DNA of 64,000 nucleotides from Nanobdellota archaeon (GTDB lineage Archaea; Nanobdellota; Nanobdellia; Woesearchaeales; GCA-2686295): contig JAHJQL010000017.1 of NCBI GenBank assembly GCA_018819065.1, positions 35,952-99,951 on the forward strand, in the 5' to 3' direction. The position numbers were made by a program, and so were the translations under genes. Positions 1 through 64,000 of the stretch are shown here, piece after piece. Position 1 is the stretch's first letter, and every line of letters begins with the position of its first letter. Below the pieces are notes generated by a model. It did not search any database. It was not told where the DNA came from and saw only the letters and a list, made by a program, of their open reading frames with translations.

Positions 1-262
1 AATTCTGCTGTTCTGCTGGTTGTTGTGGTGCTTCTTTAAATTGTGCCATTTGTTCTCGCCTCGTTTCCTGCGGATTAACCCCGTTAGCTGCAGGAACCAT
101 ATCCGCTTGGTTCATAGCTTCAAAGATTTGAGCTGATGAAAAGCCATCCCTTTGAAGTGTTTGTATTATTTGATTATTAGTTATTCCCTGCCCCCTCATC
201 GAGATTACTTGGTTGATAGGAATCTCTGACTTTGAGGATTTATTATTCCCAAATAAAGCCAT
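1..262 (-). CDS. hypothetical protein, partial (N-terminal part; C-terminus lies beyond window start)
   Basis: ATG at 262-260 on the minus strand, and the frame stays open to position 1. Hand translation gives MALFGNNKSSKSEIPINQVISMRGQGITNNQIIQTLQRDGFSSAQIFEAM... The ORF track does not list it because it is under 60 aa within the window. Confidence 0.35.
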   Translation of the reverse strand, partial: MALFGNNKSSKSEIPINQVISMRGQGITNNQIIQTLQRDGFSSAQIFEAMNQADMVPAANGVNPQETRREQMAQFKEAPQQPAEQQN

Positions 263-302
263 TTTTACAAATATTTAATATGATATATTTATATAAATCT
301 TC

Positions 303-710
303 TTATTTATTAGCAATATACTTATTAAACTCATCTCTCGTGACAAAGTTCATAGGCTGCCACAAATCAACATATCTCTCCACAACCTTAAAATCTGACT
401 GCTTAACAGATTTATCAAGCTCTGATGACATCATCAAAAGATTATCATTTATCTCCCCAACAGACCGCTTTATATCCAAAAAATCCTTGTTTAAATCCTT
501 CATCTCAACTCTTATTTCCCTCTCAAAATTTAAGAAATTCTCATCAGACATATCATTTTTCTTACGCAGATTAGTATACCGCTCCTCAAGAACCCTTAGT
601 CTTGAGCCAAGACTCGTGACTCTCTTTGTCAAAGATTCAAAAGGAGAATCTGATTTACTTTGATCTCGATTGGTTGCAGGGATTTGCTTTGAGAAGTCTT
701 GTTCAACCAT
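303..710 (-). CDS. coiled-coil hypothetical protein
   Basis: Internal ATG at 710-708 gives a 136-aa product (MVEQDFSK...KYIANK) rich in heptad-like charged residues. The longer ORF-track start at 878 would run into the FlaI-like gene promoter region. The overlapping plus-strand ORF 232..663 is low-complexity. Confidence 0.5.
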   Translation of the reverse strand: MVEQDFSKQIPATNRDQSKSDSPFESLTKRVTSLGSRLRVLEERYTNLRKKNDMSDENFLNFEREIRVEMKDLNKDFLDIKRSVGEINDNLLMMSSELDKSVKQSDFKVVERYVDLWQPMNFVTRDEFNKYIANK

Positions 711-777
711 GTTTTTATAAAAAAGTTTATATATAATGGTTCTAAATATACAATATAAATTTTTCGTTTGAGGTGGG

Positions 778-3069
778 ATGTTGGCTGAAGAAGACTTATT
801 TTCTTTTGAAATGATGAGGCAGGGCGAAGATAATATCTTAAGAATAAACTGTGAAAAAGCAACCAGGGCACCATCCATTGAAGACGACGAGATTTACATG
901 TCAAAAACAGCTGAGTTTCTTATAGAGAATCCTGGGACGACAAAGATAGTTTTTTCACAAAAGAGAGATTATGAATATGACTATCCGCAGACAGTAATGC
1001 TTAACGAGATAGCCCATATATACAACGAGTTGGTAAAGAACAAACGCTTATTCTCGTATGAATCGTTCAAAGAGTATGATGAGGGTAAAAGCCAAGACTC
1101 AAAGTATAATGAGATAAGAAATACAGTCTTTAACCTTTTAAAAAAAGACCCTGTGGGTTGCTATGTGGCTTTGAAAAGAATTATGAGAAAAGAACAAATA
1201 TTAATGGAGAAAAGCTCAGAGCAAACACAAATAAAGGCGCATAAAAATTATCTCAAACTATTAGATTACCTAATAAACATTCTTGAAAATACCAAGTTAA
1301 TAGCAGTCTTAAAACCATTCACTGCCGGACACAGAGTAGGCTCAAGAGATATCTACAGGAAAGTCTTTAGTCCAACCATAAAGCCTGATTTTATGTTCAC
1401 AAAATTAATGGCCACATACCCAAAAGGTGCTGTTGAGCTTGACGCTTACGTTGTAAACAATATGGAAGTGGTGATTTTTGAGCTTCCAGACACTATACAA
1501 TACTTATACCACATAACCCCGCCAGAATTTAAGCTTGAAGAAGAAAAATACGAGCTTTTAGACCTTGCAAGAAACATAATGTCAGAGCACAAACCTGAAA
1601 AACAAGATTTTGTTGACCCACAAAGAATGAGAGAAGTCTTTTACAACGTTGGACATGACTTAATGGAAGAATTAGCCAACTACAAGAATATAAAACTCAG
1701 TCTAAAAGAAGTTGATGAACTAACACAGATACTCATAAGATACACTGTTGGCTTTGGACTAATAGAGGTGCTTCTTCAAGATGAAAAGATACAAGACATA
1801 ACAATTAACAGCCCAATGGGACAAATCCCTATGTTTCTTGTACACCAAGACTTTGGAGACTGCAAGACAAACATAATCCCAACAGTAAATGATGGAGAAT
1901 CATGGGCTTCAAAGCTAAGACTTATATCAGGAAGACCACTAGACGAAGCAAACCCTATACTTGACACTGAAATTGAACTACCAGGAATAGCAAATTCTAG
2001 AGTTGGAGTAATAGCACCACCACTAAACCCGACAGGAATAGCATACGCTTTTAGAAGACACAGAGACAAGCCATGGACTCTGCCACTATTCATAAAAAAC
2101 GGCATGCTAAACCCGCTGGCAGCAGGGATAATAAGCTTTCTAATAGACGGCAACAGGACACTATTAATTGCAGGCACCAGAAGCGCTGGAAAAAGCTCGC
2201 TTTTAGGTTCAATACTAGTTGATATAATGAGAAAATATAGAATATTAACTATAGAAGACACTTTAGAACTCCCAAGTACAAGCTTAAGAAAATTAGGTTA
2301 TAACATACAACAACTAAAAGTAGCATCAGCACTTTCAAAAGGAAGCTCAGAAGTTCCAGCCGATGAAGGTATAAGAACAACTTTAAGACTTGGAGACTCC
2401 TGCCTCATAGTTGGAGAAGTCAGAAGCACAGAAGCAAAAGCACTCTACGAAGCCATGAGAGTTGGAGCACTATCAAACGTTGTAGCAGGAACAATTCACG
2501 GCGACAGCCCTTATGGAGTGTTTGACAGAGTCGTAAACGACTTAGAGGTTCCAAGAACTAGCTTTAAAGCAACAGATGTCATAATAGTTGCAAACCCTAT
2601 AAAAAGCGCTGACGGACTGCATAAATGGAGGCGCATAACCCAGATTACTGAAGTCAGAAAAACGTGGGAGGACGACCCATTAAGAGAAGGAGGGTTTGTT
2701 GATTTGATGAAGTACAACTCAAAAACAGACCAGTTAGAGCCAAGTGATGAGTTGATAAACGGTGAGTCAGAGATACTAAAAGCAATAGCTGGAAATGTCA
2801 AGGAATGGGCTGGCGACTGGGACGCTGTATGGGACAACATTCTTTTGAGAGCAAAAATAAAAGAGCTAATTGTAGAAACAGCCAAGAAAGAAAACAACGA
2901 TGAAATCTTAGAAGCACCTTTTGTAATACAAAGCAACGACCAATTTCACAGGATATCAGAACGAATAAGGGAGAAGAAAGGAAAACTAGACTCAAAAATG
3001 ATTCTATTTGAATGGACTGAGTGGCTAAAAAAAGAGGTTAGAAAATTCAACGATAAAAATGACGAGTGA
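778..3069 (+). CDS. type IV pilus/archaellum-type secretion ATPase (FlaI/TadA/VirB11-GspE family) with long N-terminal extension
   Basis: Walker A GTRSAGKSSLLGS, a TIEDTLEL motif, and an Asp/His-box-like CLIVGEVRSTEA typical of the GspE/FlaI family. At 763 aa it is oversized relative to canonical FlaI. It is immediately followed by a FlaJ-like membrane gene. Confidence 0.8.
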   Translation: MLAEEDLFSFEMMRQGEDNILRINCEKATRAPSIEDDEIYMSKTAEFLIENPGTTKIVFSQKRDYEYDYPQTVMLNEIAHIYNELVKNKRLFSYESFKEYDEGKSQDSKYNEIRNTVFNLLKKDPVGCYVALKRIMRKEQILMEKSSEQTQIKAHKNYLKLLDYLINILENTKLIAVLKPFTAGHRVGSRDIYRKVFSPTIKPDFMFTKLMATYPKGAVELDAYVVNNMEVVIFELPDTIQYLYHITPPEFKLEEEKYELLDLARNIMSEHKPEKQDFVDPQRMREVFYNVGHDLMEELANYKNIKLSLKEVDELTQILIRYTVGFGLIEVLLQDEKIQDITINSPMGQIPMFLVHQDFGDCKTNIIPTVNDGESWASKLRLISGRPLDEANPILDTEIELPGIANSRVGVIAPPLNPTGIAYAFRRHRDKPWTLPLFIKNGMLNPLAAGIISFLIDGNRTLLIAGTRSAGKSSLLGSILVDIMRKYRILTIEDTLELPSTSLRKLGYNIQQLKVASALSKGSSEVPADEGIRTTLRLGDSCLIVGEVRSTEAKALYEAMRVGALSNVVAGTIHGDSPYGVFDRVVNDLEVPRTSFKATDVIIVANPIKSADGLHKWRRITQITEVRKTWEDDPLREGGFVDLMKYNSKTDQLEPSDELINGESEILKAIAGNVKEWAGDWDAVWDNILLRAKIKELIVETAKKENNDEILEAPFVIQSNDQFHRISERIREKKGKLDSKMILFEWTEWLKKEVRKFNDKNDE

Positions 3070-5299
3070 TGACATAGAGCAGTTCAAAGAGAAATACAAG
3101 AGCAAACTAAAATCGCAACTAAGGGGAGAAGACCCAGTACCAATAAGCAGCAACGACTATGAAGACTTTAAAAAAGATTATCTTCCAAAACACATGAACT
3201 TTTATGAAAAAGGATGTAACTTAGCTGAGAAAATATTTCACATAAAACCTGACAAAAAAAAAATTCCAGAGTATAAAGAAGCAATAGATATCTGCCACTT
3301 AAACATAACCCCAACAGGTGCAGCGAGTTTTCCAATACTAATGTTTTTAATATTTCTCCTCATAGGACTTTTCTTTGGATTCCTAATACCATTCTTAGTA
3401 GGCGGAAAGCCTAGCATGTTTGTAATAATAATGGCCGTACTTGTCGGATTTGGACTAATAGTTCCGCTTGGAAATCTGCCTTTCTTCTTTGCTAACAACT
3501 GGCGTATGAAAGCAAGCAACCAGATGGTTCTGTGCATATTCTACATAGTTACATACATGAGGCACAGCTCAAACTTTGAATTAGCGGTTGACTTTGCAGC
3601 TGAACACTTAGCCCCACCATTATCAATAGACCTAAAAAAAATTGTCTGGAACATAGAGACTGGCAAATATTCAACAATAAAAGAATCCATGGATGAATAC
3701 CTAGAGACTTGGAAGAAGTGGAACATGGAATTTATCGAGAGCATGCACTTGATAGAATCATCACTTTATGAAAGCTCTGAGAGTCGAAGGCTTGATGCAC
3801 TTGACAAGTCACTAACAGTCATGCTTGATGAGACTTACGAAAGGATGCTTCACTACGCACAAAACCTAAAGTCGCCAATAACAACTCTTCACATGATGGG
3901 AATAATCCTCCCAATACTAGGACTAGTAATACTGCCGTTAGTCGTCAGCTTCATGCCAGAAGTGAAATGGTTTCACTTATTCACGCTTTACAACATCTTA
4001 CTTCCGGGAGCTGTGTTTTACATGGCAAAGCAAGTGCTTTCAACAAGGCCAACAGGTTATGGAGAAACTGACATATCAGAGATTAACAAAGACTTAAAAA
4101 AATACAGGGACGTCATAATAAACATTGGTGGAGGTCTTGAATTAAGAATAAAACCAATCATTATATCAATAATAATTATAGTTGGTTTTCTAATAATAGG
4201 ATTCTCACCACTCATAATGCATGCGATGCTGCCAGAATTTGACTGCAGCATAGGCGACACTTCAAATGGAGTCACCACTTTTAAATGTGAAAACAAGCTC
4301 AACCACGCAGACAGTACCTATCAACCAAAATATTATCTTCTTGGATACAGACCTGAAATGATAGAAGGAGGAGCAACAGGCAAAATCATAGGTCCTTACG
4401 GTCTTGGAGCAATAATTCTTAGCATGTTTATACCAATAGGTCTTGGGGTTGGAATAGGTTTTTATAATAAGTTAAGATCTCAAAACGTCATAAAAATAAG
4501 GGATGAGACAAAGAAATTAGAGCAAGAATTTGCATCTGCACTATTCCAGTTAGGAAACAGGCTAGGAGATGGTTTTCCTGCAGAGATTGCATTTAGCAAA
4601 GTGGCTGATGTAATGGAAGGAACAGTATCTGGAGATTTTTTTGAGAAGGTAAGCCAAAACATAATTAGGAGAGGATACGGCGTTGAACAAGCAATATTTG
4701 ACCCTGATAATGGAGCATTAAAAGATTTTCCATCACCACTTATAGAAAGTTCGATGAAGGTATTAATTGAAAGCAGCAAGAAAGGTCCGCTAGTCGCAAG
4801 CAACGCACTAATTAACATATCAACATATGTCAAAGAGATGCATAGAGTAGATGAGAGACTAAAGGATTTAATGTCAGATATTATAAGCAGCATGAAATCA
4901 CAAATAGCATTTTTAACACCAGCAATATCAGGCATAGTCATAGGAATAACAAGCATGATAACAACAATCCTCGGAAGCCTTGGAGAAAAACTCTCAGAAC
5001 TAGCAGCTCAAGCAGAAGGAGCATCTACTGGTGGAATACTAAGCATGTTTGGAACAGGAGTGCCAACATTCTACTTTCAATTCATAGTAAGTTTATACGT
5101 AATACAAATAGCATTCATCCTAACAATCATGATTAACGGCATAGAAAACGGTGCTGACAAACTAAACGAACGATTCCTGCTTGGAAAAAACATGACTAGA
5201 ACAGCAATTATATATACGTCAGTAGCATTCGTTGTAGTCATGCTCTTTAATATAATAGCAGCAACCATACTAGGATCAGTAACGAGTAATTTGACTTAA
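3059..5299 (+). CDS. FlaJ/TadC-like polytopic membrane protein of type IV pilus/archaellum assembly
   Basis: 746-aa protein with multiple hydrophobic helices clustered in two blocks separated by cytoplasmic regions. It overlaps the upstream secretion ATPase by 11 nt, the classic FlaI-FlaJ / TadA-TadC arrangement. Confidence 0.7.
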   Translation: MTSDDIEQFKEKYKSKLKSQLRGEDPVPISSNDYEDFKKDYLPKHMNFYEKGCNLAEKIFHIKPDKKKIPEYKEAIDICHLNITPTGAASFPILMFLIFLLIGLFFGFLIPFLVGGKPSMFVIIMAVLVGFGLIVPLGNLPFFFANNWRMKASNQMVLCIFYIVTYMRHSSNFELAVDFAAEHLAPPLSIDLKKIVWNIETGKYSTIKESMDEYLETWKKWNMEFIESMHLIESSLYESSESRRLDALDKSLTVMLDETYERMLHYAQNLKSPITTLHMMGIILPILGLVILPLVVSFMPEVKWFHLFTLYNILLPGAVFYMAKQVLSTRPTGYGETDISEINKDLKKYRDVIINIGGGLELRIKPIIISIIIIVGFLIIGFSPLIMHAMLPEFDCSIGDTSNGVTTFKCENKLNHADSTYQPKYYLLGYRPEMIEGGATGKIIGPYGLGAIILSMFIPIGLGVGIGFYNKLRSQNVIKIRDETKKLEQEFASALFQLGNRLGDGFPAEIAFSKVADVMEGTVSGDFFEKVSQNIIRRGYGVEQAIFDPDNGALKDFPSPLIESSMKVLIESSKKGPLVASNALINISTYVKEMHRVDERLKDLMSDIISSMKSQIAFLTPAISGIVIGITSMITTILGSLGEKLSELAAQAEGASTGGILSMFGTGVPTFYFQFIVSLYVIQIAFILTIMINGIENGADKLNERFLLGKNMTRTAIIYTSVAFVVVMLFNIIAATILGSVTSNLT

Positions 5300-5333
5300 A
5301 AGAGGTAGTTTGAACAATATTTAAAAAAACGAT

Positions 5334-6011
5334 TTGTTTTCTATTGGTAAAATGCGCTGTAATGTTAATTGTTCAAAGCCTTTGCTCTATATGGCCGCAG
5401 TCTATTCCAACGCTGCAGGCACTCTTCTTAGGACTGATGAAAAAGAGCTAGATACAGATAATTTAGAATCAACACTTGAAAGCTATGGTCTTCCAAGAAA
5501 AAATATTGATGAGGCTGTCAAGGGTGGTGAAAGCATCAACTACGTAAACAACATAATTGACAGGCTTAAGGAGAATGGAGACTTAAACAAGTTAAACAAT
5601 TATTTCTCAAAGATAGGTTATAGAAGAATTGGTGATCCTGATGTTTACGACGCAACCAGCACAAAGCAAGGAGTTGTCGCTTACACTGATGGAAATAATC
5701 TGCTCGGGGTGAATTATCAGCTTGAAAAAAGATTAGAGGAATTAGTTGCTGATAGTTACATGTCTGAAGAGATAGCTGAGCATTACCTAATTGCTCATGA
5801 GTATGTGCACCGTGCGCAGCCTGATAGTGTTAAGAGTAACGTCTTAGTTGCTGAGACTGATGCTGAGATGAGGGTTGCTGAGTACTTCTTGGAAAGAGCA
5901 CAAGAGGAAAAAGACCCTGTGAAAGCTAACGAATATCAAAGAGGGGCTGAATTTGCGATGAACCGTTTTTACTCAATTCTTGAACAAGCAATAAGAAGAG
6001 AGGACGAATAA
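5334..6011 (+). CDS. hypothetical protein with HEYVH (HExxH zincin-like) motif
   Basis: 225-aa ORF carrying ...IAHEYVHRAQPD... The start codon is uncertain, with several in-frame Met near the N-terminus. No recognisable family. Confidence 0.45.
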   Translation: MFSIGKMRCNVNCSKPLLYMAAVYSNAAGTLLRTDEKELDTDNLESTLESYGLPRKNIDEAVKGGESINYVNNIIDRLKENGDLNKLNNYFSKIGYRRIGDPDVYDATSTKQGVVAYTDGNNLLGVNYQLEKRLEELVADSYMSEEIAEHYLIAHEYVHRAQPDSVKSNVLVAETDAEMRVAEYFLERAQEEKDPVKANEYQRGAEFAMNRFYSILEQAIRREDE

Positions 6012-6062
6012 AACAAATATTATACGTAATAAAATAAGTGCTTTTTGGTTGTGGGTAGGATT

Positions 6063-6323
6063 CTAGTATACCTTGTCGTGGTGGTTGTAGTCTAGAAGTG
6101 TCACAGTTTTTCTTTCTTCATCAATTTCATACGTTAGAACGAATGATTTGTCTATGTGCACTCTTCTTGCACCGTGCATGTCTCCGCGTAATGGTTTAAA
6201 ATGTAGAGGGTTCCCAAGGATTTGCTCGATTTTTTTCAGAATAATCTCCATCTGCTTTGGGCTCTTCTTTGATAGTTTGGAGAATATCTTATCCAGCTCT
6301 GGCTTTGTTTCAAGAGAGTACAT
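6063..6323 (-). CDS. RelE/ParE-family toxin (type II TA)
   Basis: 86 aa ending ...RGDMHGARRVHIDKSFVLTYEIDEERKTVTLLDYNHHDKVY, the typical RelE/StbE fold signature. Its start abuts the stop of the upstream small gene at 6323/6324. Confidence 0.75.
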   Translation of the reverse strand: MYSLETKPELDKIFSKLSKKSPKQMEIILKKIEQILGNPLHFKPLRGDMHGARRVHIDKSFVLTYEIDEERKTVTLLDYNHHDKVY

Positions 6324-6566
6324 TTATTGTAACCCGTATCTTTTCTTGAACGCATCCAATCCGCCTATGTGAATGGATTTTTCTTTTCTGATTTTATTTA
6401 GTTTGTCAAGATATTCTTTTCTAGCCTCTGGCTCTTCCTCGACAACGGATTTCATGAAGAAGTCTATTTGTTTACTCATACTTAGCCCGCTCCCCTTACA
6501 GTATTCAGAGAATTTCTTGTAAGTCTCCTCTTCCACGTTGAATGATTTTATGCTCACAGGTATCAC
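6324..6566 (-). CDS. putative antitoxin (RHH/RelB-like) of RelE cassette 1
   Basis: 80-aa protein directly upstream of and contiguous with the toxin. It is paralogous to the 81-aa gene at 10046..10291; both share a ...Y(L/I)(D/E)KLNKI(R/E)K(E/Q)K... C-terminus. Confidence 0.65.
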   Translation of the reverse strand: MIPVSIKSFNVEEETYKKFSEYCKGSGLSMSKQIDFFMKSVVEEEPEARKEYLDKLNKIRKEKSIHIGGLDAFKKRYGLQ

Positions 6567-6610
6567 CTTGTTTAATGTTATATAAGATTATTCAATATTA
6601 TTTAAATTTT

Positions 6611-6709
6611 GCGTTTTTGAGTCCTGCCCCAAGCCCAAAACTCTTCGCCAATTCATAGCTCGTCCCTCACATACGTTCAGGAGAATATAACACCGATTAT
6701 ATTCAATCG
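6611..6709 (+). repeat. conserved TA-cassette upstream element (copy 1), containing the TATA-like motif ataacaccgattatattcaat
   Basis: Shares gcgttttt..gaactcttcgc and gaRaatataacaNNgatta blocks with 10398..10540, which sits upstream of the second antitoxin. Confidence 0.5.
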
Positions 6710-6810
6710 TCGTGTAAATTTCTTAGTAAGGGGCTGGCTCTTAATATTACTTCAAGTCAATTAGAACTTTTCGCTACATTTAAATAATTCATATAATAAA
6801 TAGAATAATT

Positions 6811-7584
6811 ATGAAACAAAAAATACTGATGATATTTTTAATGTCTATAATGTGTGTTTCAATAGTGTCAGCAACAACATTATATGATTTTAAGAAAGAT
6901 GCTGACGCCTATATTATTTCACAAGTGGGGCAGAAATACTTTAATGATAATTTTGAGTATTTAGGTGATAAACCCTATCCAGAAGATACGCCAGACAGCA
7001 ATATGCGAATTACACAATATAATCATAAAATTGTAATTGGTGATTATGCAGAAGATGTAAAAGTGACTGTATGGTTTAATTTTAAGGATGGAATTTGGGA
7101 GATTGGTAACGGATATAATACCCAATCTGAAGAATTACCTGATTGTATTTCTGATACTACTAAATGTATGCCTTTTGAAATAACAAGGGAAAAAGCCATT
7201 GAAATTGCAAAAGAAAATGGTGCTTTTGAAGTTGCAGAAAGATATACTGTTGATATTCATTATTTTTATGGAGATATTCAATCTTATGTTTGGGATATTA
7301 CAACTTTTGAATCTGCTGTAAATGGAAAAACTGCAATTATTGATTTAAACACTGGAAAATTAATTTCAATTGCATGGTGGACTTCACTTGAAGTTGAAGC
7401 AGAATATAAAGATGCTACACCATTAAATAATCAACAAACTCCGATAACTACTCCTTCAAACACAGATCAAAAGACACAAGATAATTCATCAAATACTTAT
7501 CTATATTTGATTGTTGGTGCAGTTGTTTTGATTGTAATATTTTTTGTAATTCTATTTATTAAAAGAAACAAGAATAAAGTTTAA
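6811..7584 (+). CDS. secreted, C-terminally membrane-anchored protein with PepSY-like domains
   Basis: N-terminal signal peptide (MKQKILMIFLMSIMCVSIVSA) and a C-terminal TM helix followed by KRNKNKV. Internal ...EITREKAIEIAKENGAFEV...IIDLNTGKLISI resembles PepSY repeats. Confidence 0.55.
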   Translation: MKQKILMIFLMSIMCVSIVSATTLYDFKKDADAYIISQVGQKYFNDNFEYLGDKPYPEDTPDSNMRITQYNHKIVIGDYAEDVKVTVWFNFKDGIWEIGNGYNTQSEELPDCISDTTKCMPFEITREKAIEIAKENGAFEVAERYTVDIHYFYGDIQSYVWDITTFESAVNGKTAIIDLNTGKLISIAWWTSLEVEAEYKDATPLNNQQTPITTPSNTDQKTQDNSSNTYLYLIVGAVVLIVIFFVILFIKRNKNKV

Positions 7585-7660
7585 CGAGCCAGCCCAAATA
7601 AAATATAGACACGACGACTTTGATTTTTTGCCTTCGGCATCGTTGCACTAAAATTTCGTC

Positions 7661-7924
7661 CTAAACGTTATCTTCGAAATGTTGGTTGTTAAAACAGTCA
7701 TCACACATACTATTATGCCAATCTTTGTTATGAGCTGAGATTTGTTTATTGCATTTTTTGCAGTTATAATTCATATCTTCATCATGTTTTTTATGGAATG
7801 TTTTCATTTTCTCTTGAATATCTTTGGGTCCTAAAGTTTCGATGAAAGCTCCGTCTTCCCAAAGTTCATCTTCATCATCTTTCAAGTTCTCTTCTTCATC
7901 CATTTTAGTACCTATTTTTATCAA
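7661..7924 (-). CDS. small Cys-rich zinc-ribbon protein
   Basis: 87 aa with CKKCNKQ...H...CDDC (C4/CHCC-type). It overlaps the 3' end of the WYL gene by 20 nt on the same strand, so they are likely co-transcribed. Confidence 0.45.
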   Translation of the reverse strand: MIKIGTKMDEEENLKDDEDELWEDGAFIETLGPKDIQEKMKTFHKKHDEDMNYNCKKCNKQISAHNKDWHNSMCDDCFNNQHFEDNV

Positions 7925-8411
7925 AGTTGTCTGGAATTGTATAATCTTTATTGGTCAATTTTACAGTAACAATCCTACTTGTTCTGAATTTTCTGATAGC
8001 TTTTCTCAAATGGCAGTAGCCAATGACATATTTTCTTGTTTTATGGTAAACATCAATTTCTCTTTTTCTTGTTTCAGCAGATGCCATATCAAAATAGCCA
8101 ATTTCAATTGTTTTTTGATTATTAAAAGCGTTTTCAATCTTTCTGTAAGCTAACTCATTAATTTCATTATTGAATGTGTCATATCTTCTCCTCAAGATAG
8201 TTTTCTTTGTTTTCTCGTTTTCCTTTTTTGGGAGTGATTTTTCTATCTTTTTTATGATTACCTTTAAACCTGTTCTATCGGCAATTTTTTCATCATAATG
8301 GTCTAATTCCCAATCTTCTGAAGGATTTACAATTAATCCTTCATCAAACACTTTTAAAATCTGATGTATTTGTACTGCTTCTTTTGTTGATAAGTTTATG
8401 GAAATATTCAT
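7905..8411 (-). CDS. WYL-domain protein (putative ligand-sensing transcriptional regulator)
   Basis: The C-terminal segment IEIGYFDMASAETRKREIDVYH..RKYVIGYCHLRKAIRKFRTSRIVTVKLT matches the WYL-domain pattern (Y..R.i.P...wYl.gyc..r...R.FRl.RI). Confidence 0.6.
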   Translation of the reverse strand: MNISINLSTKEAVQIHQILKVFDEGLIVNPSEDWELDHYDEKIADRTGLKVIIKKIEKSLPKKENEKTKKTILRRRYDTFNNEINELAYRKIENAFNNQKTIEIGYFDMASAETRKREIDVYHKTRKYVIGYCHLRKAIRKFRTSRIVTVKLTNKDYTIPDNFDKNRY

Positions 8412-8422
8412 TTTGTGGATGA

Positions 8423-9325
8423 TTATTTACTCTTGTCTTGTAATTTCTTCTTTGTTTCAGGTTCAGCCAAATAGCTCTCTCTTGATGTAACAGGACGACC
8501 TAATTCTTTCTCTGTTTCTTTTCGTGCATTGCCTGCTACTCTTCCGCCCCTTTTGGCAGCACCTTCAACTTCTTCATAACCTTGTGCATCTTCTTTTCTC
8601 GTGATTTCAGTGGATACTCTTTCTCCTAACATTGAAAATATTAACTCTAAGTCATTCATATGATCTCTCAGATTTTCTCTTTTTAATCCTTTGAATTTCT
8701 TATATTCGCTTGGAGTCATGCCAAAAGTGGCTTTTGATATTTCTGCTGTGAGTATTGCATAATTTCTTTCTTCCAAAACGCCTCTTTTTTTCCATTACAT
8801 AAAAATCATAGATTTTTAGGTTGCCAGAAAACAATGTTTTCTGAGCACATCTGTTAATTCATCTCTTATAGCAATACCTCTAACTCTTTTTTCTATCCAG
8901 TCATCAGAATATCCCTTTGCTTTGTATAGTTCTCTCATTCGTTTTTGGGCAAGTTCAGGATTCTCTATTTCCTGCACTCTCTGATAACCTACTTCTGCGA
9001 GCCATTGTTTGAAAGGCTTTGCTTTTTTAGATGGAATAGATTGTATTATCCTAAAAGCGTTTTTTGTATTGACACAATCAGTAAGATAGGATTTACCATC
9101 AGCAGATACTAATTTCAGTTGTCCGATTTTTGCGGACAACTCAAACCCTTCTTCAGTAAGCCTTTTTTTCAGGTCAGACCAGTATTTCCTTGCTCTTCCA
9201 GTTTCTGTCAATACTTCTACAATGTCAACTACTGAAAACCACCATTCATCATTAAACCAAGTCCTTCTAATCTCCTTGCCTTGAAATACCACTAATGCTT
9301 TATCAAATTTAGACATTTTTCCCAT
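8423..9325 (-). pseudogene. DinD/Bro-N-domain DNA-damage-inducible protein D homologue, disrupted by frameshift/in-frame stop
   Basis: The N-terminal ORF (8816..9325) has a Bro-N signature (FDKALVVFQGKEIRRTWFNDEWWFSVVDIVEVLT...KYW). Its frame ends ...ELTDVLRKHCFLAT*. The downstream ORF (8423..8776) begins at a TTG, and in its frame the upstream residues read WKKRGVLEERNYAILTAEISKATFGMTPSEYKKFKGL, the DinD C-terminal region. The break lies next to a T9 run (8783-8793). Confidence 0.6.
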
Positions 9326-9728
9326 TACTAATATCTGCTTAAATAATATATCCTACAATAATCCTAAAATAAATTGTAATATAAAGAATTTTCGGTTAAA
9401 AACGCATAATTATTCGATAAATAATTTCTTGTTACAAACCAGATGTTTGTGATAGTATATTACTAGTTGGGATACAAAAAAAGGTACCCAAAATTAAACT
9501 AATTTTAGTACCAAAAAATATACTTTTTTGTGTACCTTAAAAGGTACCACATTTTAAGACAGGCGAGAAATCACGTATAACTAGGACAAGATATATAAAT
9601 CTAAGCATCCATTTTTATACTATGGGAGCTGAAACGTCCGTTTCGCAAACTACTCCTTAAAAAACAATAATTAGAATCGCAGAAAAACCATTTTATCGAC
9701 GAGAAGAGATATTCGAAAAAGACGTCTT

Positions 9729-9750
9729 ACACCGTTTATATTCAATTCAG
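9729..9750 (+). repeat. copy of the intergenic motif acaccgtttatattcaattcag, flanked by a palindromic aagacgtctt
   Basis: Matches taacacYGaTTATATtCAAt copies at 6687, 11709 and 10515. Confidence 0.4.
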
Positions 9751-9767
9751 AAAAAACGTCTTTATTT

Positions 9768-10049
9768 TTATTGGTTTGGGGCTCTCTCGTAGACTTCATC
9801 GTGATGCCCAAAGTCAACAAACGAAATTGTATCAGATTCTTTTAGAAATTTGAATACAAGCACAAAGTGTCCTAGATGAACTCGTTTTCTGTCTTTCATG
9901 TCATATCTTAAATTCTTGTAATGTTCAACATCTTTGGAAGTTATTACTTCTTCAATTTTCTTCAGAATTCGTTCATACATCACTTTGTCTTTCTTTGAAA
10001 ACTTGTTGAGAATGTCTTGTAAGTAAGGCTTTATCTCATAATGTCTCAT
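9768..10049 (-). CDS. RelE/ParE-family toxin (cassette 2)
   Basis: 93 aa, ...RYDMKDRKRVHLGHFVLVFKFLKESDTISFVDFGHHDEVY. It is paralogous to 6063..6323, and its start overlaps the antitoxin stop by 4 nt. Confidence 0.75.
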   Translation of the reverse strand: MRHYEIKPYLQDILNKFSKKDKVMYERILKKIEEVITSKDVEHYKNLRYDMKDRKRVHLGHFVLVFKFLKESDTISFVDFGHHDEVYERAPNQ

Positions 10050-10291
10050 ACTTTGTCCTCAATAATTTTTCTCAACTCAGCCATATTCTTGAACTTTATG
10101 CCTTTCTGCTTCTCGATTTTATTCAACTTCTCAATGTACTTAGGTCTCAAAGCAGGCTCTAAAATATCCTGTTCATAACGCTGAGCCATCACTTCAATAG
10201 CCTCACTCTTATCCTTAAGACCAAATTGAGCTTTCACAATATTCAACACTCTATTCGTATCATCATCAATCTTTATAATTGCCTGAACCAT
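10046..10291 (-). CDS. putative antitoxin of RelE cassette 2
   Basis: 81 aa, paralogue of 6324..6566. Confidence 0.65.
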   Translation of the reverse strand: MVQAIIKIDDDTNRVLNIVKAQFGLKDKSEAIEVMAQRYEQDILEPALRPKYIEKLNKIEKQKGIKFKNMAELRKIIEDKV

Positions 10292-10397
10292 AATATCACC
10301 TTAACATGATATTAATTCGGTATTAATATATAAATTTTTTGATTCTACAAGCCCAAAACCAAACTATTCTCAAATAAAAAGGTGCTTCGCACTGTAA

Positions 10398-10540
10398 GCG
10401 TTTTTTCTGAACTCTTCGCAAAGCTTCGATTTGCTCGTCGTCTCATCTCTGTTCAACCCAGCTCTTAGCTTGCTTTCGCTCGCAGAAGGAGCTCCATGAG
10501 GAACCGAAAATATAACAGTGATTAAGCGACATATTACTCG
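10398..10540 (+). repeat. conserved TA-cassette upstream element (copy 2), locally GC-richer than surroundings
   Basis: Shares gcgttttttctgaactcttcgc and gaaaatataacagtgatta with 6611..6709. The ORF-track ORF 10370..10594 falls inside it and is probably spurious. Confidence 0.5.
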
Positions 10541-10611
10541 GGGGCACTTTAGATTATATTGAGGCACTCTTAATAGAAAACTATAAGAAAGCAAAGCTTA
10601 TTTTACATTAT

Positions 10612-11574
10612 ATGGAATCAGTTTTCAAACAAAGAATAGGTTTTAATGGAGATTTGAAAGAAATCTCAAAAGACATTTGTAGAGATTTTAATCTTGGAGA
10701 CTTTGTTGATTGTAAAATAATTCTCACAGGTTATGAAGATTTCAATTTCTCTTTAGAAACCAACAACGGCAAATTCTTTGTAAAAATATTCTCAAATGAA
10801 AGAACAATTGATGATTGTAAAAGAAATGTTGATGTAATCGTAAAGTCATTAGAAGTCGGCGTTTTTGCCCCTAAATTATACAAATCAAAACAGGGATATT
10901 TACATCTTCTGTATATTGATCAATCAACATTAAGAATTTGCGTTATGGATTTTATTGATGGTAAAGATTTCTTTACTTCTAAAGCAGCAATCACTCATGA
11001 AGACATGCTTTCATTAGTATGCCAAGCATCTTTAATTAACTCAATAAATATTGAACCAGCAAAAATTTATGATTCATGGGCGATTACTAACTTTCTTCTG
11101 GAATTTGAAAAGAAAAGTCAATACTTAGAAAAAGAAGATTCTGACATTATTAAACCCCTTGTTGAAAAATTTAAGAATATCAAAATCGCATCATTACCTC
11201 ACTGCTTTGCACACGGGGATATAATCAGAACTAATGTTATAAGAGATAAAAATGATAAGATTTGGATTGTGGATTTTTCTGTTTCAAATTATTATCCTCG
11301 CATTCAAGAATTAGCAGTGTTGGCTTGCGATATCTTATTCAATAGAGATAACAAAGAAGAAAGTGAACAAAATCTTAAAGATGCTTTAGAAGAATATCAA
11401 AAAACGATAAAATTGACTACAAGAGAAATTGAAGTTTTACCAACTTACATTAAACTTGCTCATGCCATGCATGTATTATGTGCAACCTATGAGAAGAAAG
11501 CTAAAAAGAATGATTCTAAAGAGAATGAATACTTTCTCAACATTGGAAAGTCTGGATTAAGACAAATAAATTAA
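10612..11574 (+). CDS. phosphotransferase-family protein (APH/choline-kinase/homoserine-kinase-II-like)
   Basis: Catalytic-loop-like HGDIIRTNVI and metal-binding IWIVDFS motifs of the APH/ePK-like kinase fold. Confidence 0.6.
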   Translation: MESVFKQRIGFNGDLKEISKDICRDFNLGDFVDCKIILTGYEDFNFSLETNNGKFFVKIFSNERTIDDCKRNVDVIVKSLEVGVFAPKLYKSKQGYLHLLYIDQSTLRICVMDFIDGKDFFTSKAAITHEDMLSLVCQASLINSINIEPAKIYDSWAITNFLLEFEKKSQYLEKEDSDIIKPLVEKFKNIKIASLPHCFAHGDIIRTNVIRDKNDKIWIVDFSVSNYYPRIQELAVLACDILFNRDNKEESEQNLKDALEEYQKTIKLTTREIEVLPTYIKLAHAMHVLCATYEKKAKKNDSKENEYFLNIGKSGLRQIN

Positions 11575-11708
11575 AATCTCTTTCTAAGAGTGCCCAAAAT
11601 AGTATGATAAATGCGAAATGTATTTGCCGATGAAGTGCCCCCTGCGTCATACGCTGCGGAAAACTAAAGTTTTCCTTGCCCCTCACCCAAAAAAAGGCTC
11701 GGGGGAAA

Positions 11709-11730
11709 CTAACACTGATTATATCCAAAT
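11709..11730 (+). repeat. copy of the intergenic motif taacactgattatatccaaatg, ~50-65 nt upstream of the next gene
   Basis: Third copy of the TATA-like motif. It is preceded by a perfect hairpin ggaaaact-aa-agttttcc (11657-11674). Confidence 0.4.
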
Positions 11731-11776
11731 GTTAAAAATGCTATAGTTTAAATAAAGCAGTCTCTTTCTAAATGAT

Positions 11777-12118
11777 ATGTCCGAACAGGGTTATGAAATA
11801 TATAAAACAAAACCAGATGAAAATCAAAAATTCCCTCATATAGTACTCGATCAAGTGGGAGTAAAGTTTTACGATGGTCCTAATAACTCTGGTGAAACGG
11901 GAGGTTATTGTCATCCGAACTCAGATAGAGAACCCGATCAATTGGCAAAAATTATTGATACAATAGTTTATGATAGATTGTTAAAAAGAACAAATTTAAA
12001 GAATTCTCCCATCAATTCAATAAAGGTATTTCTTGAAGACCCAAGTTGGGACGAGACTGCAACAAAATTATTAGAACTAAACGATAGTCGAGCGTTTTCA
12101 ACATCTCGAAAATCCTAA
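11777..12118 (+). CDS. hypothetical protein
   Basis: 113-aa ORF with no recognisable motifs. The initiator Met is taken from the ORF track. Confidence 0.4.
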   Translation: MSEQGYEIYKTKPDENQKFPHIVLDQVGVKFYDGPNNSGETGGYCHPNSDREPDQLAKIIDTIVYDRLLKRTNLKNSPINSIKVFLEDPSWDETATKLLELNDSRAFSTSRKS

Positions 12119-12189
12119 AAATCTCGTTAATCCTTTTTATGAATTTTCGGTTTTTTCTAGCGAAAAACGAACATAACACTTTTTTTAGA

Positions 12190-12230
12190 AGGAAAAAAAA
12201 GAAAAAAAATCAGCAAGACTTACATCTTGC
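12190..12230 (-). terminator. hairpin (gcaagacttacatcttgc) plus T8/T8 run downstream of the Zn-ribbon gene
   Basis: On the minus strand the stop codon sits inside a 6-bp stem-loop followed by TTTTTTTTCTTTTTTTT, consistent with archaeal oligo-T termination. Confidence 0.45.
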
Positions 12231-12363
12231 CAATTCTAAACATCTTAGTTCCACAAGTTGGGCAGATTCCCTTAACACAGTCTCTACCATTAGCCATTTT
12301 ACTGGCTTTTGCGTCTTTCATAGTCCTTTTTGACTTGCACTTGACACAATATGCTTCCACCAT
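12220..12363 (-). CDS. small CxxC...CxxC zinc-ribbon protein
   Basis: Internal ATG at 12363 gives 47 aa: MVEAYCVKCKSKRTMKDAKASKMANGRDCVKGICPTCGTKMFRIGKM. The longer ORF-track start would read through the tRNA-Phe 3' exon. It lies immediately downstream of the tRNA on the same strand. Confidence 0.6.
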   Translation of the reverse strand: MVEAYCVKCKSKRTMKDAKASKMANGRDCVKGICPTCGTKMFRIGKM

Positions 12364-12408
12364 TCTAGTACACCTCATATTTTTTAATGAATTATTAGGA
12401 AAAAAAGT

Positions 12409-12617
12409 GGGGACACCGGGACTTTCACTTACGGCTTCGAATTGCAACGCAATTCCTTCGCCCGAAGGGAAGGATTTCGTCGTCAAGGTTCTCAAAAAGC
12501 GAAGCTTTTTGGCACCTCAAAAACGATTTCTCGTTTTTGTTGGGGCGAAACCGTTGTTTTGAACCCGGGACCACTAGATCTTCAGTCTAGTGCTCTCCCA
12601 GTCTGAGCTATGTCCCC
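12409..12617 (-). tRNA. tRNA-Phe (GAA) with a 135-nt intron in the T-loop (non-canonical position 59/60)
   Basis: The 5' exon (12617..12558, minus strand) is GGGGACA TA GCTC AGACTGGGA GAGC A CTAGA CTGAAGA TCTAG TGGTC CCGGG TTCAAA. The 3' exon (12422..12409) is T CCCGG TGTCCCC A. All stems pair perfectly, the anticodon is GAA, and the mature length is 74 nt. The intron spans 12557..12423. An oligo-T run follows the 3' end. Confidence 0.85.
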
Positions 12618-12626
12618 GAAAAAACA

Positions 12627-12911
12627 TTAAATTTTAGTTATTGTTCCTTTTCTTCCAGCAGTTAACTGTAAGCTTCCCTGCCATTCATTTACATAGCCAT
12701 CTTTTAATTCTATCTTATCACCAACTTTGACTTGGTCTATTTGTTCGTTCCACAAAGTCATAGTGACTTCTCCAGTTTCATCCTTTACTTTCGCGTTTGC
12801 AACTCTTCCAGGAGTTCCAAATTTCTGAAATTCTCTGACTTCGCCAATTTCAATCACTTCGACTTTGACGTTGACATCTCCTTTTTTTGGTTTTAAATCA
12901 CTTATTTTCAT
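12627..12911 (-). CDS. OB-fold single-stranded nucleic-acid-binding protein (SSB/RPA-like)
   Basis: 94-aa protein with a beta-rich OB pattern (VKVEVIEIGEVREF...GRVANAKVKDETGEVTMTLWNEQ...GDKIELKDGYVNEWQGSLQL). It ends 9 nt upstream of the tRNA-Phe 5' end. Confidence 0.6.
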   Translation of the reverse strand: MKISDLKPKKGDVNVKVEVIEIGEVREFQKFGTPGRVANAKVKDETGEVTMTLWNEQIDQVKVGDKIELKDGYVNEWQGSLQLTAGRKGTITKI

Positions 12912-12939
12912 TGTAATACTCGAGAAAATCGGTGACTAT

Positions 12940-14448
12940 TTAAAGTTTTTTGTTAAGCATGACAAATGTTTGCTTGTTATAAATTAAAGCTTTTAACGTT
13001 TCTTTTAAATCAGAGATTTTCACCCTTACTTGGTTTTCAGTATCCCTATCTCTTATTGTAACATCCTTCTTTTCCAAGCTATCAAAATCAACTGTTACAA
13101 CGTAAGGAGTTCCTTCTTCTGATGCCCGCAAATACCTCTTACCTATTGATCCTTTCTCGTCGTATTTGCATAGGAATTCAGCATTTAAATCAGTAAATAT
13201 TTTTTCTGCAAGAGCAGTTAATTCTGGTTTTTTTAGCAATGGATAAACTGCGACTTTGAAAGGGGTAAGTTTAGGTGAAAGCTTTAATATAGTTTTTCCT
13301 TCTTCTTCGCTTTTCTTATCATAATTTAAGTCTAAAACTGCAAAAGTCAATCTTCCTGTTCCAAATGCTATCTCCAGTATGTGTGGTATCTTCTTTTCAT
13401 TGGTCTGTTCATCTAAGACTTCCATGTTTGTCTTTGAGAATTTTGCGTGTTGTTTTAAGTCATAATCAGTCCTGTCATGCACTCCACAGATTTCTGTCCA
13501 TCCAAAACTGTTTAAGTTGACTTCCACGTCCCAAGCATCATCTGCGTAGAATGCTTTTTCATCTGGTGAGTGTTGTGTAAGCCTAATTTTTTCTTCTGGA
13601 ATTCCAATCTCCAAAAATATCTTATGTGTCAACCAGATCATGTATGCGTAAACCTTGTTTTTTAGAAACTTTCTTTTCATAGCATCTTCTAAGCTAATAG
13701 TTTCAGGCTTTTTATTCTTGCTTTGGAGTTCCCAAGCCCAGAAAGTCAGTTTGTCTTTTTGTACATTGTCAAACTTTGGAAAGTTGTTCTTTTGGTCTTT
13801 GAATATGAACAGCTGAGCCTCTGCTTGTGTAAACTCTCTTGTTCTAAGAAGGTGTTGTCTTGGGCTTATCTCGTTTCTGTAAGCATTTCCTATTTGAAAC
13901 ACTCCAAAGGGTAGTTTTTTCCTGAAAAAATCGTAGTATCTAAGAAACTCTAGATAAGTCGTTGTTGCAGTTTCTGGCCGGTTATACGCCTCGTTTCCTA
14001 TGCCCACAACTGTTTTCATCATTAAATTGTGCTGCTCGACTTTTGAGTCAAAGATTGTTTGACAAGAAGGGCATTTAACATTGTTTTTTGATAAGAACGA
14101 TTCAAAACTAGTTATTTTCTTATCAGGAAATAGTTCTTGTAGTAGTTGCTCTGCTTTAAATGAAGACTTGCATTTCTTACAAGTAATCATTGCATCTGTA
14201 AATCCACCAAGGTGACCTGATGCTTCCCAAACAATCTTTGGCATTATTGTTGGGCATTCAACTTCTAAAAAGTCATTTTTAAAGAATACATCCCTAACAA
14301 CGTTTTCAATGTTGTTTTTCAGCATTTTCCCAAGCGGTGCGTAGGTGTAAAAGCCTGCAAGTCCACCATATATCTCTGGTGTTGGACCCCAGATAAATCC
14401 TTTCTGCTGCATAAAAGATATTAATTCCTGCATGAACTGTTTAGTCAT
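12940..14448 (-). CDS. glyS: glycyl-tRNA synthetase, archaeal/eukaryal-type class II
   Basis: N-terminal ...PEIYGGLAGFYTYAPLGKMLKNN... and a class II motif region ...FQIGNAYRNEISPRQHLLRTREFTQAE..., followed by a C-terminal anticodon-binding domain. Confidence 0.85.
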   Translation of the reverse strand: MTKQFMQELISFMQQKGFIWGPTPEIYGGLAGFYTYAPLGKMLKNNIENVVRDVFFKNDFLEVECPTIMPKIVWEASGHLGGFTDAMITCKKCKSSFKAEQLLQELFPDKKITSFESFLSKNNVKCPSCQTIFDSKVEQHNLMMKTVVGIGNEAYNRPETATTTYLEFLRYYDFFRKKLPFGVFQIGNAYRNEISPRQHLLRTREFTQAEAQLFIFKDQKNNFPKFDNVQKDKLTFWAWELQSKNKKPETISLEDAMKRKFLKNKVYAYMIWLTHKIFLEIGIPEEKIRLTQHSPDEKAFYADDAWDVEVNLNSFGWTEICGVHDRTDYDLKQHAKFSKTNMEVLDEQTNEKKIPHILEIAFGTGRLTFAVLDLNYDKKSEEEGKTILKLSPKLTPFKVAVYPLLKKPELTALAEKIFTDLNAEFLCKYDEKGSIGKRYLRASEEGTPYVVTVDFDSLEKKDVTIRDRDTENQVRVKISDLKETLKALIYNKQTFVMLNKKL

Positions 14449-14560
14449 AGAGGAGAATAGATTTGTTTTATTTAAAAAGTTATCTTAAAAACCAAATTAA
14501 CACCACTAGACAGTAGTTAAAAAACGAAAGATTTATAAATATTGAAATCAACAATGACAT

Positions 14561-16051
14561 ATGCAAGAACAAATTAAATGGGTTTCTGAAGATGTAAAAA
14601 GAATTACGCTAAACAATATTCCATTAGATGAAATAATAAATAAGAGATATAACCAACAAGACGTGCTGTCATTTGCAGCTGATAGAAGCTTAAGAAACCT
14701 GCCAGAAGATTATAAAATGCTTACAGAACTTTTAGGTAAAGATGTTGTTTTTTACACGACAGGACTTCAAGTTCTCGCTGAAAAGAATCCGAGAATGCTA
14801 CAAAAAATAAATGATGAACAAACAAATGAATATACTCAAAAGCAGAGCATAAAATTAGAAGGTGGAAGGGCTGAATCAGACATAACTGCAGGAGTCTTAT
14901 TAAGTAGTGGTCTTGACAATGGATTTATTAAGATAGGATATCTGGAACCAAAAAACATAGATAAGAAAAACAGGACTCAAAATCTCGATAACATCGAACT
15001 AATAATATCAAACATTCTCAAAGGCGACCAAAAAGCAAATTTTGTAAGAATTACCAATAATGGAACATCATTAGATGTAGAACCACTTAAAGAAAACTCC
15101 CTTTATTCTGACGCATATTATGGAGAAGTTCCAAAAGACATAATCACTGCAAGATTTATGAAACTAATTGCAGAGGCAGCACATATAACTTATACATTAA
15201 CAAATGAAATACCAAAAGAAACAATTCATAGAGCCAAACAAGAAAAAATAGCTGAAATTAACAAGAAAAGAGAAATCTCAGATGAAGAAGCGTTAAGTTC
15301 TTATCATACATACAAAATAATTAATGCATTTAATCTAAGCGAGGAGTTTAAAGAATTATTTTTGCCAATCCAGACAGGTATGAACAACTATGAGAACAAC
15401 CACACAGTAATAATCAGCGACAGGTCACCAAAAAATAGAAAGGAAAAGAATTTTGATGGAAACAAGATTGATCAAGCACCATTCACAAGAGAACTGACGT
15501 TAATTCTAGATTGTGTCCCCGGGTACTTCAACCTTGAAGAGAGAGCCAACTTAGAAAGATTTGCAAGCATTTGCTATAATAAAACAAGCGATGAACTTGA
15601 GCAGGATTTGGAGTATCAAGCATCAAATCACGGGGAGAGGTTTACCAGATCAGTATTAAATGCCAATCACTGCATCAAAGAAGCAGAAAGAATCTACAAC
15701 ACAAAGGGTGGAACACCATTCTTTTTTGAGTATGCAAAAAAATTATCAGATGCAAAAGTGCATTATCAAATGGCAGAAGATTCCATGAAAGTTTTAAACA
15801 AAAACAGTGCGTTAGCAGAAGATGACGCTTTAGAAGTAATTGCTATGATAAAAGAAAGTTTTAGTAACAAGCTCAGATTTGTCAACGAGAACGATTACAA
15901 GATCGATTTAGAGCTTTACAATAAGATTTCTAGACCGTGGATTGCGGAGTCTGAAGGCCAAAGAGTAAACCCAATATATAGAGATATTTCTCAGAAGCCG
16001 ATGACAATAAAGCAATTAGAGGATGGTCTGAAATACACGAAGAATCCTTAA
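14561..16051 (+). CDS. hypothetical protein
   Basis: 496-aa ORF with coding-like composition and no recognisable motif. Its 3' end overlaps the convergent PhoU-like gene by ~120 nt. Confidence 0.5.
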   Translation: MQEQIKWVSEDVKRITLNNIPLDEIINKRYNQQDVLSFAADRSLRNLPEDYKMLTELLGKDVVFYTTGLQVLAEKNPRMLQKINDEQTNEYTQKQSIKLEGGRAESDITAGVLLSSGLDNGFIKIGYLEPKNIDKKNRTQNLDNIELIISNILKGDQKANFVRITNNGTSLDVEPLKENSLYSDAYYGEVPKDIITARFMKLIAEAAHITYTLTNEIPKETIHRAKQEKIAEINKKREISDEEALSSYHTYKIINAFNLSEEFKELFLPIQTGMNNYENNHTVIISDRSPKNRKEKNFDGNKIDQAPFTRELTLILDCVPGYFNLEERANLERFASICYNKTSDELEQDLEYQASNHGERFTRSVLNANHCIKEAERIYNTKGGTPFFFEYAKKLSDAKVHYQMAEDSMKVLNKNSALAEDDALEVIAMIKESFSNKLRFVNENDYKIDLELYNKISRPWIAESEGQRVNPIYRDISQKPMTIKQLEDGLKYTKNP

Positions 16052-16844
16052 GAGCAGACAAAATCAAATCATTAATTTTTTTTCTCGAGTCATAGAATTG
16101 TTTTGCTTTAGTCGAATCATAAGAAAAATATATTTCTGTGACGATATACAAATTATCAAGAACCATTTTTGCAATAAGTTGAGTATTTTTAGATATTTTT
16201 TTGGGCTTTAAATGAGCAAAAAACTTAAAATCATTGCCAAGTTTTTCAACAGCCCATATAAGTGTATAATTCATAAAAGAGCCTGATAGTTCTGGGTTTT
16301 TGTGCATCGCCCGCATACAATAATGCGCAAGCTTATTATTCGCTTGTTCTAACTCAAGCAAATCAGATAAAATAGACTCATCCTCAGTTTCAAGATATTG
16401 AACAATTTTTCTAATCTTTTCACGCAGTAAAAAAATCAACCTATTTTGTATGGATTCAAAATCAGAATTATTCATTTCAGATATTGATTTTACGAGCACA
16501 TAATTCTTTTCTTTTTTTACAATTTCGAACATCGTTGCTTCAACCTTAAGACTTTCTTTTACCTGATTTAGCTCTGACTCATCAGAAAAAAGCACAGTTA
16601 TTTCATCATAACCCCTCTTTGAGAGATTATCAAATTTTCGACGTGTAAGAGAACCATATTTAGAAGCATCTATTACAACTTTAGTTACTGGAGCAACATA
16701 GCTTTCAGGCTTTATCTCAAGCACACCTTTAACAGAGTCTATGTTGAGAATATCACCTTTCTTAAGATTCCACTGCTTAACCCATTTATGCGGAAGGCTA
16801 ACTCCCAAGCTGCTTGAACTCTGTTGGATGACTTTTCTTTGCAT
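15930..16844 (-). CDS. PhoU-domain regulator with N-terminal AbrB/SpoVT-like swapped-hairpin domain
   Basis: N-terminal ...SSLGVSLPHKWVKQWNLKKGDIL (AbrB/MazE-like), followed by PhoU-like helical repeats (...IQNRLIFLLREKIRKIVQYLETED...LELEQANNKLAHYC...). ATG at 16844 is preferred over the TTG at 16862. Confidence 0.7.
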   Translation of the reverse strand: MQRKVIQQSSSSLGVSLPHKWVKQWNLKKGDILNIDSVKGVLEIKPESYVAPVTKVVIDASKYGSLTRRKFDNLSKRGYDEITVLFSDESELNQVKESLKVEATMFEIVKKEKNYVLVKSISEMNNSDFESIQNRLIFLLREKIRKIVQYLETEDESILSDLLELEQANNKLAHYCMRAMHKNPELSGSFMNYTLIWAVEKLGNDFKFFAHLKPKKISKNTQLIAKMVLDNLYIVTEIYFSYDSTKAKQFYDSRKKINDLILSALKDSSCISDHPLIALLSSASEKYLYILGLLFGLQTPQSTV

Positions 16845-16968
16845 AAAGAAGAAGCCAATCAAGAGAACTATTTAAAGTTTTTGAAAAATAGCTATAATAT
16901 ATATTATATAGTGAAAATCTATATATACTTAAATAATACCACTAACTAATAACAACAAAGGTGATAAT

Positions 16969-17922
16969 ATGAATTCAATAAAAAAAATCGCGTATATAAC
17001 AATGCTCTTCGCAGCGACGTATTTTGCAGGTTGCACAAACAACGATAACAACACACAACCACAACCAGAAAAAGAAGTTGTAACAACAGACACAACTAAA
17101 GTATCCGAAGATAAAGAAACAATTGAAGACGAAATAAAACAATATTCAAGAACAATAAAAGTTCCAATAAACGGACAAACATACACTTACACAGAATTCT
17201 TCGAAAGCGATTTGCTGATATCAACCGAACTTCAAAAGACGAAAGGAGACACAATCGAGACATACACCGATGTAAATCTTGATTCAATAATAGGAAATCA
17301 TCCTGATGATAAGTATACAAAATCAAAAGGACGGGGAGAGGGGACGGGACTTGATATCAGAGCGACAAACAACTCATACTATAAATGGGACTTTGACAAC
17401 ACACTCAGAATAGAATATCCTGACTTAACAAAAGAAAGCGCAGAAATAAATGAAGCAGTCAAAAGCAAGCTAGAACAAGAAAACAAGCAATACCAAAAAG
17501 CACAAGAAGCAATAGTGGACTATTTCAATCAAGAAATAAAAAATGCGGTAACTAGAGCAAAAAAAACATATAACCAAAAAATAGACGAGAAAGACGGGTT
17601 TAAAGTAGAAGCTGAAATCGACAGCCTTAACAAACTAACAATGTATGATGCAGACAGCAGCGGAGTTCTTGGAGACAACCCGGAAGATTATGTTGAACTT
17701 GGATACGTCCGATCTGAAGCAAGCGACTATACCCGAATGACAAATGAGAATTTTATGTCTGGATGGGGAGGGGGAGATTATAGCATAAGAAAAGGCGGAC
17801 ATCTATCAAACAAGATAATCTCAAAGGTTCAAGAAGCAATGAAGACAACATTCACAGACATATTCAAGAACTACAAAAAACAATACCAAAAACAAGTAAT
17901 TGAAAATATAAAGAAGGAGTGA
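16969..17922 (+). CDS. putative lipoprotein/secreted protein
   Basis: Signal peptide with a lipobox-like AGC (MNSIKKIAYITMLFAATYFAGC), then a hydrophilic acidic/Lys-rich body. Confidence 0.55.
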   Translation: MNSIKKIAYITMLFAATYFAGCTNNDNNTQPQPEKEVVTTDTTKVSEDKETIEDEIKQYSRTIKVPINGQTYTYTEFFESDLLISTELQKTKGDTIETYTDVNLDSIIGNHPDDKYTKSKGRGEGTGLDIRATNNSYYKWDFDNTLRIEYPDLTKESAEINEAVKSKLEQENKQYQKAQEAIVDYFNQEIKNAVTRAKKTYNQKIDEKDGFKVEAEIDSLNKLTMYDADSSGVLGDNPEDYVELGYVRSEASDYTRMTNENFMSGWGGGDYSIRKGGHLSNKIISKVQEAMKTTFTDIFKNYKKQYQKQVIENIKKE

Positions 17923-18563
17923 AAATAACATTGTTATTCAAAACAAAAATTAAAAAAACACAGATAAACACTGACGAAGTCTACAACACAATCCAAGAAG
18001 GCCTAAAAGAAATGGAATCAAAAGGAATTGACAGGATAACAGTTGCATTGGGCGAAACAGAAAAAAATCCAAATGCCAGTGGTTGGATTGAAATGAACCA
18101 AAGTAACTATTATGACTACGAACTTCTAGACTCTGATGAACAAAAAATGGTTGATGAAAAAAAGACATATGCAGTAATGGCATTAGTCATAGAAAACCCT
18201 TTTAATGCAGTAAAATACAACGGAAAAGGTATGGAGAATTTCACCAGAACAAGAGTATTTCCATTACTTCCGACTTTAAAGCCAAAATCAAATTTATATT
18301 ATGTTGTTTCAGGAGGATTCTTAACAGGTGAAGACTTAAAGCAATACGTATCTGAAGTGGTAAAGGCAAATGAAGACTGGACACCTGAGAATTTAAAGAA
18401 TGTTTTAAATCAAAACATGCAAGAGTATCAAGAAAAAACAAAACAAGCACTAAGAGACCACACAGGACTACAATACAGACTTGAAAAGATGGAAGAAAGA
18501 AAACATTCACCTCAAGAAGAAATACTTAACACAATAAAAGAACAGATTTACAAGAAAAATTAA
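17919..18563 (+). CDS. hypothetical protein (GTG start overlapping upstream stop, GGAGG upstream)
   Basis: The GTGA overlap with the 16969..17922 stop suggests translational coupling. No recognisable domain. Confidence 0.5.
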   Translation: MKITLLFKTKIKKTQINTDEVYNTIQEGLKEMESKGIDRITVALGETEKNPNASGWIEMNQSNYYDYELLDSDEQKMVDEKKTYAVMALVIENPFNAVKYNGKGMENFTRTRVFPLLPTLKPKSNLYYVVSGGFLTGEDLKQYVSEVVKANEDWTPENLKNVLNQNMQEYQEKTKQALRDHTGLQYRLEKMEERKHSPQEEILNTIKEQIYKKN

Positions 18564-19753
18564 GAAGAAATGAGCCACTCAATCTCATCTGAACTCAAGT
18601 CTAATAATTTACTTAATTTTTCTGAATCTTTTTTAAAATAAACCTTCAAATAAGAAACATTTTCTCTTGCTCTCTTGACACTTGTGTGTGTCTTTGCAGC
18701 AAGTTTTCTTGCAATAGCAATCTTTTTTGCGTTCTTCTGATTAGCCATCCACATTCTAAGAATTCTCGTAGTTGGCTTAAGAGCGATAAATCCTGGATAC
18801 TTCTCTTTTTTTGAAAGAGCGATTCCTGCAGATAACAAGTTGTAGCAGTAAACGTAGAAACGATAGTATTGCCAACGCCTAATTCTTCCTTTAAAGACAT
18901 CTGCAAGAGCTAAATTTGAGAATGCTTCAGCCAAGTCCTCAACTTTAGTGTATTCTTTAGGAAGATTTTCTTCCACCCAAAAAAATATTTGGTCAAGATC
19001 TTCTTGAACATCATTAAACGCGTTTATTGCAACACTTGCATCTAACGTCTTAAAAACTCTCACTAACGCATTAGTTATCTTCTCTGTATGATCTCGTCCG
19101 TACGCAAGTTCCAAATCACTATTTGTCAACTTACCATTATATGAAAAACTTTGAAGATCGTTTATTGCAGCCCTCAAATCCCCACCCGCAGATCTTGCCA
19201 GGGATGTTAGGGCATCTTCATCAGCAGCAATTCCTTCTTTTAAACATATCATCTTAAGATAGCTTAAAATAGATGTGTAAAGCAAAGGGTGATACTCTAG
19301 CAATTCGCATTTCTTTTTAAGAGAAGAAATTGATTTAGTATAAGGATCGTTTGCAATGATAACAATAGGAAACGTGCTTTTGTCAATAAGAGTGTTTATC
19401 GCGGCAACGCCGCCTCTATCTTCTCTGCCTGCAACACCATCAATCTCATCTATGAGTATAAGCTTCTTCTTTTGAAATAGCGAAGCTTGGTTTATGGCTG
19501 CTCCAACCAGCGAATTTATGCTTTCAGCGTTTCGAAGGTTAGAAGCGTTTAATTCTATAAGCTCAAAATCTTTCTCAAAAGCTAAGGCGTACACTGAAGA
19601 AGTCTTACCAACACCTTGAGGGCCGTATATTAAGAGTGGTTTAACGCCTCTCTTGTAATTATTAACGTATGATTTCAATCTTTTTATGGCTGTATCTTGT
19701 CCTTGTACTTCAGAAAGACTCTTAGGAGTATACTTATTAATCCAAACACTCAT
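18560..19753 (-). CDS. rfcL: replication factor C large subunit (clamp loader AAA+ ATPase)
   Basis: N-terminal W.NKYTPKSLSEV.GQ, Walker A GPQGVGKTS, ELNASN, and a Walker B LILIDEID. The 397-aa size fits the archaeal RFC large subunit. Confidence 0.8.
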   Translation of the reverse strand: MSVWINKYTPKSLSEVQGQDTAIKRLKSYVNNYKRGVKPLLIYGPQGVGKTSSVYALAFEKDFELIELNASNLRNAESINSLVGAAINQASLFQKKKLILIDEIDGVAGREDRGGVAAINTLIDKSTFPIVIIANDPYTKSISSLKKKCELLEYHPLLYTSILSYLKMICLKEGIAADEDALTSLARSAGGDLRAAINDLQSFSYNGKLTNSDLELAYGRDHTEKITNALVRVFKTLDASVAINAFNDVQEDLDQIFFWVEENLPKEYTKVEDLAEAFSNLALADVFKGRIRRWQYYRFYVYCYNLLSAGIALSKKEKYPGFIALKPTTRILRMWMANQKNAKKIAIARKLAAKTHTSVKRARENVSYLKVYFKKDSEKLSKLLDLSSDEIEWLISS

Positions 19754-20003
19754 ATTTAGAAAGGAAGGAAAACCTTTTTTAAAAGCTTTCTACTTAATAG
19801 ATATACAATCTTCTTTTACCTTGCACTTAGTACACGCGACGTGGACAAGGTCTGAAGAACTAACCTCTAAGTCGTTATCCACGATGTACTTATGCAGTTT
19901 TTTTATGTGAGAACAGACCATAAATACTATTAAAGAAATTGTATTTAAAAATCATACGGTTGCCGGGACTTTCATCAGTGAATACTCTTAGCCGCTATGT
20001 TTA

Positions 20004-20414
20004 ATGAATAATTGTAAATTGTTTATAAAATTTTATAAACAACAATTTAATCTCAACAAGTACAAAGCAAAACTATTTTCAACTCAAATGCTAAAAATAA
20101 TGGATGTAATATGGATGTATGAAGAAGGAATGACTGCAAAAGTTATTTCAAGGCTCAAAAACCCTGATCAGAAAGGAGAGTATAGGCCTGATAAAGATGA
20201 GATAGTCATTGCTGCTGATAATATCAAATCTGAAGATGATTTTAACATAACACTGGTGCATGAGTTGATACATGCTAGGAATGATTTGTTATATTCAAAA
20301 AAAGAGCTAGAAAATGAGGTTGAAAAAGAAGCTTTGAAAACTTATAATTTAAATCCAGGAGTTGCTTTATTTGCAAGACAAATATATAAGATTGATTATA
20401 ATGGAAAAAATTAG
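20004..20414 (+). CDS. hypothetical protein with HExxH motif (LVHELIHARND)
   Basis: 136-aa ORF, possibly a small zincin-like protein. It lies upstream of the YchF-like GTPase. Confidence 0.45.
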   Translation: MNNCKLFIKFYKQQFNLNKYKAKLFSTQMLKIMDVIWMYEEGMTAKVISRLKNPDQKGEYRPDKDEIVIAADNIKSEDDFNITLVHELIHARNDLLYSKKELENEVEKEALKTYNLNPGVALFARQIYKIDYNGKN

Positions 20415-20498
20415 AATCATTCACAAGAGACTGTTTTTTTAGATAAATTTTATAAACGATGAATTATTTTTTACAACAAAGAATTTTTAGAGGATAAA

Positions 20499-21695
20499 AT
20501 GCTTGTTGGTGTTGTTGGAAAGGCAAATGTTGGAAAAAGCACTTTTTTTAAGGCTTTAACGCTTGCAGAAGTTGAAATCGCTAATTATCCTTTCGCAACT
20601 ATAAAGCCTAATCATGGCGTTGGGTTTGTAAAGATTGAGTGTGTGGATAAGGATTTTGGCGTTCAATGCAATCCACGAGAGGGATTTTGTATTAAACACA
20701 ACCGATTCGTACCTGTAAATGTTATCGACGTTGCAGGTCTCGTCCCTGGAGCTCATGAAGGAAAAGGCATGGGTAATCAGTTCTTAAACGATTTAAACCA
20801 AGCAGATGCATTAATTCACGTTATAGACTGCTCTGGAAGCACAAATGAAAAAGGAGAACCTATTGCTGCAGGCACTTATGATCCTGCAAATGACATAAAA
20901 TTTCTTGAAGAAGAGCTTGACTACTGGTATATAGACATCTTAAAGAAGGTTTGGGATAAGTTTTCAAAGGCAGTTACTCAGACTCAAACAGATGTTGATA
21001 AGTCACTTCATAAGCAGTTTTCAGGGCTTGGAAGCAGTGAAGAGATGATTAAAGACATGCTAAAACAGTTGTCATTATCTGAAAAAAAGCTTAAAGATTG
21101 GAGTGAAGATGAATTATCATCATTTGCAAAAGCTCTTAGAAAAAGAACAAAACCAATGGTTATTGCAGCAAATAAGATAGACACAACTTCTGCTCAGGAG
21201 AACTATAAGCGCCTGAGAGAGCAGTTTTCACACCTAACAATAATTCCTTGCTCTGCAGAGTCAGAATTAGCCTTAAAAGAGGCTGCAAAACACAAGCTAA
21301 TAGAGTACCTCCCAGGTGAGAAAGACTTTAAAATAATTGGAAGTCCCAACGACAAGCAAACAAAAGGATTGGAGTTTATCAAAAACAATGTTTTAGAGCG
21401 ATTTGTAGAAGGAACGGGTGTTCAACAAGTATTAAACAATGTGGTGTTTGAATTGTTAAAAAGAATTGCTATATTTCCAGGTGGAATCAACAAGCTAGAA
21501 GATCAACACGGAAATGTGCTGCCCGACTGCTTTTTACTACCTGAAAAATCAACGGCCTTAGACTTCGCTTATAGAATACACACAGACCTTGGAAATGGGT
21601 TTATTAGAGCAATTGATGTTAAAACAAAGAGGACGGTTGGGAAAGAACACTTGTTAAAACATTTAGATGTTGTAGAAATAATAAGTAGTAAATAA
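20499..21695 (+). CDS. YchF/OLA1-like Obg-family GTPase with C-terminal TGS domain
   Basis: G1 GVVGKANVGKSTFF and ANYPFATIKPNHGV (YchF-like), then G3 DVAGLV, and a C-terminal TGS-like region ...DFAYRIHTDLGNGFIRAIDVKTKRTVGKEH. Confidence 0.75.
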   Translation: MLVGVVGKANVGKSTFFKALTLAEVEIANYPFATIKPNHGVGFVKIECVDKDFGVQCNPREGFCIKHNRFVPVNVIDVAGLVPGAHEGKGMGNQFLNDLNQADALIHVIDCSGSTNEKGEPIAAGTYDPANDIKFLEEELDYWYIDILKKVWDKFSKAVTQTQTDVDKSLHKQFSGLGSSEEMIKDMLKQLSLSEKKLKDWSEDELSSFAKALRKRTKPMVIAANKIDTTSAQENYKRLREQFSHLTIIPCSAESELALKEAAKHKLIEYLPGEKDFKIIGSPNDKQTKGLEFIKNNVLERFVEGTGVQQVLNNVVFELLKRIAIFPGGINKLEDQHGNVLPDCFLLPEKSTALDFAYRIHTDLGNGFIRAIDVKTKRTVGKEHLLKHLDVVEIISSK

Positions 21696-21702
21696 AAAAA
21701 AA

Positions 21703-22314
21703 TTATTTCTTCTCTTTTATAAGACCATATTTTAGAAGTATATCCTTATATTTTTGAAAGTCTTCTGACTCTTTAAAGAGCTTTTTATTCTTATCCGAGA
21801 GCTTCTCAAGCCAAGAATGTGTTATTCTTAGAACTTCTTTTACATCCTCATCCATGGCTGAAACTAAAGGTTTCTTCTCAAGTGCAGCCTCTAACTCATC
21901 ATCAAACTCAGCTCCATGACCGCTTTTGAATATGTTGAGCTTATTAAAGAAAACAGCCAACAAACCAGCTTTTTTCTCCTCAACAGCTTCTTCCATTTCT
22001 TCTAATGCAGCTTCCTCGTCTTCAAGTGCTTCTATATCTCCTTCAAGCTCTTCAAACTTCTTTTTTTCTTCAGGCGTCAAATCATCATCACTCTCCACAG
22101 CGTATCTTCTTTTCCATCTAAAAAGCTTCCTTAAAAAGGAAGGCTCTTTATACTCTACATGAATCTTACTTTGTGAGAACTTAGGAACTTTTTCATTAGA
22201 AGGTTGCTTAATAAATGGAAGTCTGTCCATAAAACTCTTATAGTTCCTCTTCTTTAAATCTCCAATATAACGATCTAAGTCTTGATTAAAATCTTTCTGA
22301 GTAATAATTACCAC
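21703..22314 (-). CDS. acidic hypothetical protein
   Basis: 203 aa rich in Glu/Asp/Lys (EELEGDIEALEDEEAALEEMEEAVEEKK). Confidence 0.5.
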   Translation of the reverse strand: MVIITQKDFNQDLDRYIGDLKKRNYKSFMDRLPFIKQPSNEKVPKFSQSKIHVEYKEPSFLRKLFRWKRRYAVESDDDLTPEEKKKFEELEGDIEALEDEEAALEEMEEAVEEKKAGLLAVFFNKLNIFKSGHGAEFDDELEAALEKKPLVSAMDEDVKEVLRITHSWLEKLSDKNKKLFKESEDFQKYKDILLKYGLIKEKK

Positions 22315-22400
22315 CCTTTTAAAATATTATGCTAAGCCGATATGAAGTGAAACAGTATATAAATTTTTTTGTTATAAAAAAAATGAGGTTAAAAAAAAGG

Positions 22401-22559
22401 TGGGGACGGAGGGATTTGAACCCTCATCTGACGGTATCTCCACGAATGGACTCCTTTAAATCATCGGCGAAGCCTCATCGCTCCAAGTACTGGAGCCGAC
22501 CATTCTAGCCAGGATGTACCCATTTTTGTACTAAACAAAAAGGTTTATACTACGCCCCC
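22401..22559 (-). tRNA. tRNA-like gene, probably intron-rich (identity unresolved)
   Basis: On the minus strand the 3' end is a canonical T-arm and acceptor: GAGGG TTCAAAT CCCTC CGTCCCC A, then CC plus oligo-T. 159 nt upstream, GGGGGCG-UA pairs 7/7 with CGTCCCC (one G-U) and carries U8/A9. A TATA-like TTTAAATATAAAAAC lies ~27 nt upstream of that G. Between them there are ~85 extra nt, and I could not fold a unique D/anticodon arm by hand. Confidence 0.4.
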
Positions 22560-22575
22560 AACTAACAATACAGAA

Positions 22576-22600
22576 AAAGTTTTTATATTTAAAGTTAACT
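22576..22600 (-). promoter_or_regulatory. archaeal TATA/BRE-like box upstream of the tRNA-like gene
   Basis: The minus-strand TTTAAATATAAAAAC is centred ~27 nt upstream of the putative tRNA 5' end. Confidence 0.45.
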
Positions 22601-25084
22601 TCTTTTTTTCCTTGCAACTGCTCTTCGCTCGTTAAAATCCATTCTTATTCGTTTATAACCAATTATCGCAACGAAGATGAATGCTATGAACACTAAGAAC
22701 CAATTAGCATAGAAGCAAAGCTTATCATAAGCCTGAGAAAGTGTAAACTTATCCCTTCTTACAACTTCAAGAGTTATTCTTGGGCTTAGAGTGAACGCGT
22801 CGTGGTTGTCTACTGCCAGAAAAGAGACATTAGTCACGCCGTACCATCCTTGTTTTGGCATGAATACCACTTTATCTATTGTTATATCTACATTTACAAA
22901 TTCGCTTGAGTCTATGAGTGACAAGTTAACTTTGTCTCCTGCATCAGGGTCAGAAACAAAGGATGATTTTTCAACCTTGAAAGCTTTATCCTGAGCCCAG
23001 ATATAATGAGTTGAACTAGCTTTTGAATAATCTATTAATGGATTTAGAACTGGTGGGCCTATGAAGAAGTAAACTATCCAAAGCAAGATTCCTAGTATTA
23101 CTAAAAGCAACACTAAGAACAAGATGAATTTTCTCTTATTAAGCCAACCCTTCTTCTTCACAAACTTAGCAACAATTGCTAATATTATGATTGCAAATAT
23201 TAATAGTACAGTTACGAATCGGCATGGTTTTTGCGAGAAGTAAAGATATAGCTTGACATAAACAGGCTTGTCTTTGAGACTGACAATTATATTGTTTTTA
23301 TATTCAAAATCGTTGTCAGACTTTATTGTTAGGTCAAGAGTATAATCTCCAAATGGAGTTTTATCAGTGTGATTTGATAATAGTAGGATTTCTTTTGTCT
23401 CTCCTGGGTTAAGCGATAAGGTTTTTTCACTTAGTTTTATCCAGAAATCTTTTGGCTGAAGGGATAAAGAGTATTTTCCAGATTCAAGTCCTTCGTTAGT
23501 TATCTTTATTACTGCTGAGTTTTCTGTATCTCTTCTGATAGAATAAGAGGTTTTTGCTATGCTTGCTTTGTAGCAGCTCCATTGAGACAAAACAACTATG
23601 TTCTTAACCTCGTCTGATGCCTTGACACCATTTTTTAGGACTGCTTCTACCAACAATCCATAAGTTGCATCTTTATCAGGTGGATTTAAAGTAAGCACAA
23701 CATCTTTATCTTCGCCAGGCTCTAAAATTATAGAGTCAGTATCTAACTCAGCGATGGCTGGGTAAGCTTTTAAAGATATCTTTTCTTCATATAACCCCTC
23801 ATTTTTTACATTTACAACTAACTCTTTTTCTGAAGCGCAGAATCTTAAATTCTTATCAACAATAGTTATCTTTGGCTTATAACAATCAATTATATCTAAT
23901 ATAACAGTTTTTTCATTTGATATATTTCCATACCAACTTGTGGATTTGAGAGTGAAGGTATAATAACCAACTTTTACCTGTTTCAAAATAAAATTTATAT
24001 TCTCAGATTTGCTCTCATCCGAACCAAGGCTTACTTGATTAGAGGATAGTTTTACAAAAGAAGGTGCACCTATTAACTCTAAATAATACTTGTTTGGAGT
24101 ATCAACATCATTTTCAATATCAAATTCTATTGGTGCGTATTCTTCCTCACAAACTTCATGATAGTCATCAATGTCTAATGAATAATCATAAAGCTTGTTT
24201 ATGACTAGATCATGTTTGATTTCTGTTTTTAAGCGGTTATTCTCGGCCACAACTGAAAAAATGTTAGGTGTTACTCCAAAAACCGCACAAGAAGGTGTAA
24301 AGGTTGATTTGATGATTCCTTCTTCACCAGGATTTAAAAGAATTGTTTGTGAAGATAAAGTCATGTAAGGCTTATTGGTTATTGGTGTTGCTGTGTATTG
24401 TTCAGAAAATAATCCCGAGTTTTTTATCAATAATTCGTACTCTACAGATTTGCAAGGATCAATATCATCTTTGCTTGCTTTAAGTTTTACATCTAAATTT
24501 TGACATTGAGAAACTACTAATTTCTTTGTTAAAGTAGCTTCTCCATCACCAAGCAGCTTAACAGTTATCTTTAGCGTCTTATCTAAGATGTTGCAAGGAG
24601 CATTTATCTGCAGCAAGACTTCTTGAATTGCTCCGCTTTCTAATTCAAAATAAGAAGGGTTTATGCTTACAAAATCAAGGTTGGATGATAAGCTGTAAGC
24701 GACTTTCTTGTTTTCAGTATTTCTTATTTTTATTGAATCGTTAAGTTTTGAGCATGAACAAACCTTTAAATTAGCATCACCTGTGGCTGCTCCAAACTTC
24801 AAAGGAATTATTGGTGGCTTAGTAGTAATTGTCGGAGTGACTATGGTTGTAGGTGGTGTCTGTTTTGGAACATAAATAATGGTCTGTTGAGAAGGCGAAT
24901 CTGGTATGCTGACAAGATAAACTTCAAAAATTGTTTTTTCATACGGTGGCTGCACAGAGGTCACTGTTTGGTTAACCACTTCTGTATTGATTAGATTAAC
25001 TTCAAAAATCTCTGCACTTGCAAAACTAACTATGAATAGAATTGTTAAAAGAACAACTGAAAACTGTAATTGGTTTTTGTTCAT
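22595..25084 (-). CDS. large cell-surface protein (S-layer/adhesin-like) with signal peptide and membrane-spanning segments
   Basis: N-terminal signal peptide (MNKNQLQFSVVLLTILFIVSFASA), long beta-rich Thr/Ser/Asn-rich ectodomain, two internal TM helices and a C-terminal TM helix. Confidence 0.6.
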   Translation of the reverse strand: MNKNQLQFSVVLLTILFIVSFASAEIFEVNLINTEVVNQTVTSVQPPYEKTIFEVYLVSIPDSPSQQTIIYVPKQTPPTTIVTPTITTKPPIIPLKFGAATGDANLKVCSCSKLNDSIKIRNTENKKVAYSLSSNLDFVSINPSYFELESGAIQEVLLQINAPCNILDKTLKITVKLLGDGEATLTKKLVVSQCQNLDVKLKASKDDIDPCKSVEYELLIKNSGLFSEQYTATPITNKPYMTLSSQTILLNPGEEGIIKSTFTPSCAVFGVTPNIFSVVAENNRLKTEIKHDLVINKLYDYSLDIDDYHEVCEEEYAPIEFDIENDVDTPNKYYLELIGAPSFVKLSSNQVSLGSDESKSENINFILKQVKVGYYTFTLKSTSWYGNISNEKTVILDIIDCYKPKITIVDKNLRFCASEKELVVNVKNEGLYEEKISLKAYPAIAELDTDSIILEPGEDKDVVLTLNPPDKDATYGLLVEAVLKNGVKASDEVKNIVVLSQWSCYKASIAKTSYSIRRDTENSAVIKITNEGLESGKYSLSLQPKDFWIKLSEKTLSLNPGETKEILLLSNHTDKTPFGDYTLDLTIKSDNDFEYKNNIIVSLKDKPVYVKLYLYFSQKPCRFVTVLLIFAIIILAIVAKFVKKKGWLNKRKFILFLVLLLVILGILLWIVYFFIGPPVLNPLIDYSKASSTHYIWAQDKAFKVEKSSFVSDPDAGDKVNLSLIDSSEFVNVDITIDKVVFMPKQGWYGVTNVSFLAVDNHDAFTLSPRITLEVVRRDKFTLSQAYDKLCFYANWFLVFIAFIFVAIIGYKRIRMDFNERRAVARKKRS

Positions 25085-25114
25085 CGTACATGTTCTTTTG
25101 AAAAATTAAAAAAA

Positions 25115-26413
25115 TTAGTAATAGGTCTGTGTCTCCGTGTCATCATCCACGCCGCCGTTGTTCTTTCTAAGCTTGTTAAAGCCTATGATTAAGCCGACGA
25201 TTATTAGGATTATTACAAGGACAATCAGTGCTATTTCTAATCCTTTTTTCAAATCACTAGAAGATGACTTTTTTTCATCATCAGTGATTTTCACTGTTAG
25301 TGGAACTACTTTTGAGTCTTTGTCTGTTGAGACCGTCACCAAAAACATTCTTTCACCGCTAACATCTTCATTTGGAGTTATTAAAACTTCAACAGTCTTT
25401 GTCTCTCCGCCTTTTAACACTATTTGTGATCCTGGTGAAAGCATGCTTGTTCCCCAAGAGCTAACTCCTGAAACTGTCAGTGTGTATATCTTTGTTGTTG
25501 TTCCAAAGTTTGTTATGCCCATTGGGAATGAAACTTGTGAACCTTCTTTCACCTCTAGTTTTTCTGGAGCAACAATAGTTGTTTTTGATTCAGACACAGA
25601 TGATGGTGTTGTTGCTGTGCATGTGTCTCCTGGAACAACTGTTAGGTCTGTTGTTTTTGATGTTGATTCATATTCATCAAATTCAACTGTTATCTCTACT
25701 TTGTAAACTCCTGGAGCTGCGCAGTCTGGAATTCTAAGCAAGAATTCTTCTAATGTTTCTTTCTCATCTGCTTCTAACTCGTCAAGGTACTGGTAATCCA
25801 TTATGTTTAGTGCTGGAACTGCAACTTGAACTTTTACATCGTCTAAGTCTGTGTCACCAATGTTTTCAACTTTAACTGTTGCAGTAAATGCTCTTCCAGC
25901 ATTTATTACTGATGATGGACTAAATGAAAAATCTTTTATTATAACTGCATCTTCAGGATCAGTTCCTTCGACGTGTAGTTGATACATCTTTTCGAATGAT
26001 AAGCCATCTTCGTCACCAACTCTCACTCTTAGAATTGTATATTTCTTTTCCATTTTTGTTGGCACTTGAAGTGATAATGTAATTGTGTCTATGTCTCCTT
26101 GTGACATGTCAAATGTTCTTGAAGTTGCTGAGACAAGATTTTCTTCTTTATTAGCATATCTGTAACCATAAATGTCTGCTTCAACTTGAACATTTGAAAG
26201 GTTGTCGAGTGCTTGGACTCTGACTTTCAAATCAAGGTCTTGACCCCTTCTTACTTTCAAGTTGTCTGTGTGTGTTCCAACTTGAGAGCTGTTCATGCTG
26301 TCCATTTCTTCGCCGTTAATCTTTAAGTATAAAACATCTAGATTTATTGCAGCAGCGAAATTCGCAGTTAGTAAAACCGCAATCATTAAAATAAACACTT
26401 TTCCTAAATTCAT
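25115..26413 (-). CDS. cell-surface protein with CARDB/S-layer-like beta domains and C-terminal TM anchor
   Basis: ATG at 26413 gives an MNLGKVFILMIAVLLTANFAAA signal peptide. It has CARDB-like segments (VKVENIGDTDLDDVKVQVAVP), a Thr/Ser-rich stalk, a C-terminal TM IALIVLVIILIIVGLIIGF, and a basic tail. Confidence 0.6.
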   Translation of the reverse strand: MNLGKVFILMIAVLLTANFAAAINLDVLYLKINGEEMDSMNSSQVGTHTDNLKVRRGQDLDLKVRVQALDNLSNVQVEADIYGYRYANKEENLVSATSRTFDMSQGDIDTITLSLQVPTKMEKKYTILRVRVGDEDGLSFEKMYQLHVEGTDPEDAVIIKDFSFSPSSVINAGRAFTATVKVENIGDTDLDDVKVQVAVPALNIMDYQYLDELEADEKETLEEFLLRIPDCAAPGVYKVEITVEFDEYESTSKTTDLTVVPGDTCTATTPSSVSESKTTIVAPEKLEVKEGSQVSFPMGITNFGTTTKIYTLTVSGVSSWGTSMLSPGSQIVLKGGETKTVEVLITPNEDVSGERMFLVTVSTDKDSKVVPLTVKITDDEKKSSSSDLKKGLEIALIVLVIILIIVGLIIGFNKLRKNNGGVDDDTETQTYY

Positions 26414-26567
26414 TTTTACGTACCCCCTAATTTGGTTTCTTTTTTTCTTAATGTAAAAGAAAGTTCCTCGTCGAAACCCCCTATACAAACACGAAATTAA
26501 ACAAATATATAAAGCTTTCGTTTATTTCTTCATTCATCAGTGAAAACTTTTTGTTTTTATTTTCTAG

Positions 26568-29500
26568 TTAAATTATTCTTACAGGTATCTGCTTCTCCCT
26601 TCTCAAATCATCATTGCCAGTGTAAACACTAAAATAGTAATCTCCTGACTTAATGTTATTAGGTATATAAACGTATGATTTCACGCGCGTTCTCTTTTTA
26701 GCGTGAATATCAACAACACTTAATTGCTCCTTAAGTCCATACTCAGGAATCATAACACCAACTGCGATATCACTGACTTTTTTGTCAAAAGTGTTTTCTA
26801 AAGTGATTGCAACTAATGCATATTCTCCTTTTCTAACTGTGTTATAGTCATACCCATATATTGTGACATCAACTATCTTTACAGCATCACTATCCTCAAG
26901 GCCACTAACAATGGAAAACTCTCTTATATCAGTTGGGCTTTCACAACCAGGATCATCCGGGTAATCAGTTAAACCATCACCATCATTATCAACTCCATCA
27001 GAGCACTGATAATTCACAAATTCAATTACTCTTATCCTAAACAAAGCCGAAGCAGAGAATGTTCCATCAAATACAGACACGTAAAACCAGTGCTGTCCAA
27101 ACTGATCCTGGGTTGGTGTGAAACGTATAACTCCAGAAGTTGAGTTTATATTAAATAAACCAGTATCATCGCTGAAAGTTAAAGGGTCATTATTACTATC
27201 TGAAGCTTGGACTTGGTAAACGAACTCTCTTCCTATATAAGCCACTAAGTCCGCACCTAAAATTGTAGGTGGCATTGAAATTAAGTAAACAGTTAAAGTG
27301 AATGGATCACTAACAGATACTACACCATCAGAGCAACTAATAGTTATAGTGTGAGCACCACCATCTGAAACTGTTGGTGTAAAACTTATCAGTCCGGATG
27401 TTGGATTAATATTAAATAAGTTAGTGTTGTCTGAGTAAGTTATTGGGTCGCCATCAACATCACTGCAAACTACTTGGTAAGTGAAAGTTGAGTTTTCTGT
27501 AGCGTTCATGTCAGGGATTAGCTGCATAATTGGTGCGTCATTAACTGGATTAACAGTTATAGCAAACGTATTGTCTGCAGTTCCGCCATTACCATCACTA
27601 ACCCTAACAGAGCAACTAGCAACACCATTCCAATTCAAAACAGAATGTAACTTAAGAGTGTTACCAACAACCTCACAGTTAACCTGAGCAGTGTTCTCAT
27701 TAACAACAGAGAAACTCAAAACATCACCATCAGCATCAAAAACCAAAGCACTCAAATCAACAACATGAGTAAAAACACCAAAATCCTCATCCAAAGTCAC
27801 ACTTGGGATGCTGCTAGTCCAGACAGGATTATCATTCTGAGAAACAACAGAGAAAACAGCAGAGTCACTATCAGACAAACTACCAGGATCAGATGCAGTA
27901 AAAGTTATAGTCTCAAAACCAAACCAATTAGCATTTGGAACACTAATAGTAGCAACACGAGAAGGACTAATTGAAACAATCAAATCAGTATTACCAACAT
28001 AAGTCCAAGTCATTTCAGAATCAAGATTATCAACATCAGAAACATAATTATCAAGATTTATAGTTGTAAAGGTTTGACCCTCATTAACAGTCTGATCAGG
28101 AATATCAGAAACAACAGGTGCGTCGTTTACTGGATTAACAGTTATAGCAAACGTATTGTCTGCAGTTCCGCCATTACCATCACTAACCCTAACAGAGCAA
28201 CTAGCAACGCCATTCCAATTCAAAACAGAATAAAGCTTAAGAACGCTTCCAACAACCTCACAGTTAACCTGAGCAGTGTTCTCATTAACAACAGAGAAAC
28301 TCAAAACATCACCATCAGCATCAAAAACCAAAGCACTCAAATCAACAACGTGAGTAAAAACCGGGAAATCCTCATCCAAAGTCACACTTGGGATGTTACT
28401 CGTCCAAACAGGATTATCATTCTGAGAAACAACAGAGAAAACAGCAGAGTCACTATCAAACAAACCAGCAGGCGTAACATCAGTTGCAGTGAATGTTATT
28501 GTTTCTGCACCATTCCAATTATTGCTTGGGGGAGTAATGGTTACAACGTTTTGAGAGTTAACATTAACTGTCAAATCAGTGTTTCCTGAGTAAGTCCAAA
28601 CAATAGCATCACCATCAACTTCAATTAAGTAAGTATCTAAATCAAATGATGAGAATGATTGACCCTCATTAATAGTTTGATTAGGAATGTCCAAAACAAC
28701 AGGTGCATCATCAACAGGGTTGATTGTTATAGAAACTAATGCGTTGTTGCTGCTTGAGAATTGGTCTGAACATTTGTAAGTGAAACTATCAGCTCCAAAG
28801 TAATTAAGAGCAGAAGTATATATAACAGTATTGCCAACAACAGAACCTAATGATCCATGAGACGGACTTGACACAATTGAGTAAGTCAGATTATCCCCGT
28901 CAACATCAGAACAATTAAAAGTCACTTGTTTAGAAACATCTTCATTAGTTACAGCAAGTAAAGGATAAGCAACAGGTGCATCATCAACAGGATTAACTGT
29001 TATACTAACGGTGGCGACGTTACTGTAATTAAGTCCGTCAAACGCTTTGAAAGTAAATGAATCTGCTCCGTTGTAATTCTGGTTTGGAGTGTAAGTAACG
29101 TTGTTTCCCAAAAGAGTCAAAAGCACTCCATGAGTTGGCTGTGTTACTATACTATATGTTAATAGGTCATTATCTGCATCTGTTGCAACTAAAGTTATTA
29201 GTTTAGAATTGTCTTCATTTAATGAAACTGCTTGATTATAAGCAACTGGTGCGTGGTTTACTACGACTGCAGGTGTAACAACTATTGTTTTTAATGTTAG
29301 TTCCATGTCATTATCATCATCAATTACTCTAAGAGTTGTCGCGTAAGTTCCACTCTGGTTGAAAGTATATGTGGTATTTTGCGAATAGCTATCAATTGTT
29401 CCGTCACTTAAGAAGTCCCACTGGTACCTAAAAGGAGGATTTCCTTTTGTCACATTACCCCTAAACGAAACTGTCAGTGGTGCTGGTCCTGAAGCTGGAT

Positions 29501-31913
29501 TAGCAATTATCTGCGGAATTGGTCGATAATCACTAACAACTACTTCAGCAGTTGATTGCCGGTCAATAACTCCATGGCTATCTCTAACAGCGAGTCGGAA
29601 TGTCCACCAACCATTATACCGAAAAGTGTAAGTCAAATTGCTTGATGTGCTCCAATTAGTCTCAAAAAAAGGCGGGTGCTGAAGAATCCATTTATATTCT
29701 AATATGTCACCGTCAGGATCATACGAACCAGCACCTGATAAATTAATTGGAAATCCTTCAACGCCACTGTATGGTCCGCCAGCGTTTCCGATTGGAGGGT
29801 CATTAACAGGAATCACATTTATCGTAAATGTGTTATCAGCTGTTCCACCATTACCATCACTAACCCTAACAGAGCAACTAGCAACACCATTCCAATTCAA
29901 AACAGAATGTAACTTAAGAGAATTACCAACAACCTCACAATCAACCTCAGCAGTGTTTTCGTTGATAACAGAAAATGACAAGGAATCACCATCAGCATCA
30001 AACACTAAAGTCCTCAAATCAACAACGTGAGTATAAGTTCCAAAGTCTTCATTCAATATTGCGTTAGGAATACCACTTGTCCAAACAGGAGGATTATTCT
30101 GAGAAACAACAGAGAAAACAGCAGAGTCACTACCAGATAAGTGATTAGGAGTAACATCCGTTGCAGTAAAAGTAATTGTTTCTGCACCATTCCAATAAGC
30201 ACTCGGAGTTGTTATAGTTACAACATTCTGAGCATTAATACTAACAGTTAAAGCAGAGTTACCAGAATAACTCCAAACAACACTATCACCATCAACCTCA
30301 GTAAGATAACTATCCAAATCAAAAGTTGAAAAAGACTGACCTTCATTAATTGTTTGATCAGGAATACCAGAAACAACAGGAGCATCATCAACAGCAGTAA
30401 CTGTTATTAAAACGCTTGCTATATTACTGTTTGAAAAACCATCATTACACTTATAAGTAAAATTATCAGAACCAACATAGTTCTGAGATGGAGTATAAGT
30501 AACATGATTATCAACAACAAAACCCAAAGAACCATGATATGGATTTTTTGAAACAACAAAATAAGTTAATGAACCACTATCAACATCAGAACAATTAAAA
30601 ACAACCTGCTTAGAAACATCCTCATAAGTAAAAACACTAACAGGATAAGCAACAGGAGCATCATCAACTGGATTAACAGTTATAGCAAACGTATTGTCTG
30701 CTGTTCCGCCGTTGCCATCACTAACCCTAACAGAGCAACTAGCAACGCCATTCCAATTCAAAACAGAAACAAGCTTAAGAACGCTTCCAACAACCTCACA
30801 ATCAACCTGAGCAGTGTTCTCACTAACAACAGAGAAAGATAAGGAATCACCATCAACATCAGAAACTAAACTTAGCAAGTTTCCAACATGAACAACAGTT
30901 CCAAAATCCTCATCAAGATTTGCATTAGGAATGTTACTAGTCCAGACAGGAACATCATTAACTGGAGTAACAGTAATTGAAACAGCAGCAACACCACTAT
31001 CCAAAGAACCATCATTACACTTATAAGTAAAACTATCAACACTATTAAAATTCTGAGCAGGAGAATAAACAACCTTATCACCAACAACAGAACTTAAAGT
31101 TCCATGAACAGGATTTGAAACAACAAAATAAGTTAAATAATCACCATCAACGTCAAAACAATTAAAAACAACCTGCTTAGAAACATCCTCAAAAGTAAAA
31201 ACACTAACAGGATAAGCAACAGGAGCATCATTAACAGGAGTAACAGTAATTAAAACTGTTGCTGTGCTTAAACCACCATAACCATCGCTAGCTGTGTAAG
31301 TAAAACTATCAGCACCATAATAATTTGTATTTGGAGTATAATAAAGATTTGAATTTGTTTTTGTTAATGTACCGTGTGCTGGTTGTGTAAAAGAATTTAT
31401 TGATAAAACATCACCATTTGGATCAGAATCATTTAGCAATACATTAAATAAATTGTTTGAGCTATCTTCTTGAACAGTAAAAGCATCATTTCTTGCAACT
31501 GGATTTTGATTTGTTGCTGTGAATGTTAAGTAATCCCAATCACTTGAATATTGGTCACCTGCATATATTTCTATTTGATAGGTTCCAGGAGCATTGTAAT
31601 CAATTTTTTGAACTATTTGTGTTCCATTAATATTAGTAACGCCACCAACACCATTGTTTATTCCGCTCACATATGTTTTTACAACTTGTTGTTGACTGTT
31701 TAATAATTTAATACTGTAAGTTGTAGGAGGATTCATACTAAATACAGACCAAAATAAACTAACTGTTTGTCCGTTGGAAAATGATATTGTATCTCCTGAT
31801 ATTGGATTTCCATTTTGATCAAGCCATTGAATAACACCCAGTGCTGCTTGTGTTGATTGAGCAAAAAATCCTAACATAAAAAATAAAATTATAGGAAGTA
31901 TGATTTTTTTCAT
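26568..31913 (-). CDS. giant (1781 aa) secreted adhesin with tandem cadherin/VCBS-like repeats, PKD domain and Cys/Asp-rich DNDGDG motif
   Basis: Signal peptide MKKIILPIILFFMLGFFAQSTQA. Repeated modules ...SDGNGGTADNTFAITVNPVNDAPV... and ...NDAPVAYPVSVFTYEDVSKQVVFNCSDVD.. occur at least 6 times. A PKD signature RYQWDFLSDGTIDSYSQNTTYTFNQSGTYATTLRVIDDD is present, along with CSDGVDNDGDGLTDYPDDPGC near the C-terminus. Confidence 0.8.
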   Translation of the reverse strand: MKKIILPIILFFMLGFFAQSTQAALGVIQWLDQNGNPISGDTISFSNGQTVSLFWSVFSMNPPTTYSIKLLNSQQQVVKTYVSGINNGVGGVTNINGTQIVQKIDYNAPGTYQIEIYAGDQYSSDWDYLTFTATNQNPVARNDAFTVQEDSSNNLFNVLLNDSDPNGDVLSINSFTQPAHGTLTKTNSNLYYTPNTNYYGADSFTYTASDGYGGLSTATVLITVTPVNDAPVAYPVSVFTFEDVSKQVVFNCFDVDGDYLTYFVVSNPVHGTLSSVVGDKVVYSPAQNFNSVDSFTYKCNDGSLDSGVAAVSITVTPVNDVPVWTSNIPNANLDEDFGTVVHVGNLLSLVSDVDGDSLSFSVVSENTAQVDCEVVGSVLKLVSVLNWNGVASCSVRVSDGNGGTADNTFAITVNPVDDAPVAYPVSVFTYEDVSKQVVFNCSDVDSGSLTYFVVSKNPYHGSLGFVVDNHVTYTPSQNYVGSDNFTYKCNDGFSNSNIASVLITVTAVDDAPVVSGIPDQTINEGQSFSTFDLDSYLTEVDGDSVVWSYSGNSALTVSINAQNVVTITTPSAYWNGAETITFTATDVTPNHLSGSDSAVFSVVSQNNPPVWTSGIPNAILNEDFGTYTHVVDLRTLVFDADGDSLSFSVINENTAEVDCEVVGNSLKLHSVLNWNGVASCSVRVSDGNGGTADNTFTINVIPVNDPPIGNAGGPYSGVEGFPINLSGAGSYDPDGDILEYKWILQHPPFFETNWSTSSNLTYTFRYNGWWTFRLAVRDSHGVIDRQSTAEVVVSDYRPIPQIIANPASGPAPLTVSFRGNVTKGNPPFRYQWDFLSDGTIDSYSQNTTYTFNQSGTYATTLRVIDDDNDMELTLKTIVVTPAVVVNHAPVAYNQAVSLNEDNSKLITLVATDADNDLLTYSIVTQPTHGVLLTLLGNNVTYTPNQNYNGADSFTFKAFDGLNYSNVATVSITVNPVDDAPVAYPLLAVTNEDVSKQVTFNCSDVDGDNLTYSIVSSPSHGSLGSVVGNTVIYTSALNYFGADSFTYKCSDQFSSSNNALVSITINPVDDAPVVLDIPNQTINEGQSFSSFDLDTYLIEVDGDAIVWTYSGNTDLTVNVNSQNVVTITPPSNNWNGAETITFTATDVTPAGLFDSDSAVFSVVSQNDNPVWTSNIPSVTLDEDFPVFTHVVDLSALVFDADGDVLSFSVVNENTAQVNCEVVGSVLKLYSVLNWNGVASCSVRVSDGNGGTADNTFAITVNPVNDAPVVSDIPDQTVNEGQTFTTINLDNYVSDVDNLDSEMTWTYVGNTDLIVSISPSRVATISVPNANWFGFETITFTASDPGSLSDSDSAVFSVVSQNDNPVWTSSIPSVTLDEDFGVFTHVVDLSALVFDADGDVLSFSVVNENTAQVNCEVVGNTLKLHSVLNWNGVASCSVRVSDGNGGTADNTFAITVNPVNDAPIMQLIPDMNATENSTFTYQVVCSDVDGDPITYSDNTNLFNINPTSGLISFTPTVSDGGAHTITISCSDGVVSVSDPFTLTVYLISMPPTILGADLVAYIGREFVYQVQASDSNNDPLTFSDDTGLFNINSTSGVIRFTPTQDQFGQHWFYVSVFDGTFSASALFRIRVIEFVNYQCSDGVDNDGDGLTDYPDDPGCESPTDIREFSIVSGLEDSDAVKIVDVTIYGYDYNTVRKGEYALVAITLENTFDKKVSDIAVGVMIPEYGLKEQLSVVDIHAKKRTRVKSYVYIPNNIKSGDYYFSVYTGNDDLRREKQIPVRII
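27533..28700. repeat. two tandem ~583-bp near-identical coding repeats inside the adhesin gene
   Basis: ggtgcgtc...ggattaacagttatagcaaacgtattgtctgcagttccgccattaccatcactaaccctaacagagcaactagcaac... recurs at 27533 and 28116 with only a few mismatches over hundreds of bp. Confidence 0.8.
29800..30045. repeat. third copy of the adhesin module repeat (high identity to 27540-27760)
   Basis: Shares ccattaccatcactaaccctaacagagcaactagcaacaccattccaattcaaaacagaatgtaacttaagag with copy 1. Confidence 0.75.
30660..30900. repeat. fourth copy of the adhesin module repeat
   Basis: ggattaacagttatagcaaacgtattgtctgctgttccgccgttgccatcactaaccctaacagagcaactagcaacgccattccaattcaaaacag... Confidence 0.75.
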
Positions 31914-33439
31914 TTTCTTCTACCTCCAGGTAAATTGTTTCTGTTATGATAAGGTTTACCACCACCAAAATTATACTTCAAATCAATTGAAGTGTTCATG
32001 CTTCCATTTTTCCATCCTGGTACGTCAAATGATGGTTTGTTTTCATTTAAGTATCCTACTCCTAGTTTAAAGCCTAATTTATCAGATAAATCAACACCAA
32101 CATTTAATCCACCACCATATGATAAAGTTGTAGAATTCTTTTCATTTCTTGTTATGTGAGCATCATCAGGCAAACCATTCTTAAAATCTCTTTCATAAGT
32201 TGTATTTGTTTTGTTTCGAGTGTTTGATTGTATTCTTCCAAAGAGTCCTACAACAAAATTTTTGAATCTTTTGTAAACTCCAAGTTCTCCACCAAAACCA
32301 GATAATCGTTTGAATTCTTCTTCTCTTGAACCTTCAAAATAACCATTATTTGGAAACACTTGTTTTGTACTGTTGATGTTTTGAGGTAATGTCATAAAAG
32401 CAGTTCCTTCAATTCCATAATTATTATTAAAAGCATAACCAAGCATAACTCTTGCTTCGCTAACAGGTTTTGACCCGTTTGCAACATTCATTCCATAACC
32501 TGCACCTATTGAAATTGGAGACTTGTTAACTTTAACAAACAACGTGTCTGTATCTCCTTTAACAATGTTAGTTATTATTTTAGTTGCTGGACTGTATGTA
32601 TCCATTAGCTTTTGAAGATATACAGGATCATCTAATGCTTTTGAGATAAGATAGTTTCTCACAAATTTTTTGAAATCTTCAAAAGGAACTAATGTATCAT
32701 CATGTTCAAGTATCATGATGTGTTCTCGATCCGTGTTTTTTCCATTTTGATCTGTTGTTTTTTGTACACGTTTTTTGATGTTTGGAGCTAATGCTTTTGT
32801 AATTTTTCCAGTGTAATATATATCTTTTATATCTCCACCTTCTTTCCATTCAACACGAACACGACTTGTGTCTATTGGAATAATTTCACCTTTTGGATTT
32901 ACAATTTTTATTTTTTTTATTTGATTATTAACTTTTGCTCTTTGATTTTCAGGAACGTTGTATCCGTATAACATTTCTGAAAGAATATCTAAAGTTGTAG
33001 AATGCCATGTTTGGCTTTCCCAAGTTTTATAATCTCCTGCTTTAATTAGCATATCTATAGTTAGAGGAACATATGTTTCATTTGTAATAAAATTTTCATT
33101 AAATGGATTACTAATATCTGAGATTTTATTTGTTTTTGGATCAACGTTTGTTAATCGAGGAGTTCCATCTGTTTTTTTTATAGGTACAAATCGGTGTCTT
33201 GATTCATTATATACATTATCAGTTCCAAATATTTCATTAAGATAATCTTTGTGAGTCATATTTTTGAAGAGAAGATTGTCTAATGCTACGGAATCAATTT
33301 TAGAAGCGATAAATGTTGTATCAGATTTGATATCGTTCTGAGTAATTGTTTGTTCTATTGTGTGTTTCTTTGCTTCTTGAAGAATTTCAAAGTCTCTGAC
33401 AGCATCTGGTGAACCAATTGGAAATAAAGAATTTATCAT
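31910..33439 (-). CDS. hypothetical protein with Gly/Asn/aromatic-rich beta-strand C-terminal half, translationally coupled to the adhesin gene
   Basis: The stop overlaps the adhesin ATG (ATGA at 31910-31913). The C-terminal half shows an alternating amphipathic pattern (GAGYGMNVANG...LGYAFNNNYGIEGTAF...LGVYKRF.NFVVGLFGRIQ...LSYGGGLNVGVDLSDKLGFKLGVGYL...SIDLKYNF) reminiscent of membrane beta-barrels. No N-terminal signal peptide is visible. Confidence 0.55.
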   Translation of the reverse strand: MINSLFPIGSPDAVRDFEILQEAKKHTIEQTITQNDIKSDTTFIASKIDSVALDNLLFKNMTHKDYLNEIFGTDNVYNESRHRFVPIKKTDGTPRLTNVDPKTNKISDISNPFNENFITNETYVPLTIDMLIKAGDYKTWESQTWHSTTLDILSEMLYGYNVPENQRAKVNNQIKKIKIVNPKGEIIPIDTSRVRVEWKEGGDIKDIYYTGKITKALAPNIKKRVQKTTDQNGKNTDREHIMILEHDDTLVPFEDFKKFVRNYLISKALDDPVYLQKLMDTYSPATKIITNIVKGDTDTLFVKVNKSPISIGAGYGMNVANGSKPVSEARVMLGYAFNNNYGIEGTAFMTLPQNINSTKQVFPNNGYFEGSREEEFKRLSGFGGELGVYKRFKNFVVGLFGRIQSNTRNKTNTTYERDFKNGLPDDAHITRNEKNSTTLSYGGGLNVGVDLSDKLGFKLGVGYLNENKPSFDVPGWKNGSMNTSIDLKYNFGGGKPYHNRNNLPGGRRK

Positions 33440-33625
33440 ATTAAAAACCCCCTGTTTAGATATAAATTTATTTTAAATAACATAAACTTCCCCGAAAATT
33501 TAAGAAAGTAAATGAACAGATTTTATAAAACTTTTCTTTTTTTAACTATTATATAATGGTTACTTAACTAGCTTGATGTTTTTAATTCAAACAACATTTA
33601 AATAAAAAAACACATTCAAGAAAAT

Positions 33626-34687
33626 ATGGATATCAAAATAATCGGTGGTGGACCTGTTGGCTGTTACTCTGCAGCCATTCTTTCAAAAAAACACAACGTG
33701 ACAATTTATGAAGAGCACAAAGAAACAGGTAAACCAATCCAGTGCACAGGAATACTCACAGACACAATAAATGAGATAATAAAACTAAAAAAAGAATTTG
33801 TGGCAAACAAGATATACGCAACGAGAGTTTATGCTCCAAACAAAGAAAACATTCGCATAAACTTCAAAAAACCAAACATAATAGTGTATAGAGATGAATT
33901 TGACAAATACTTCTTGGACAAAGCATTAAAAGGCGGAGCAAAGATAAATTACAATAATCAGTTTGTAAAAAGAGATGAAGTTTTAGACAAAATAACAAAC
34001 AAAACCACAACGATAAAATATGATTTGTTAGTTGGCGCTGATGGGCCTCTTAGCAAAGTCTCACAAACATTTGGGCTTGGAAGGAGAGATTACTTAGTTG
34101 GAGTTCAAGCAATAATTAAAAAGAAGAATGACAACGTTGTAGATTTCTATCCTCATATTGGAACTTACGCGTGGGCTGTTCCTGAATCTGAAGAAGTGTT
34201 AAGAGTTGGTGTTGCTGCAGAGAAAAACCCATTAGCCATCTTTAAAGATTTTTCAAAGAAGTATAAAGGAAAAATAATTAGTATGCAGGGAGGAATAATA
34301 CCACTTCACAAACCAAAGTTAATAACTTCAAAAGAAAAAGTATTCTTGGTTGGTGACGCTGCAGCTCAGATAAAAAACACTACTGGAGGAGGTCTTGTTC
34401 CTGGTTTGATGGCTGCAGAAGAGTTAAGCAAAGCAATCAACGAAGATAAAAATTATGAAACGCTGTGGAGAAATAGAATTGGAAGAGACCTCTTTGCACA
34501 TTACAAACTAAGAAAGATAATGAATAATTTCAAAGAAGAAGACTGGAACAAGCTAATAAAAATATTAAATGAAGATAGAATAAAAGAAGTGCTGTCAAAA
34601 GAAAGCAGAGACAAACCACTAAAAATAATAAGCAATATTTTGATTAGAAAACCCTCACTCTTAAAATTTGTCAAACAACTGTTTTAA
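33626..34687 (+). CDS. geranylgeranyl reductase-family FAD-dependent oxidoreductase
   Basis: N-terminal dinucleotide-binding IIGGGPVGCYSAAIL, plus LVGADGPLSKVS and FLVGDAAAQIKNTTGGG motifs typical of the archaeal GGR/ChlP family. Confidence 0.8.
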   Translation: MDIKIIGGGPVGCYSAAILSKKHNVTIYEEHKETGKPIQCTGILTDTINEIIKLKKEFVANKIYATRVYAPNKENIRINFKKPNIIVYRDEFDKYFLDKALKGGAKINYNNQFVKRDEVLDKITNKTTTIKYDLLVGADGPLSKVSQTFGLGRRDYLVGVQAIIKKKNDNVVDFYPHIGTYAWAVPESEEVLRVGVAAEKNPLAIFKDFSKKYKGKIISMQGGIIPLHKPKLITSKEKVFLVGDAAAQIKNTTGGGLVPGLMAAEELSKAINEDKNYETLWRNRIGRDLFAHYKLRKIMNNFKEEDWNKLIKILNEDRIKEVLSKESRDKPLKIISNILIRKPSLLKFVKQLF

Positions 34688-34714
34688 CGCATAAACAAAA
34701 ACGTGATTTTATAA

Positions 34715-35400
34715 TTATTTAAAACTCAAAATTGCATTCTTATGTTTTTCAAAAACTTTTTGATCAAAATATCCATATACTCCTGATAGCCCATCTTTAA
34801 ATTGTTTTGAGGAGATTTTCTCAATGATTTTCGCGATTCTGTCTTTGAAATCACACCTCATTTGAATTTCGGATTTCATCCATTCCTTATTTTTGGATTT
34901 TGGAAACATCATAAACACATCTCTTATGTCGGTGGATCTGCACGATATGATTTTCATAACAAGCAGTGCATCGATGTTTATTATTCGCATCTCGAGTTCT
35001 TCAGTAATGGTTTTTCCTCTCAGTATTTTAATACTTGAGTTTTCAAAAATCCAATCCGCTACAAATATTGCTCCAGTCATTCTGTCTGTTACATTACATA
35101 TCAATACATCCATGGTTACTGAAAAATTGTTATTAAGCTTTTTTTCATATCTGGAGAAGCTTTTAGAATATTGTGCATTTTGTGGATGTCTTTCTTTTTT
35201 GTAGCCGATTTTTAAGAGAATTGGTTCTATTTTTTCAACGCAGTTTCATCTTTAATCACAATGTCGCAGTCTACTGAAAATCTTGACAAGGTATAGGTAT
35301 TGACAGCATATCCTCCTATAATAGCAAAATCACAGTTTCTTAATTCTTTAAGAGTCTTAAATATTTCTTCTTCTCTTAGAGATAAAAAGTCTTTAATCAT
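34715..35400 (-). pseudogene. AbiEii/DUF1814-like nucleotidyltransferase, frameshifted
   Basis: ATG at 35400 (overlapping the upstream stop as ATGA) encodes MIKDFLSLREEEIFKTLKELRNCDFAIIGGYAVNTYTLSRFSVDCDIVIKDETALKK*. The GG.A...R.S.D.D motif is characteristic of AbiEii. The frame of ORF 34715..35113, read upstream, continues ...EKIEPILLKIGYKKERHPQNAQYSKS...MDVLICNV..., so the two are joined by a -1/+1 shift near a T6 run at 35231-35236. Confidence 0.5.
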
Positions 35401-35996
35401 GCTAATGCTCCATATTTCTTCTTAATATATTCTGATGCATACGCATACACGTCATTTGATTTTGCATATTTTATTGTTTCTTTTAATGAATCGACTTTGA
35501 ATCCGTTTTTTTCTTCAAATGATAATGAACTTACAGGAATCAAAATAATAAACTCTCCTATCGTTCCTCCTGAATTGATATAATTAGATATTTCATTTCT
35601 ATTAAAAAATGTCTTCCAATATTTCAAGTCTTTTTTCAAAATCTTAATGAAATAAGGAGACTTTTCCAAGCCTCTTTGCACATAGGAAAAATCAGACCAG
35701 ATTTCCACTGCCGACAATTGCGTGAATGCATATATCTTCCCTGCATTCTTGATAATCTCAGGGACTCGAAATTCCAATAATCCCCTTATAACGTCTGTTG
35801 GATTTATGCAAGAATATGTTCCTTGAGAATTTTTTTTGATCCATCCTGTCCTCAACAATAAAGAAAATATCTTCTTTTTCATGCTCGTAGAAACTATCCA
35901 ATCTAACTCGGACTGTCTGAATTCTCCACTCGTACTGTGTTTTGAAAACAACAAAGCATATGCTTTTAATCCATATTGAGGAATTTCAATCGCCAT
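35397..35996 (-). CDS. putative AbiEi-like antitoxin/transcriptional regulator
   Basis: 199-aa protein directly upstream of the AbiEii-like NTase with a 4-nt ATGA overlap, the arrangement typical of abiEi-abiEii. Confidence 0.4.
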   Translation of the reverse strand: MAIEIPQYGLKAYALLFSKHSTSGEFRQSELDWIVSTSMKKKIFSLLLRTGWIKKNSQGTYSCINPTDVIRGLLEFRVPEIIKNAGKIYAFTQLSAVEIWSDFSYVQRGLEKSPYFIKILKKDLKYWKTFFNRNEISNYINSGGTIGEFIILIPVSSLSFEEKNGFKVDSLKETIKYAKSNDVYAYASEYIKKKYGALA

Positions 35997-36069
35997 ATGT
36001 AGTTACCTATTAGGTAACTAATATTTAAATCTTTCGTTCTTAAAAGATAACAAAAATTCTAAAGAAAAA

Positions 36070-36747
36070 TCACCGCATAAACTTTCTAAAGATCATACGA
36101 AGACCTATTTTTACACTGTTTAAAGTGCTTTGACCTTTTTGTTTTGAATAATCAGAGTAAGTAATTGTGACAGGCACTTCAACAAAAGGGATTTTCTTTT
36201 TATGAATCTCTTCTACAATCTGAGACGCGTGCTCCATACGATCAGATGTTATATTAATCATCTTCGCTGCTTTTCTTGAAAAAACCCTAAAGCCATTGTG
36301 AGAGTCTGAAAGCTTAACACCATATAAGACGCGAGTGACGATTATACCTATTTTTAGGACTAACTTCCTAATAAAGGGGATTGATAAGTTTTCTTTCAAG
36401 AACCTTGAGCCAAGAGCAACCTCTACATTGTTTTTCTCAATTGATTCTAACAAAGCTTTGATGTCTTCAGGGTGATGCTGACCATCAGCATCAAAAGTCA
36501 CAATAAAGTCTGCTCCTCGTAGCAACGCGTAATCAATTCCTGTCTTTAAAGATGCACCCTGACCTCTGTTGATGAAATGCCTTAAAACAAAAACATTCTC
36601 TTTTGATGCAACTTCAAAAGTTTTATCCTTAGAACCATCATCAACAACTATTATGTTGTTATAACCATGCTTTTTTAATCCTGCTATAACTCTTGGAATT
36701 GACTTTTCCTCATTATAAGCTGCTATTACTATGTAAACCTTTTTCAT
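36070..36747 (-). CDS. GT2 glycosyltransferase, dolichyl-phosphate sugar synthase (DPM1/ArnC/AglD-like)
   Basis: ATG at 36747 (MKKVYIVIAAYNEEKSIPRVI...VVDDGSKDKT...DADGQH). Start overlaps the upstream gene stop (ATGA). Confidence 0.75.
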   Translation of the reverse strand: MKKVYIVIAAYNEEKSIPRVIAGLKKHGYNNIIVVDDGSKDKTFEVASKENVFVLRHFINRGQGASLKTGIDYALLRGADFIVTFDADGQHHPEDIKALLESIEKNNVEVALGSRFLKENLSIPFIRKLVLKIGIIVTRVLYGVKLSDSHNGFRVFSRKAAKMINITSDRMEHASQIVEEIHKKKIPFVEVPVTITYSDYSKQKGQSTLNSVKIGLRMIFRKFMR

Positions 36748-37097
36748 CTTGTTATTAAAAACACACCTGTTATTATAAGGATTATTCCAAACCATTTATA
36801 TTTATTCATGTTTTCATCCAGGAACTTAACTGAGAGCAAGGAAACCCAGATATAAGAGAAAGAAGTTATCGGGTAGACTAACGACAAACGCGCGTATTTT
36901 AAAGCCCAGACATAGAAAACTGATGAGAATAGGAATAAGAATATTCCAAATAAAAGCTCACGATTAAAAATTATCTTAAAAAAATTTTTTAATATAGTTC
37001 TGTGAAGATTAGCAGAGCCTTTCTTTAGGTAAAGAGAGCCAAAGGCGCCTATAACTGTTGCAAATATTGTTAGTGATATTGCAGATAATTCATTCAT
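36744..37097 (-). CDS. 4-TM EamA/DMT half-transporter (ArnE/ArnF-like)
   Basis: 117 aa, four hydrophobic helices, EamA-like LSLVYPITSFSYIWVSLLSVKFLDE. Confidence 0.6.
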   Translation of the reverse strand: MNELSAISLTIFATVIGAFGSLYLKKGSANLHRTILKNFFKIIFNRELLFGIFLFLFSSVFYVWALKYARLSLVYPITSFSYIWVSLLSVKFLDENMNKYKWFGIILIITGVFLITR

Positions 37098-37453
37098 TAC
37101 TTACCACCACCGCCAATAAAGCTAACACCTAAGATTATTAAAACCAATCCAAGCCAGTTAGCAAACAAAATATTTTCGCGCAGAAGGAAGAATGAAAGGA
37201 AGAATACCCATATAAAACTCAAAGCGATGAACGGGTAAAGGACTGATAACTCGCCATATTTCAAAGCAATAATCAAAATAATCGCACCTATTCCATAGAG
37301 GAAAAAACCACCTATTAACGGAAAACTTAACAAAGATAACGCGTTTCCTGAAATACTCTTAGTTCCAATCTTTATGAAGTACTGGCCAAAGGATGTAAGA
37401 AAAGTGCAAGTAATAACTAAAGCAATTGCAAAGAGAGGAGTCTTTCGCTTCAT
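37097..37453 (-). CDS. 4-TM EamA/DMT half-transporter (ArnE/ArnF-like), paired with the preceding gene
   Basis: 118 aa, GELSVLYPFIALSFIWVFFLSFFLLRE. Its stop overlaps the next gene's start by 1 nt. Confidence 0.6.
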   Translation of the reverse strand: MKRKTPLFAIALVITCTFLTSFGQYFIKIGTKSISGNALSLLSFPLIGGFFLYGIGAIILIIALKYGELSVLYPFIALSFIWVFFLSFFLLRENILFANWLGLVLIILGVSFIGGGGK

Positions 37454-37499
37454 AATGAAAAAGATAAAAAGACTATTTTAAATAGTTTCTGAAAAAAAA

Positions 37500-40361
37500 T
37501 CATATTTCTTTATTCCAGTCAACACTCCAAACAATCACTCTGTCGCCTGTCATTGATGTTTCTTCGCTGAATTTTTTGAAATGCTCAGTGTATCGTCCGT
37601 CTAAAAAGTAAAGCCTTGTGAACATTGACTGTGAAAGATAAGGACTGCTGACCATTGCGCGGTTGTTTAACTTATCATATAACACGTCTAATTGAAAATC
37701 AGAACTTTCTAATTCATACCTCTTTAATGAATCATCAGCTATTACTATATTGTTTGGTTTAGAATCTTGCTGACCTGCTAGTTGTCCGGTGTTTGGATCA
37801 ATAAATGATATGATAAAAGTGGATGCTTTTGGGTTTGAAATGTTTATCTTAACACCTGAAATAACCACTTGATGTCCTTGGTTTGAGTTGCCAAGACCAA
37901 GTCCTAAGTTGCAAAGTATAATTCCAGATTCATTTTTACAGCTACCCCAGTTAGCGCCTGCGTAGCTAGGCCAGGGAGCAATCCAGGCATTTGCTTCTTC
38001 ATCAGAAGTCAATGATTGTACCTCATAATAATAACTGGCTGCTTGGTCTTCTGTATAGTTAAATCTTTTAACTAGTATTTTTACAGCTGCATCCAAATCA
38101 TTAACATTTTTTACATTGTTATAGATAAAAGCCCTGTCAAAGTTCCAAGAACCAAAGTGAGCCCAAACACCTGCCTTGCCAACCATGTCGTTAGATGTAA
38201 TAAATAATGCTTCTGGAGGTTGGCAGTGGGTGTAGCTAAGTATTTTTTCAATAGCTGAATTATCAAATCCTATTTCCTGGAGGTAATCCTTTGCAGATTC
38301 TCTGTCTTTTTCTATAACTGCGTAGACTACATCAACTGATTTTTCAGTGTCATCATACTTTTTATCAACTTCTGTAAAAGCGTTGTTTGCGCCACAGTCA
38401 AGCATTCTTAAGATTCCAACAGCTTGGTGCTCGCTATCAGTCATTAATAGTTTTCCAACCCAGTGGGCTTGAGGAGTGTTTTGGCTTGTACCATCAAAAG
38501 TTACTGCTCTATCAGCTATTGCTTTGAAGAAGTGACCGTAATCCCACCATGAAGTTATTATTGCGCCTTTTGATGAGTTCTGCTCTATGTTTATCAATGT
38601 GTTCCACCAAGCATCGTTCATAATTGGAACGTCATTTCTGCCAATGTTATTAGCGGCTTTTACTGGTCCAATTAATAAAATCAATAATAAAACTATGAAA
38701 ATTCCTGAAGCAATTTTTCTATTAATTTTAAACTCTTTTGAGATGAAGTCTGATAGCACTGATTGTATGGTTCCAAAAGCTATTCCTAAAGCGATTGCAA
38801 ATGCTGGAACCATTAACAAGATAAACCTAACACCTTTTGTGCTTGCATAAATAGTTCCAACAAACCAAATGGTTAAAAACAACGCGTATTTTATATCAAC
38901 GTTTCTATTATCTTTAAGAAGTAATATCAAACCAATCAGCAGTGGCAACATGAACAAAGCTATGTAAATTATTGGCGACATATTAATGAAAGTTGTTGTT
39001 ATTAGTAAGAAATAAATAATTGCTCCAAGAATTATTAACAAAAAATCTTTTTTTGAAAAGTCATCTCTCTTAATCATTGTAAAAACAACCCCAAGGCATG
39101 CTATGAAGAATAGTAATTTGCCGCCATTTTGAGCAATAACTGCTGATATGGATGCAGGGTTTAACTCAGCAACTGTTGTGTAGACATTAGGCCAAAGGTT
39201 TGCGTGAGCTGCTTGTTTTATGATTGTAAAGCCCAAAGGACCTGTAAAAAACTGAATAAAATTGTTAAAACTAGTGATTAGCGTGACAAATAATCCTGAA
39301 AATGTGATGAATAAAATAAGTGCTATAGCAGGGCTTTTTATGTTGTTGTTAAAGATAGTTTTTAGGCTCTTTTTCTGAACAAGACCTTTGATTGCTGCAT
39401 AGAAAATATAGACTAATATTATACCTATTAAGAAGTCAAATATGTACCACCAGCCAGTCCAAGCAAAGCTGTATATCCCTACAAATAAGCCGCCAAGGAA
39501 TAAGTATATCAACTGTTTTTTGAAATTATCAGACTCAAAGGCTTCAAGGAAGAACCAAGCAATGAACAACGGAAATGTTACGTTGAAAGGATCAGTATCA
39601 GTAGCTCCCGCGGTTGTCCTGCCTAGGAATGATGAGTGAACAGCAACAATCATGGCAGCGACAAACCCTCCAAAGTAGCCAACCCTTTTTTTAGCTATGA
39701 AAAACGCTGGTATGACTGCAAAGACAGACATTAATATTGGGAGGAAGAAAAAATTCTTCATCACACTATTATCTGTGAATAAGCTCATGAATTTATGGTA
39801 ATAAAGACCTAAGTATAATATTAAGTTGTTTTCAGCAGGCCTACCTATTGGTGCAAACATGTGATCATCATAAGGTACACCATCTATAATTACATCTCCA
39901 TAGTGACCTTTTTCAAGAAGGTTTACAACATCTCGATAGAAGTAATAAGGGTCTATTGAACCTAAATAAGTCTGCCCTGTATCATCTTGAAAGTTTGACT
40001 TTAAGTTTTGAGATATTAAACTCACTTGATTATCAACAAGTTCTTTTTGCGACTCTAAGACTTCTGCAACCTGCTTTTCAATCAACTCGTTCTTGTTTTG
40101 AGCTGGCAGGTTTGGATACTGCTTGTTTACATCGTTTGAAACTTGATTTCTAATGGAGTTATAAACGCTGTTGTAAGCCCAATCATCAGTTACTGGCAAG
40201 TTATAAGACTGCGCCCTAACATAAACAGAGAAACTCATTGGAATAAGTATTAGCAGGATGATAAGCCAAGCGTTGTTTTTTGGTGAGCTAAGCTTTTTGA
40301 ACCAATTATTAACAGCAGTTAAGTCTATTGAGAATTCATCATCAGATTTCTTCTTAGCCAT
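37500..40361 (-). CDS. aglB: archaeal oligosaccharyltransferase AglB (STT3 family)
   Basis: Multi-TM N-terminal domain and the catalytic WWDYG motif (ITSWWDYGHFFKAIADRAVTFDGTSQN). 953 aa. Confidence 0.9.
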   Translation of the reverse strand: MAKKKSDDEFSIDLTAVNNWFKKLSSPKNNAWLIILLILIPMSFSVYVRAQSYNLPVTDDWAYNSVYNSIRNQVSNDVNKQYPNLPAQNKNELIEKQVAEVLESQKELVDNQVSLISQNLKSNFQDDTGQTYLGSIDPYYFYRDVVNLLEKGHYGDVIIDGVPYDDHMFAPIGRPAENNLILYLGLYYHKFMSLFTDNSVMKNFFFLPILMSVFAVIPAFFIAKKRVGYFGGFVAAMIVAVHSSFLGRTTAGATDTDPFNVTFPLFIAWFFLEAFESDNFKKQLIYLFLGGLFVGIYSFAWTGWWYIFDFLIGIILVYIFYAAIKGLVQKKSLKTIFNNNIKSPAIALILFITFSGLFVTLITSFNNFIQFFTGPLGFTIIKQAAHANLWPNVYTTVAELNPASISAVIAQNGGKLLFFIACLGVVFTMIKRDDFSKKDFLLIILGAIIYFLLITTTFINMSPIIYIALFMLPLLIGLILLLKDNRNVDIKYALFLTIWFVGTIYASTKGVRFILLMVPAFAIALGIAFGTIQSVLSDFISKEFKINRKIASGIFIVLLLILLIGPVKAANNIGRNDVPIMNDAWWNTLINIEQNSSKGAIITSWWDYGHFFKAIADRAVTFDGTSQNTPQAHWVGKLLMTDSEHQAVGILRMLDCGANNAFTEVDKKYDDTEKSVDVVYAVIEKDRESAKDYLQEIGFDNSAIEKILSYTHCQPPEALFITSNDMVGKAGVWAHFGSWNFDRAFIYNNVKNVNDLDAAVKILVKRFNYTEDQAASYYYEVQSLTSDEEANAWIAPWPSYAGANWGSCKNESGIILCNLGLGLGNSNQGHQVVISGVKINISNPKASTFIISFIDPNTGQLAGQQDSKPNNIVIADDSLKRYELESSDFQLDVLYDKLNNRAMVSSPYLSQSMFTRLYFLDGRYTEHFKKFSEETSMTGDRVIVWSVDWNKEI

Positions 40362-40504
40362 TAAAAGTCCCCCTTATTTACAACGAGTTATAACGTTGGT
40401 TTTATATAATTTTTGATTTCAACTTGGTTTGCCAAAGCCAATTATTTTCAGAAGCTGTTTTAACTGCGGCGAGATTTAAGCAAAATTGCTTAAAATATGT
40501 TGAA

Positions 40505-41791
40505 TCACCCACGATTTTTTAAAAGCCATTTCCAAACAGGCAAAATACTTATTTTTCTATTCCCAACTTTTAATTCTTCCTCTTCAGACATTGTTAATAT
40601 TAAAAGATTGTCGCATGAAAATTCTTTGCTTGCTAGCAGCAATGATCTTATTTCTCTGTCTCTTGTTTCAAAATTGGATATATCATAGCAGACCTGAATG
40701 AGTTCTTCTATTTTTTTGCCACTTTTTATTACAAAATCCACTTCGTTTTTAGTGGCGTTTTGGTAATATGCCGTGTCTTTATTTCTCCTGAGCAATTCAA
40801 CAAAAACCATGTTTTCCAGCAATCTTCCCTTATCATCTACGAAATTTATGCGCAACAGTCCGTTATCTATAAAATAAATTTTCGGAATTGATTGCTCTGA
40901 TTTCTTATATGATAATGAGAATTTATTTAGCATAAAAATAAAGAATGAGTCTTCCAAGTAGCCAAGGTAGTTGTATATTGCGTCTTTGCTGGACTTTATC
41001 TGTTGAGACTTTAAGTAATTATAAAATTTATTGGCTGAAAATTCTTTAGAAATCAATAACGCTCTCATCATTGTCTTCATCAAAAAGATATTTCTTATCT
41101 TGTGCCTTTCAATAATGTCTCTTAATATTGCTGTATCAAAAATATCTCTTAGTATCTTTTCTCTTTCTGTTGAGTAAAGTGCCACTTCAGGGTATCCTCC
41201 AAAATTCAAGTACTCATCAAAATAGTTCAGGATTATGCCTTCTTCTTTTGAAGATAGAAATTTAGGCACATTAAATGACTTAAAGGTTAAGAACTCTTTG
41301 AAAGATAATGGTAATATGTTGTATGTTAGGCTTCTTCCTCTCATGCTGGTTGCTAACTCTTTGCTTAAAAGCTTGGATGATGAACCTGTTATTATTACCT
41401 TGATTTTTTGATCAATGCATGTTCTTACAAACAATTCCCAATTTACTACATTCTGTATTTCATCAAGAAATAACCATAATTCCTCTTTCTTGTTTTTAGG
41501 AAAGATCTGCTGGTACGCTTCAAGCAATAATGAAAGATCTTTTGAATTTATTACTCCCAGGTCTCCACGCTCAAAATTTATGTAGATTGTTTTATCTTTG
41601 CCGTTTTTTTTTGCAACTTCTTCTGTAAGCATCAACATTTCAGAAGTTTTGCCTGCCCTTCTTGGTCCTATTAGAGAATAAGCTCTGTTTATGTTCAAGT
41701 CCAAAGGTATGTTTATGTGTCTTGATATTAAATTTTTGGGAGATGATTCGTTCCAGTCTTTTATAATTTTAATCCAATATTGCACATCCAT
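40505..41791 (-). CDS. AAA+ ATPase of the COG1373 / AAA_14-DUF4143 family
   Basis: Walker A GPRRAGKTS, Walker B LFLDEIQ, and the C-terminal DUF4143-like region common in archaea. Confidence 0.7.
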   Translation of the reverse strand: MDVQYWIKIIKDWNESSPKNLISRHINIPLDLNINRAYSLIGPRRAGKTSEMLMLTEEVAKKNGKDKTIYINFERGDLGVINSKDLSLLLEAYQQIFPKNKKEELWLFLDEIQNVVNWELFVRTCIDQKIKVIITGSSSKLLSKELATSMRGRSLTYNILPLSFKEFLTFKSFNVPKFLSSKEEGIILNYFDEYLNFGGYPEVALYSTEREKILRDIFDTAILRDIIERHKIRNIFLMKTMMRALLISKEFSANKFYNYLKSQQIKSSKDAIYNYLGYLEDSFFIFMLNKFSLSYKKSEQSIPKIYFIDNGLLRINFVDDKGRLLENMVFVELLRRNKDTAYYQNATKNEVDFVIKSGKKIEELIQVCYDISNFETRDREIRSLLLASKEFSCDNLLILTMSEEEELKVGNRKISILPVWKWLLKNRG

Positions 41792-41947
41792 ACAAACACA
41801 TAGAAGGAAACTATTTATAAATGTTTCCTTTCTTATCGGCTTTGATGTTTGAAATTTATAATGATCTTACAAATTCAACCACTCTGAATTCTTCGCCAAA
41901 TAGATTAAAGCTAAAAAAAGATATTAAGAACCCTTGTGCAACTTCTT

Positions 41948-43708
41948 TTAGTCCAAAGCAAGTTTTTCACTGTCCCAAACATCTTTTTGGTTGTCTTCTC
42001 TTTTGATTAAGAATTTATCAATCACTAAATAATCTATGCCTGTACCCATCATACACTTGTAAGCATCAAATGGTGTGCATACGATTGGCTCGCCTCTGAT
42101 GTTAAAGGATGTGTTTATCAGTATTGGAATGCTTGAGAGTTCTCCAAACTTCTTGATTAAATTATAGTATAAATGGTTTTGTTCTCGCCTAATAGTCTGC
42201 AAGCGCCCACTGCCATCAACGTGAGTTACTGAAGGTATTTTTTTGTGCCATTCTTTTTTTATTGGGTAAACCATTAACATATAATCAGTTGGTGCGGGGA
42301 TTGGGTTATCACACTCAAAGTATGTTAATGCATCATCTTCACAAACAACTGGTGCAAAAGGCCTAAATTTTTCCCTGTGCTTGACTTTCTCATTTAACAA
42401 CTGCTTTGCTTTTGGATTGCAAGGGTTTGCCAAGATGCTTCTGTTACCAAGTGCTCTTGGTCCCCACTCCATTCTGCCTTGAAACCACCCAACAACCTTG
42501 TTTTCAAAGATTAACTTAGCAGTTTGTTCTATTAAGTCAGATTCATCTTTGAAAGTTGAGTATTTTACCTTATTTTTGTCTAAGAAAACCTTTATCTCTT
42601 TTGTTGAAAATTCAGGCCCTAAAGATGCGTTTTTGAAAGGAAAAACTCTTTTATGACTAAGAATTGAGTGGTATATGTAAGCTGCAACTCCAATACTCGT
42701 TCCCCCATCTGAGGCGTTTGGCTGCATCCAAACATCTTTAAAAGGTGTGTTTTTGAGTATTTTGCCGTTGAAAACGCTGTTTAAGCCAACACCGCCAGAA
42801 AGAACTAATTTTTCACAGTTTGTAGCTTGATAAACATAGTTTAACATTCTTGTCATGACTTCTTCAGTTACTAATTGAAGGGCTGCAGCGATGTCTTTAT
42901 GTCTCTTTGTCATCTCAGATCCTTTCTTTGTAATTGGTCCTCCTAACAAATCACATAGTTTCTTTGAAGGCATCCTGTCAGAGTAGTGGTATTTGAAGTA
43001 AGACATGTCAAACCTGTAGCTGCCATCAGATTTTATATCAATGACTTTTCTTAGTTTTTTGTAATAAGGATTTGTTTTTTTATTCATGTCACCGTATGCT
43101 GAAAGACCCATGACCCGATACTCTGAATTATTCACACTCATTCCAAGATACGCCGTTATTGTTGAGTATAATAGTCCAATTGAGTGTGGAAACCTTATTT
43201 CTTTGAACAAGTGGATTTTGTTGTTTTCCCCAACGCCATAAGCTGTTGTTGTCCACTCACCAACGCCATCAACTGTTAAAATAGCTGCTTTTTCAAATGG
43301 GCTGACTAAAAACGTGCTTGCGGCGTGGGCTAAGTGGTGCTCTATGAATAATACGTCACCTTTGTATTTTAGCTTTTTTCTAATGACAGATGTAATCCTT
43401 AGCTTTTCATTCATCCAAGAAGGCATAAAGCTTAAGAAAGCCTTAAAGCTTTTTGGAAACATTTCTAAGTGCGAAGATATCATCCTCTCAAACTTCAGCA
43501 TCGGCTTTTCGTAAAAGCCAATGTAATCAACCTTGTTTACGCTGATTTTTTGATCTTTTAAGCAATATTCAATTGCATTTATCGGAAATGAGTTATCATG
43601 CTTTTTTCTAGTAAAACGCTCCTCTTCTGCAGCTGCAACTATTACTCCATCTTTAAGTAGCGCAGCTGATGAGTCGTGGTAATAACAACTCATTCCAAGT
43701 ACGTACAT
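41948..43708 (-). CDS. carbamoyltransferase (NodU/CmcH family)
   Basis: N-terminal GMSCYYHDSSAALLKDGVIVAAAEEERFTRKKHD, typical of NodU/CmcH/TobZ-type carbamoyltransferases. 586 aa. Confidence 0.85.
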   Translation of the reverse strand: MYVLGMSCYYHDSSAALLKDGVIVAAAEEERFTRKKHDNSFPINAIEYCLKDQKISVNKVDYIGFYEKPMLKFERMISSHLEMFPKSFKAFLSFMPSWMNEKLRITSVIRKKLKYKGDVLFIEHHLAHAASTFLVSPFEKAAILTVDGVGEWTTTAYGVGENNKIHLFKEIRFPHSIGLLYSTITAYLGMSVNNSEYRVMGLSAYGDMNKKTNPYYKKLRKVIDIKSDGSYRFDMSYFKYHYSDRMPSKKLCDLLGGPITKKGSEMTKRHKDIAAALQLVTEEVMTRMLNYVYQATNCEKLVLSGGVGLNSVFNGKILKNTPFKDVWMQPNASDGGTSIGVAAYIYHSILSHKRVFPFKNASLGPEFSTKEIKVFLDKNKVKYSTFKDESDLIEQTAKLIFENKVVGWFQGRMEWGPRALGNRSILANPCNPKAKQLLNEKVKHREKFRPFAPVVCEDDALTYFECDNPIPAPTDYMLMVYPIKKEWHKKIPSVTHVDGSGRLQTIRREQNHLYYNLIKKFGELSSIPILINTSFNIRGEPIVCTPFDAYKCMMGTGIDYLVIDKFLIKREDNQKDVWDSEKLALD

Positions 43709-43722
43709 TTTTATTTTCCCCC

Positions 43723-43983
43723 CTAAAAAGTTCTGTAATATTTTTCAATGTCTTTTTCTTTTAAGTCCAAATCATTCCAGTAAGACTTCTTTTTCTTATT
43801 CACCTTTAAATCTAAAAAATGTTTTTTGAAAACCTTTGCGAATATGGACGTTAAACCAACACCTACAAAGTAAACGATTGAAAGTAATAACGAATTAATA
43901 ATAACACTCACATCATGTCCAAAATCCATAAATCCTTCTTTAAAGCCTAAGAAGAAGTCTTTAATCAAACTCATCTCAGCCAC
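43723..43983 (-). CDS. small membrane protein
   Basis: 86 aa, one or two TM helices. It is in an operon position between the 75-aa membrane protein and the carbamoyltransferase. Confidence 0.4.
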   Translation of the reverse strand: MAEMSLIKDFFLGFKEGFMDFGHDVSVIINSLLLSIVYFVGVGLTSIFAKVFKKHFLDLKVNKKKKSYWNDLDLKEKDIEKYYRTF

Positions 43984-44198
43984 CTTCTCAGCATAACACC
44001 AATTAATGTTATTAAAAGAGTAAACAGTATAACATAAAAGAAAGACGAGCCAAACACAATCTTTTTAGAAAAAACCAGTACAAAGTATATAATTGTTGAA
44101 AACAACAAGTAAGCAGATAAAAAGCCGACTTTTTCACCAAAGCTAAAAACAAAATTGTTATTTTCAAAATCCATGAAGCAGAAGGAAAAACCACTCAT
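43971..44198 (-). CDS. small membrane protein
   Basis: 75 aa with two hydrophobic helices. It overlaps the downstream gene by 13 nt. Confidence 0.4.
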   Translation of the reverse strand: MSGFSFCFMDFENNNFVFSFGEKVGFLSAYLLFSTIIYFVLVFSKKIVFGSSFFYVILFTLLITLIGVMLRRWLR

Positions 44199-44250
44199 TA
44201 ATAAACTTTTTAGAAAAAGTTTAAATAAAAGCTTTCAATAACAATCAAAG

Positions 44251-44583
44251 TTGATGCAAATAATACAAATAATAGGAATACTATTCGCACTATTTGCGTA
44301 TAGCAGGACTATCCTAAGATTTAAAGACAAGAGAATTACAGCAAAAGAGTTCTTGTTCTGGACAATAGTGTGGGTGGGTGTGATAATTGTTGCAATAATT
44401 CCTGGAGTTATGAGTGGGCTGTCAAGATTTTTAGGAATAGGAAGACCAATCGATATAATCGTCTACGCAAGCATAATAATCTTGTTTTACTTGATATTTC
44501 GAATTTATGTTAAAATCGAAGATGTTGAGCAAAACATCACAAAGATAGTTAGAGAAACTGCAATTAGAAGAAAGAAAAAATGA
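44251..44583 (+). CDS. DUF2304-like small membrane protein
   Basis: 110 aa, 3 TM helices plus a basic tail, a family usually adjacent to glycosyltransferases. Its stop overlaps the GT4 start. Confidence 0.5.
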   Translation: MMQIIQIIGILFALFAYSRTILRFKDKRITAKEFLFWTIVWVGVIIVAIIPGVMSGLSRFLGIGRPIDIIVYASIIILFYLIFRIYVKIEDVEQNITKIVRETAIRRKKK

Positions 44584-45713
44584 ACATTTTATTTCTAACG
44601 GAATACTTTCCACAATCAGACAAAGGAGAAATATCTGGTGGAGTTGAAGCAAGATGTTTTTATCTTGCAAAAGAATTAAGTAAAAATCATAAAATCATAG
44701 TAGTAACTTCTTGGAGAAAAAGACAAAAAAGAGTTAACAAAATAGGAACAATCATTGTTGAAAGAGTTGGACCAAATCACAAATACTCAAATAAAGGAAG
44801 TATTTTCTCAAGATTATTGTTTGCAATTTATGCTTATAAAAGAGCAAAAATAAAAAAAGCAGACGTTGTTGATGGATTTAATTTCACAACTTATATTCCT
44901 GCCTATTTTGCAGCAAAAAAGATTAATGCCAAAAAGATAGCAACTTATCATGAAACTTGGGTTGGAGAATGGATAAAAAATAAAGGATTAATCACAGGAT
45001 TAATTGGTGAATTACTTGAAAGAATTACTTTAAAACTAAAATGGGATTTAATAATTGCAGTTTCTAATTTTACAAAAGAAAAACTAGAACAAACGAGCCC
45101 AGAATTAAACAAAAGAGTAGTCTACAACGGCGTTATGATGAATGACTTTGAAAAGATAAAAACTACAAAAGACGAAGGATTTAGGATTGTGTGCGTATCA
45201 AGGCTGATAAAAACCAAAAGACAAGAGACAATACTAAAAGCGCTAAAAGAACTAAAAGACGAAGAAATAACAGCAGTATTTGTTGGTGATGGAGATGATA
45301 AAGAATACTTTAAGAAAAGAATTAAAGAATTCAAATTAGAGAAACAAGTCAGATTCACAGGATTTCTAAAAACCAAAGAAGAAGTCATAAAAGAAATAAA
45401 AAAGTCACATGTATTAGTGCATCCATCTGCAGTCGAAGGATTTGGAATAACAGTAATAGAAGGAATGGCAGCAGGAGTTCCAGTGATATGCTCAGATATT
45501 GAACCATTAAAAGAAGTCACTAATAATGGACTATGCGGATTAATATTCAAACTAGATGATTACAAAGAACTAGCAGAAAAAATAAAAACATTAAAAAACG
45601 ACAAAGAAAAATATGAAGAGATGAAAGAAAAAGGGTTAAAAAGAGCGAAAGAATTTGAATGGAAAACAATAGCGAAGGAGTATGAAAAAGCAATAATAAA
45701 AAAGAGTTCATAA
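44580..45713 (+). CDS. GT4 (GT-B) glycosyltransferase
   Basis: The C-terminal EGFGITVIEGMAAGVPVICSD motif is the GT4 signature. Confidence 0.8.
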   Translation: MNILFLTEYFPQSDKGEISGGVEARCFYLAKELSKNHKIIVVTSWRKRQKRVNKIGTIIVERVGPNHKYSNKGSIFSRLLFAIYAYKRAKIKKADVVDGFNFTTYIPAYFAAKKINAKKIATYHETWVGEWIKNKGLITGLIGELLERITLKLKWDLIIAVSNFTKEKLEQTSPELNKRVVYNGVMMNDFEKIKTTKDEGFRIVCVSRLIKTKRQETILKALKELKDEEITAVFVGDGDDKEYFKKRIKEFKLEKQVRFTGFLKTKEEVIKEIKKSHVLVHPSAVEGFGITVIEGMAAGVPVICSDIEPLKEVTNNGLCGLIFKLDDYKELAEKIKTLKNDKEKYEEMKEKGLKRAKEFEWKTIAKEYEKAIIKKSS

Positions 45714-46273
45714 TGAAAGAAGAGATAAAAAAACAATTTGATGAACACATAACTGCTGTTAAGGACAATTTTGATTTGGCTGAAAAAGTTGAGAACGCTT
45801 CAAGGTTGATTATAGATGCACTTAAAAACGAGAAAAAGATTCTTATCTGCGGCAACGGCGGAAGCGCAGCAGATGCCCAGCACATAGCTGCAGAGTTAAT
45901 GGGTAAGTATGAAAAGATGAGACCAGCACTTGCTGCAGTGGCGCTGACAACAGATACAAACATGCTCACTGCTTGGAGCAACGATGACTGTTATGAAAAC
46001 GTGTTTTCAAGACAAGTCGAAGGACTTGGCGCTAAAGGAGATGTTTTAATTGGAATAAGCACATCTGGAAACTCGGAGAATATCATAAGAGCAATGACTG
46101 CTGCTAAGAAAAAAGGATTAAAAACAATCTCTTTCATTGGAAAAGACGGGGGAAATATGAAAGGACTTGCAGATGTTGAGATACACATAAAACATGACCG
46201 GACGTCAAGGGTGCAGGAGGTTCAAGAATTATGTTATCATATAATGTGCGGAGCTGTGGAGAACGCTTTTTAG
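45713..46273 (+). CDS. gmhA: sedoheptulose-7-phosphate isomerase (SIS domain)
   Basis: ILICGNGGSAADAQHIAAEL, GISTSGNSENI. 186 aa. Confidence 0.85.
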   Translation: MKEEIKKQFDEHITAVKDNFDLAEKVENASRLIIDALKNEKKILICGNGGSAADAQHIAAELMGKYEKMRPALAAVALTTDTNMLTAWSNDDCYENVFSRQVEGLGAKGDVLIGISTSGNSENIIRAMTAAKKKGLKTISFIGKDGGNMKGLADVEIHIKHDRTSRVQEVQELCYHIMCGAVENAF

Positions 46274-46310
46274 TTAACTATTTATATTCTTTTTAATTCT
46301 TAAAAAAAAG

Positions 46311-47756
46311 ATGAAAGAGAAACTCAAAAGGATAATTGGAGATTTTTCTAAGAAAAAGATTCTAATCATTGGAGACATAATGATTGACAAGTATATATAT
46401 GGTGAGGTTACTAGAATAAGCCCAGAGGCACCAGTGCAAATTGTAAAAGTAAAAAGAGAGGTTTACACGCTTGGTGGTGCTGGAAACGTAGCAAACAACA
46501 TCAGAAGCTTAGATGCAAAATCAGTTGTTGTAAGTGTAGTTGGAGAAGATAAAGAAGGCGAACTGCTAAGAAAATTGTTGAAGAACAAAGATATAAGTTT
46601 TGAACTTATTAAAACCAAGAAGCCAACCACAATAAAAACTAGGGTGATTGGACAACAACAACAACTTTTAAGGATAGACTATGAAAATATACAAGACGTT
46701 AACAGCGAACAATTATTAAAAGCAATCAAAAAAGAAATGAAGAATTGTAACGGCGTAATAATATCCGACTACGCGAAAGGAGTAGTCACAAAAGAACTTG
46801 TAAAAACGGTTGTTTTGCTAGCAGGAAAAAAGCCCGTTGTGATTGATCCAAAACACAAGGAGCTTGATTATTACAAGAACGCAACCATCATCACTCCAAA
46901 CGAGAAAGAAGCGTATGAATTAAGCAATTTAGATCTAAAAATAGATTTAAAAGAAGTAATAACTCATCTTGAAAACAAGCTAAACTGCAAAGTAATAGTT
47001 ACAAGAGGCGAAAAAGGGATTAGTTTTTTAAAAGAAGGAAAACAAATAGATGTACCAACAATAGCAAGAGAAGTCTACGACGTATCAGGCGCCGGCGACA
47101 CAGTGATAAGTGCATTGACGCTGGCTGTTTGCTCAGGAGCAGATTTAGAAGAAGCAGCGCTAATAGCAAACCAGGCAGCAGGGATAGTTGTTGGAAAGTT
47201 TGGAACTGCAACAACCACAAGAAAAGAATTATTGTTCGGGTTTGAGAAGATGAACGCAAAGATAAAAACAAGAGAAGAAATCATCCAGATAAGAAAAGAA
47301 CTAAAGAAAAAAGGTAAAAAAGTGGTGTTTACAAACGGCTGCTTTGACATACTACACATCGGACACGTAAGGCTACTTCAAAAAGCAAAGGAGTATGGCG
47401 ACGTATTAATACTAGGATTAAACACTGACGCATCGGTAAGAAGGCTAAAAGGACCAAGCAGACCAGTGAATAACCAAGAGGACAGGGCAGAAGTCATATC
47501 AGGACTAGAAAGTGTTGATTATATAGTATTCTTTGGCGAAGACACACCTGTAGAGATAATTAAGAAGCTAAAACCAGACGTGCATGTAAAAGGAGGAGAT
47601 TACAACCCACATGATTACAAACAAATGCCAGAAGCAAAGACAGTACATGAATATGGAGGAGTTGTAGAGATAATAAAACTAACAGATGGAAAGTCAACGA
47701 CAAACATAATTAATAAGATGAATTTTCTCCACAACGAAAAGAGTAGTTCACACTAA
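46311..47756 (+). CDS. hldE: bifunctional D-glycero-beta-D-manno-heptose-7-phosphate kinase / heptose-1-phosphate adenylyltransferase
   Basis: pfkB kinase domain (LGGAGNVANN, DVSGAGDTVISAL) plus a cytidylyltransferase domain (VVFTNGCFDILHIGHVRLL). The present C-terminus KMNFLHNEKSSSH appears non-native; see the remnant at 49429..49512. Confidence 0.85.
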   Translation: MKEKLKRIIGDFSKKKILIIGDIMIDKYIYGEVTRISPEAPVQIVKVKREVYTLGGAGNVANNIRSLDAKSVVVSVVGEDKEGELLRKLLKNKDISFELIKTKKPTTIKTRVIGQQQQLLRIDYENIQDVNSEQLLKAIKKEMKNCNGVIISDYAKGVVTKELVKTVVLLAGKKPVVIDPKHKELDYYKNATIITPNEKEAYELSNLDLKIDLKEVITHLENKLNCKVIVTRGEKGISFLKEGKQIDVPTIAREVYDVSGAGDTVISALTLAVCSGADLEEAALIANQAAGIVVGKFGTATTTRKELLFGFEKMNAKIKTREEIIQIRKELKKKGKKVVFTNGCFDILHIGHVRLLQKAKEYGDVLILGLNTDASVRRLKGPSRPVNNQEDRAEVISGLESVDYIVFFGEDTPVEIIKKLKPDVHVKGGDYNPHDYKQMPEAKTVHEYGGVVEIIKLTDGKSTTNIINKMNFLHNEKSSSH

Positions 47757-47762
47757 TATAAA

Positions 47763-49103
47763 ATGAAATATAGTGAATCTGAAACATTAGAACTGAAAAA
47801 ATCCACTTCAGAAATAAATGAAGCCATAATTTCAATAGTTGCAATTTTAAATAAGCACAATGCAGGAGAATTAATTTTTGGAATATCTCCAAACGGAACT
47901 GTAAACGGACAAAGTTTTTCTGAAAAGACATTAAGAGATATTTCTCAAAAGATAGCAAATTCTATTGAACCAAAAATATATCCTCGAGTAGAGCCTCAAA
48001 AAATTGGTGAAAAATATTGTATAATTGTAAAATTTGTAGGAGATGAACCAATTTACTATGCTCAAGGCAAAGCATATGTGAGAGTTGCTGATGAGGATAA
48101 ACTCATGTCTGCAAAAGAAATAGAAAAAAGAATACAATCAAAAAGTAATCTTAAATGGGATTCTTTTGTTTCAGATGTTTCTTTTGAAAAAGTCAATGAA
48201 ACTCAATTAAAAAAGTATATTGAAGAAGCAAGAAAAACCGAACGAATTAATTTTTCTTATTCTAATAAAAAAGAAGTTCTTGAAAAACTTGAGTTAATTA
48301 AGGGAAATAATCTATTAAATGCAGGTAAAATATTATTTTATGATGCAACAGAAGTTCAGACCGCGGTTTTTGCAGGAACATCAAAAAATACTTTTTTAGA
48401 TATTAAAGATAAGACTGCAAATATTTTTGAATTGATAGAATTTTCTGAAAAATACATTAAAGAACATATTGATTGGAGGGCAGATTTAAGCACAGGGACT
48501 CGGCAAGAGATACCTGAAATTCCTATAAGAGCAATATCTGAAAGCCTGGTTAATTCTTTTTGCCACAGGGATTATACTGCTCCTGAAAGCAATAAAGTTG
48601 CGATTTATAAAGACAGAATTGAAATTTGGAATCCTGGAGAGTTCCCATCTGAATTTAAACCATTAGATTTTGTGAAAAAAGAATTGCCATCAGTTCTTAG
48701 AAATCCAAAAATCGCAAAAATATTATACTATAATAGAAAAATTGAAAAATGGGGTTCTGGACTTCGTCGTATTTATGATGAGTGTAAAGAACACGATGTC
48801 AAAGTCAAATTTAAAGTCTTAAAATATGGATTTAGTGTTATATTTTTTCGAAGCAAACCAAAAGTAACAAAGCAAGAATCGGACACAAACCAGACACAAA
48901 CCAGACACAAACCAGATGAAGAAAATAGACAGAAATGGATTTTAGACTACCTAAAAACTAATCAAACTATAAAATCTAAAGATATAATTCAAAAATTTAA
49001 AATTGTCAAAGATACATCTGTTCGAGACCTTAATAACCTTATTAAACAAAATAAAATCATTAAGAAAGGTGCAGGAAACAATGTGTGGTATGAGTTAAGA
49101 TGA
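47763..49103 (+). CDS. Schlafen/AlbA_2-domain protein with HATPase_c_4-like and C-terminal HTH (COG2865-like)
   Basis: N-terminal ESETLELKKS...AILNKHNAGELIFGISPNGTVNG (AlbA_2) and a mid region ...YKDRIEIWNPGEF. A short DNA tandem repeat acaaaccagac x3 lies at 48888-48922. Confidence 0.75.
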   Translation: MKYSESETLELKKSTSEINEAIISIVAILNKHNAGELIFGISPNGTVNGQSFSEKTLRDISQKIANSIEPKIYPRVEPQKIGEKYCIIVKFVGDEPIYYAQGKAYVRVADEDKLMSAKEIEKRIQSKSNLKWDSFVSDVSFEKVNETQLKKYIEEARKTERINFSYSNKKEVLEKLELIKGNNLLNAGKILFYDATEVQTAVFAGTSKNTFLDIKDKTANIFELIEFSEKYIKEHIDWRADLSTGTRQEIPEIPIRAISESLVNSFCHRDYTAPESNKVAIYKDRIEIWNPGEFPSEFKPLDFVKKELPSVLRNPKIAKILYYNRKIEKWGSGLRRIYDECKEHDVKVKFKVLKYGFSVIFFRSKPKVTKQESDTNQTQTRHKPDEENRQKWILDYLKTNQTIKSKDIIQKFKIVKDTSVRDLNNLIKQNKIIKKGAGNNVWYELR

Positions 49104-49387
49104 AAAAGAACTACAGGCATTATGATCAAGAAAAATTTCTAGAAGCCCTTGAAAACATAGATAAGAAAAAAACTAATAAAATACTAGATTTAGGTTCTGG
49201 CAAGGGAGATTTCACACATGAAATACAGTCAGTATTCAAAGGTTCTAGGATAACTGCAACAAAGATATATAAATGGCTTTACAAGAAACGACTTAAAATA
49301 TTTACTAGAACAGCACAAATTTACAATAGAAAAAGGTCTTGTTACAAAGGTTTTTTTATCAGAAAACAAACACATACCGCTGCTTGA
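49100..49387 (+). pseudogene. truncated class-I SAM methyltransferase fragment
   Basis: Only motif I (ILDLGSGKGDFT) is present and the ORF is 95 aa. It overlaps the Schlafen-like gene stop by 4 nt. Confidence 0.4.
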
Positions 49388-49428
49388 AAAAATAATACCC
49401 AAAATAGCACTATCACAAATATAGATTT

Positions 49429-49512
49429 ATGAAAGAAAATGATGGAGAAGTAAGACTTGTAAAACTAATAGAAGGAAAATCAACGACAAACATAATTAAT
49501 AAAATAAAATGA
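49429..49512 (+). pseudogene. remnant of the original 3' end of hldE
   Basis: Encodes MKENDGEVRLVKLIEGKSTTNIINKIK*, aligning to the hldE C-terminal GGVVEIIKLTDGKSTTNIINK. 23 nt (tcaacgacaaacataattaataa) are identical to 47699-47721. Its TGA overlaps the hldD ATG. Confidence 0.6.
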
Positions 49513-50456
49513 TAATCGTTACAGGTGGAGCAGGATTTATCGGTAGTTGTATTGTAAAAGGCTTAAATGACTTAGGAATTTCTAATATAATTATTGTTGA
49601 TGAACTAGGCACCGACGAGAAGTGGAAAAACCTCGTTAATCTAAAGTATAAAGACTTTATCCATAAAAACAATTTCTTAGAAGAATTAAAACTGATGAAA
49701 AACATCGACTTAATAATTCATATGGGCGCATGCTCATCAACAACAGAAACAGATTCAGATTATTTGATAGATAATAACTTCAAGTATAGCAAAGAATTGT
49801 TTGACTGGTGTTTAAAGAATAACTGCAGATTGATATACGCAAGCAGTGCAGCGACGTACGGCGACGGAAGCATTGGTTATGATGATTCAAAAACAGACGA
49901 GTTAAAGCCTCTGAATATGTATGGATATACAAAAAAATTATTTGACCAATACGTTTTAAACTCAGAAAACAAACCAAAGCAATGCGTCGGACTAAGATTC
50001 TTCAACGTCTACGGCCCAAACGAATATCATAAAGGAAAAATGGCTTCGGTAATATTTCACTCGTTTAACCAGATAAAAAAAGAAAAAGAGATAAAACTAT
50101 TCAAATCATACAAGAAAGAATACTCTGACGGAGAGCAAAAAAGAGACTTTGTATACGTAAAAGACACAGTAGAAGTAGTTCTGTTCATGATGAAGAATGA
50201 TAAAATTAACGGTATATTCAACGTTGGAACAGGAGAAGCAAGAAGCTTTAATGACTTGGCAAGAAGCGTGTTTAAAGCAATGAACCTAAAAGAAAATATA
50301 AAATATGTGGATATGCCGCAAGGACTAAAAGAAAAATACCAATACTACACACAAGCAAACATTGAAAAACTAAGAAAAGCAGGCTACAAAAAGAAGTTTT
50401 ACAGCCTAGAAGAAGGAACAAAAGACTATGTGTGTAAATATTTAGAAAAAATGTGA
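49509..50456 (+). CDS. hldD: ADP-L-glycero-D-manno-heptose 6-epimerase
   Basis: MIIVTGGAGFIGSCIVKGLNDLGISNIIIVDEL... matches the RfaD/HldD N-terminus closely. 315 aa SDR. Confidence 0.9.
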   Translation: MIIVTGGAGFIGSCIVKGLNDLGISNIIIVDELGTDEKWKNLVNLKYKDFIHKNNFLEELKLMKNIDLIIHMGACSSTTETDSDYLIDNNFKYSKELFDWCLKNNCRLIYASSAATYGDGSIGYDDSKTDELKPLNMYGYTKKLFDQYVLNSENKPKQCVGLRFFNVYGPNEYHKGKMASVIFHSFNQIKKEKEIKLFKSYKKEYSDGEQKRDFVYVKDTVEVVLFMMKNDKINGIFNVGTGEARSFNDLARSVFKAMNLKENIKYVDMPQGLKEKYQYYTQANIEKLRKAGYKKKFYSLEEGTKDYVCKYLEKM

Positions 50457-50488
50457 ATTATTAGAATAAATTTCAAGTTCATAAAATA

Positions 50489-51487
50489 ATGAAAATAAAC
50501 ATAATAAATAGTTCTCCAAAAAATAGCGCAATATGGAAAGTAGGATATTATAATTATCTTGAATTAAAAAAAGACACTCATTATGATGTTAAATTTATAG
50601 ATTTATGGGAAGAAAACAAAGTATCTCATAACAATATAATTAGAGCATTACAACTTCTAAAAGGAATAAATCTAAATTTAAAGAAAGACGAAATAAATTA
50701 TTACATGACCCCCCTAATGTCAAAAACAATGAGGATAAATAAAGCAAAACAAAACATCATGTTTATACATGATTTGTATCCGTTGTATTATTCAGGAATA
50801 GGACTTAAAACAGTATGCAAAATACTCTATAAACAATCGACATTTGCAAATCTAATAGTTACTAACTCCGATACAACAAAGAATGAATATTTACAAGAAT
50901 ATGGTAAAACAAATAAAATATTTTCAAACCATCTTGGATTAGATAAAAAATATTTTAAAGTAAAAACTGTAAAAAAACCTAAGAAATTAACTTTCATAAG
51001 CATAGGAAGAGATGAACCAAGAAAAAATCTTGAATTTATAATTAATATTCTTAACAAAATTAATGTAGAATTTGAACTAATAAGAATAGGTGAATTTAGC
51101 AAGAAAAACATATCTAAGTTGAATAAAATAAAAAATAAAATACGAATATACAAAAATGTCAATGAAAATGAATTAATAAAACTGTATTCAAAATCACACA
51201 TTTTACTATTTCCATCGACTTATGAAGGATTTGGAATGCCACCAATAGAAGCAATGGCATGTGAATGCATACCATTAGTATCAGACAAAACAAGTTTGCC
51301 AGAAGTAGTTCAAAATGAAGAACTAATAATTCCTCTTGAAGAAGAAAAATGGATTGAAAAAATAAAACAAATAATTAAAGATGAAAGTTACAAAAAAGAA
51401 TTAATACAATTTGGAAAACAACAAATAAATAAATATATTTGGAAAGAACATAAAGAAAGATTTGAAAAAATATTGAATTATTTATAA
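50489..51487 (+). CDS. GT4/GT1-type glycosyltransferase
   Basis: C-terminal LLFPSTYEGFGMPPIEAMACECIPLVSD. Confidence 0.7.
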   Translation: MKINIINSSPKNSAIWKVGYYNYLELKKDTHYDVKFIDLWEENKVSHNNIIRALQLLKGINLNLKKDEINYYMTPLMSKTMRINKAKQNIMFIHDLYPLYYSGIGLKTVCKILYKQSTFANLIVTNSDTTKNEYLQEYGKTNKIFSNHLGLDKKYFKVKTVKKPKKLTFISIGRDEPRKNLEFIINILNKINVEFELIRIGEFSKKNISKLNKIKNKIRIYKNVNENELIKLYSKSHILLFPSTYEGFGMPPIEAMACECIPLVSDKTSLPEVVQNEELIIPLEEEKWIEKIKQIIKDESYKKELIQFGKQQINKYIWKEHKERFEKILNYL

Positions 51488-51510
51488 AAATAAATTTCAG
51501 ATGTGCTAAA

Positions 51511-52467
51511 ATGTATATAACTCAAAAAAAATATTGGTCTTTTCTTTTCACAATCGACATTATTGGAAACATATTATTTTTTTGGACAAAACTAAAAAAA
51601 CCTCCTAAAAGAATAAATAAAATCCTATTTATAAGACTTGAACATATAGGAGATATGGTACTTGCAACACCCATATTTGAAAGTTTCAAAAAAGAACATC
51701 CTGAATGTAAAATTCACGTGTTATGTAAAACCTTAAGTGAACCAATAATTAAATATAATCCTTATGTTAATAAAATAATTACATATGACCCTTCATGGAT
51801 GATACAAAGACAAGAAGATCCAAAAAAAACTTTTTATTCGTTAATATCTACTCTTCGAAAAGAAAAATATGATTTAGTATTTGAAATGCATGGAGACCCA
51901 AGAAATAATTTAATAACATTTTTAACTGGAAGTTATACAATAGGATATTCTTGTAGAGGTGGAGGATTTTTCTTAAATAAAATAATTCAATATAATCCTA
52001 AGAAAAGAATGATTGAACAAAATCTAGATTTAATAACTAATTACTGTAAAAAAACTACTGACAAAACAAGAATATTTGTTGATAATAATTCAAAAAAAGA
52101 AGCAACCAAGTTAATGAAAAAGTATAATCTTAAAAGTAAACAATATATAATTATCAATCCTTTATCTGGCAGAAAAGAAAAAGATTTGACAACAGAAGAA
52201 GTTAATAAATTTATTAAAGAATATTCTGATCAAAAAATAGTAATCACAGGATCAAAATCAGAAATTGAAAAAAATAAAGTATATAATAAATATACAAATA
52301 TAATAAATGTGACAGGTAAAACTAATCTTTTAGTATTAACAGAAATTGTGCAAAACGCAAAAAAAGTAATAGCACCAGATACAGGAATAATACACATTGC
52401 AAAAGCTGTCAAAACACCATTTGAAGCAGTATATAAGACAACTGATAAAAGTGTGTGGGGGTACTAG
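51511..52467 (+). CDS. GT9 glycosyltransferase (ADP-heptose heptosyltransferase family)
   Basis: ILFIRLEHIGDMVLATPIFESFKKEHPECKIHVLC (N-terminal GT9 signature), ...IINPLSGRKEKDLT..., KVIAPDTGIIHIAKAV. Confidence 0.75.
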   Translation: MYITQKKYWSFLFTIDIIGNILFFWTKLKKPPKRINKILFIRLEHIGDMVLATPIFESFKKEHPECKIHVLCKTLSEPIIKYNPYVNKIITYDPSWMIQRQEDPKKTFYSLISTLRKEKYDLVFEMHGDPRNNLITFLTGSYTIGYSCRGGGFFLNKIIQYNPKKRMIEQNLDLITNYCKKTTDKTRIFVDNNSKKEATKLMKKYNLKSKQYIIINPLSGRKEKDLTTEEVNKFIKEYSDQKIVITGSKSEIEKNKVYNKYTNIINVTGKTNLLVLTEIVQNAKKVIAPDTGIIHIAKAVKTPFEAVYKTTDKSVWGY

Positions 52468-54014
52468 AATTGCTTAAAAAAACAGAACGAACTACGAACG
52501 ATTCTAACACGAAGAATTTTAAAGTTTTATTTGTCTTGCCAGATTTTAATTACGTTGAAGAATACATGCCTGATTATTCTGGAAGCTTTTCGCTCGGGTT
52601 AGGATATGTTTCTGCAATGCTAAAAAAACACGAGTTTCAAACGTCACTAATTCATTTGACAAATAATATTCCTAAAAAGGAATTTGTAAAAAGAATAAAA
52701 GATGAAAACCCAGATCTAATTGGTTTTAGCATTTTTTCACATCAAAGAGCTGATGCTGAGAAATATGTTGGATTTATCAGAGATGCCAAAATAAATATAC
52801 CTATAATAATTGGTGGAGTTCACGCAACAACAGACCCTGAAGATGCAATAAGAATTAAAGGAGTCAATTATGTTTGTGTTGGTGAAGGAGAATATCCACT
52901 GCTTGACTTATGCAACACATTATATGAACAAAAAAATACTACAAACATTCCAAATATATGGGTAAAAGAAAAACAAAAAATAATACAAAATGAAATAAGA
53001 CCACTATTGCAAAATCTTGATGAACTTTCGTTTCCAGACCGAGAAATGTTTGATTATAAAAATCTTTCAGACACAAAAATGGGTGTTTTTAATGTTCTTG
53101 CAACAAGAGGCTGCCCATATAATTGCACATACTGCTGCAATCATGTATATCAGAAAATATACAAAAATAAAGGAAAATATGTTCGATTTAGAAAACCAGA
53201 ATTTGTAATTCAAGAAATAAAAGAAGGATTAAAAAAATATCCTTATTTAAAATATGTAAATCTGGAAGATGACGCTTTTTGTTTAGATAAAAAGTTTGTA
53301 AAAGAATTTTCAAAAGAGTTTAAAAAAAAAATTGGTAAACCATTTAATGCAAATACACGTGTAAATCTAATAAATGATGAAGTCGCAAAAAACTTATCAA
53401 AAGGAGGATGTATACATGTTGCAGTTGGGATTGAGTCAGGAAACCAACAAATTAGAGAAAAAATACTCAAAAGATTTATGACAAATGAACAAATTCATAA
53501 CGCAATTAAAACGTGCCATAAATATGGAATAACAGTCGGAACATATAACATAATAGGGCTACCACAAGAAAGCATAAAAAATGTTCTTGAAACAATAAAA
53601 CTAAATGTGAAATCAAAAGCAGACTCAATGCATGTTTCAATATTTCAACCATATCCAAACACTGAATTATATAATTATTGTATAAAAAATAAAATGATAA
53701 AAAACTCAAAAGTCAGCACATTCTTTGGAGAATATCTTCTTAAAAATAATACAATAACAAAAGAAGAAGTAACGTTTGCTTACAAATATTTTTACATTTA
53801 TGCTAAAGTATATAAAACAATTGGAAAATTAAAAATAATAGAAAAAACACTTGACAAAACATTCACAGCGAAGAAAACACATAAATTGCAATTAGCAATT
53901 TATCCGATTATGTTTTTTATAACAAACCCGATGATAGCCATTTACAGAATTATGATGAACATATCACCAAAAGCAACAAGAAAAATAAAATATTTGATTC
54001 TTGGGAGAAAATAA
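52455..54014 (+). CDS. cobalamin-binding radical SAM enzyme (class B RS, probable methyltransferase)
   Basis: N-terminal B12-binding-like domain (IGFSIFSHQ...IIIGGVHATTDPED) and a radical SAM cluster motif ATRGCPYNCTYC. Confidence 0.8.
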   Translation: MGVLELLKKTERTTNDSNTKNFKVLFVLPDFNYVEEYMPDYSGSFSLGLGYVSAMLKKHEFQTSLIHLTNNIPKKEFVKRIKDENPDLIGFSIFSHQRADAEKYVGFIRDAKINIPIIIGGVHATTDPEDAIRIKGVNYVCVGEGEYPLLDLCNTLYEQKNTTNIPNIWVKEKQKIIQNEIRPLLQNLDELSFPDREMFDYKNLSDTKMGVFNVLATRGCPYNCTYCCNHVYQKIYKNKGKYVRFRKPEFVIQEIKEGLKKYPYLKYVNLEDDAFCLDKKFVKEFSKEFKKKIGKPFNANTRVNLINDEVAKNLSKGGCIHVAVGIESGNQQIREKILKRFMTNEQIHNAIKTCHKYGITVGTYNIIGLPQESIKNVLETIKLNVKSKADSMHVSIFQPYPNTELYNYCIKNKMIKNSKVSTFFGEYLLKNNTITKEEVTFAYKYFYIYAKVYKTIGKLKIIEKTLDKTFTAKKTHKLQLAIYPIMFFITNPMIAIYRIMMNISPKATRKIKYLILGRK

Positions 54015-54970
54015 TGCTAAAAGATAAATTAATATTAGAAACTGTTAATTGCTTAATATGTAAAAAAAATAAATTCAAGGTTAATAAAAAAATAATTATT
54101 AATACTAAAAAAGAAGCTAAAATAGTAAAATGTAAAAATTGCGGATTAGTATATTTATCACCAAGACCCAAAAATGTTGAACTATTATATTCTGAAAAAT
54201 ACTGGGAATTAAATGAAAATAAAAGTTTTGAACATTTAAACAAACAAAGAACTGATGCTGTTAAAAAAACAATTGAAAAAATTGAAAAATACATATCTAA
54301 ACATCTGAATCAAGAACAAAAAATAAACATTTTAGATATAGGTGCAGGAGATGGACTTTTTCTAAACAGCATAAATAAAAAATTTAATAGATATGCAACA
54401 GAAATATCTAAAAGCGGTGTAAACTATCTTAAAAAAAAAGGAATAAAAAATGTTTATTGCGGAGATTTTAATGAAATAAACTTTAAAGAAAAATATGATG
54501 TTGTCAACATAAGTCATGTTATAGAACATCTTAAAAATCCCGCATATTTTTTAAAAAAAGTTAAAAAGATTATGAAAAAAGAAAGTATTTTGGTTATTTC
54601 AGCACCTAATGAAGATTCTTTTTTTACAAAAATAGTTAATTTACCAATTATAAGAAAACTGACTATCGAAAAAGATGAGTGGACGAATCAAAAAAAAGTC
54701 GACAAAATTGAATTCTGTTCAATAAAAAATAACAGCGAGTTAGGAGAAAGAAGATTTCTAATACATAATTTGCATCACTTTTATTTTTTTACACCTAAAA
54801 CAATTAAATATTTATTAAAAATTAACAAGTTTAAGATAGTTTATTTTTATGATGGAAATTTAATAAAAACAAACTCTTCAATTAAGAACATGATTAAAAA
54901 TAATTTTATTAATAAGTTATTCAAATTTTTTAATTCCCAAGAAGAATTATTAATCTTTGCAAAAATTTAA
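54014..54970 (+). CDS. class-I SAM methyltransferase with N-terminal Cys4 zinc ribbon
   Basis: CLICKKNKF...CKNCGLVY, then ILDIGAGDGLFLN motif I. Confidence 0.7.
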   Translation: MLKDKLILETVNCLICKKNKFKVNKKIIINTKKEAKIVKCKNCGLVYLSPRPKNVELLYSEKYWELNENKSFEHLNKQRTDAVKKTIEKIEKYISKHLNQEQKINILDIGAGDGLFLNSINKKFNRYATEISKSGVNYLKKKGIKNVYCGDFNEINFKEKYDVVNISHVIEHLKNPAYFLKKVKKIMKKESILVISAPNEDSFFTKIVNLPIIRKLTIEKDEWTNQKKVDKIEFCSIKNNSELGERRFLIHNLHHFYFFTPKTIKYLLKINKFKIVYFYDGNLIKTNSSIKNMIKNNFINKLFKFFNSQEELLIFAKI

Positions 54971-54972
54971 AA

Positions 54973-56127
54973 ATGAGAAAAATAAAATATTTAATATTAG
55001 ATAAATTGTTTTTTCTAATTAATAAAATTGTTAAGAAAAAAAAACCAAAAGTAGATGCTAAAACTATAAAAAAAGTTCTTATTATAAAATATTGTTGTAT
55101 TGGCGATGTTCTTATGACAACTCCTTTAATAAAAGGTATCAAACAAACATTTCCTAAAACGAAAATTGATTATTGTGTTGGTGAATGGTCAAAAGAAGTT
55201 TTAAAAGAAAATAAATCACTAAATAGAATATTTATTGACAAAAAAAATAACAGAAAAGAACTTAAAAGAGAATTAAAGAACAAATATGATTTAATATTTA
55301 TTTTAGATTTGGGTATTTCTGATCAATACTTTGCATATTCACTAAAACCAAAAATATTAGCAGGTCTTGACAGCATGAATAGAGGTTTTCTTTTGAACTA
55401 TAAAATGAAACATGAAGTTGATGATAATATTCATGAAACAGATGCATATCTTGGAGTTTTAGAGTCTCTTGGTTATAAAACAAAAGATAAACAAATGGAA
55501 ATGATTCTAACAAAAGAAGAGAAAAACTTCGGTTTAAATTTTATTAAAACAAACAATCTTGAAGATAAAAAAATGGTTGGAATATTTCCTGGTGGTGGAC
55601 ATAATCCGGGAACCACTATGAATTTAAAACAATGGGGAAGTGAAAAATATGCTGAATTAGTAAATAAATTAACAAATAATGATTTTTCTATAATATTGTT
55701 TGGTGGAAAAACTGATAAAGAAACAATTGATAATGTAAAAAAATTATTAAATAATAAGAATAAAGTAATTGATGCGTCAATAAAATATAATTTAAGACAA
55801 TCATCTGCATTAATAAGCACATGCGATTTATTTATTTCAAATGATTCAGGACCAATGCACATCGCATCAGCTCTTGGAGTGAAAACAATATCAATATTCG
55901 GACCTACAAATGCAAATCTATTAAAACCTTTAGGGAAAAATGATTTTATGTTTTACACAAATAAAAAATGCACTCCTAATTATACAAACAAAAATAACAA
56001 TCATGATTGTCATCCATGTTATAGACAAATAATAGGTGATTTTAATTATGGATGTCAAACAAAAGATTGCATGAAAAAAATACTTGTTGAGGATGTTGAA
56101 AAAAAAGTTTATGAAATACTACAATAA
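54973..56127 (+). CDS. GT9 glycosyltransferase (heptosyltransferase family), second copy
   Basis: VLIIKYCCIGDVLMTTPLIKGIKQTFPKTKIDYCV, VGIFPGGGHNPG, NDSGPMHIASALGVKTISIFGPT. Confidence 0.75.
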   Translation: MRKIKYLILDKLFFLINKIVKKKKPKVDAKTIKKVLIIKYCCIGDVLMTTPLIKGIKQTFPKTKIDYCVGEWSKEVLKENKSLNRIFIDKKNNRKELKRELKNKYDLIFILDLGISDQYFAYSLKPKILAGLDSMNRGFLLNYKMKHEVDDNIHETDAYLGVLESLGYKTKDKQMEMILTKEEKNFGLNFIKTNNLEDKKMVGIFPGGGHNPGTTMNLKQWGSEKYAELVNKLTNNDFSIILFGGKTDKETIDNVKKLLNNKNKVIDASIKYNLRQSSALISTCDLFISNDSGPMHIASALGVKTISIFGPTNANLLKPLGKNDFMFYTNKKCTPNYTNKNNNHDCHPCYRQIIGDFNYGCQTKDCMKKILVEDVEKKVYEILQ

Positions 56128-56758
56128 AGAATATGCTTTAAACCATCAAAAAAATGCTAAAGAGTATTGGGAGTATAAAGAAATATTTAGATTATTCACA
56201 CCTAAAAAAAATTCTTCAATATTAGAAATTGGCTGTAATACAGGTGACTTAATAAAACTTCTTTACGAAAGAGGCTACAAAAATATTTCAGGAATTGATA
56301 TAAACTCTCAAGCTGTTAAAATCGCAAAAAAAAAAGTTCCTAAAGCAAACATACAAATTAAAGATATCATGAAAACAATCCCAGAAAAAAAATACGATAT
56401 AATTTATGCATTACATATTATTGAACACTTTGAAAATACTGAAGATTTTCTTAAAAAAATTAAAAATTTACTTAATAATAAAGGAATACTTATAATTTCA
56501 TGTCCTAATAAAATAGCCTATTTAATGAGATTAGAACATTTTATCAGAGGAAAAAAGCACTGTTTTGATCCGACACATGAAAAATATTTCTCAATATTAG
56601 AATTACAAAAAGAATGTAGAAAAATAGGTTTTAAAATTATGAGAAAAAGCACTTTACCTCTTGATTTAATAACACAAAAAATCCTCGAAGGAAAAAATAT
56701 TAGAATTCCTGCAACGATATTTGGAGGTCATAATTATATAGTGTGTCAAAATGATTAA
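56084..56758 (+). CDS. class-I SAM methyltransferase
   Basis: ILEIGCNTGDL motif I and DIIYALHIIEHF motif II. It overlaps the upstream GT9 3' end by 44 nt. Confidence 0.7.
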   Translation: MLRMLKKKFMKYYNKEYALNHQKNAKEYWEYKEIFRLFTPKKNSSILEIGCNTGDLIKLLYERGYKNISGIDINSQAVKIAKKKVPKANIQIKDIMKTIPEKKYDIIYALHIIEHFENTEDFLKKIKNLLNNKGILIISCPNKIAYLMRLEHFIRGKKHCFDPTHEKYFSILELQKECRKIGFKIMRKSTLPLDLITQKILEGKNIRIPATIFGGHNYIVCQND

Positions 56759-58268
56759 AAAATTAATATTATTTTATCCATCGAGCGAATCTGATTTTGA
56801 AGGTAAAGATATAGATTTTGAAATACCAGGAATACCTATTGGAATAATGAGTTTAGCAGCATATATAGAGTCAAAAGGATACGAAGTAAAACTAATAGAT
56901 TCGAGATTATATGATAAGAATACTAGTAAAAACATGTTGTTTAATGAAATAAATGAAGAAACAATTGTAGGAATTTCAGCCACCACATCTCAAGTAAAAC
57001 ATGGATATATAATTTCTAAAGAAATAAAAAACAAATTTTCAAAAACAAAAATTGTTTGGGGCGGAATACACCCAACACTTTATCCAGAACAAACAATAAA
57101 AGGAAAATATGTTGATTTTGTGATAAATGGTGAAGGTGAATATGGATTACTGGAACTAATAAAACAACTTAACCTGACAACACCCGATTTTTCAAAGGTT
57201 CCTAGTCTAATTTATTTAAAAAGAAGTAAAATCATACAAAATCAATTAACTTTCTGTTCTGACATAAATGAGTTACCAGATCCGTCATATCATCTTCTAG
57301 AAATTGAAAAATATACAAATCGTGAACTTTATTTTTATGATATGAATAAAAAATACAAAACCATTGACATAAACACCAGCAGAGGTTGCCCATATAGATG
57401 CTCATTTTGTACAAATACCATTAATGGTTTTAAAAATTGGAGACCATTAGATGCAAAAAGAGTTAATAAACTAATCGATAAGTTGATCACAAAATATAAA
57501 GTAGAACACATATGGTTTATGGATGATTATTTTTTTGGAAATAAAGAAAGAGTAAAAGAAATTATTAACCACTTAATTAAAAAAAAATATAATCTCACCT
57601 GGGAGGCAAATGCAAGAGCTAATTTATTTAGAAATAATTATTTTACAAAAGAATTTATAAAATTAATAAAAAAAAGTGGTTGTATACAGTTAAGAATGGG
57701 TATAGAATCAGGTTCGAATAGAGTTTTAAAAATATTAAAAAAAGATATATTTATTGATGATGCAATAACTGCTACCAAAAAATTAAAAAAATATAAAATA
57801 AGAAGTAACATGTATTTTATGGGAGGAATTCCTGGAGAAACAAAAGAAGAGTTCATACAAACAATAAAACTAATGATTAATTTAAAAAAAATAGATTCTA
57901 ACTCGCTTATTCAAGGGCCTGGATTATTCAGACCATATCCGGGAACAGAATTATATAAAGAATGCAAAAAATTAGGATTTGAAGAACCAAAAACGCTTGA
58001 AGAATGGACTAAAATTAATTTGACAAATAATTTCGGAATAAATGAAAAAGACATTCAATGGGTTGATTTTGCACCTGAAGTAATAACGTCTGAAATAACT
58101 GTATTTAATTTTATGTATGGACACAGCAATAAGTCAAGAAATAAAAAACTTAGCATTACTAGAATAATATTATATTATATTGCACTATTAAGATTAAAAA
58201 CTAATTTTTTTAAAATACCAATGGAAAAAAAATTATTAGAGATAAAACAAAGAATGACAAAAAAGTAA
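56751..58268 (+). CDS. cobalamin-binding radical SAM enzyme, second copy
   Basis: B12-binding-like N-terminus (IVGISATTSQ...IVWGGIHPTLYPEQ) and TSRGCPYRCSFC. Confidence 0.8.
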   Translation: MIKKLILFYPSSESDFEGKDIDFEIPGIPIGIMSLAAYIESKGYEVKLIDSRLYDKNTSKNMLFNEINEETIVGISATTSQVKHGYIISKEIKNKFSKTKIVWGGIHPTLYPEQTIKGKYVDFVINGEGEYGLLELIKQLNLTTPDFSKVPSLIYLKRSKIIQNQLTFCSDINELPDPSYHLLEIEKYTNRELYFYDMNKKYKTIDINTSRGCPYRCSFCTNTINGFKNWRPLDAKRVNKLIDKLITKYKVEHIWFMDDYFFGNKERVKEIINHLIKKKYNLTWEANARANLFRNNYFTKEFIKLIKKSGCIQLRMGIESGSNRVLKILKKDIFIDDAITATKKLKKYKIRSNMYFMGGIPGETKEEFIQTIKLMINLKKIDSNSLIQGPGLFRPYPGTELYKECKKLGFEEPKTLEEWTKINLTNNFGINEKDIQWVDFAPEVITSEITVFNFMYGHSNKSRNKKLSITRIILYYIALLRLKTNFFKIPMEKKLLEIKQRMTKK

Positions 58269-58272
58269 AAAC

Positions 58273-59157
58273 ATGAAAACTATTATAAATTTATTAAAAT
58301 GTCCTGTTTGTAATTCAAACATTTCAGAAAATTTAAAGTGTGAACAATGTTCATACACAATCTCCAAAAAAAAAAATGTTTTTTTGTATAAACAGTTTCT
58401 AGACAAACAAATGTTGCGAGAAGACAACTTAAATAAAGAAATAATAAAAAATTCAAAAAAATTTAGAAAAGAAATAATTAATAAAAAAGGAATATTTTCA
58501 GTAAAAAAGATTATTAAAAGAATAAAAAAAGATAAAAAAATAAATAAAAACTCTGTAGTTCTTGAACTTGGCGGTGCAAATGGATGGTTATCAGAAATAG
58601 TATCTAAAGAAACTTCTAACGTATATAATACAGATATCTCATTTTGTTTTTTAAAGTATGGAAAAATTCCTTCTTTTCTTATCCCTATGAACAAAATTGA
58701 TAAAATATTCAAAAAAGAAAGTTTTGACATAGTCTGGGTTAATGCTGCATTGCATCATTGCGAAAATCTTGATGAAGTTTTTAAAGCTGTTAAGTATGTT
58801 CTTAAGAAAAAAGGGATATTCATAATCAGCAATGAACTAATTGTCGGAAAAATTATAAAAAATCCGGATGTAAAAAAAGCAAACGAAGCTGGAGCGCAGG
58901 ATTACCCTTATCAATTATCACATTATGTAAACACCTCAAAAAAATACTTGAAAACTTCAATTTTTTTGCCAGATGATTTGGATTATTTTATAAAAAATCC
59001 GCAAGTTATTCAAACAGGGTACAAAAGAATTATTTTTAGACTAATTAAAAAAGTTGGTTTTTTCAGATTAAAGGATACATTTTTATTTAAAAAAATATAT
59101 CTTGCTTTCGGAGAACTATTTGGTGCACCAGTATTAATAATATGCGAGAATGACTAA
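58273..59157 (+). CDS. class-I SAM methyltransferase with N-terminal zinc ribbon
   Basis: CPVCNSN...CEQCSY, then VLELGGANGW. Confidence 0.65.
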   Translation: MKTIINLLKCPVCNSNISENLKCEQCSYTISKKKNVFLYKQFLDKQMLREDNLNKEIIKNSKKFRKEIINKKGIFSVKKIIKRIKKDKKINKNSVVLELGGANGWLSEIVSKETSNVYNTDISFCFLKYGKIPSFLIPMNKIDKIFKKESFDIVWVNAALHHCENLDEVFKAVKYVLKKKGIFIISNELIVGKIIKNPDVKKANEAGAQDYPYQLSHYVNTSKKYLKTSIFLPDDLDYFIKNPQVIQTGYKRIIFRLIKKVGFFRLKDTFLFKKIYLAFGELFGAPVLIICEND

Positions 59158-59904
59158 ATGAAAAAAATTAAATTGTCAGGATTTATTGTAGTAAGGAATG
59201 AAGAAAAAAATATTGAAAGATGCTTAAGATCTCTTGATTTTTGTGATGAAATAATAGTTGTAGATCAGGAAAGCACTGACAAAACAGTTAAGATAGCGAG
59301 AAAATATACGAAAAACATTTATCATGACAAATGCTGGGGATATGCTGACCCTAGCAGAAAACTAGGAGCTAGCAAATGTAAAGGACGATGGATTCTAAAC
59401 TTGGATGCTGATGAAGAAATCACAAATCCCTTAAAATTAGAAATATTAGATGCGATAAAAAAAAACACTGCAGATGCATATTATATTCATAGAGAGATAT
59501 ATTTTTTGGAGAAAAAAATAGTGTGTGTAAGTGAAACTGATTATGTTCTCAGACTTCATAAAAAAAATACTGTAACTTATGTTTCAAATATTCATGTATG
59601 TGTAATTCCAAAAAAAAATATTATTATCAAAAAACTTAAAGAATCTATGAATCATTATGCAACAACATCTATAAAACAAGCACTAGAAAAAATTAGAAGA
59701 TACGCGAAAATTCAAGCTAAAACAGACAAAAAATATAATTCTTTTCCTCGAAAGTATTTTGGAATATTTTATACTCCCATCTATTATTTTGTCTACATCT
59801 ATTTCATCAAAAAAGGATTTTTGAATGGACAAAATGGTTTTATATATGCATGTATGGATTTCTATTATCAAATATTGATATATAGATATTTATGGTTCAA
59901 ATAA
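59158..59904 (+). CDS. GT2 glycosyltransferase
   Basis: GFIVVRNEEKNIERCLRSLDFCDEIIVVDQESTDKT. Confidence 0.7.
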   Translation: MKKIKLSGFIVVRNEEKNIERCLRSLDFCDEIIVVDQESTDKTVKIARKYTKNIYHDKCWGYADPSRKLGASKCKGRWILNLDADEEITNPLKLEILDAIKKNTADAYYIHREIYFLEKKIVCVSETDYVLRLHKKNTVTYVSNIHVCVIPKKNIIIKKLKESMNHYATTSIKQALEKIRRYAKIQAKTDKKYNSFPRKYFGIFYTPIYYFVYIYFIKKGFLNGQNGFIYACMDFYYQILIYRYLWFK

Positions 59905-59913
59905 AAAAATAGA

Positions 59914-60615
59914 TTAAATCTTTCTCGCTTTTACAATATATAATAAAGAGAACCTATTTGGAATCTTATATGCTAAAAACTTTCTAAAAGACTTAGGCAT
60001 AAATGTCAAAATATATGCTATTAGATTAATAAATTTTGAAGATAAACATTTTGCCCGAGTTATATTTTTCACATCTCTCTGCCATGTATTAAATGCGGGA
60101 ACATGTTCAACCCACTCAACATTAAAACCTGTCTTGTTTAAATCATCAATCAAATTTTTAATATAAATTCGCCTTACATGATGTACCCCATCTGCGGGAT
60201 TGTTAGGCTGACCTATAAACAACACCCCGCCATCTTTAAGTACATTGTTTACCTCCGTTAGTGTCTTACTTGGATGATTCAAGTGTTCGAGAACCTCAAA
60301 ACAATACACAACATCATAACTATCCTCTTTTATAGGAAATCTTTTATGAATATCTGTTTTAATTGTTTTATAACCTAATTTTCTAGAAAATTTTAATCCA
60401 GAATCAGAAATATCCATGATAGTAACATTTCTTATGCCGAGATAATACATGAAATGTCCATTGCCACCGCCAATGTCTAACAACGATTTTTTTCCTTTTA
60501 CAACAAGCTTCTTTTTGAAATCATGATATAATCTCTCATAATATTTTATCTCTTTTCGCTTCTCAAACTCTTTATCCCAATAAGTTTTATAGTATAATCC
60601 ATAATTTTCTTGCAT
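59914..60615 (-). CDS. class-I SAM methyltransferase
   Basis: LLDIGGGNGHFMYYL and DVVYCFEVLEHL motifs. Confidence 0.7.
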   Translation of the reverse strand: MQENYGLYYKTYWDKEFEKRKEIKYYERLYHDFKKKLVVKGKKSLLDIGGGNGHFMYYLGIRNVTIMDISDSGLKFSRKLGYKTIKTDIHKRFPIKEDSYDVVYCFEVLEHLNHPSKTLTEVNNVLKDGGVLFIGQPNNPADGVHHVRRIYIKNLIDDLNKTGFNVEWVEHVPAFNTWQRDVKNITRAKCLSSKFINLIAYILTFMPKSFRKFLAYKIPNRFSLLYIVKARKI

Positions 60616-60696
60616 GATTTTAAAAATGATATATCTTTTATAAATCTCCTTATTTTATTATTGTGCTAGAATGCAGATTATGCAAAAAAAAAGAAT

Positions 60697-60860
60697 GCAA
60701 TAGACACTACGATTGCAACAAGTCTTGGATTCATGCTAATGACTTACTTAACAACGAGACTAATCTTAAAAGAGTATCCTGTTCACATCGATAAGTTCAT
60801 CCAGTAAAAAAACAATCTTCTCCAGATTCATATTCTTAGCAGCATTAAGCATTCTAATAA
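60697..60860 (+). pseudogene. remnant of a wzx 3' end (diverged duplicate of 62110-62270)
   Basis: Translates as IATSLGFMLMTYLTTRLILKEYPVHIDKFIQ*, matching IATGLGFALMAYLTTKLILKEYPIHIEKFIQ in the intact flippase. DNA similarity continues ~50 nt further. Confidence 0.55.
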
Positions 60861-60897
60861 TATTTAAATTAAGCATTCTAATAATATTTAAATAAAC
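60846..60897 (+). repeat. 26-bp perfect tandem direct repeat (taagcattctaataatatttaaat x2)
   Basis: Directly visible at the boundary of the wzx remnant and the promoter region of the intact wzx. Confidence 0.8.
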
Positions 60898-60913
60898 AAT
60901 CAATAAACTATTA

Positions 60914-62404
60914 TTGATGAACAAGCTCACTAGAACAACAATTCAGCTTTTCATAATTAGTCTTTTTATTGGGCTAATCAATTATCTTTTAAGGATTGTA
61001 TTTGCCAGGAACTTAACTTTGGAGGAGTATGGTTTGTTCTATGCTGTTTTCGCACTTGTTTCCTTCTTTGCTCCTTTTAGGGATTTGGGTCTTGGCGAGT
61101 CTACCTTGTTTTTCATTAATAAATATGTTGTCAAGTCTGACAAGAAGAGAATCAAAGCATCTATAGTTATTGGTATTCTTCCTCAGCTCATTCTTGGAAT
61201 AGTCATTGCAGCAATTCTCTTCTTGCTTAAGGGTTACTTGGTTAAAAACTATTTCAAGAATCCCTTAGCAGACCCAATAATGACTATTTTAATCATCCTT
61301 TTTGCTTTTGAGACTATAAGGCCTACTTTGATATATCTCTTCTTAGCTTATCAAAAAGTTGCTTTAAGCAAGTTAAACGACTTGATTTGTTCTCTATCTA
61401 TATTAATAGTTTCAATAATACTATTTTCTTTTTCATCATCATCAAAAACAACAGTTCCAGCAATAGCTTACTTAATAGGATCAGTTGTAGCAATAGTCAT
61501 ATTTGGAATCATTTTTTACACTCAATTTAAAGATGTCATCAAAGAGAAAGCAGCCATAAACAAAGCGTTAATAAAAGAGATGTTTAATTATGCTATTCCA
61601 ATTATGTTTTCCACGGCTGGAGCTATGATTTTAGTCTACAGCGACACATTATTATTAACTTATTTTAAGGGTGTGGAGTTAGTTGGATTATATAACATCG
61701 CGTACCCTGCTTTAGGAGTTATATTAATTTTTATAACGCCAATAAGCATAATTCTTTTCCCAAAGATATCTAACCTTTACCATCAAAAGAAGTCTCAAGA
61801 CATAAAAAACATTTTAAGCATAATATACAACAATTTCTTGCTCTTAACAATTCCTTTGGGACTTGCATTCTTTGTTTACTCTGATTTAATTATTTCTTTG
61901 CTCTTTGGAGTAAAATACATAGGTGCAACTAACACGTTAAAGGTTTTCTCATTAGCATTCATATTCATAGGTATAAGAGATATCAACTTTAACATAATCG
62001 CAGGTATTGGAAAAGTCAAGGAGCGCTCAAAGATACTCTACTATGGCGCAGGATTCAACGTAATACTAGACTTAATCTTAATTCCAAAATACGGTGCAAG
62101 TGGAGCTGCAATTGCAACAGGCCTCGGATTTGCATTAATGGCTTACCTAACAACAAAACTAATCTTAAAAGAATACCCAATCCACATCGAAAAGTTCATC
62201 CAGTTAAAAACAGTATTCTCAGGACTATTATTCCTTGCTTCATTAAGTCTGCTTAAAAAAATAATTGTTATGAGCAACGCAATAATAGAAGCAATAATTG
62301 TCTGCACAATTTCAGGAATAATTTATGTACTCGCACTATACTTATTAAAAGTTGTAACTAAAGAGAAAATACTGTTTTTAAAAGAATTAGTTTTGAAAGA
62401 ATGA
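60914..62404 (+). CDS. wzx: polysaccharide/oligosaccharide flippase (Wzx, MOP/MATE-like superfamily)
   Basis: 496 aa with ~12-14 predicted TM helices, a typical Wzx topology, in a glycan gene cluster. Confidence 0.75.
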   Translation: MMNKLTRTTIQLFIISLFIGLINYLLRIVFARNLTLEEYGLFYAVFALVSFFAPFRDLGLGESTLFFINKYVVKSDKKRIKASIVIGILPQLILGIVIAAILFLLKGYLVKNYFKNPLADPIMTILIILFAFETIRPTLIYLFLAYQKVALSKLNDLICSLSILIVSIILFSFSSSSKTTVPAIAYLIGSVVAIVIFGIIFYTQFKDVIKEKAAINKALIKEMFNYAIPIMFSTAGAMILVYSDTLLLTYFKGVELVGLYNIAYPALGVILIFITPISIILFPKISNLYHQKKSQDIKNILSIIYNNFLLLTIPLGLAFFVYSDLIISLLFGVKYIGATNTLKVFSLAFIFIGIRDINFNIIAGIGKVKERSKILYYGAGFNVILDLILIPKYGASGAAIATGLGFALMAYLTTKLILKEYPIHIEKFIQLKTVFSGLLFLASLSLLKKIIVMSNAIIEAIIVCTISGIIYVLALYLLKVVTKEKILFLKELVLKE

Positions 62405-62547
62405 TCAATTTTTCTTCCACTCAATCATCTTTTTTATCATATCTTTAATTGACATTGTTATCTTCCAGTTTGGATAGTTTTTTTATCTGTCCCTCTTCAT
62501 TGTGTGCTGGTATTAACACGCTTAATTTCATTTTAAGAAATCCTTTT

Positions 62548-63621
62548 TTAGCTTAATATTGGCTTGAGACTCTTCTCGTTTTTTCGTATCCATTCAACAA
62601 CATCTTTTACAATCTCGTCAATTGTAATCTTTGGCTTCCAACCACACTCTCTTTTAATCTTTGTCGTGTCTGTCAAGTAGATTGGAACATCCTGTGTTCT
62701 ATCTTCTTTCACACTTCCAATCTTTATCTTGTTGCCTGTGTATTTCTCGCAGAGCTTAGTTAATTCTAAAAGTGAAACACTAAATTCTCTTCCACCACCA
62801 ACATTATAGGTTTTTCCAGAGAACTGCTCTATATTTTCAAGTTGTAATTTTAGTAGTCTATAAAGATCTTGTATGTGAATAATATCTCTTACTTGTTTTC
62901 CTTCTCCGCCATAACCGATGTAATTCAATTCTCCTTTAAAGTAGTGCTTTGCAGCCCATAAGACAATTAATCCTTGATCGACTTTCCCCATCTGCCAAGG
63001 GCCAGCTATTACTCCGCACCTGTCAATGACTGCTCGCATATCATAAGCATCGATGTACTCGTTTATTAGTATTTCAGAAGCTAATTTTGTCGCTCCGTAG
63101 AACGAACTTGCTCCTTCAATTGGAAAATCTTCAGATATGCCTTTAGAGGACGCACCTCTAACAGGTTGGTTTTCTGCAAGTTCAAAACGAGTCTCTTTTT
63201 CCACAAGCTTTAATGAGTTTATCAGTTTTGTAGGATAAACTCTGCTTGTTGACAAAAAAAGAAAATCTGCTTTGTTCTTCCTTGCAACCTCCAAACAATT
63301 AATCGTTCCAAAAAAATTTGTATTGATAACGTATTCAGGAGACTCATCACTATAACCTGCGAGGACGGATGGCTCTGCAGAGCAGTCAATAACACAATCA
63401 ACATCTCTTATGCCCGTCAAATCTTCCTTATTTCTAATGTCTCCATGAAAAAATTCTATATTGTTGTCTTTTAATCTTGGAATTGCGAGTTCTGATCCTC
63501 TGCGCTTGAGACTGTCAACGCAGACAATTTTTATCTTAGGAAAATCTTTTTTTAGAAATATCGCCAGGTTTGAGCCGACAAATCCTGCGCCTCCAAAAAC
63601 AACTATTTTTTCATATCTCAT
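62548..63621 (-). CDS. NAD-dependent sugar-nucleotide epimerase/dehydratase (SDR, GalE-like)
   Basis: VVFGGAGFVGSNLAIFL Rossmann motif and a YGATKLASE catalytic YxxxK. Confidence 0.8.
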   Translation of the reverse strand: MRYEKIVVFGGAGFVGSNLAIFLKKDFPKIKIVCVDSLKRRGSELAIPRLKDNNIEFFHGDIRNKEDLTGIRDVDCVIDCSAEPSVLAGYSDESPEYVINTNFFGTINCLEVARKNKADFLFLSTSRVYPTKLINSLKLVEKETRFELAENQPVRGASSKGISEDFPIEGASSFYGATKLASEILINEYIDAYDMRAVIDRCGVIAGPWQMGKVDQGLIVLWAAKHYFKGELNYIGYGGEGKQVRDIIHIQDLYRLLKLQLENIEQFSGKTYNVGGGREFSVSLLELTKLCEKYTGNKIKIGSVKEDRTQDVPIYLTDTTKIKRECGWKPKITIDEIVKDVVEWIRKNEKSLKPILS

Positions 63622-63683
63622 GAATAAGCGAGATAAATCTTATTTGATTTATATGTTTTCTTTTTTTCAGATGAAAAATAACA

Positions 63684-64000
63684 TCAATTTCCATTATGAT
63701 TTCTAATTGATGGAAGAAGTTTAAACCATTCAATAGTTTGTCTTAAGCCCTCATCTAATTCAACTTCAGGTTTCCATCCAAGCATCTTTCTAGCTGATGA
63801 AATGTCTGGTTGCCTCTTTGTTGGATCATCCTGAGGGAGTTTCTCAAATATAAGAGGAGAACTTGAATTAGTAAGTTGCTTTACTTTTTGCGCTAGCTCA
63901 AGTATTGTAAACTCATCAGGGTTTCCTAAATTTTTTGGCTGAACAAAATTGGAGTTCATCATCATGATTAATCCTGAAACCATATCACTGATATAGCAAA
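63684..64000 (-). CDS. UDP-glucuronate decarboxylase (UDP-xylose synthase)-like SDR, partial (N-terminus beyond window end)
   Basis: The frame is open to the window edge. ...YISDMVSGLIMMMNSNFVQPKNLGNPDEFTILELAQ...DDPTKRQPDISSARKMLGWKPEVELDEGL closely parallels the UXS C-terminal region. Confidence 0.75.
   Translation of the reverse strand, partial: CYISDMVSGLIMMMNSNFVQPKNLGNPDEFTILELAQKVKQLTNSSSPLIFEKLPQDDPTKRQPDISSARKMLGWKPEVELDEGLRQTIEWFKLLPSIRNHNGN

Follow-up and report, generated by a model that had tools for sequence, protein, structure and literature searches.

The window, the 64,000-nt stretch of DNA that we analysed, carries a heptose/N-glycan gene cluster of a Nanoarchaeota (Woesearchaeales-like) archaeon, in which hldE is followed by a Schlafen gene, a methyltransferase pseudogene in two pieces, a short open reading frame (ORF) that repeats the end of hldE, and hldD (Table 1). 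HldE passes the NCBIfam cut-offs for both rfaE domains (rfaE_dom_I, 352 bits; rfaE_dom_II, 201 bits; TIGR02198, TIGR02199), the second of which spans residues 328–471, and HldD passes that of TIGR02197, which bears out the identities first assigned to the two genes. The repeat, the remnant ORF, its overlap with hldD and the gene identities are all as the first-pass annotation had stated them.

Table 1 Features of the hldE–hldD region, with positions in the window
Feature	Position	Strand	Basis and remarks
hldE, bifunctional heptose-7-P kinase / heptose-1-P adenylyltransferase, intact	46311..47756	+	481 aa; Pfam PfkB + CTP_transf_like
Repeat copy 1, live hldE 3′ end (EYGGVVEIIKLTDGKSTTNIINKM)	47649..47722	+	repeat search, blastn, tblastn, codon comparison
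New hldE tail (MNFLHNEKSSSH + stop)	47718..47756	+	resembles no homologue's tail
Prokaryotic Schlafen gene, SLFN_AlbA_2 + GHKL-type ATPase (HATPase_c_4) + C-terminal winged HTH	47763..49103	+	446 aa, full length; Pfam
Methyltransferase pseudogene, N-terminal piece, frame 0	49100..49258	+	53 codons with SAM motif I ILDLGSGKGDF
Methyltransferase pseudogene, C-terminal piece, frame +1 (INGFT...IALSQI, stop)	49269..49424	+	three-frame translation
Orphan hldE 3′ end, 27-codon ORF	49429..49512	+	hldE homology 49435–49508; core 49480–49502
hldD, ADP-glyceromanno-heptose 6-epimerase	49509..50456	+	315 aa; TIGR02197 432 bits, cut-off 275

The two copies of the hldE 3′ end (47649–47722 and 49435–49508) are in register at a spacing of 1,786 nt and align without gaps over 74 nt at 78% identity, which climbs to 90% across the last 49 nt (blastn within the window, E=1.4e-12). 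They share an identical 23-nt core (TCAACGACAAACATAATTAATAA) at 47694–47716 and 49480–49502, and the remnant matches the hldE C-terminus by tblastn with E=8e-7. The match lies far beyond chance; on realignment the repeat was not lost and proved longer than first reported. Mismatches between the copies cluster: the 5′ part differs at 11 of 25 positions and the 3′ part at 5 of 49 (Fisher p=0.002). By permutation, the identical run of 23 nt has p=0.018, and all seven STTNIIN codons are the same in the live gene and the remnant (P=0.0026, local codon usage). The same peptide in one relative (L021) is encoded with differences from these shared codons at four synonymous sites. Clustered mismatches and identical codons together fit a point at which two different alleles met by crossover or conversion. 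The two hldE 3′ copies are different alleles, and the event is a 3′-end displacement.

The live HldE ends in GGVVEIIKLTDGKSTTNIINK, followed by MNFLHNEKSSSH. It retains every conserved residue and only the non-conserved tail is altered; this tail has 12 residues (family median 7, range 2–21), and checking it against those of homologues upheld the earlier description of it as unrelated. A derivation of the tail from the 3′ end of the helicase gene upstream in the donor operon, matched by eye at just ~9 of 15 nt, is not supportable. The two repeat copies are separated by 1,718 nt that hold the new tail, the Schlafen gene and the methyltransferase pseudogene, the left edge of the imported DNA starting at 47717.

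The orphan ORF encodes MKENDGEVRLVKLIEGKSTTNIINKIK, and its TGA (49510–49512) overlaps the hldD ATG (49509–49511). Its product matches the C-termini of HldE from one of two Woesearchaeal clades discussed below, clade B, with E=6e-7 (17 of 25 residues in the homologue P0013), and the 'IK' with which its tail starts is the second commonest such start among 119 homologues, all of which marks the remnant as a genuine 3′ end of hldE. At the right junction the change is abrupt, with methyltransferase homology stopping at ~49421 and hldE homology beginning at 49435. No conserved small leader ORF precedes hldD in the relatives: L021 has an unrelated 57-aa ORF there, and L023 has none. An hldE directly adjoining hldD is rare, occurring in 3 of 73 other loci and in none of the six archaeal relatives examined, and this scarcity counts against an ancestral coupled arrangement.

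The Schlafen protein matches PF04326 with 60.7 bits (cut-off 25.3) over residues 5–115, and PF13749 (HATPase_c_4, 63.1 bits) and HTH_DeoR (25.7 bits) also pass their cut-offs. Its Ex4ExK RNase motif reads E5-SETL-E10-L-K12, in which E5, E10 and K12 are invariant among 17 aligned sequences (the protein and 16 homologues). An AlphaFold model (pLDDT 75) is of low confidence over residues 1–14, with a pLDDT of 32 for residues 1–10, the catalytic N-terminus; Foldseek searches with this model returned 3LMM, 2KYY, SLFN13, SLFN5, SLFN11/12/14 and the SAMD9 tRNase domain at probability 1.00, and further matched histidine kinases and wHTH proteins. The class to which such proteins belong, and its mechanism, have been described (PMC13056530; bioRxiv 10.64898/2026.05.29.728809): prokaryotic Schlafens (pSlfns) have an Ex4(E/D)xK catalytic motif at the start of the domain, and 19.2% of them have the PF04326, PF13749 and HTH composition (PMC13056530), with SLFN and GHKL domains found together in 58.6% of prokaryotic SLFN proteins (bioRxiv 10.64898/2026.05.29.728809). 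The present protein shares with the pSlfn HisKinase-HTH or 'Schlatpase' class PF04326 with an intact Ex4ExK motif, PF13749, the C-terminal HTH and the SLFN/SAMD9 fold matches, and its close homologues lie in defence operons; it differs in its setting, a DPANN sugar-nucleotide operon in which its gene stands by itself. By homology, we describe it as a candidate ATP-switched tRNA/RNA nuclease of this class, whose presumed activity would most likely be that of an antiviral (abortive-infection) effector rather than of a glycan enzyme. In the only published panel, the HisKinase-type pSlfns tested failed to protect E. coli against phages (PMC13056530).

The closest homologues of the Schlafen gene (69–76% identity) are found in restriction/helicase defence operons, flanked by an HKD+SNF2 helicase on one side and a Type IIG restriction–modification (RM) enzyme on the other, and further homologues have an integrase nearby; in the loci L013-L016 a relative is ~4 kb from a tyrosine recombinase. 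DNA homology to these relatives is confined to 47757–49119, that is, it stops at the ORF borders. No Schlafen homologue was found in 89 other heptose loci (730 kb) or in the clusters of six archaeal relatives, and this absence, together with the RM/helicase setting of the homologues, argues that the gene is foreign to heptose operons. The arrangement of hldE, Schlafen and methyltransferase genes was likewise absent around the three closest Schlafen homologues and around P0014, the HldE whose C-terminus is the most similar. About 70% of pSlfns sit in defence islands, a setting that is not obligatory; here the neighbours are glycan genes and there is no defence island, and PADLOC, run on the Schlafen protein alone, gave weak domain-level matches. 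A viral origin of the insert was rejected, as 2.9 million viral contigs (IMG/VR) contained neither a Schlafen relative nor an exact match to the core. The Schlafen gene contains 8 runs of T5+ where 3.7 are expected (p=0.018), but the other cluster genes vary as much, so we draw no conclusion on polarity or foreignness from such tracts. Its G+C content of 29%, compared with 36% for hldE and 24% for a native GT4 gene, is likewise uninformative.

The truncated methyltransferase of the first-pass annotation turned out to be a pseudogene in two frames that has lost internal codons. Its ATG overlaps the Schlafen stop (ATGA), and the N-terminal piece has sub-threshold Pfam matches to Methyltransf_23, Methyltransf_31 and DREV. 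The two pieces align to residues 1–50 and 164–215 of full-length Methyltransf_23 relatives of 224–239 aa (P0368/P0369), and a phmmer search of 1.8 billion representatives aligned query residues 52–103 with residues 164–215 of a 224-aa Methyltransf_23 protein; ~110 internal codons of this class-I methyltransferase are gone, and its last ~7 codons were probably cut off by the right junction. We rejected two other origins of the fragment: it is not the N-terminus of the Type IIG enzyme encoded after the Schlafen gene in relatives, to which it is unrelated beyond the ATGA overlap, and it resembles the cluster's own methyltransferases too weakly (E≥0.06) to be a recent copy of one of them. Methyltransferases of this kind are common in glycan clusters, so this one may have arrived separately from the Schlafen gene.

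The best explanation of these features is that ~1.7 kb of foreign DNA entered the 3′ end of hldE, by insertion or cassette replacement, and that the old hldE end remained coupled to hldD. In this the structural reading of the first-pass annotation fits the data best, except that it had placed the insertion into the hldE–hldD junction; the break lies inside hldE, of which 25 codons are present twice. The ancestral hldE would have ended in GKSTTNIINKIK, with its stop overlapping the hldD start. Incoming foreign DNA, carrying an hldE-like 3′ end of its own, the Schlafen-GHKL-wHTH gene and a small class-I methyltransferase gene, would then have undergone recombination with the chromosome in or close to the identical 23 nt, which encode the conserved STTNIINK motif, and its other end would have been joined illegitimately, ~7 codons before the methyltransferase stop, at about codon 445 of hldE. 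Such an event would leave a live hldE with a 12-residue new tail, its former last 25 codons 1.8 kb downstream with the hldD overlap kept, and the imported genes in operon orientation with the Schlafen gene intact; the methyltransferase would have decayed afterwards through an internal deletion of ~330 bp and a frameshift. A left crossover is suggested by the mismatch gradient and the mosaic pattern of hldE, and on the right the junction cuts the methyltransferase ORF. The event may have run in this direction either by a single crossover of a circularised fragment or by homology-facilitated illegitimate recombination, and the imported genes may be co-transcribed with the heptose operon. Overall, we regard the locus as a recombination scar of this kind with fair, though not full, confidence.

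The cluster itself is a chimaera with affinities to two Woesearchaeal clades, with the affinity switching within the hldE 3′ end. Clade A loci are the closest for the carbamoyltransferase, DUF2304, gmhA and residues 1–360 of HldE; sliding-window identities place HldE residues ~400–470 nearer clade B (75% vs 55–59%), and a shared 3-aa indel (NPxDYxxMPEAK) is further evidence of the HldE mosaic. Downstream, HldD is 72–76% identical to its clade B relatives and 25–41% to those of clade A loci, and the next heptosyltransferase, GT9a, 60% and 24–27%, respectively. Since the live and the orphan hldE ends are both clade-B-like, a single event does not account for every feature, and the mosaic could be older than the displacement.

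Several other histories would produce a repeated gene end. The window comes from a metagenome-assembled genome, in which repeats can mis-join contigs, so that we considered a chimaeric assembly, along with a chance similarity. Contigs from SRR6514730, SRR10598174, SRR7059195 and GCA_018819945.1 match the window at 99.98–100% over the parts they cover; three of these independent assemblies are identical across both junctions and the fourth covers the left one. Since at least four data sets yield this structure in identical form, we consider an assembly artefact unlikely, and E-values of 1e-12 (DNA) and 8e-7 (protein) speak against chance; the two together we consider extremely improbable. A JGI strain that differs by a few residues likewise has an HldE of 481 aa and a Schlafen protein of 446 aa. 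The contigs with the exact genes represent essentially one strain, and all are occupied sites. The synteny comparison that the first-pass annotation had proposed yielded no empty site among the databases searched: exact-protein look-ups, members of 90% clusters, and scans of genome collections and metagenomes gave neither an empty-site nor an intermediate genome, the best relatives outside the same strain being at 62% identity or less for HldE and 76% or less for HldD. We thus infer the 1.7-kb insertion with no empty site observed. The orphan might instead derive from a stand-alone adenylyltransferase (HldC-like) gene that formerly preceded hldD, with nothing inserted into hldE at all. Single CTP_transf_like genes do occur near heptose genes in relatives (L022), and the gene of the closest HldD relative is coupled to one that encodes only a kinase, so split genes do exist; yet 49 nt at 90% identity with the same codon choice as the resident hldE are far too close for old paralogues, and the orphan best matches the ends of bifunctional clade-B HldE proteins, which makes this origin very unlikely.

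A more serious contender, although still an unlikely one, is that two full hldE genes were once present. A clade-B-like block (hldE_B-hldD-GT4-GT9...) would have been acquired beside the resident gmhA-hldE_A and separated from it by the Schlafen and methyltransferase genes, after which the redundant hldE_B was deleted down to its last 25 codons and gene conversion made the 3′ end of the survivor B-like. This would suit the clade-A-like left arm and the clade-B-like right arm (hldD, GT9a), the B-like orphan end and the mosaic of the surviving hldE, and the methyltransferase pseudogene shows that deletions happened here. It requires, however, that the deletion started within ~10 nt of the methyltransferase 3′ end; conversion predicts identity throughout the tract, whereas the 25 nt upstream of the well-matched part are only 56% identical; and more events are needed than for displacement. 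The site could also be read as a decayed site-specific integrative element that used the hldE 3′ end as its attachment site, with the 23-nt core as attL/attR. Direct repeats of the target gene's 3′ end do flank the foreign DNA, the element-side copy provides the new gene end, identity is focused in the core, and a Schlafen relative does have a tyrosine recombinase nearby (L013-L016). But the 1.7 kb and its flanks are free of integrase and other mobility genes, the viral contigs gave neither an exact match to the core nor a Schlafen relative, the right junction cuts an ORF and so looks illegitimate rather than designed, and no second case of hldE as a target was found; we judge such an element quite unlikely. 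Searches at the site itself revealed no integrase, tRNA gene, Rfam element or inverted repeat. A search for flanking repeats around the AAA_14 gene gave nothing significant.

The displacement that we favour has counterparts among known systems. O-antigen and capsule loci are mosaic surface-polysaccharide clusters that recombination reshuffles through conserved genes, either of the flanks or of the pathway, and the present locus shares with them a switch of donor affinity within the cluster, pseudogene debris at the junction and a gene order that is fluid among relatives; it differs in being archaeal (DPANN) and heptose/AglB-linked, and in carrying a defence-type gene at the junction instead of glycan genes. 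There are integrative elements that insert at the 3′ end of a tRNA or protein gene, bring a replacement end with them and leave the target's 3′ end duplicated as attL/attR. The present locus shares with these elements direct repeats of the target 3′ end around the foreign DNA and a gene kept intact through an incoming end, but here there is no recombinase, the repeats have diverged outside the 23-nt core, the right junction truncates an ORF and the cargo is 1.7 kb. In Rhs and T6SS effector–immunity modules, displacement through homology-facilitated illegitimate recombination leaves orphan 3′ ends (PMC5361080); the likeness extends, for Rhs/CDI/T6SS displacement, to homology-anchored incoming DNA that brings a new 3′ end and downstream genes and pushes the orphan downstream without an integrase (PMC5361080). 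Here, by contrast, the gene is a housekeeping sugar-nucleotide enzyme and not a polymorphic toxin, there is one orphan and no array, and hldE gains no new function.

The locus is thus ordinary gene-cluster shuffling in a DPANN archaeon and does not reveal a new kind of system. Its value is as a well-resolved example of recombination rebuilding a gene cluster in an uncultivated small-genome archaeon, with the breakpoint located to ~15 nt on one side and to the 23-nt core on the other, and with both the displaced end of hldE and the imported genes, including their decay, visible at one locus. It also shows that, in DPANN and other archaea, a Schlafen-GHKL-HTH gene passes as a single-gene unit among restriction operons and loci unrelated to them; the link of this class to antiviral tRNA cleavage is recent. 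A far bolder reading would make the conserved hldE 3′ end a recurrent recombination 'landing pad' in DPANN archaea, at which glycan modules would be exchanged and through which the surface-glycan operon would take up defence genes; a Schlafen nuclease co-transcribed with receptor-glycan genes would couple receptor remodelling to abortive infection, and the 27-codon ORF would be kept to preserve the translational coupling of hldD. We think this highly unlikely, and the link between Schlafen defence and surface glycans at which the first-pass annotation had hinted is without support in these data. Annotation of the region should label as remnants both the 27-codon ORF and the 'methyltransferase' of 95 codons, and should record that the present HldE has a non-native tail and that hldD is no longer directly coupled to hldE.

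The window's hldE lies in a same-strand heptose-glycan cluster with the order DUF2304, GT4, gmhA, hldE, hldD, GT4 and GT9, followed 3′ by B12-radical-SAM enzymes, several small methyltransferases, a GT9, a GT2 and a flippase; an STT3/AglB oligosaccharyltransferase is encoded upstream on the opposite strand. HldE and HldD are both full by NCBIfam equivalog models. The live hldE ends in ...EYGGVVEIIKLTDGKSTTNIINK followed by the tail MNFLHNEKSSSH and a stop, and 6 nt later starts a 446-aa Schlafen gene whose TGA overlaps the ATG of a 95-codon ORF. Further on, a 27-codon orphan ORF encodes MKENDGEVRLVKLIEGKSTTNIINKIK, and its own TGA overlaps the hldD ATG.

Features of the hldE–hldD region and its surroundings (window positions)
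Feature	Position	Strand
WYL, tRNA-Phe, Bro-N, MazE/AbrB region	7905-9325, 12542-12617, 15930-16862	-
Repeat proteins	22595-26488, 26568-31913	-
STT3/AglB	37500-40361	opposite to cluster
AAA_14 + DUF4143 ATPase gene	40505-41791	-
Carbamoyltransferase	41948-43708	
gmhA	45713-46273	
hldE (live)	46311-47756	
Repeat copy 1	47649-47722	
Identical 23-nt core, copy 1	47694-47716	
Inter-repeat segment (1,718 nt)	47717-49434	
Schlafen gene	47763-49103	
95-codon ORF	49100-49387	
Methyltransferase piece past the frameshift	49269-49424	
T7 run	49351-49357	
27-codon orphan ORF	49429-49512	
Repeat copy 2	49435-49508	
Identical 23-nt core, copy 2	49480-49502	
hldD	49509-50456	

The first-pass annotation had observed that the orphan reproduces the hldE C-terminus, with 23 nt identical and a stop overlapping the hldD ATG, and the repeat statistics bear this out. 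On realignment the similarity was reproduced: the two copies align gap-free and in register over 74 nt at 78% identity, with 90% in the final 49 nt (blastn E=1.4e-12, search within the window) and a peptide-level match at tblastn E=8e-7. The mismatches form a gradient (11 of 16 in the first 25 nt, 5 of 16 in the last 49 nt; Fisher p=0.002), and a 23-nt identical run is unusual given 16 mismatches (permutation p=0.018). The two copies use identical codons at all seven positions of STTNIIN, including the locally rare ACG for Thr (P=0.0026 if codons are drawn independently from local usage), and L021, a relative's heptose locus, encodes the identical peptide GKSTTNIINKIK with four synonymous sites that differ from both window copies. 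Together, these codon and mismatch data indicate that the identity of the core stems from common DNA descent or crossover, beyond protein constraint alone. The 5′ part of the orphan comes from a different allele than the live hldE.

The 12-residue tail of the live hldE had no match to anything. Among 119 HldE homologues, the length past the conserved K ranges from 2 to 21 residues (median 7), a variation within which this tail is long yet tolerable; the orphan tail starts with IK, the second most common start (28 of the 119). The 95-codon ORF is only the N-terminal part of a methyltransferase, with SAM motif I within its first 53 codons, and past a frameshift the sequence encodes INGFT...IPLLEKIIPKIALSQI up to a stop. 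The joined pieces matched 224- and 239-aa Methyltransf_23/11 proteins among 1.8 billion representatives, the N piece covering residues 1-50 and the C piece 164-215 of these full-length relatives, and this alignment gap indicates that about 110 internal codons are deleted. Because the relatives run ~7-9 residues beyond ALSQ, the right junction probably clipped the end of the gene. That junction is abrupt, with methyltransferase homology ending at ~49421 and hldE homology beginning at 49435.

The 446-aa protein is full length and combines SLFN_AlbA_2 (PF04326), HATPase_c_4 (PF13749) and DeoR-type wHTH domains. Its N-terminal E5-S-E-T-L-E10-L-K12 forms the Ex4ExK Schlafen RNase motif, and E5, E10 and K12 are invariant in 17 homologues. 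The AlphaFold model (pLDDT 75) matches 3LMM, 2KYY and the mammalian SLFN5/11/12/13/14 and SAMD9 tRNase domains, as well as histidine kinases and wHTH proteins. This is the composition of the 'HisKinase-HTH' class, which accounts for 19.2% of prokaryotic Schlafens (pSlfn; PMC13056530), and it includes the 'Schlatpase' SLFN+GHKL supradomain; the protein has every sequence and predicted-fold feature of this pSlfn class. No recognisable defence island surrounds the gene. The first-pass annotation had also hinted at a glycan–defence link; beyond co-location in the cluster, nothing points to a functional connection of the Schlafen gene with the making of the glycan.

The nearest Schlafen homologues are 76% and 69% identical, versus 62% for the best HldE homologue. 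Their genes overlap both neighbours by 4 nt, on one side an HKD(PLD)+SNF2 helicase and on the other a Type IIG restriction-modification enzyme of 1221 aa; a 66% homologue stands alone, with a tyrosine recombinase a few kb away. DNA homology to the homologues' loci is limited to 47757-49119, the Schlafen ORF itself. A Schlafen homologue was not found in 89 other fetched heptose loci (730 kb) and is absent from the heptose clusters of six archaeal relatives. These contexts, the ORF-limited homology and the absence from heptose loci show that the Schlafen gene is mobile and foreign to the operon.

The contig of the 69% homologue (L009, 1335-11306; likewise L010-L012 and L008) carries an operon with 4-nt gene overlaps that encodes the helicase (1065 aa), the Schlafen-GHKL-HTH protein (451 aa), the Type IIG enzyme and two unannotated ORFs of 278 and 308 aa; this arrangement is a candidate for a multi-gene defence system that includes a Schlatpase. 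In the window's Schlafen gene, 8 coding-strand runs of T5 or longer occur versus 3.7 expected from codon shuffles (p=0.018), and a T7 run lies ~150 nt upstream of hldD; T-run counts vary as much in other cluster genes, so that they allow no conclusion on transcription polarity.

Next, we compared the window genes with relatives' heptose loci of clade A (L020, L022) and clade B (L021, L023, L024).

Identity to window genes in two clades of relatives
Gene or region	Clade A	Clade B
Carbamoyltransferase	63-75%	no homologue in fetched loci
DUF2304	61-67%	53%
gmhA	64-69%	48-57%
HldE 1-360	57-60%	38-49%
HldE 400-470	55-59%	63-75%, shared 3-residue indel
HldD	25-41%	72-76%
GT9a	24-27%	60% (L021)

By this comparison the heptose cluster is a chimera with its seam at this hldE–hldD site, and the orphan end is clade-B-like. 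The window and L020 share the left-arm synteny of STT3, carbamoyltransferase, two small ORFs and DUF2304. Relatives differ in gene order: clade A and L105, a further locus, have gmhA-hldE-GT4, and clade B has gmhA-hldD-gmhB-hldE. Only 3 of 73 metagenomic HldD loci have hldE directly adjacent to hldD. In L024 (320-2172), the contig of the closest HldD relative (76%), the gene that hldD overlaps, and to which it is translationally coupled (ATATGA), is not a bifunctional hldE but a kinase-only HldA-like gene of 299 aa; these archaea thus have both split and fused forms of the heptose kinase/adenylyltransferase genes.

We consider the best explanation to be that recombination, with its anchor in the 3′ end of hldE, took up foreign DNA and displaced the old 3′ end, in line with the insertion or cassette replacement proposed by the first-pass annotation, a reading supported by the orphan 3′ end, the foreign Schlafen gene and the chimeric seam. 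A circularised fragment, running from hldE-like codon ~445 through Schlafen to near the methyltransferase end, could have integrated through one crossover within the 23-49 nt of homology, which would explain the mismatch gradient. A linear fragment with its homology anchor further upstream in hldE and its other end joined illegitimately (homology-facilitated illegitimate recombination) would give the same product and explain the hldE mosaic. The imported methyltransferase would then have decayed, the Schlafen gene remaining intact and the old stop/start overlap being retained in front of hldD. Coverage of the NCBIfam domain II model extends to residue 471, so that the event would have left hldE functional. 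Rhs, CDI and T6SS effector–immunity loci have 'orphan 3′ ends' (PMC5361080) that reflect the same kind of event as either route; the hldE scar has the descriptive features of such 3′-end displacement but lacks the pre-event site, which would read ...AATTAATAA joined directly to AATAAAATGATAATCG.

An assembly artefact or chance similarity is excluded for practical purposes: over up to 21 kb, the window is matched at 99.98-100% identity by contigs from one GenBank MAG and three SRA assemblies, of which three in all cross both junctions, and a JGI strain whose proteins each differ by 1-3 amino acids likewise encodes a 481-aa HldE and the 446-aa Schlafen protein. The DNA-level identity of the repeats contradicts an origin of the orphan from a stand-alone hldC. 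A former second hldE, later deleted, does fit the clade-B right arm, but that history would require additional events and a deletion that ended at this point by luck. The flanking repeats would also fit a decayed integrative element, but one with neither a recombinase nor a clean right end, and of which no other example was found.

Neither the cluster as a whole (44251-59904) nor the rest of the 64-kb window has a detectable homologue of gmhB (heptose bisphosphate phosphatase), a gene that in clade-B relatives sits between hldD and hldE. What the cluster does encode is three GT9 heptosyltransferases, two B12-radical-SAM enzymes and a number of small SAM methyltransferases, a gene content that suggests a heavily methylated heptose glycan. 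STT3/AglB and the carbamoyltransferase are neighbours in the syntenic L020, but in the window they are separated by an AAA_14 + DUF4143 ATPase gene, which L020 lacks at that position; no flanking repeat was found around it. It appears to be another non-glycan gene that has settled in the cluster, and its presence alongside the Schlafen gene agrees with a cluster that does no more than collect foreign DNA.

The repeat proteins listed in the table are giant surface proteins encoded beside the glycosylation genes; one, of 1781 aa (26568-31913), has 12 Big_9/cadherin-like repeats and PKD repeats, and its neighbours contain CARDB, NPCBM_assoc and Cep192-like Ig domains. Last, a WYL-domain protein and a Bro-N-domain protein are encoded a few kb from tRNA-Phe, the window's only tRNA gene, with a 310-aa protein bearing a MazE/AbrB-type domain further along, and these genes may be mobile-element or defence-related debris.
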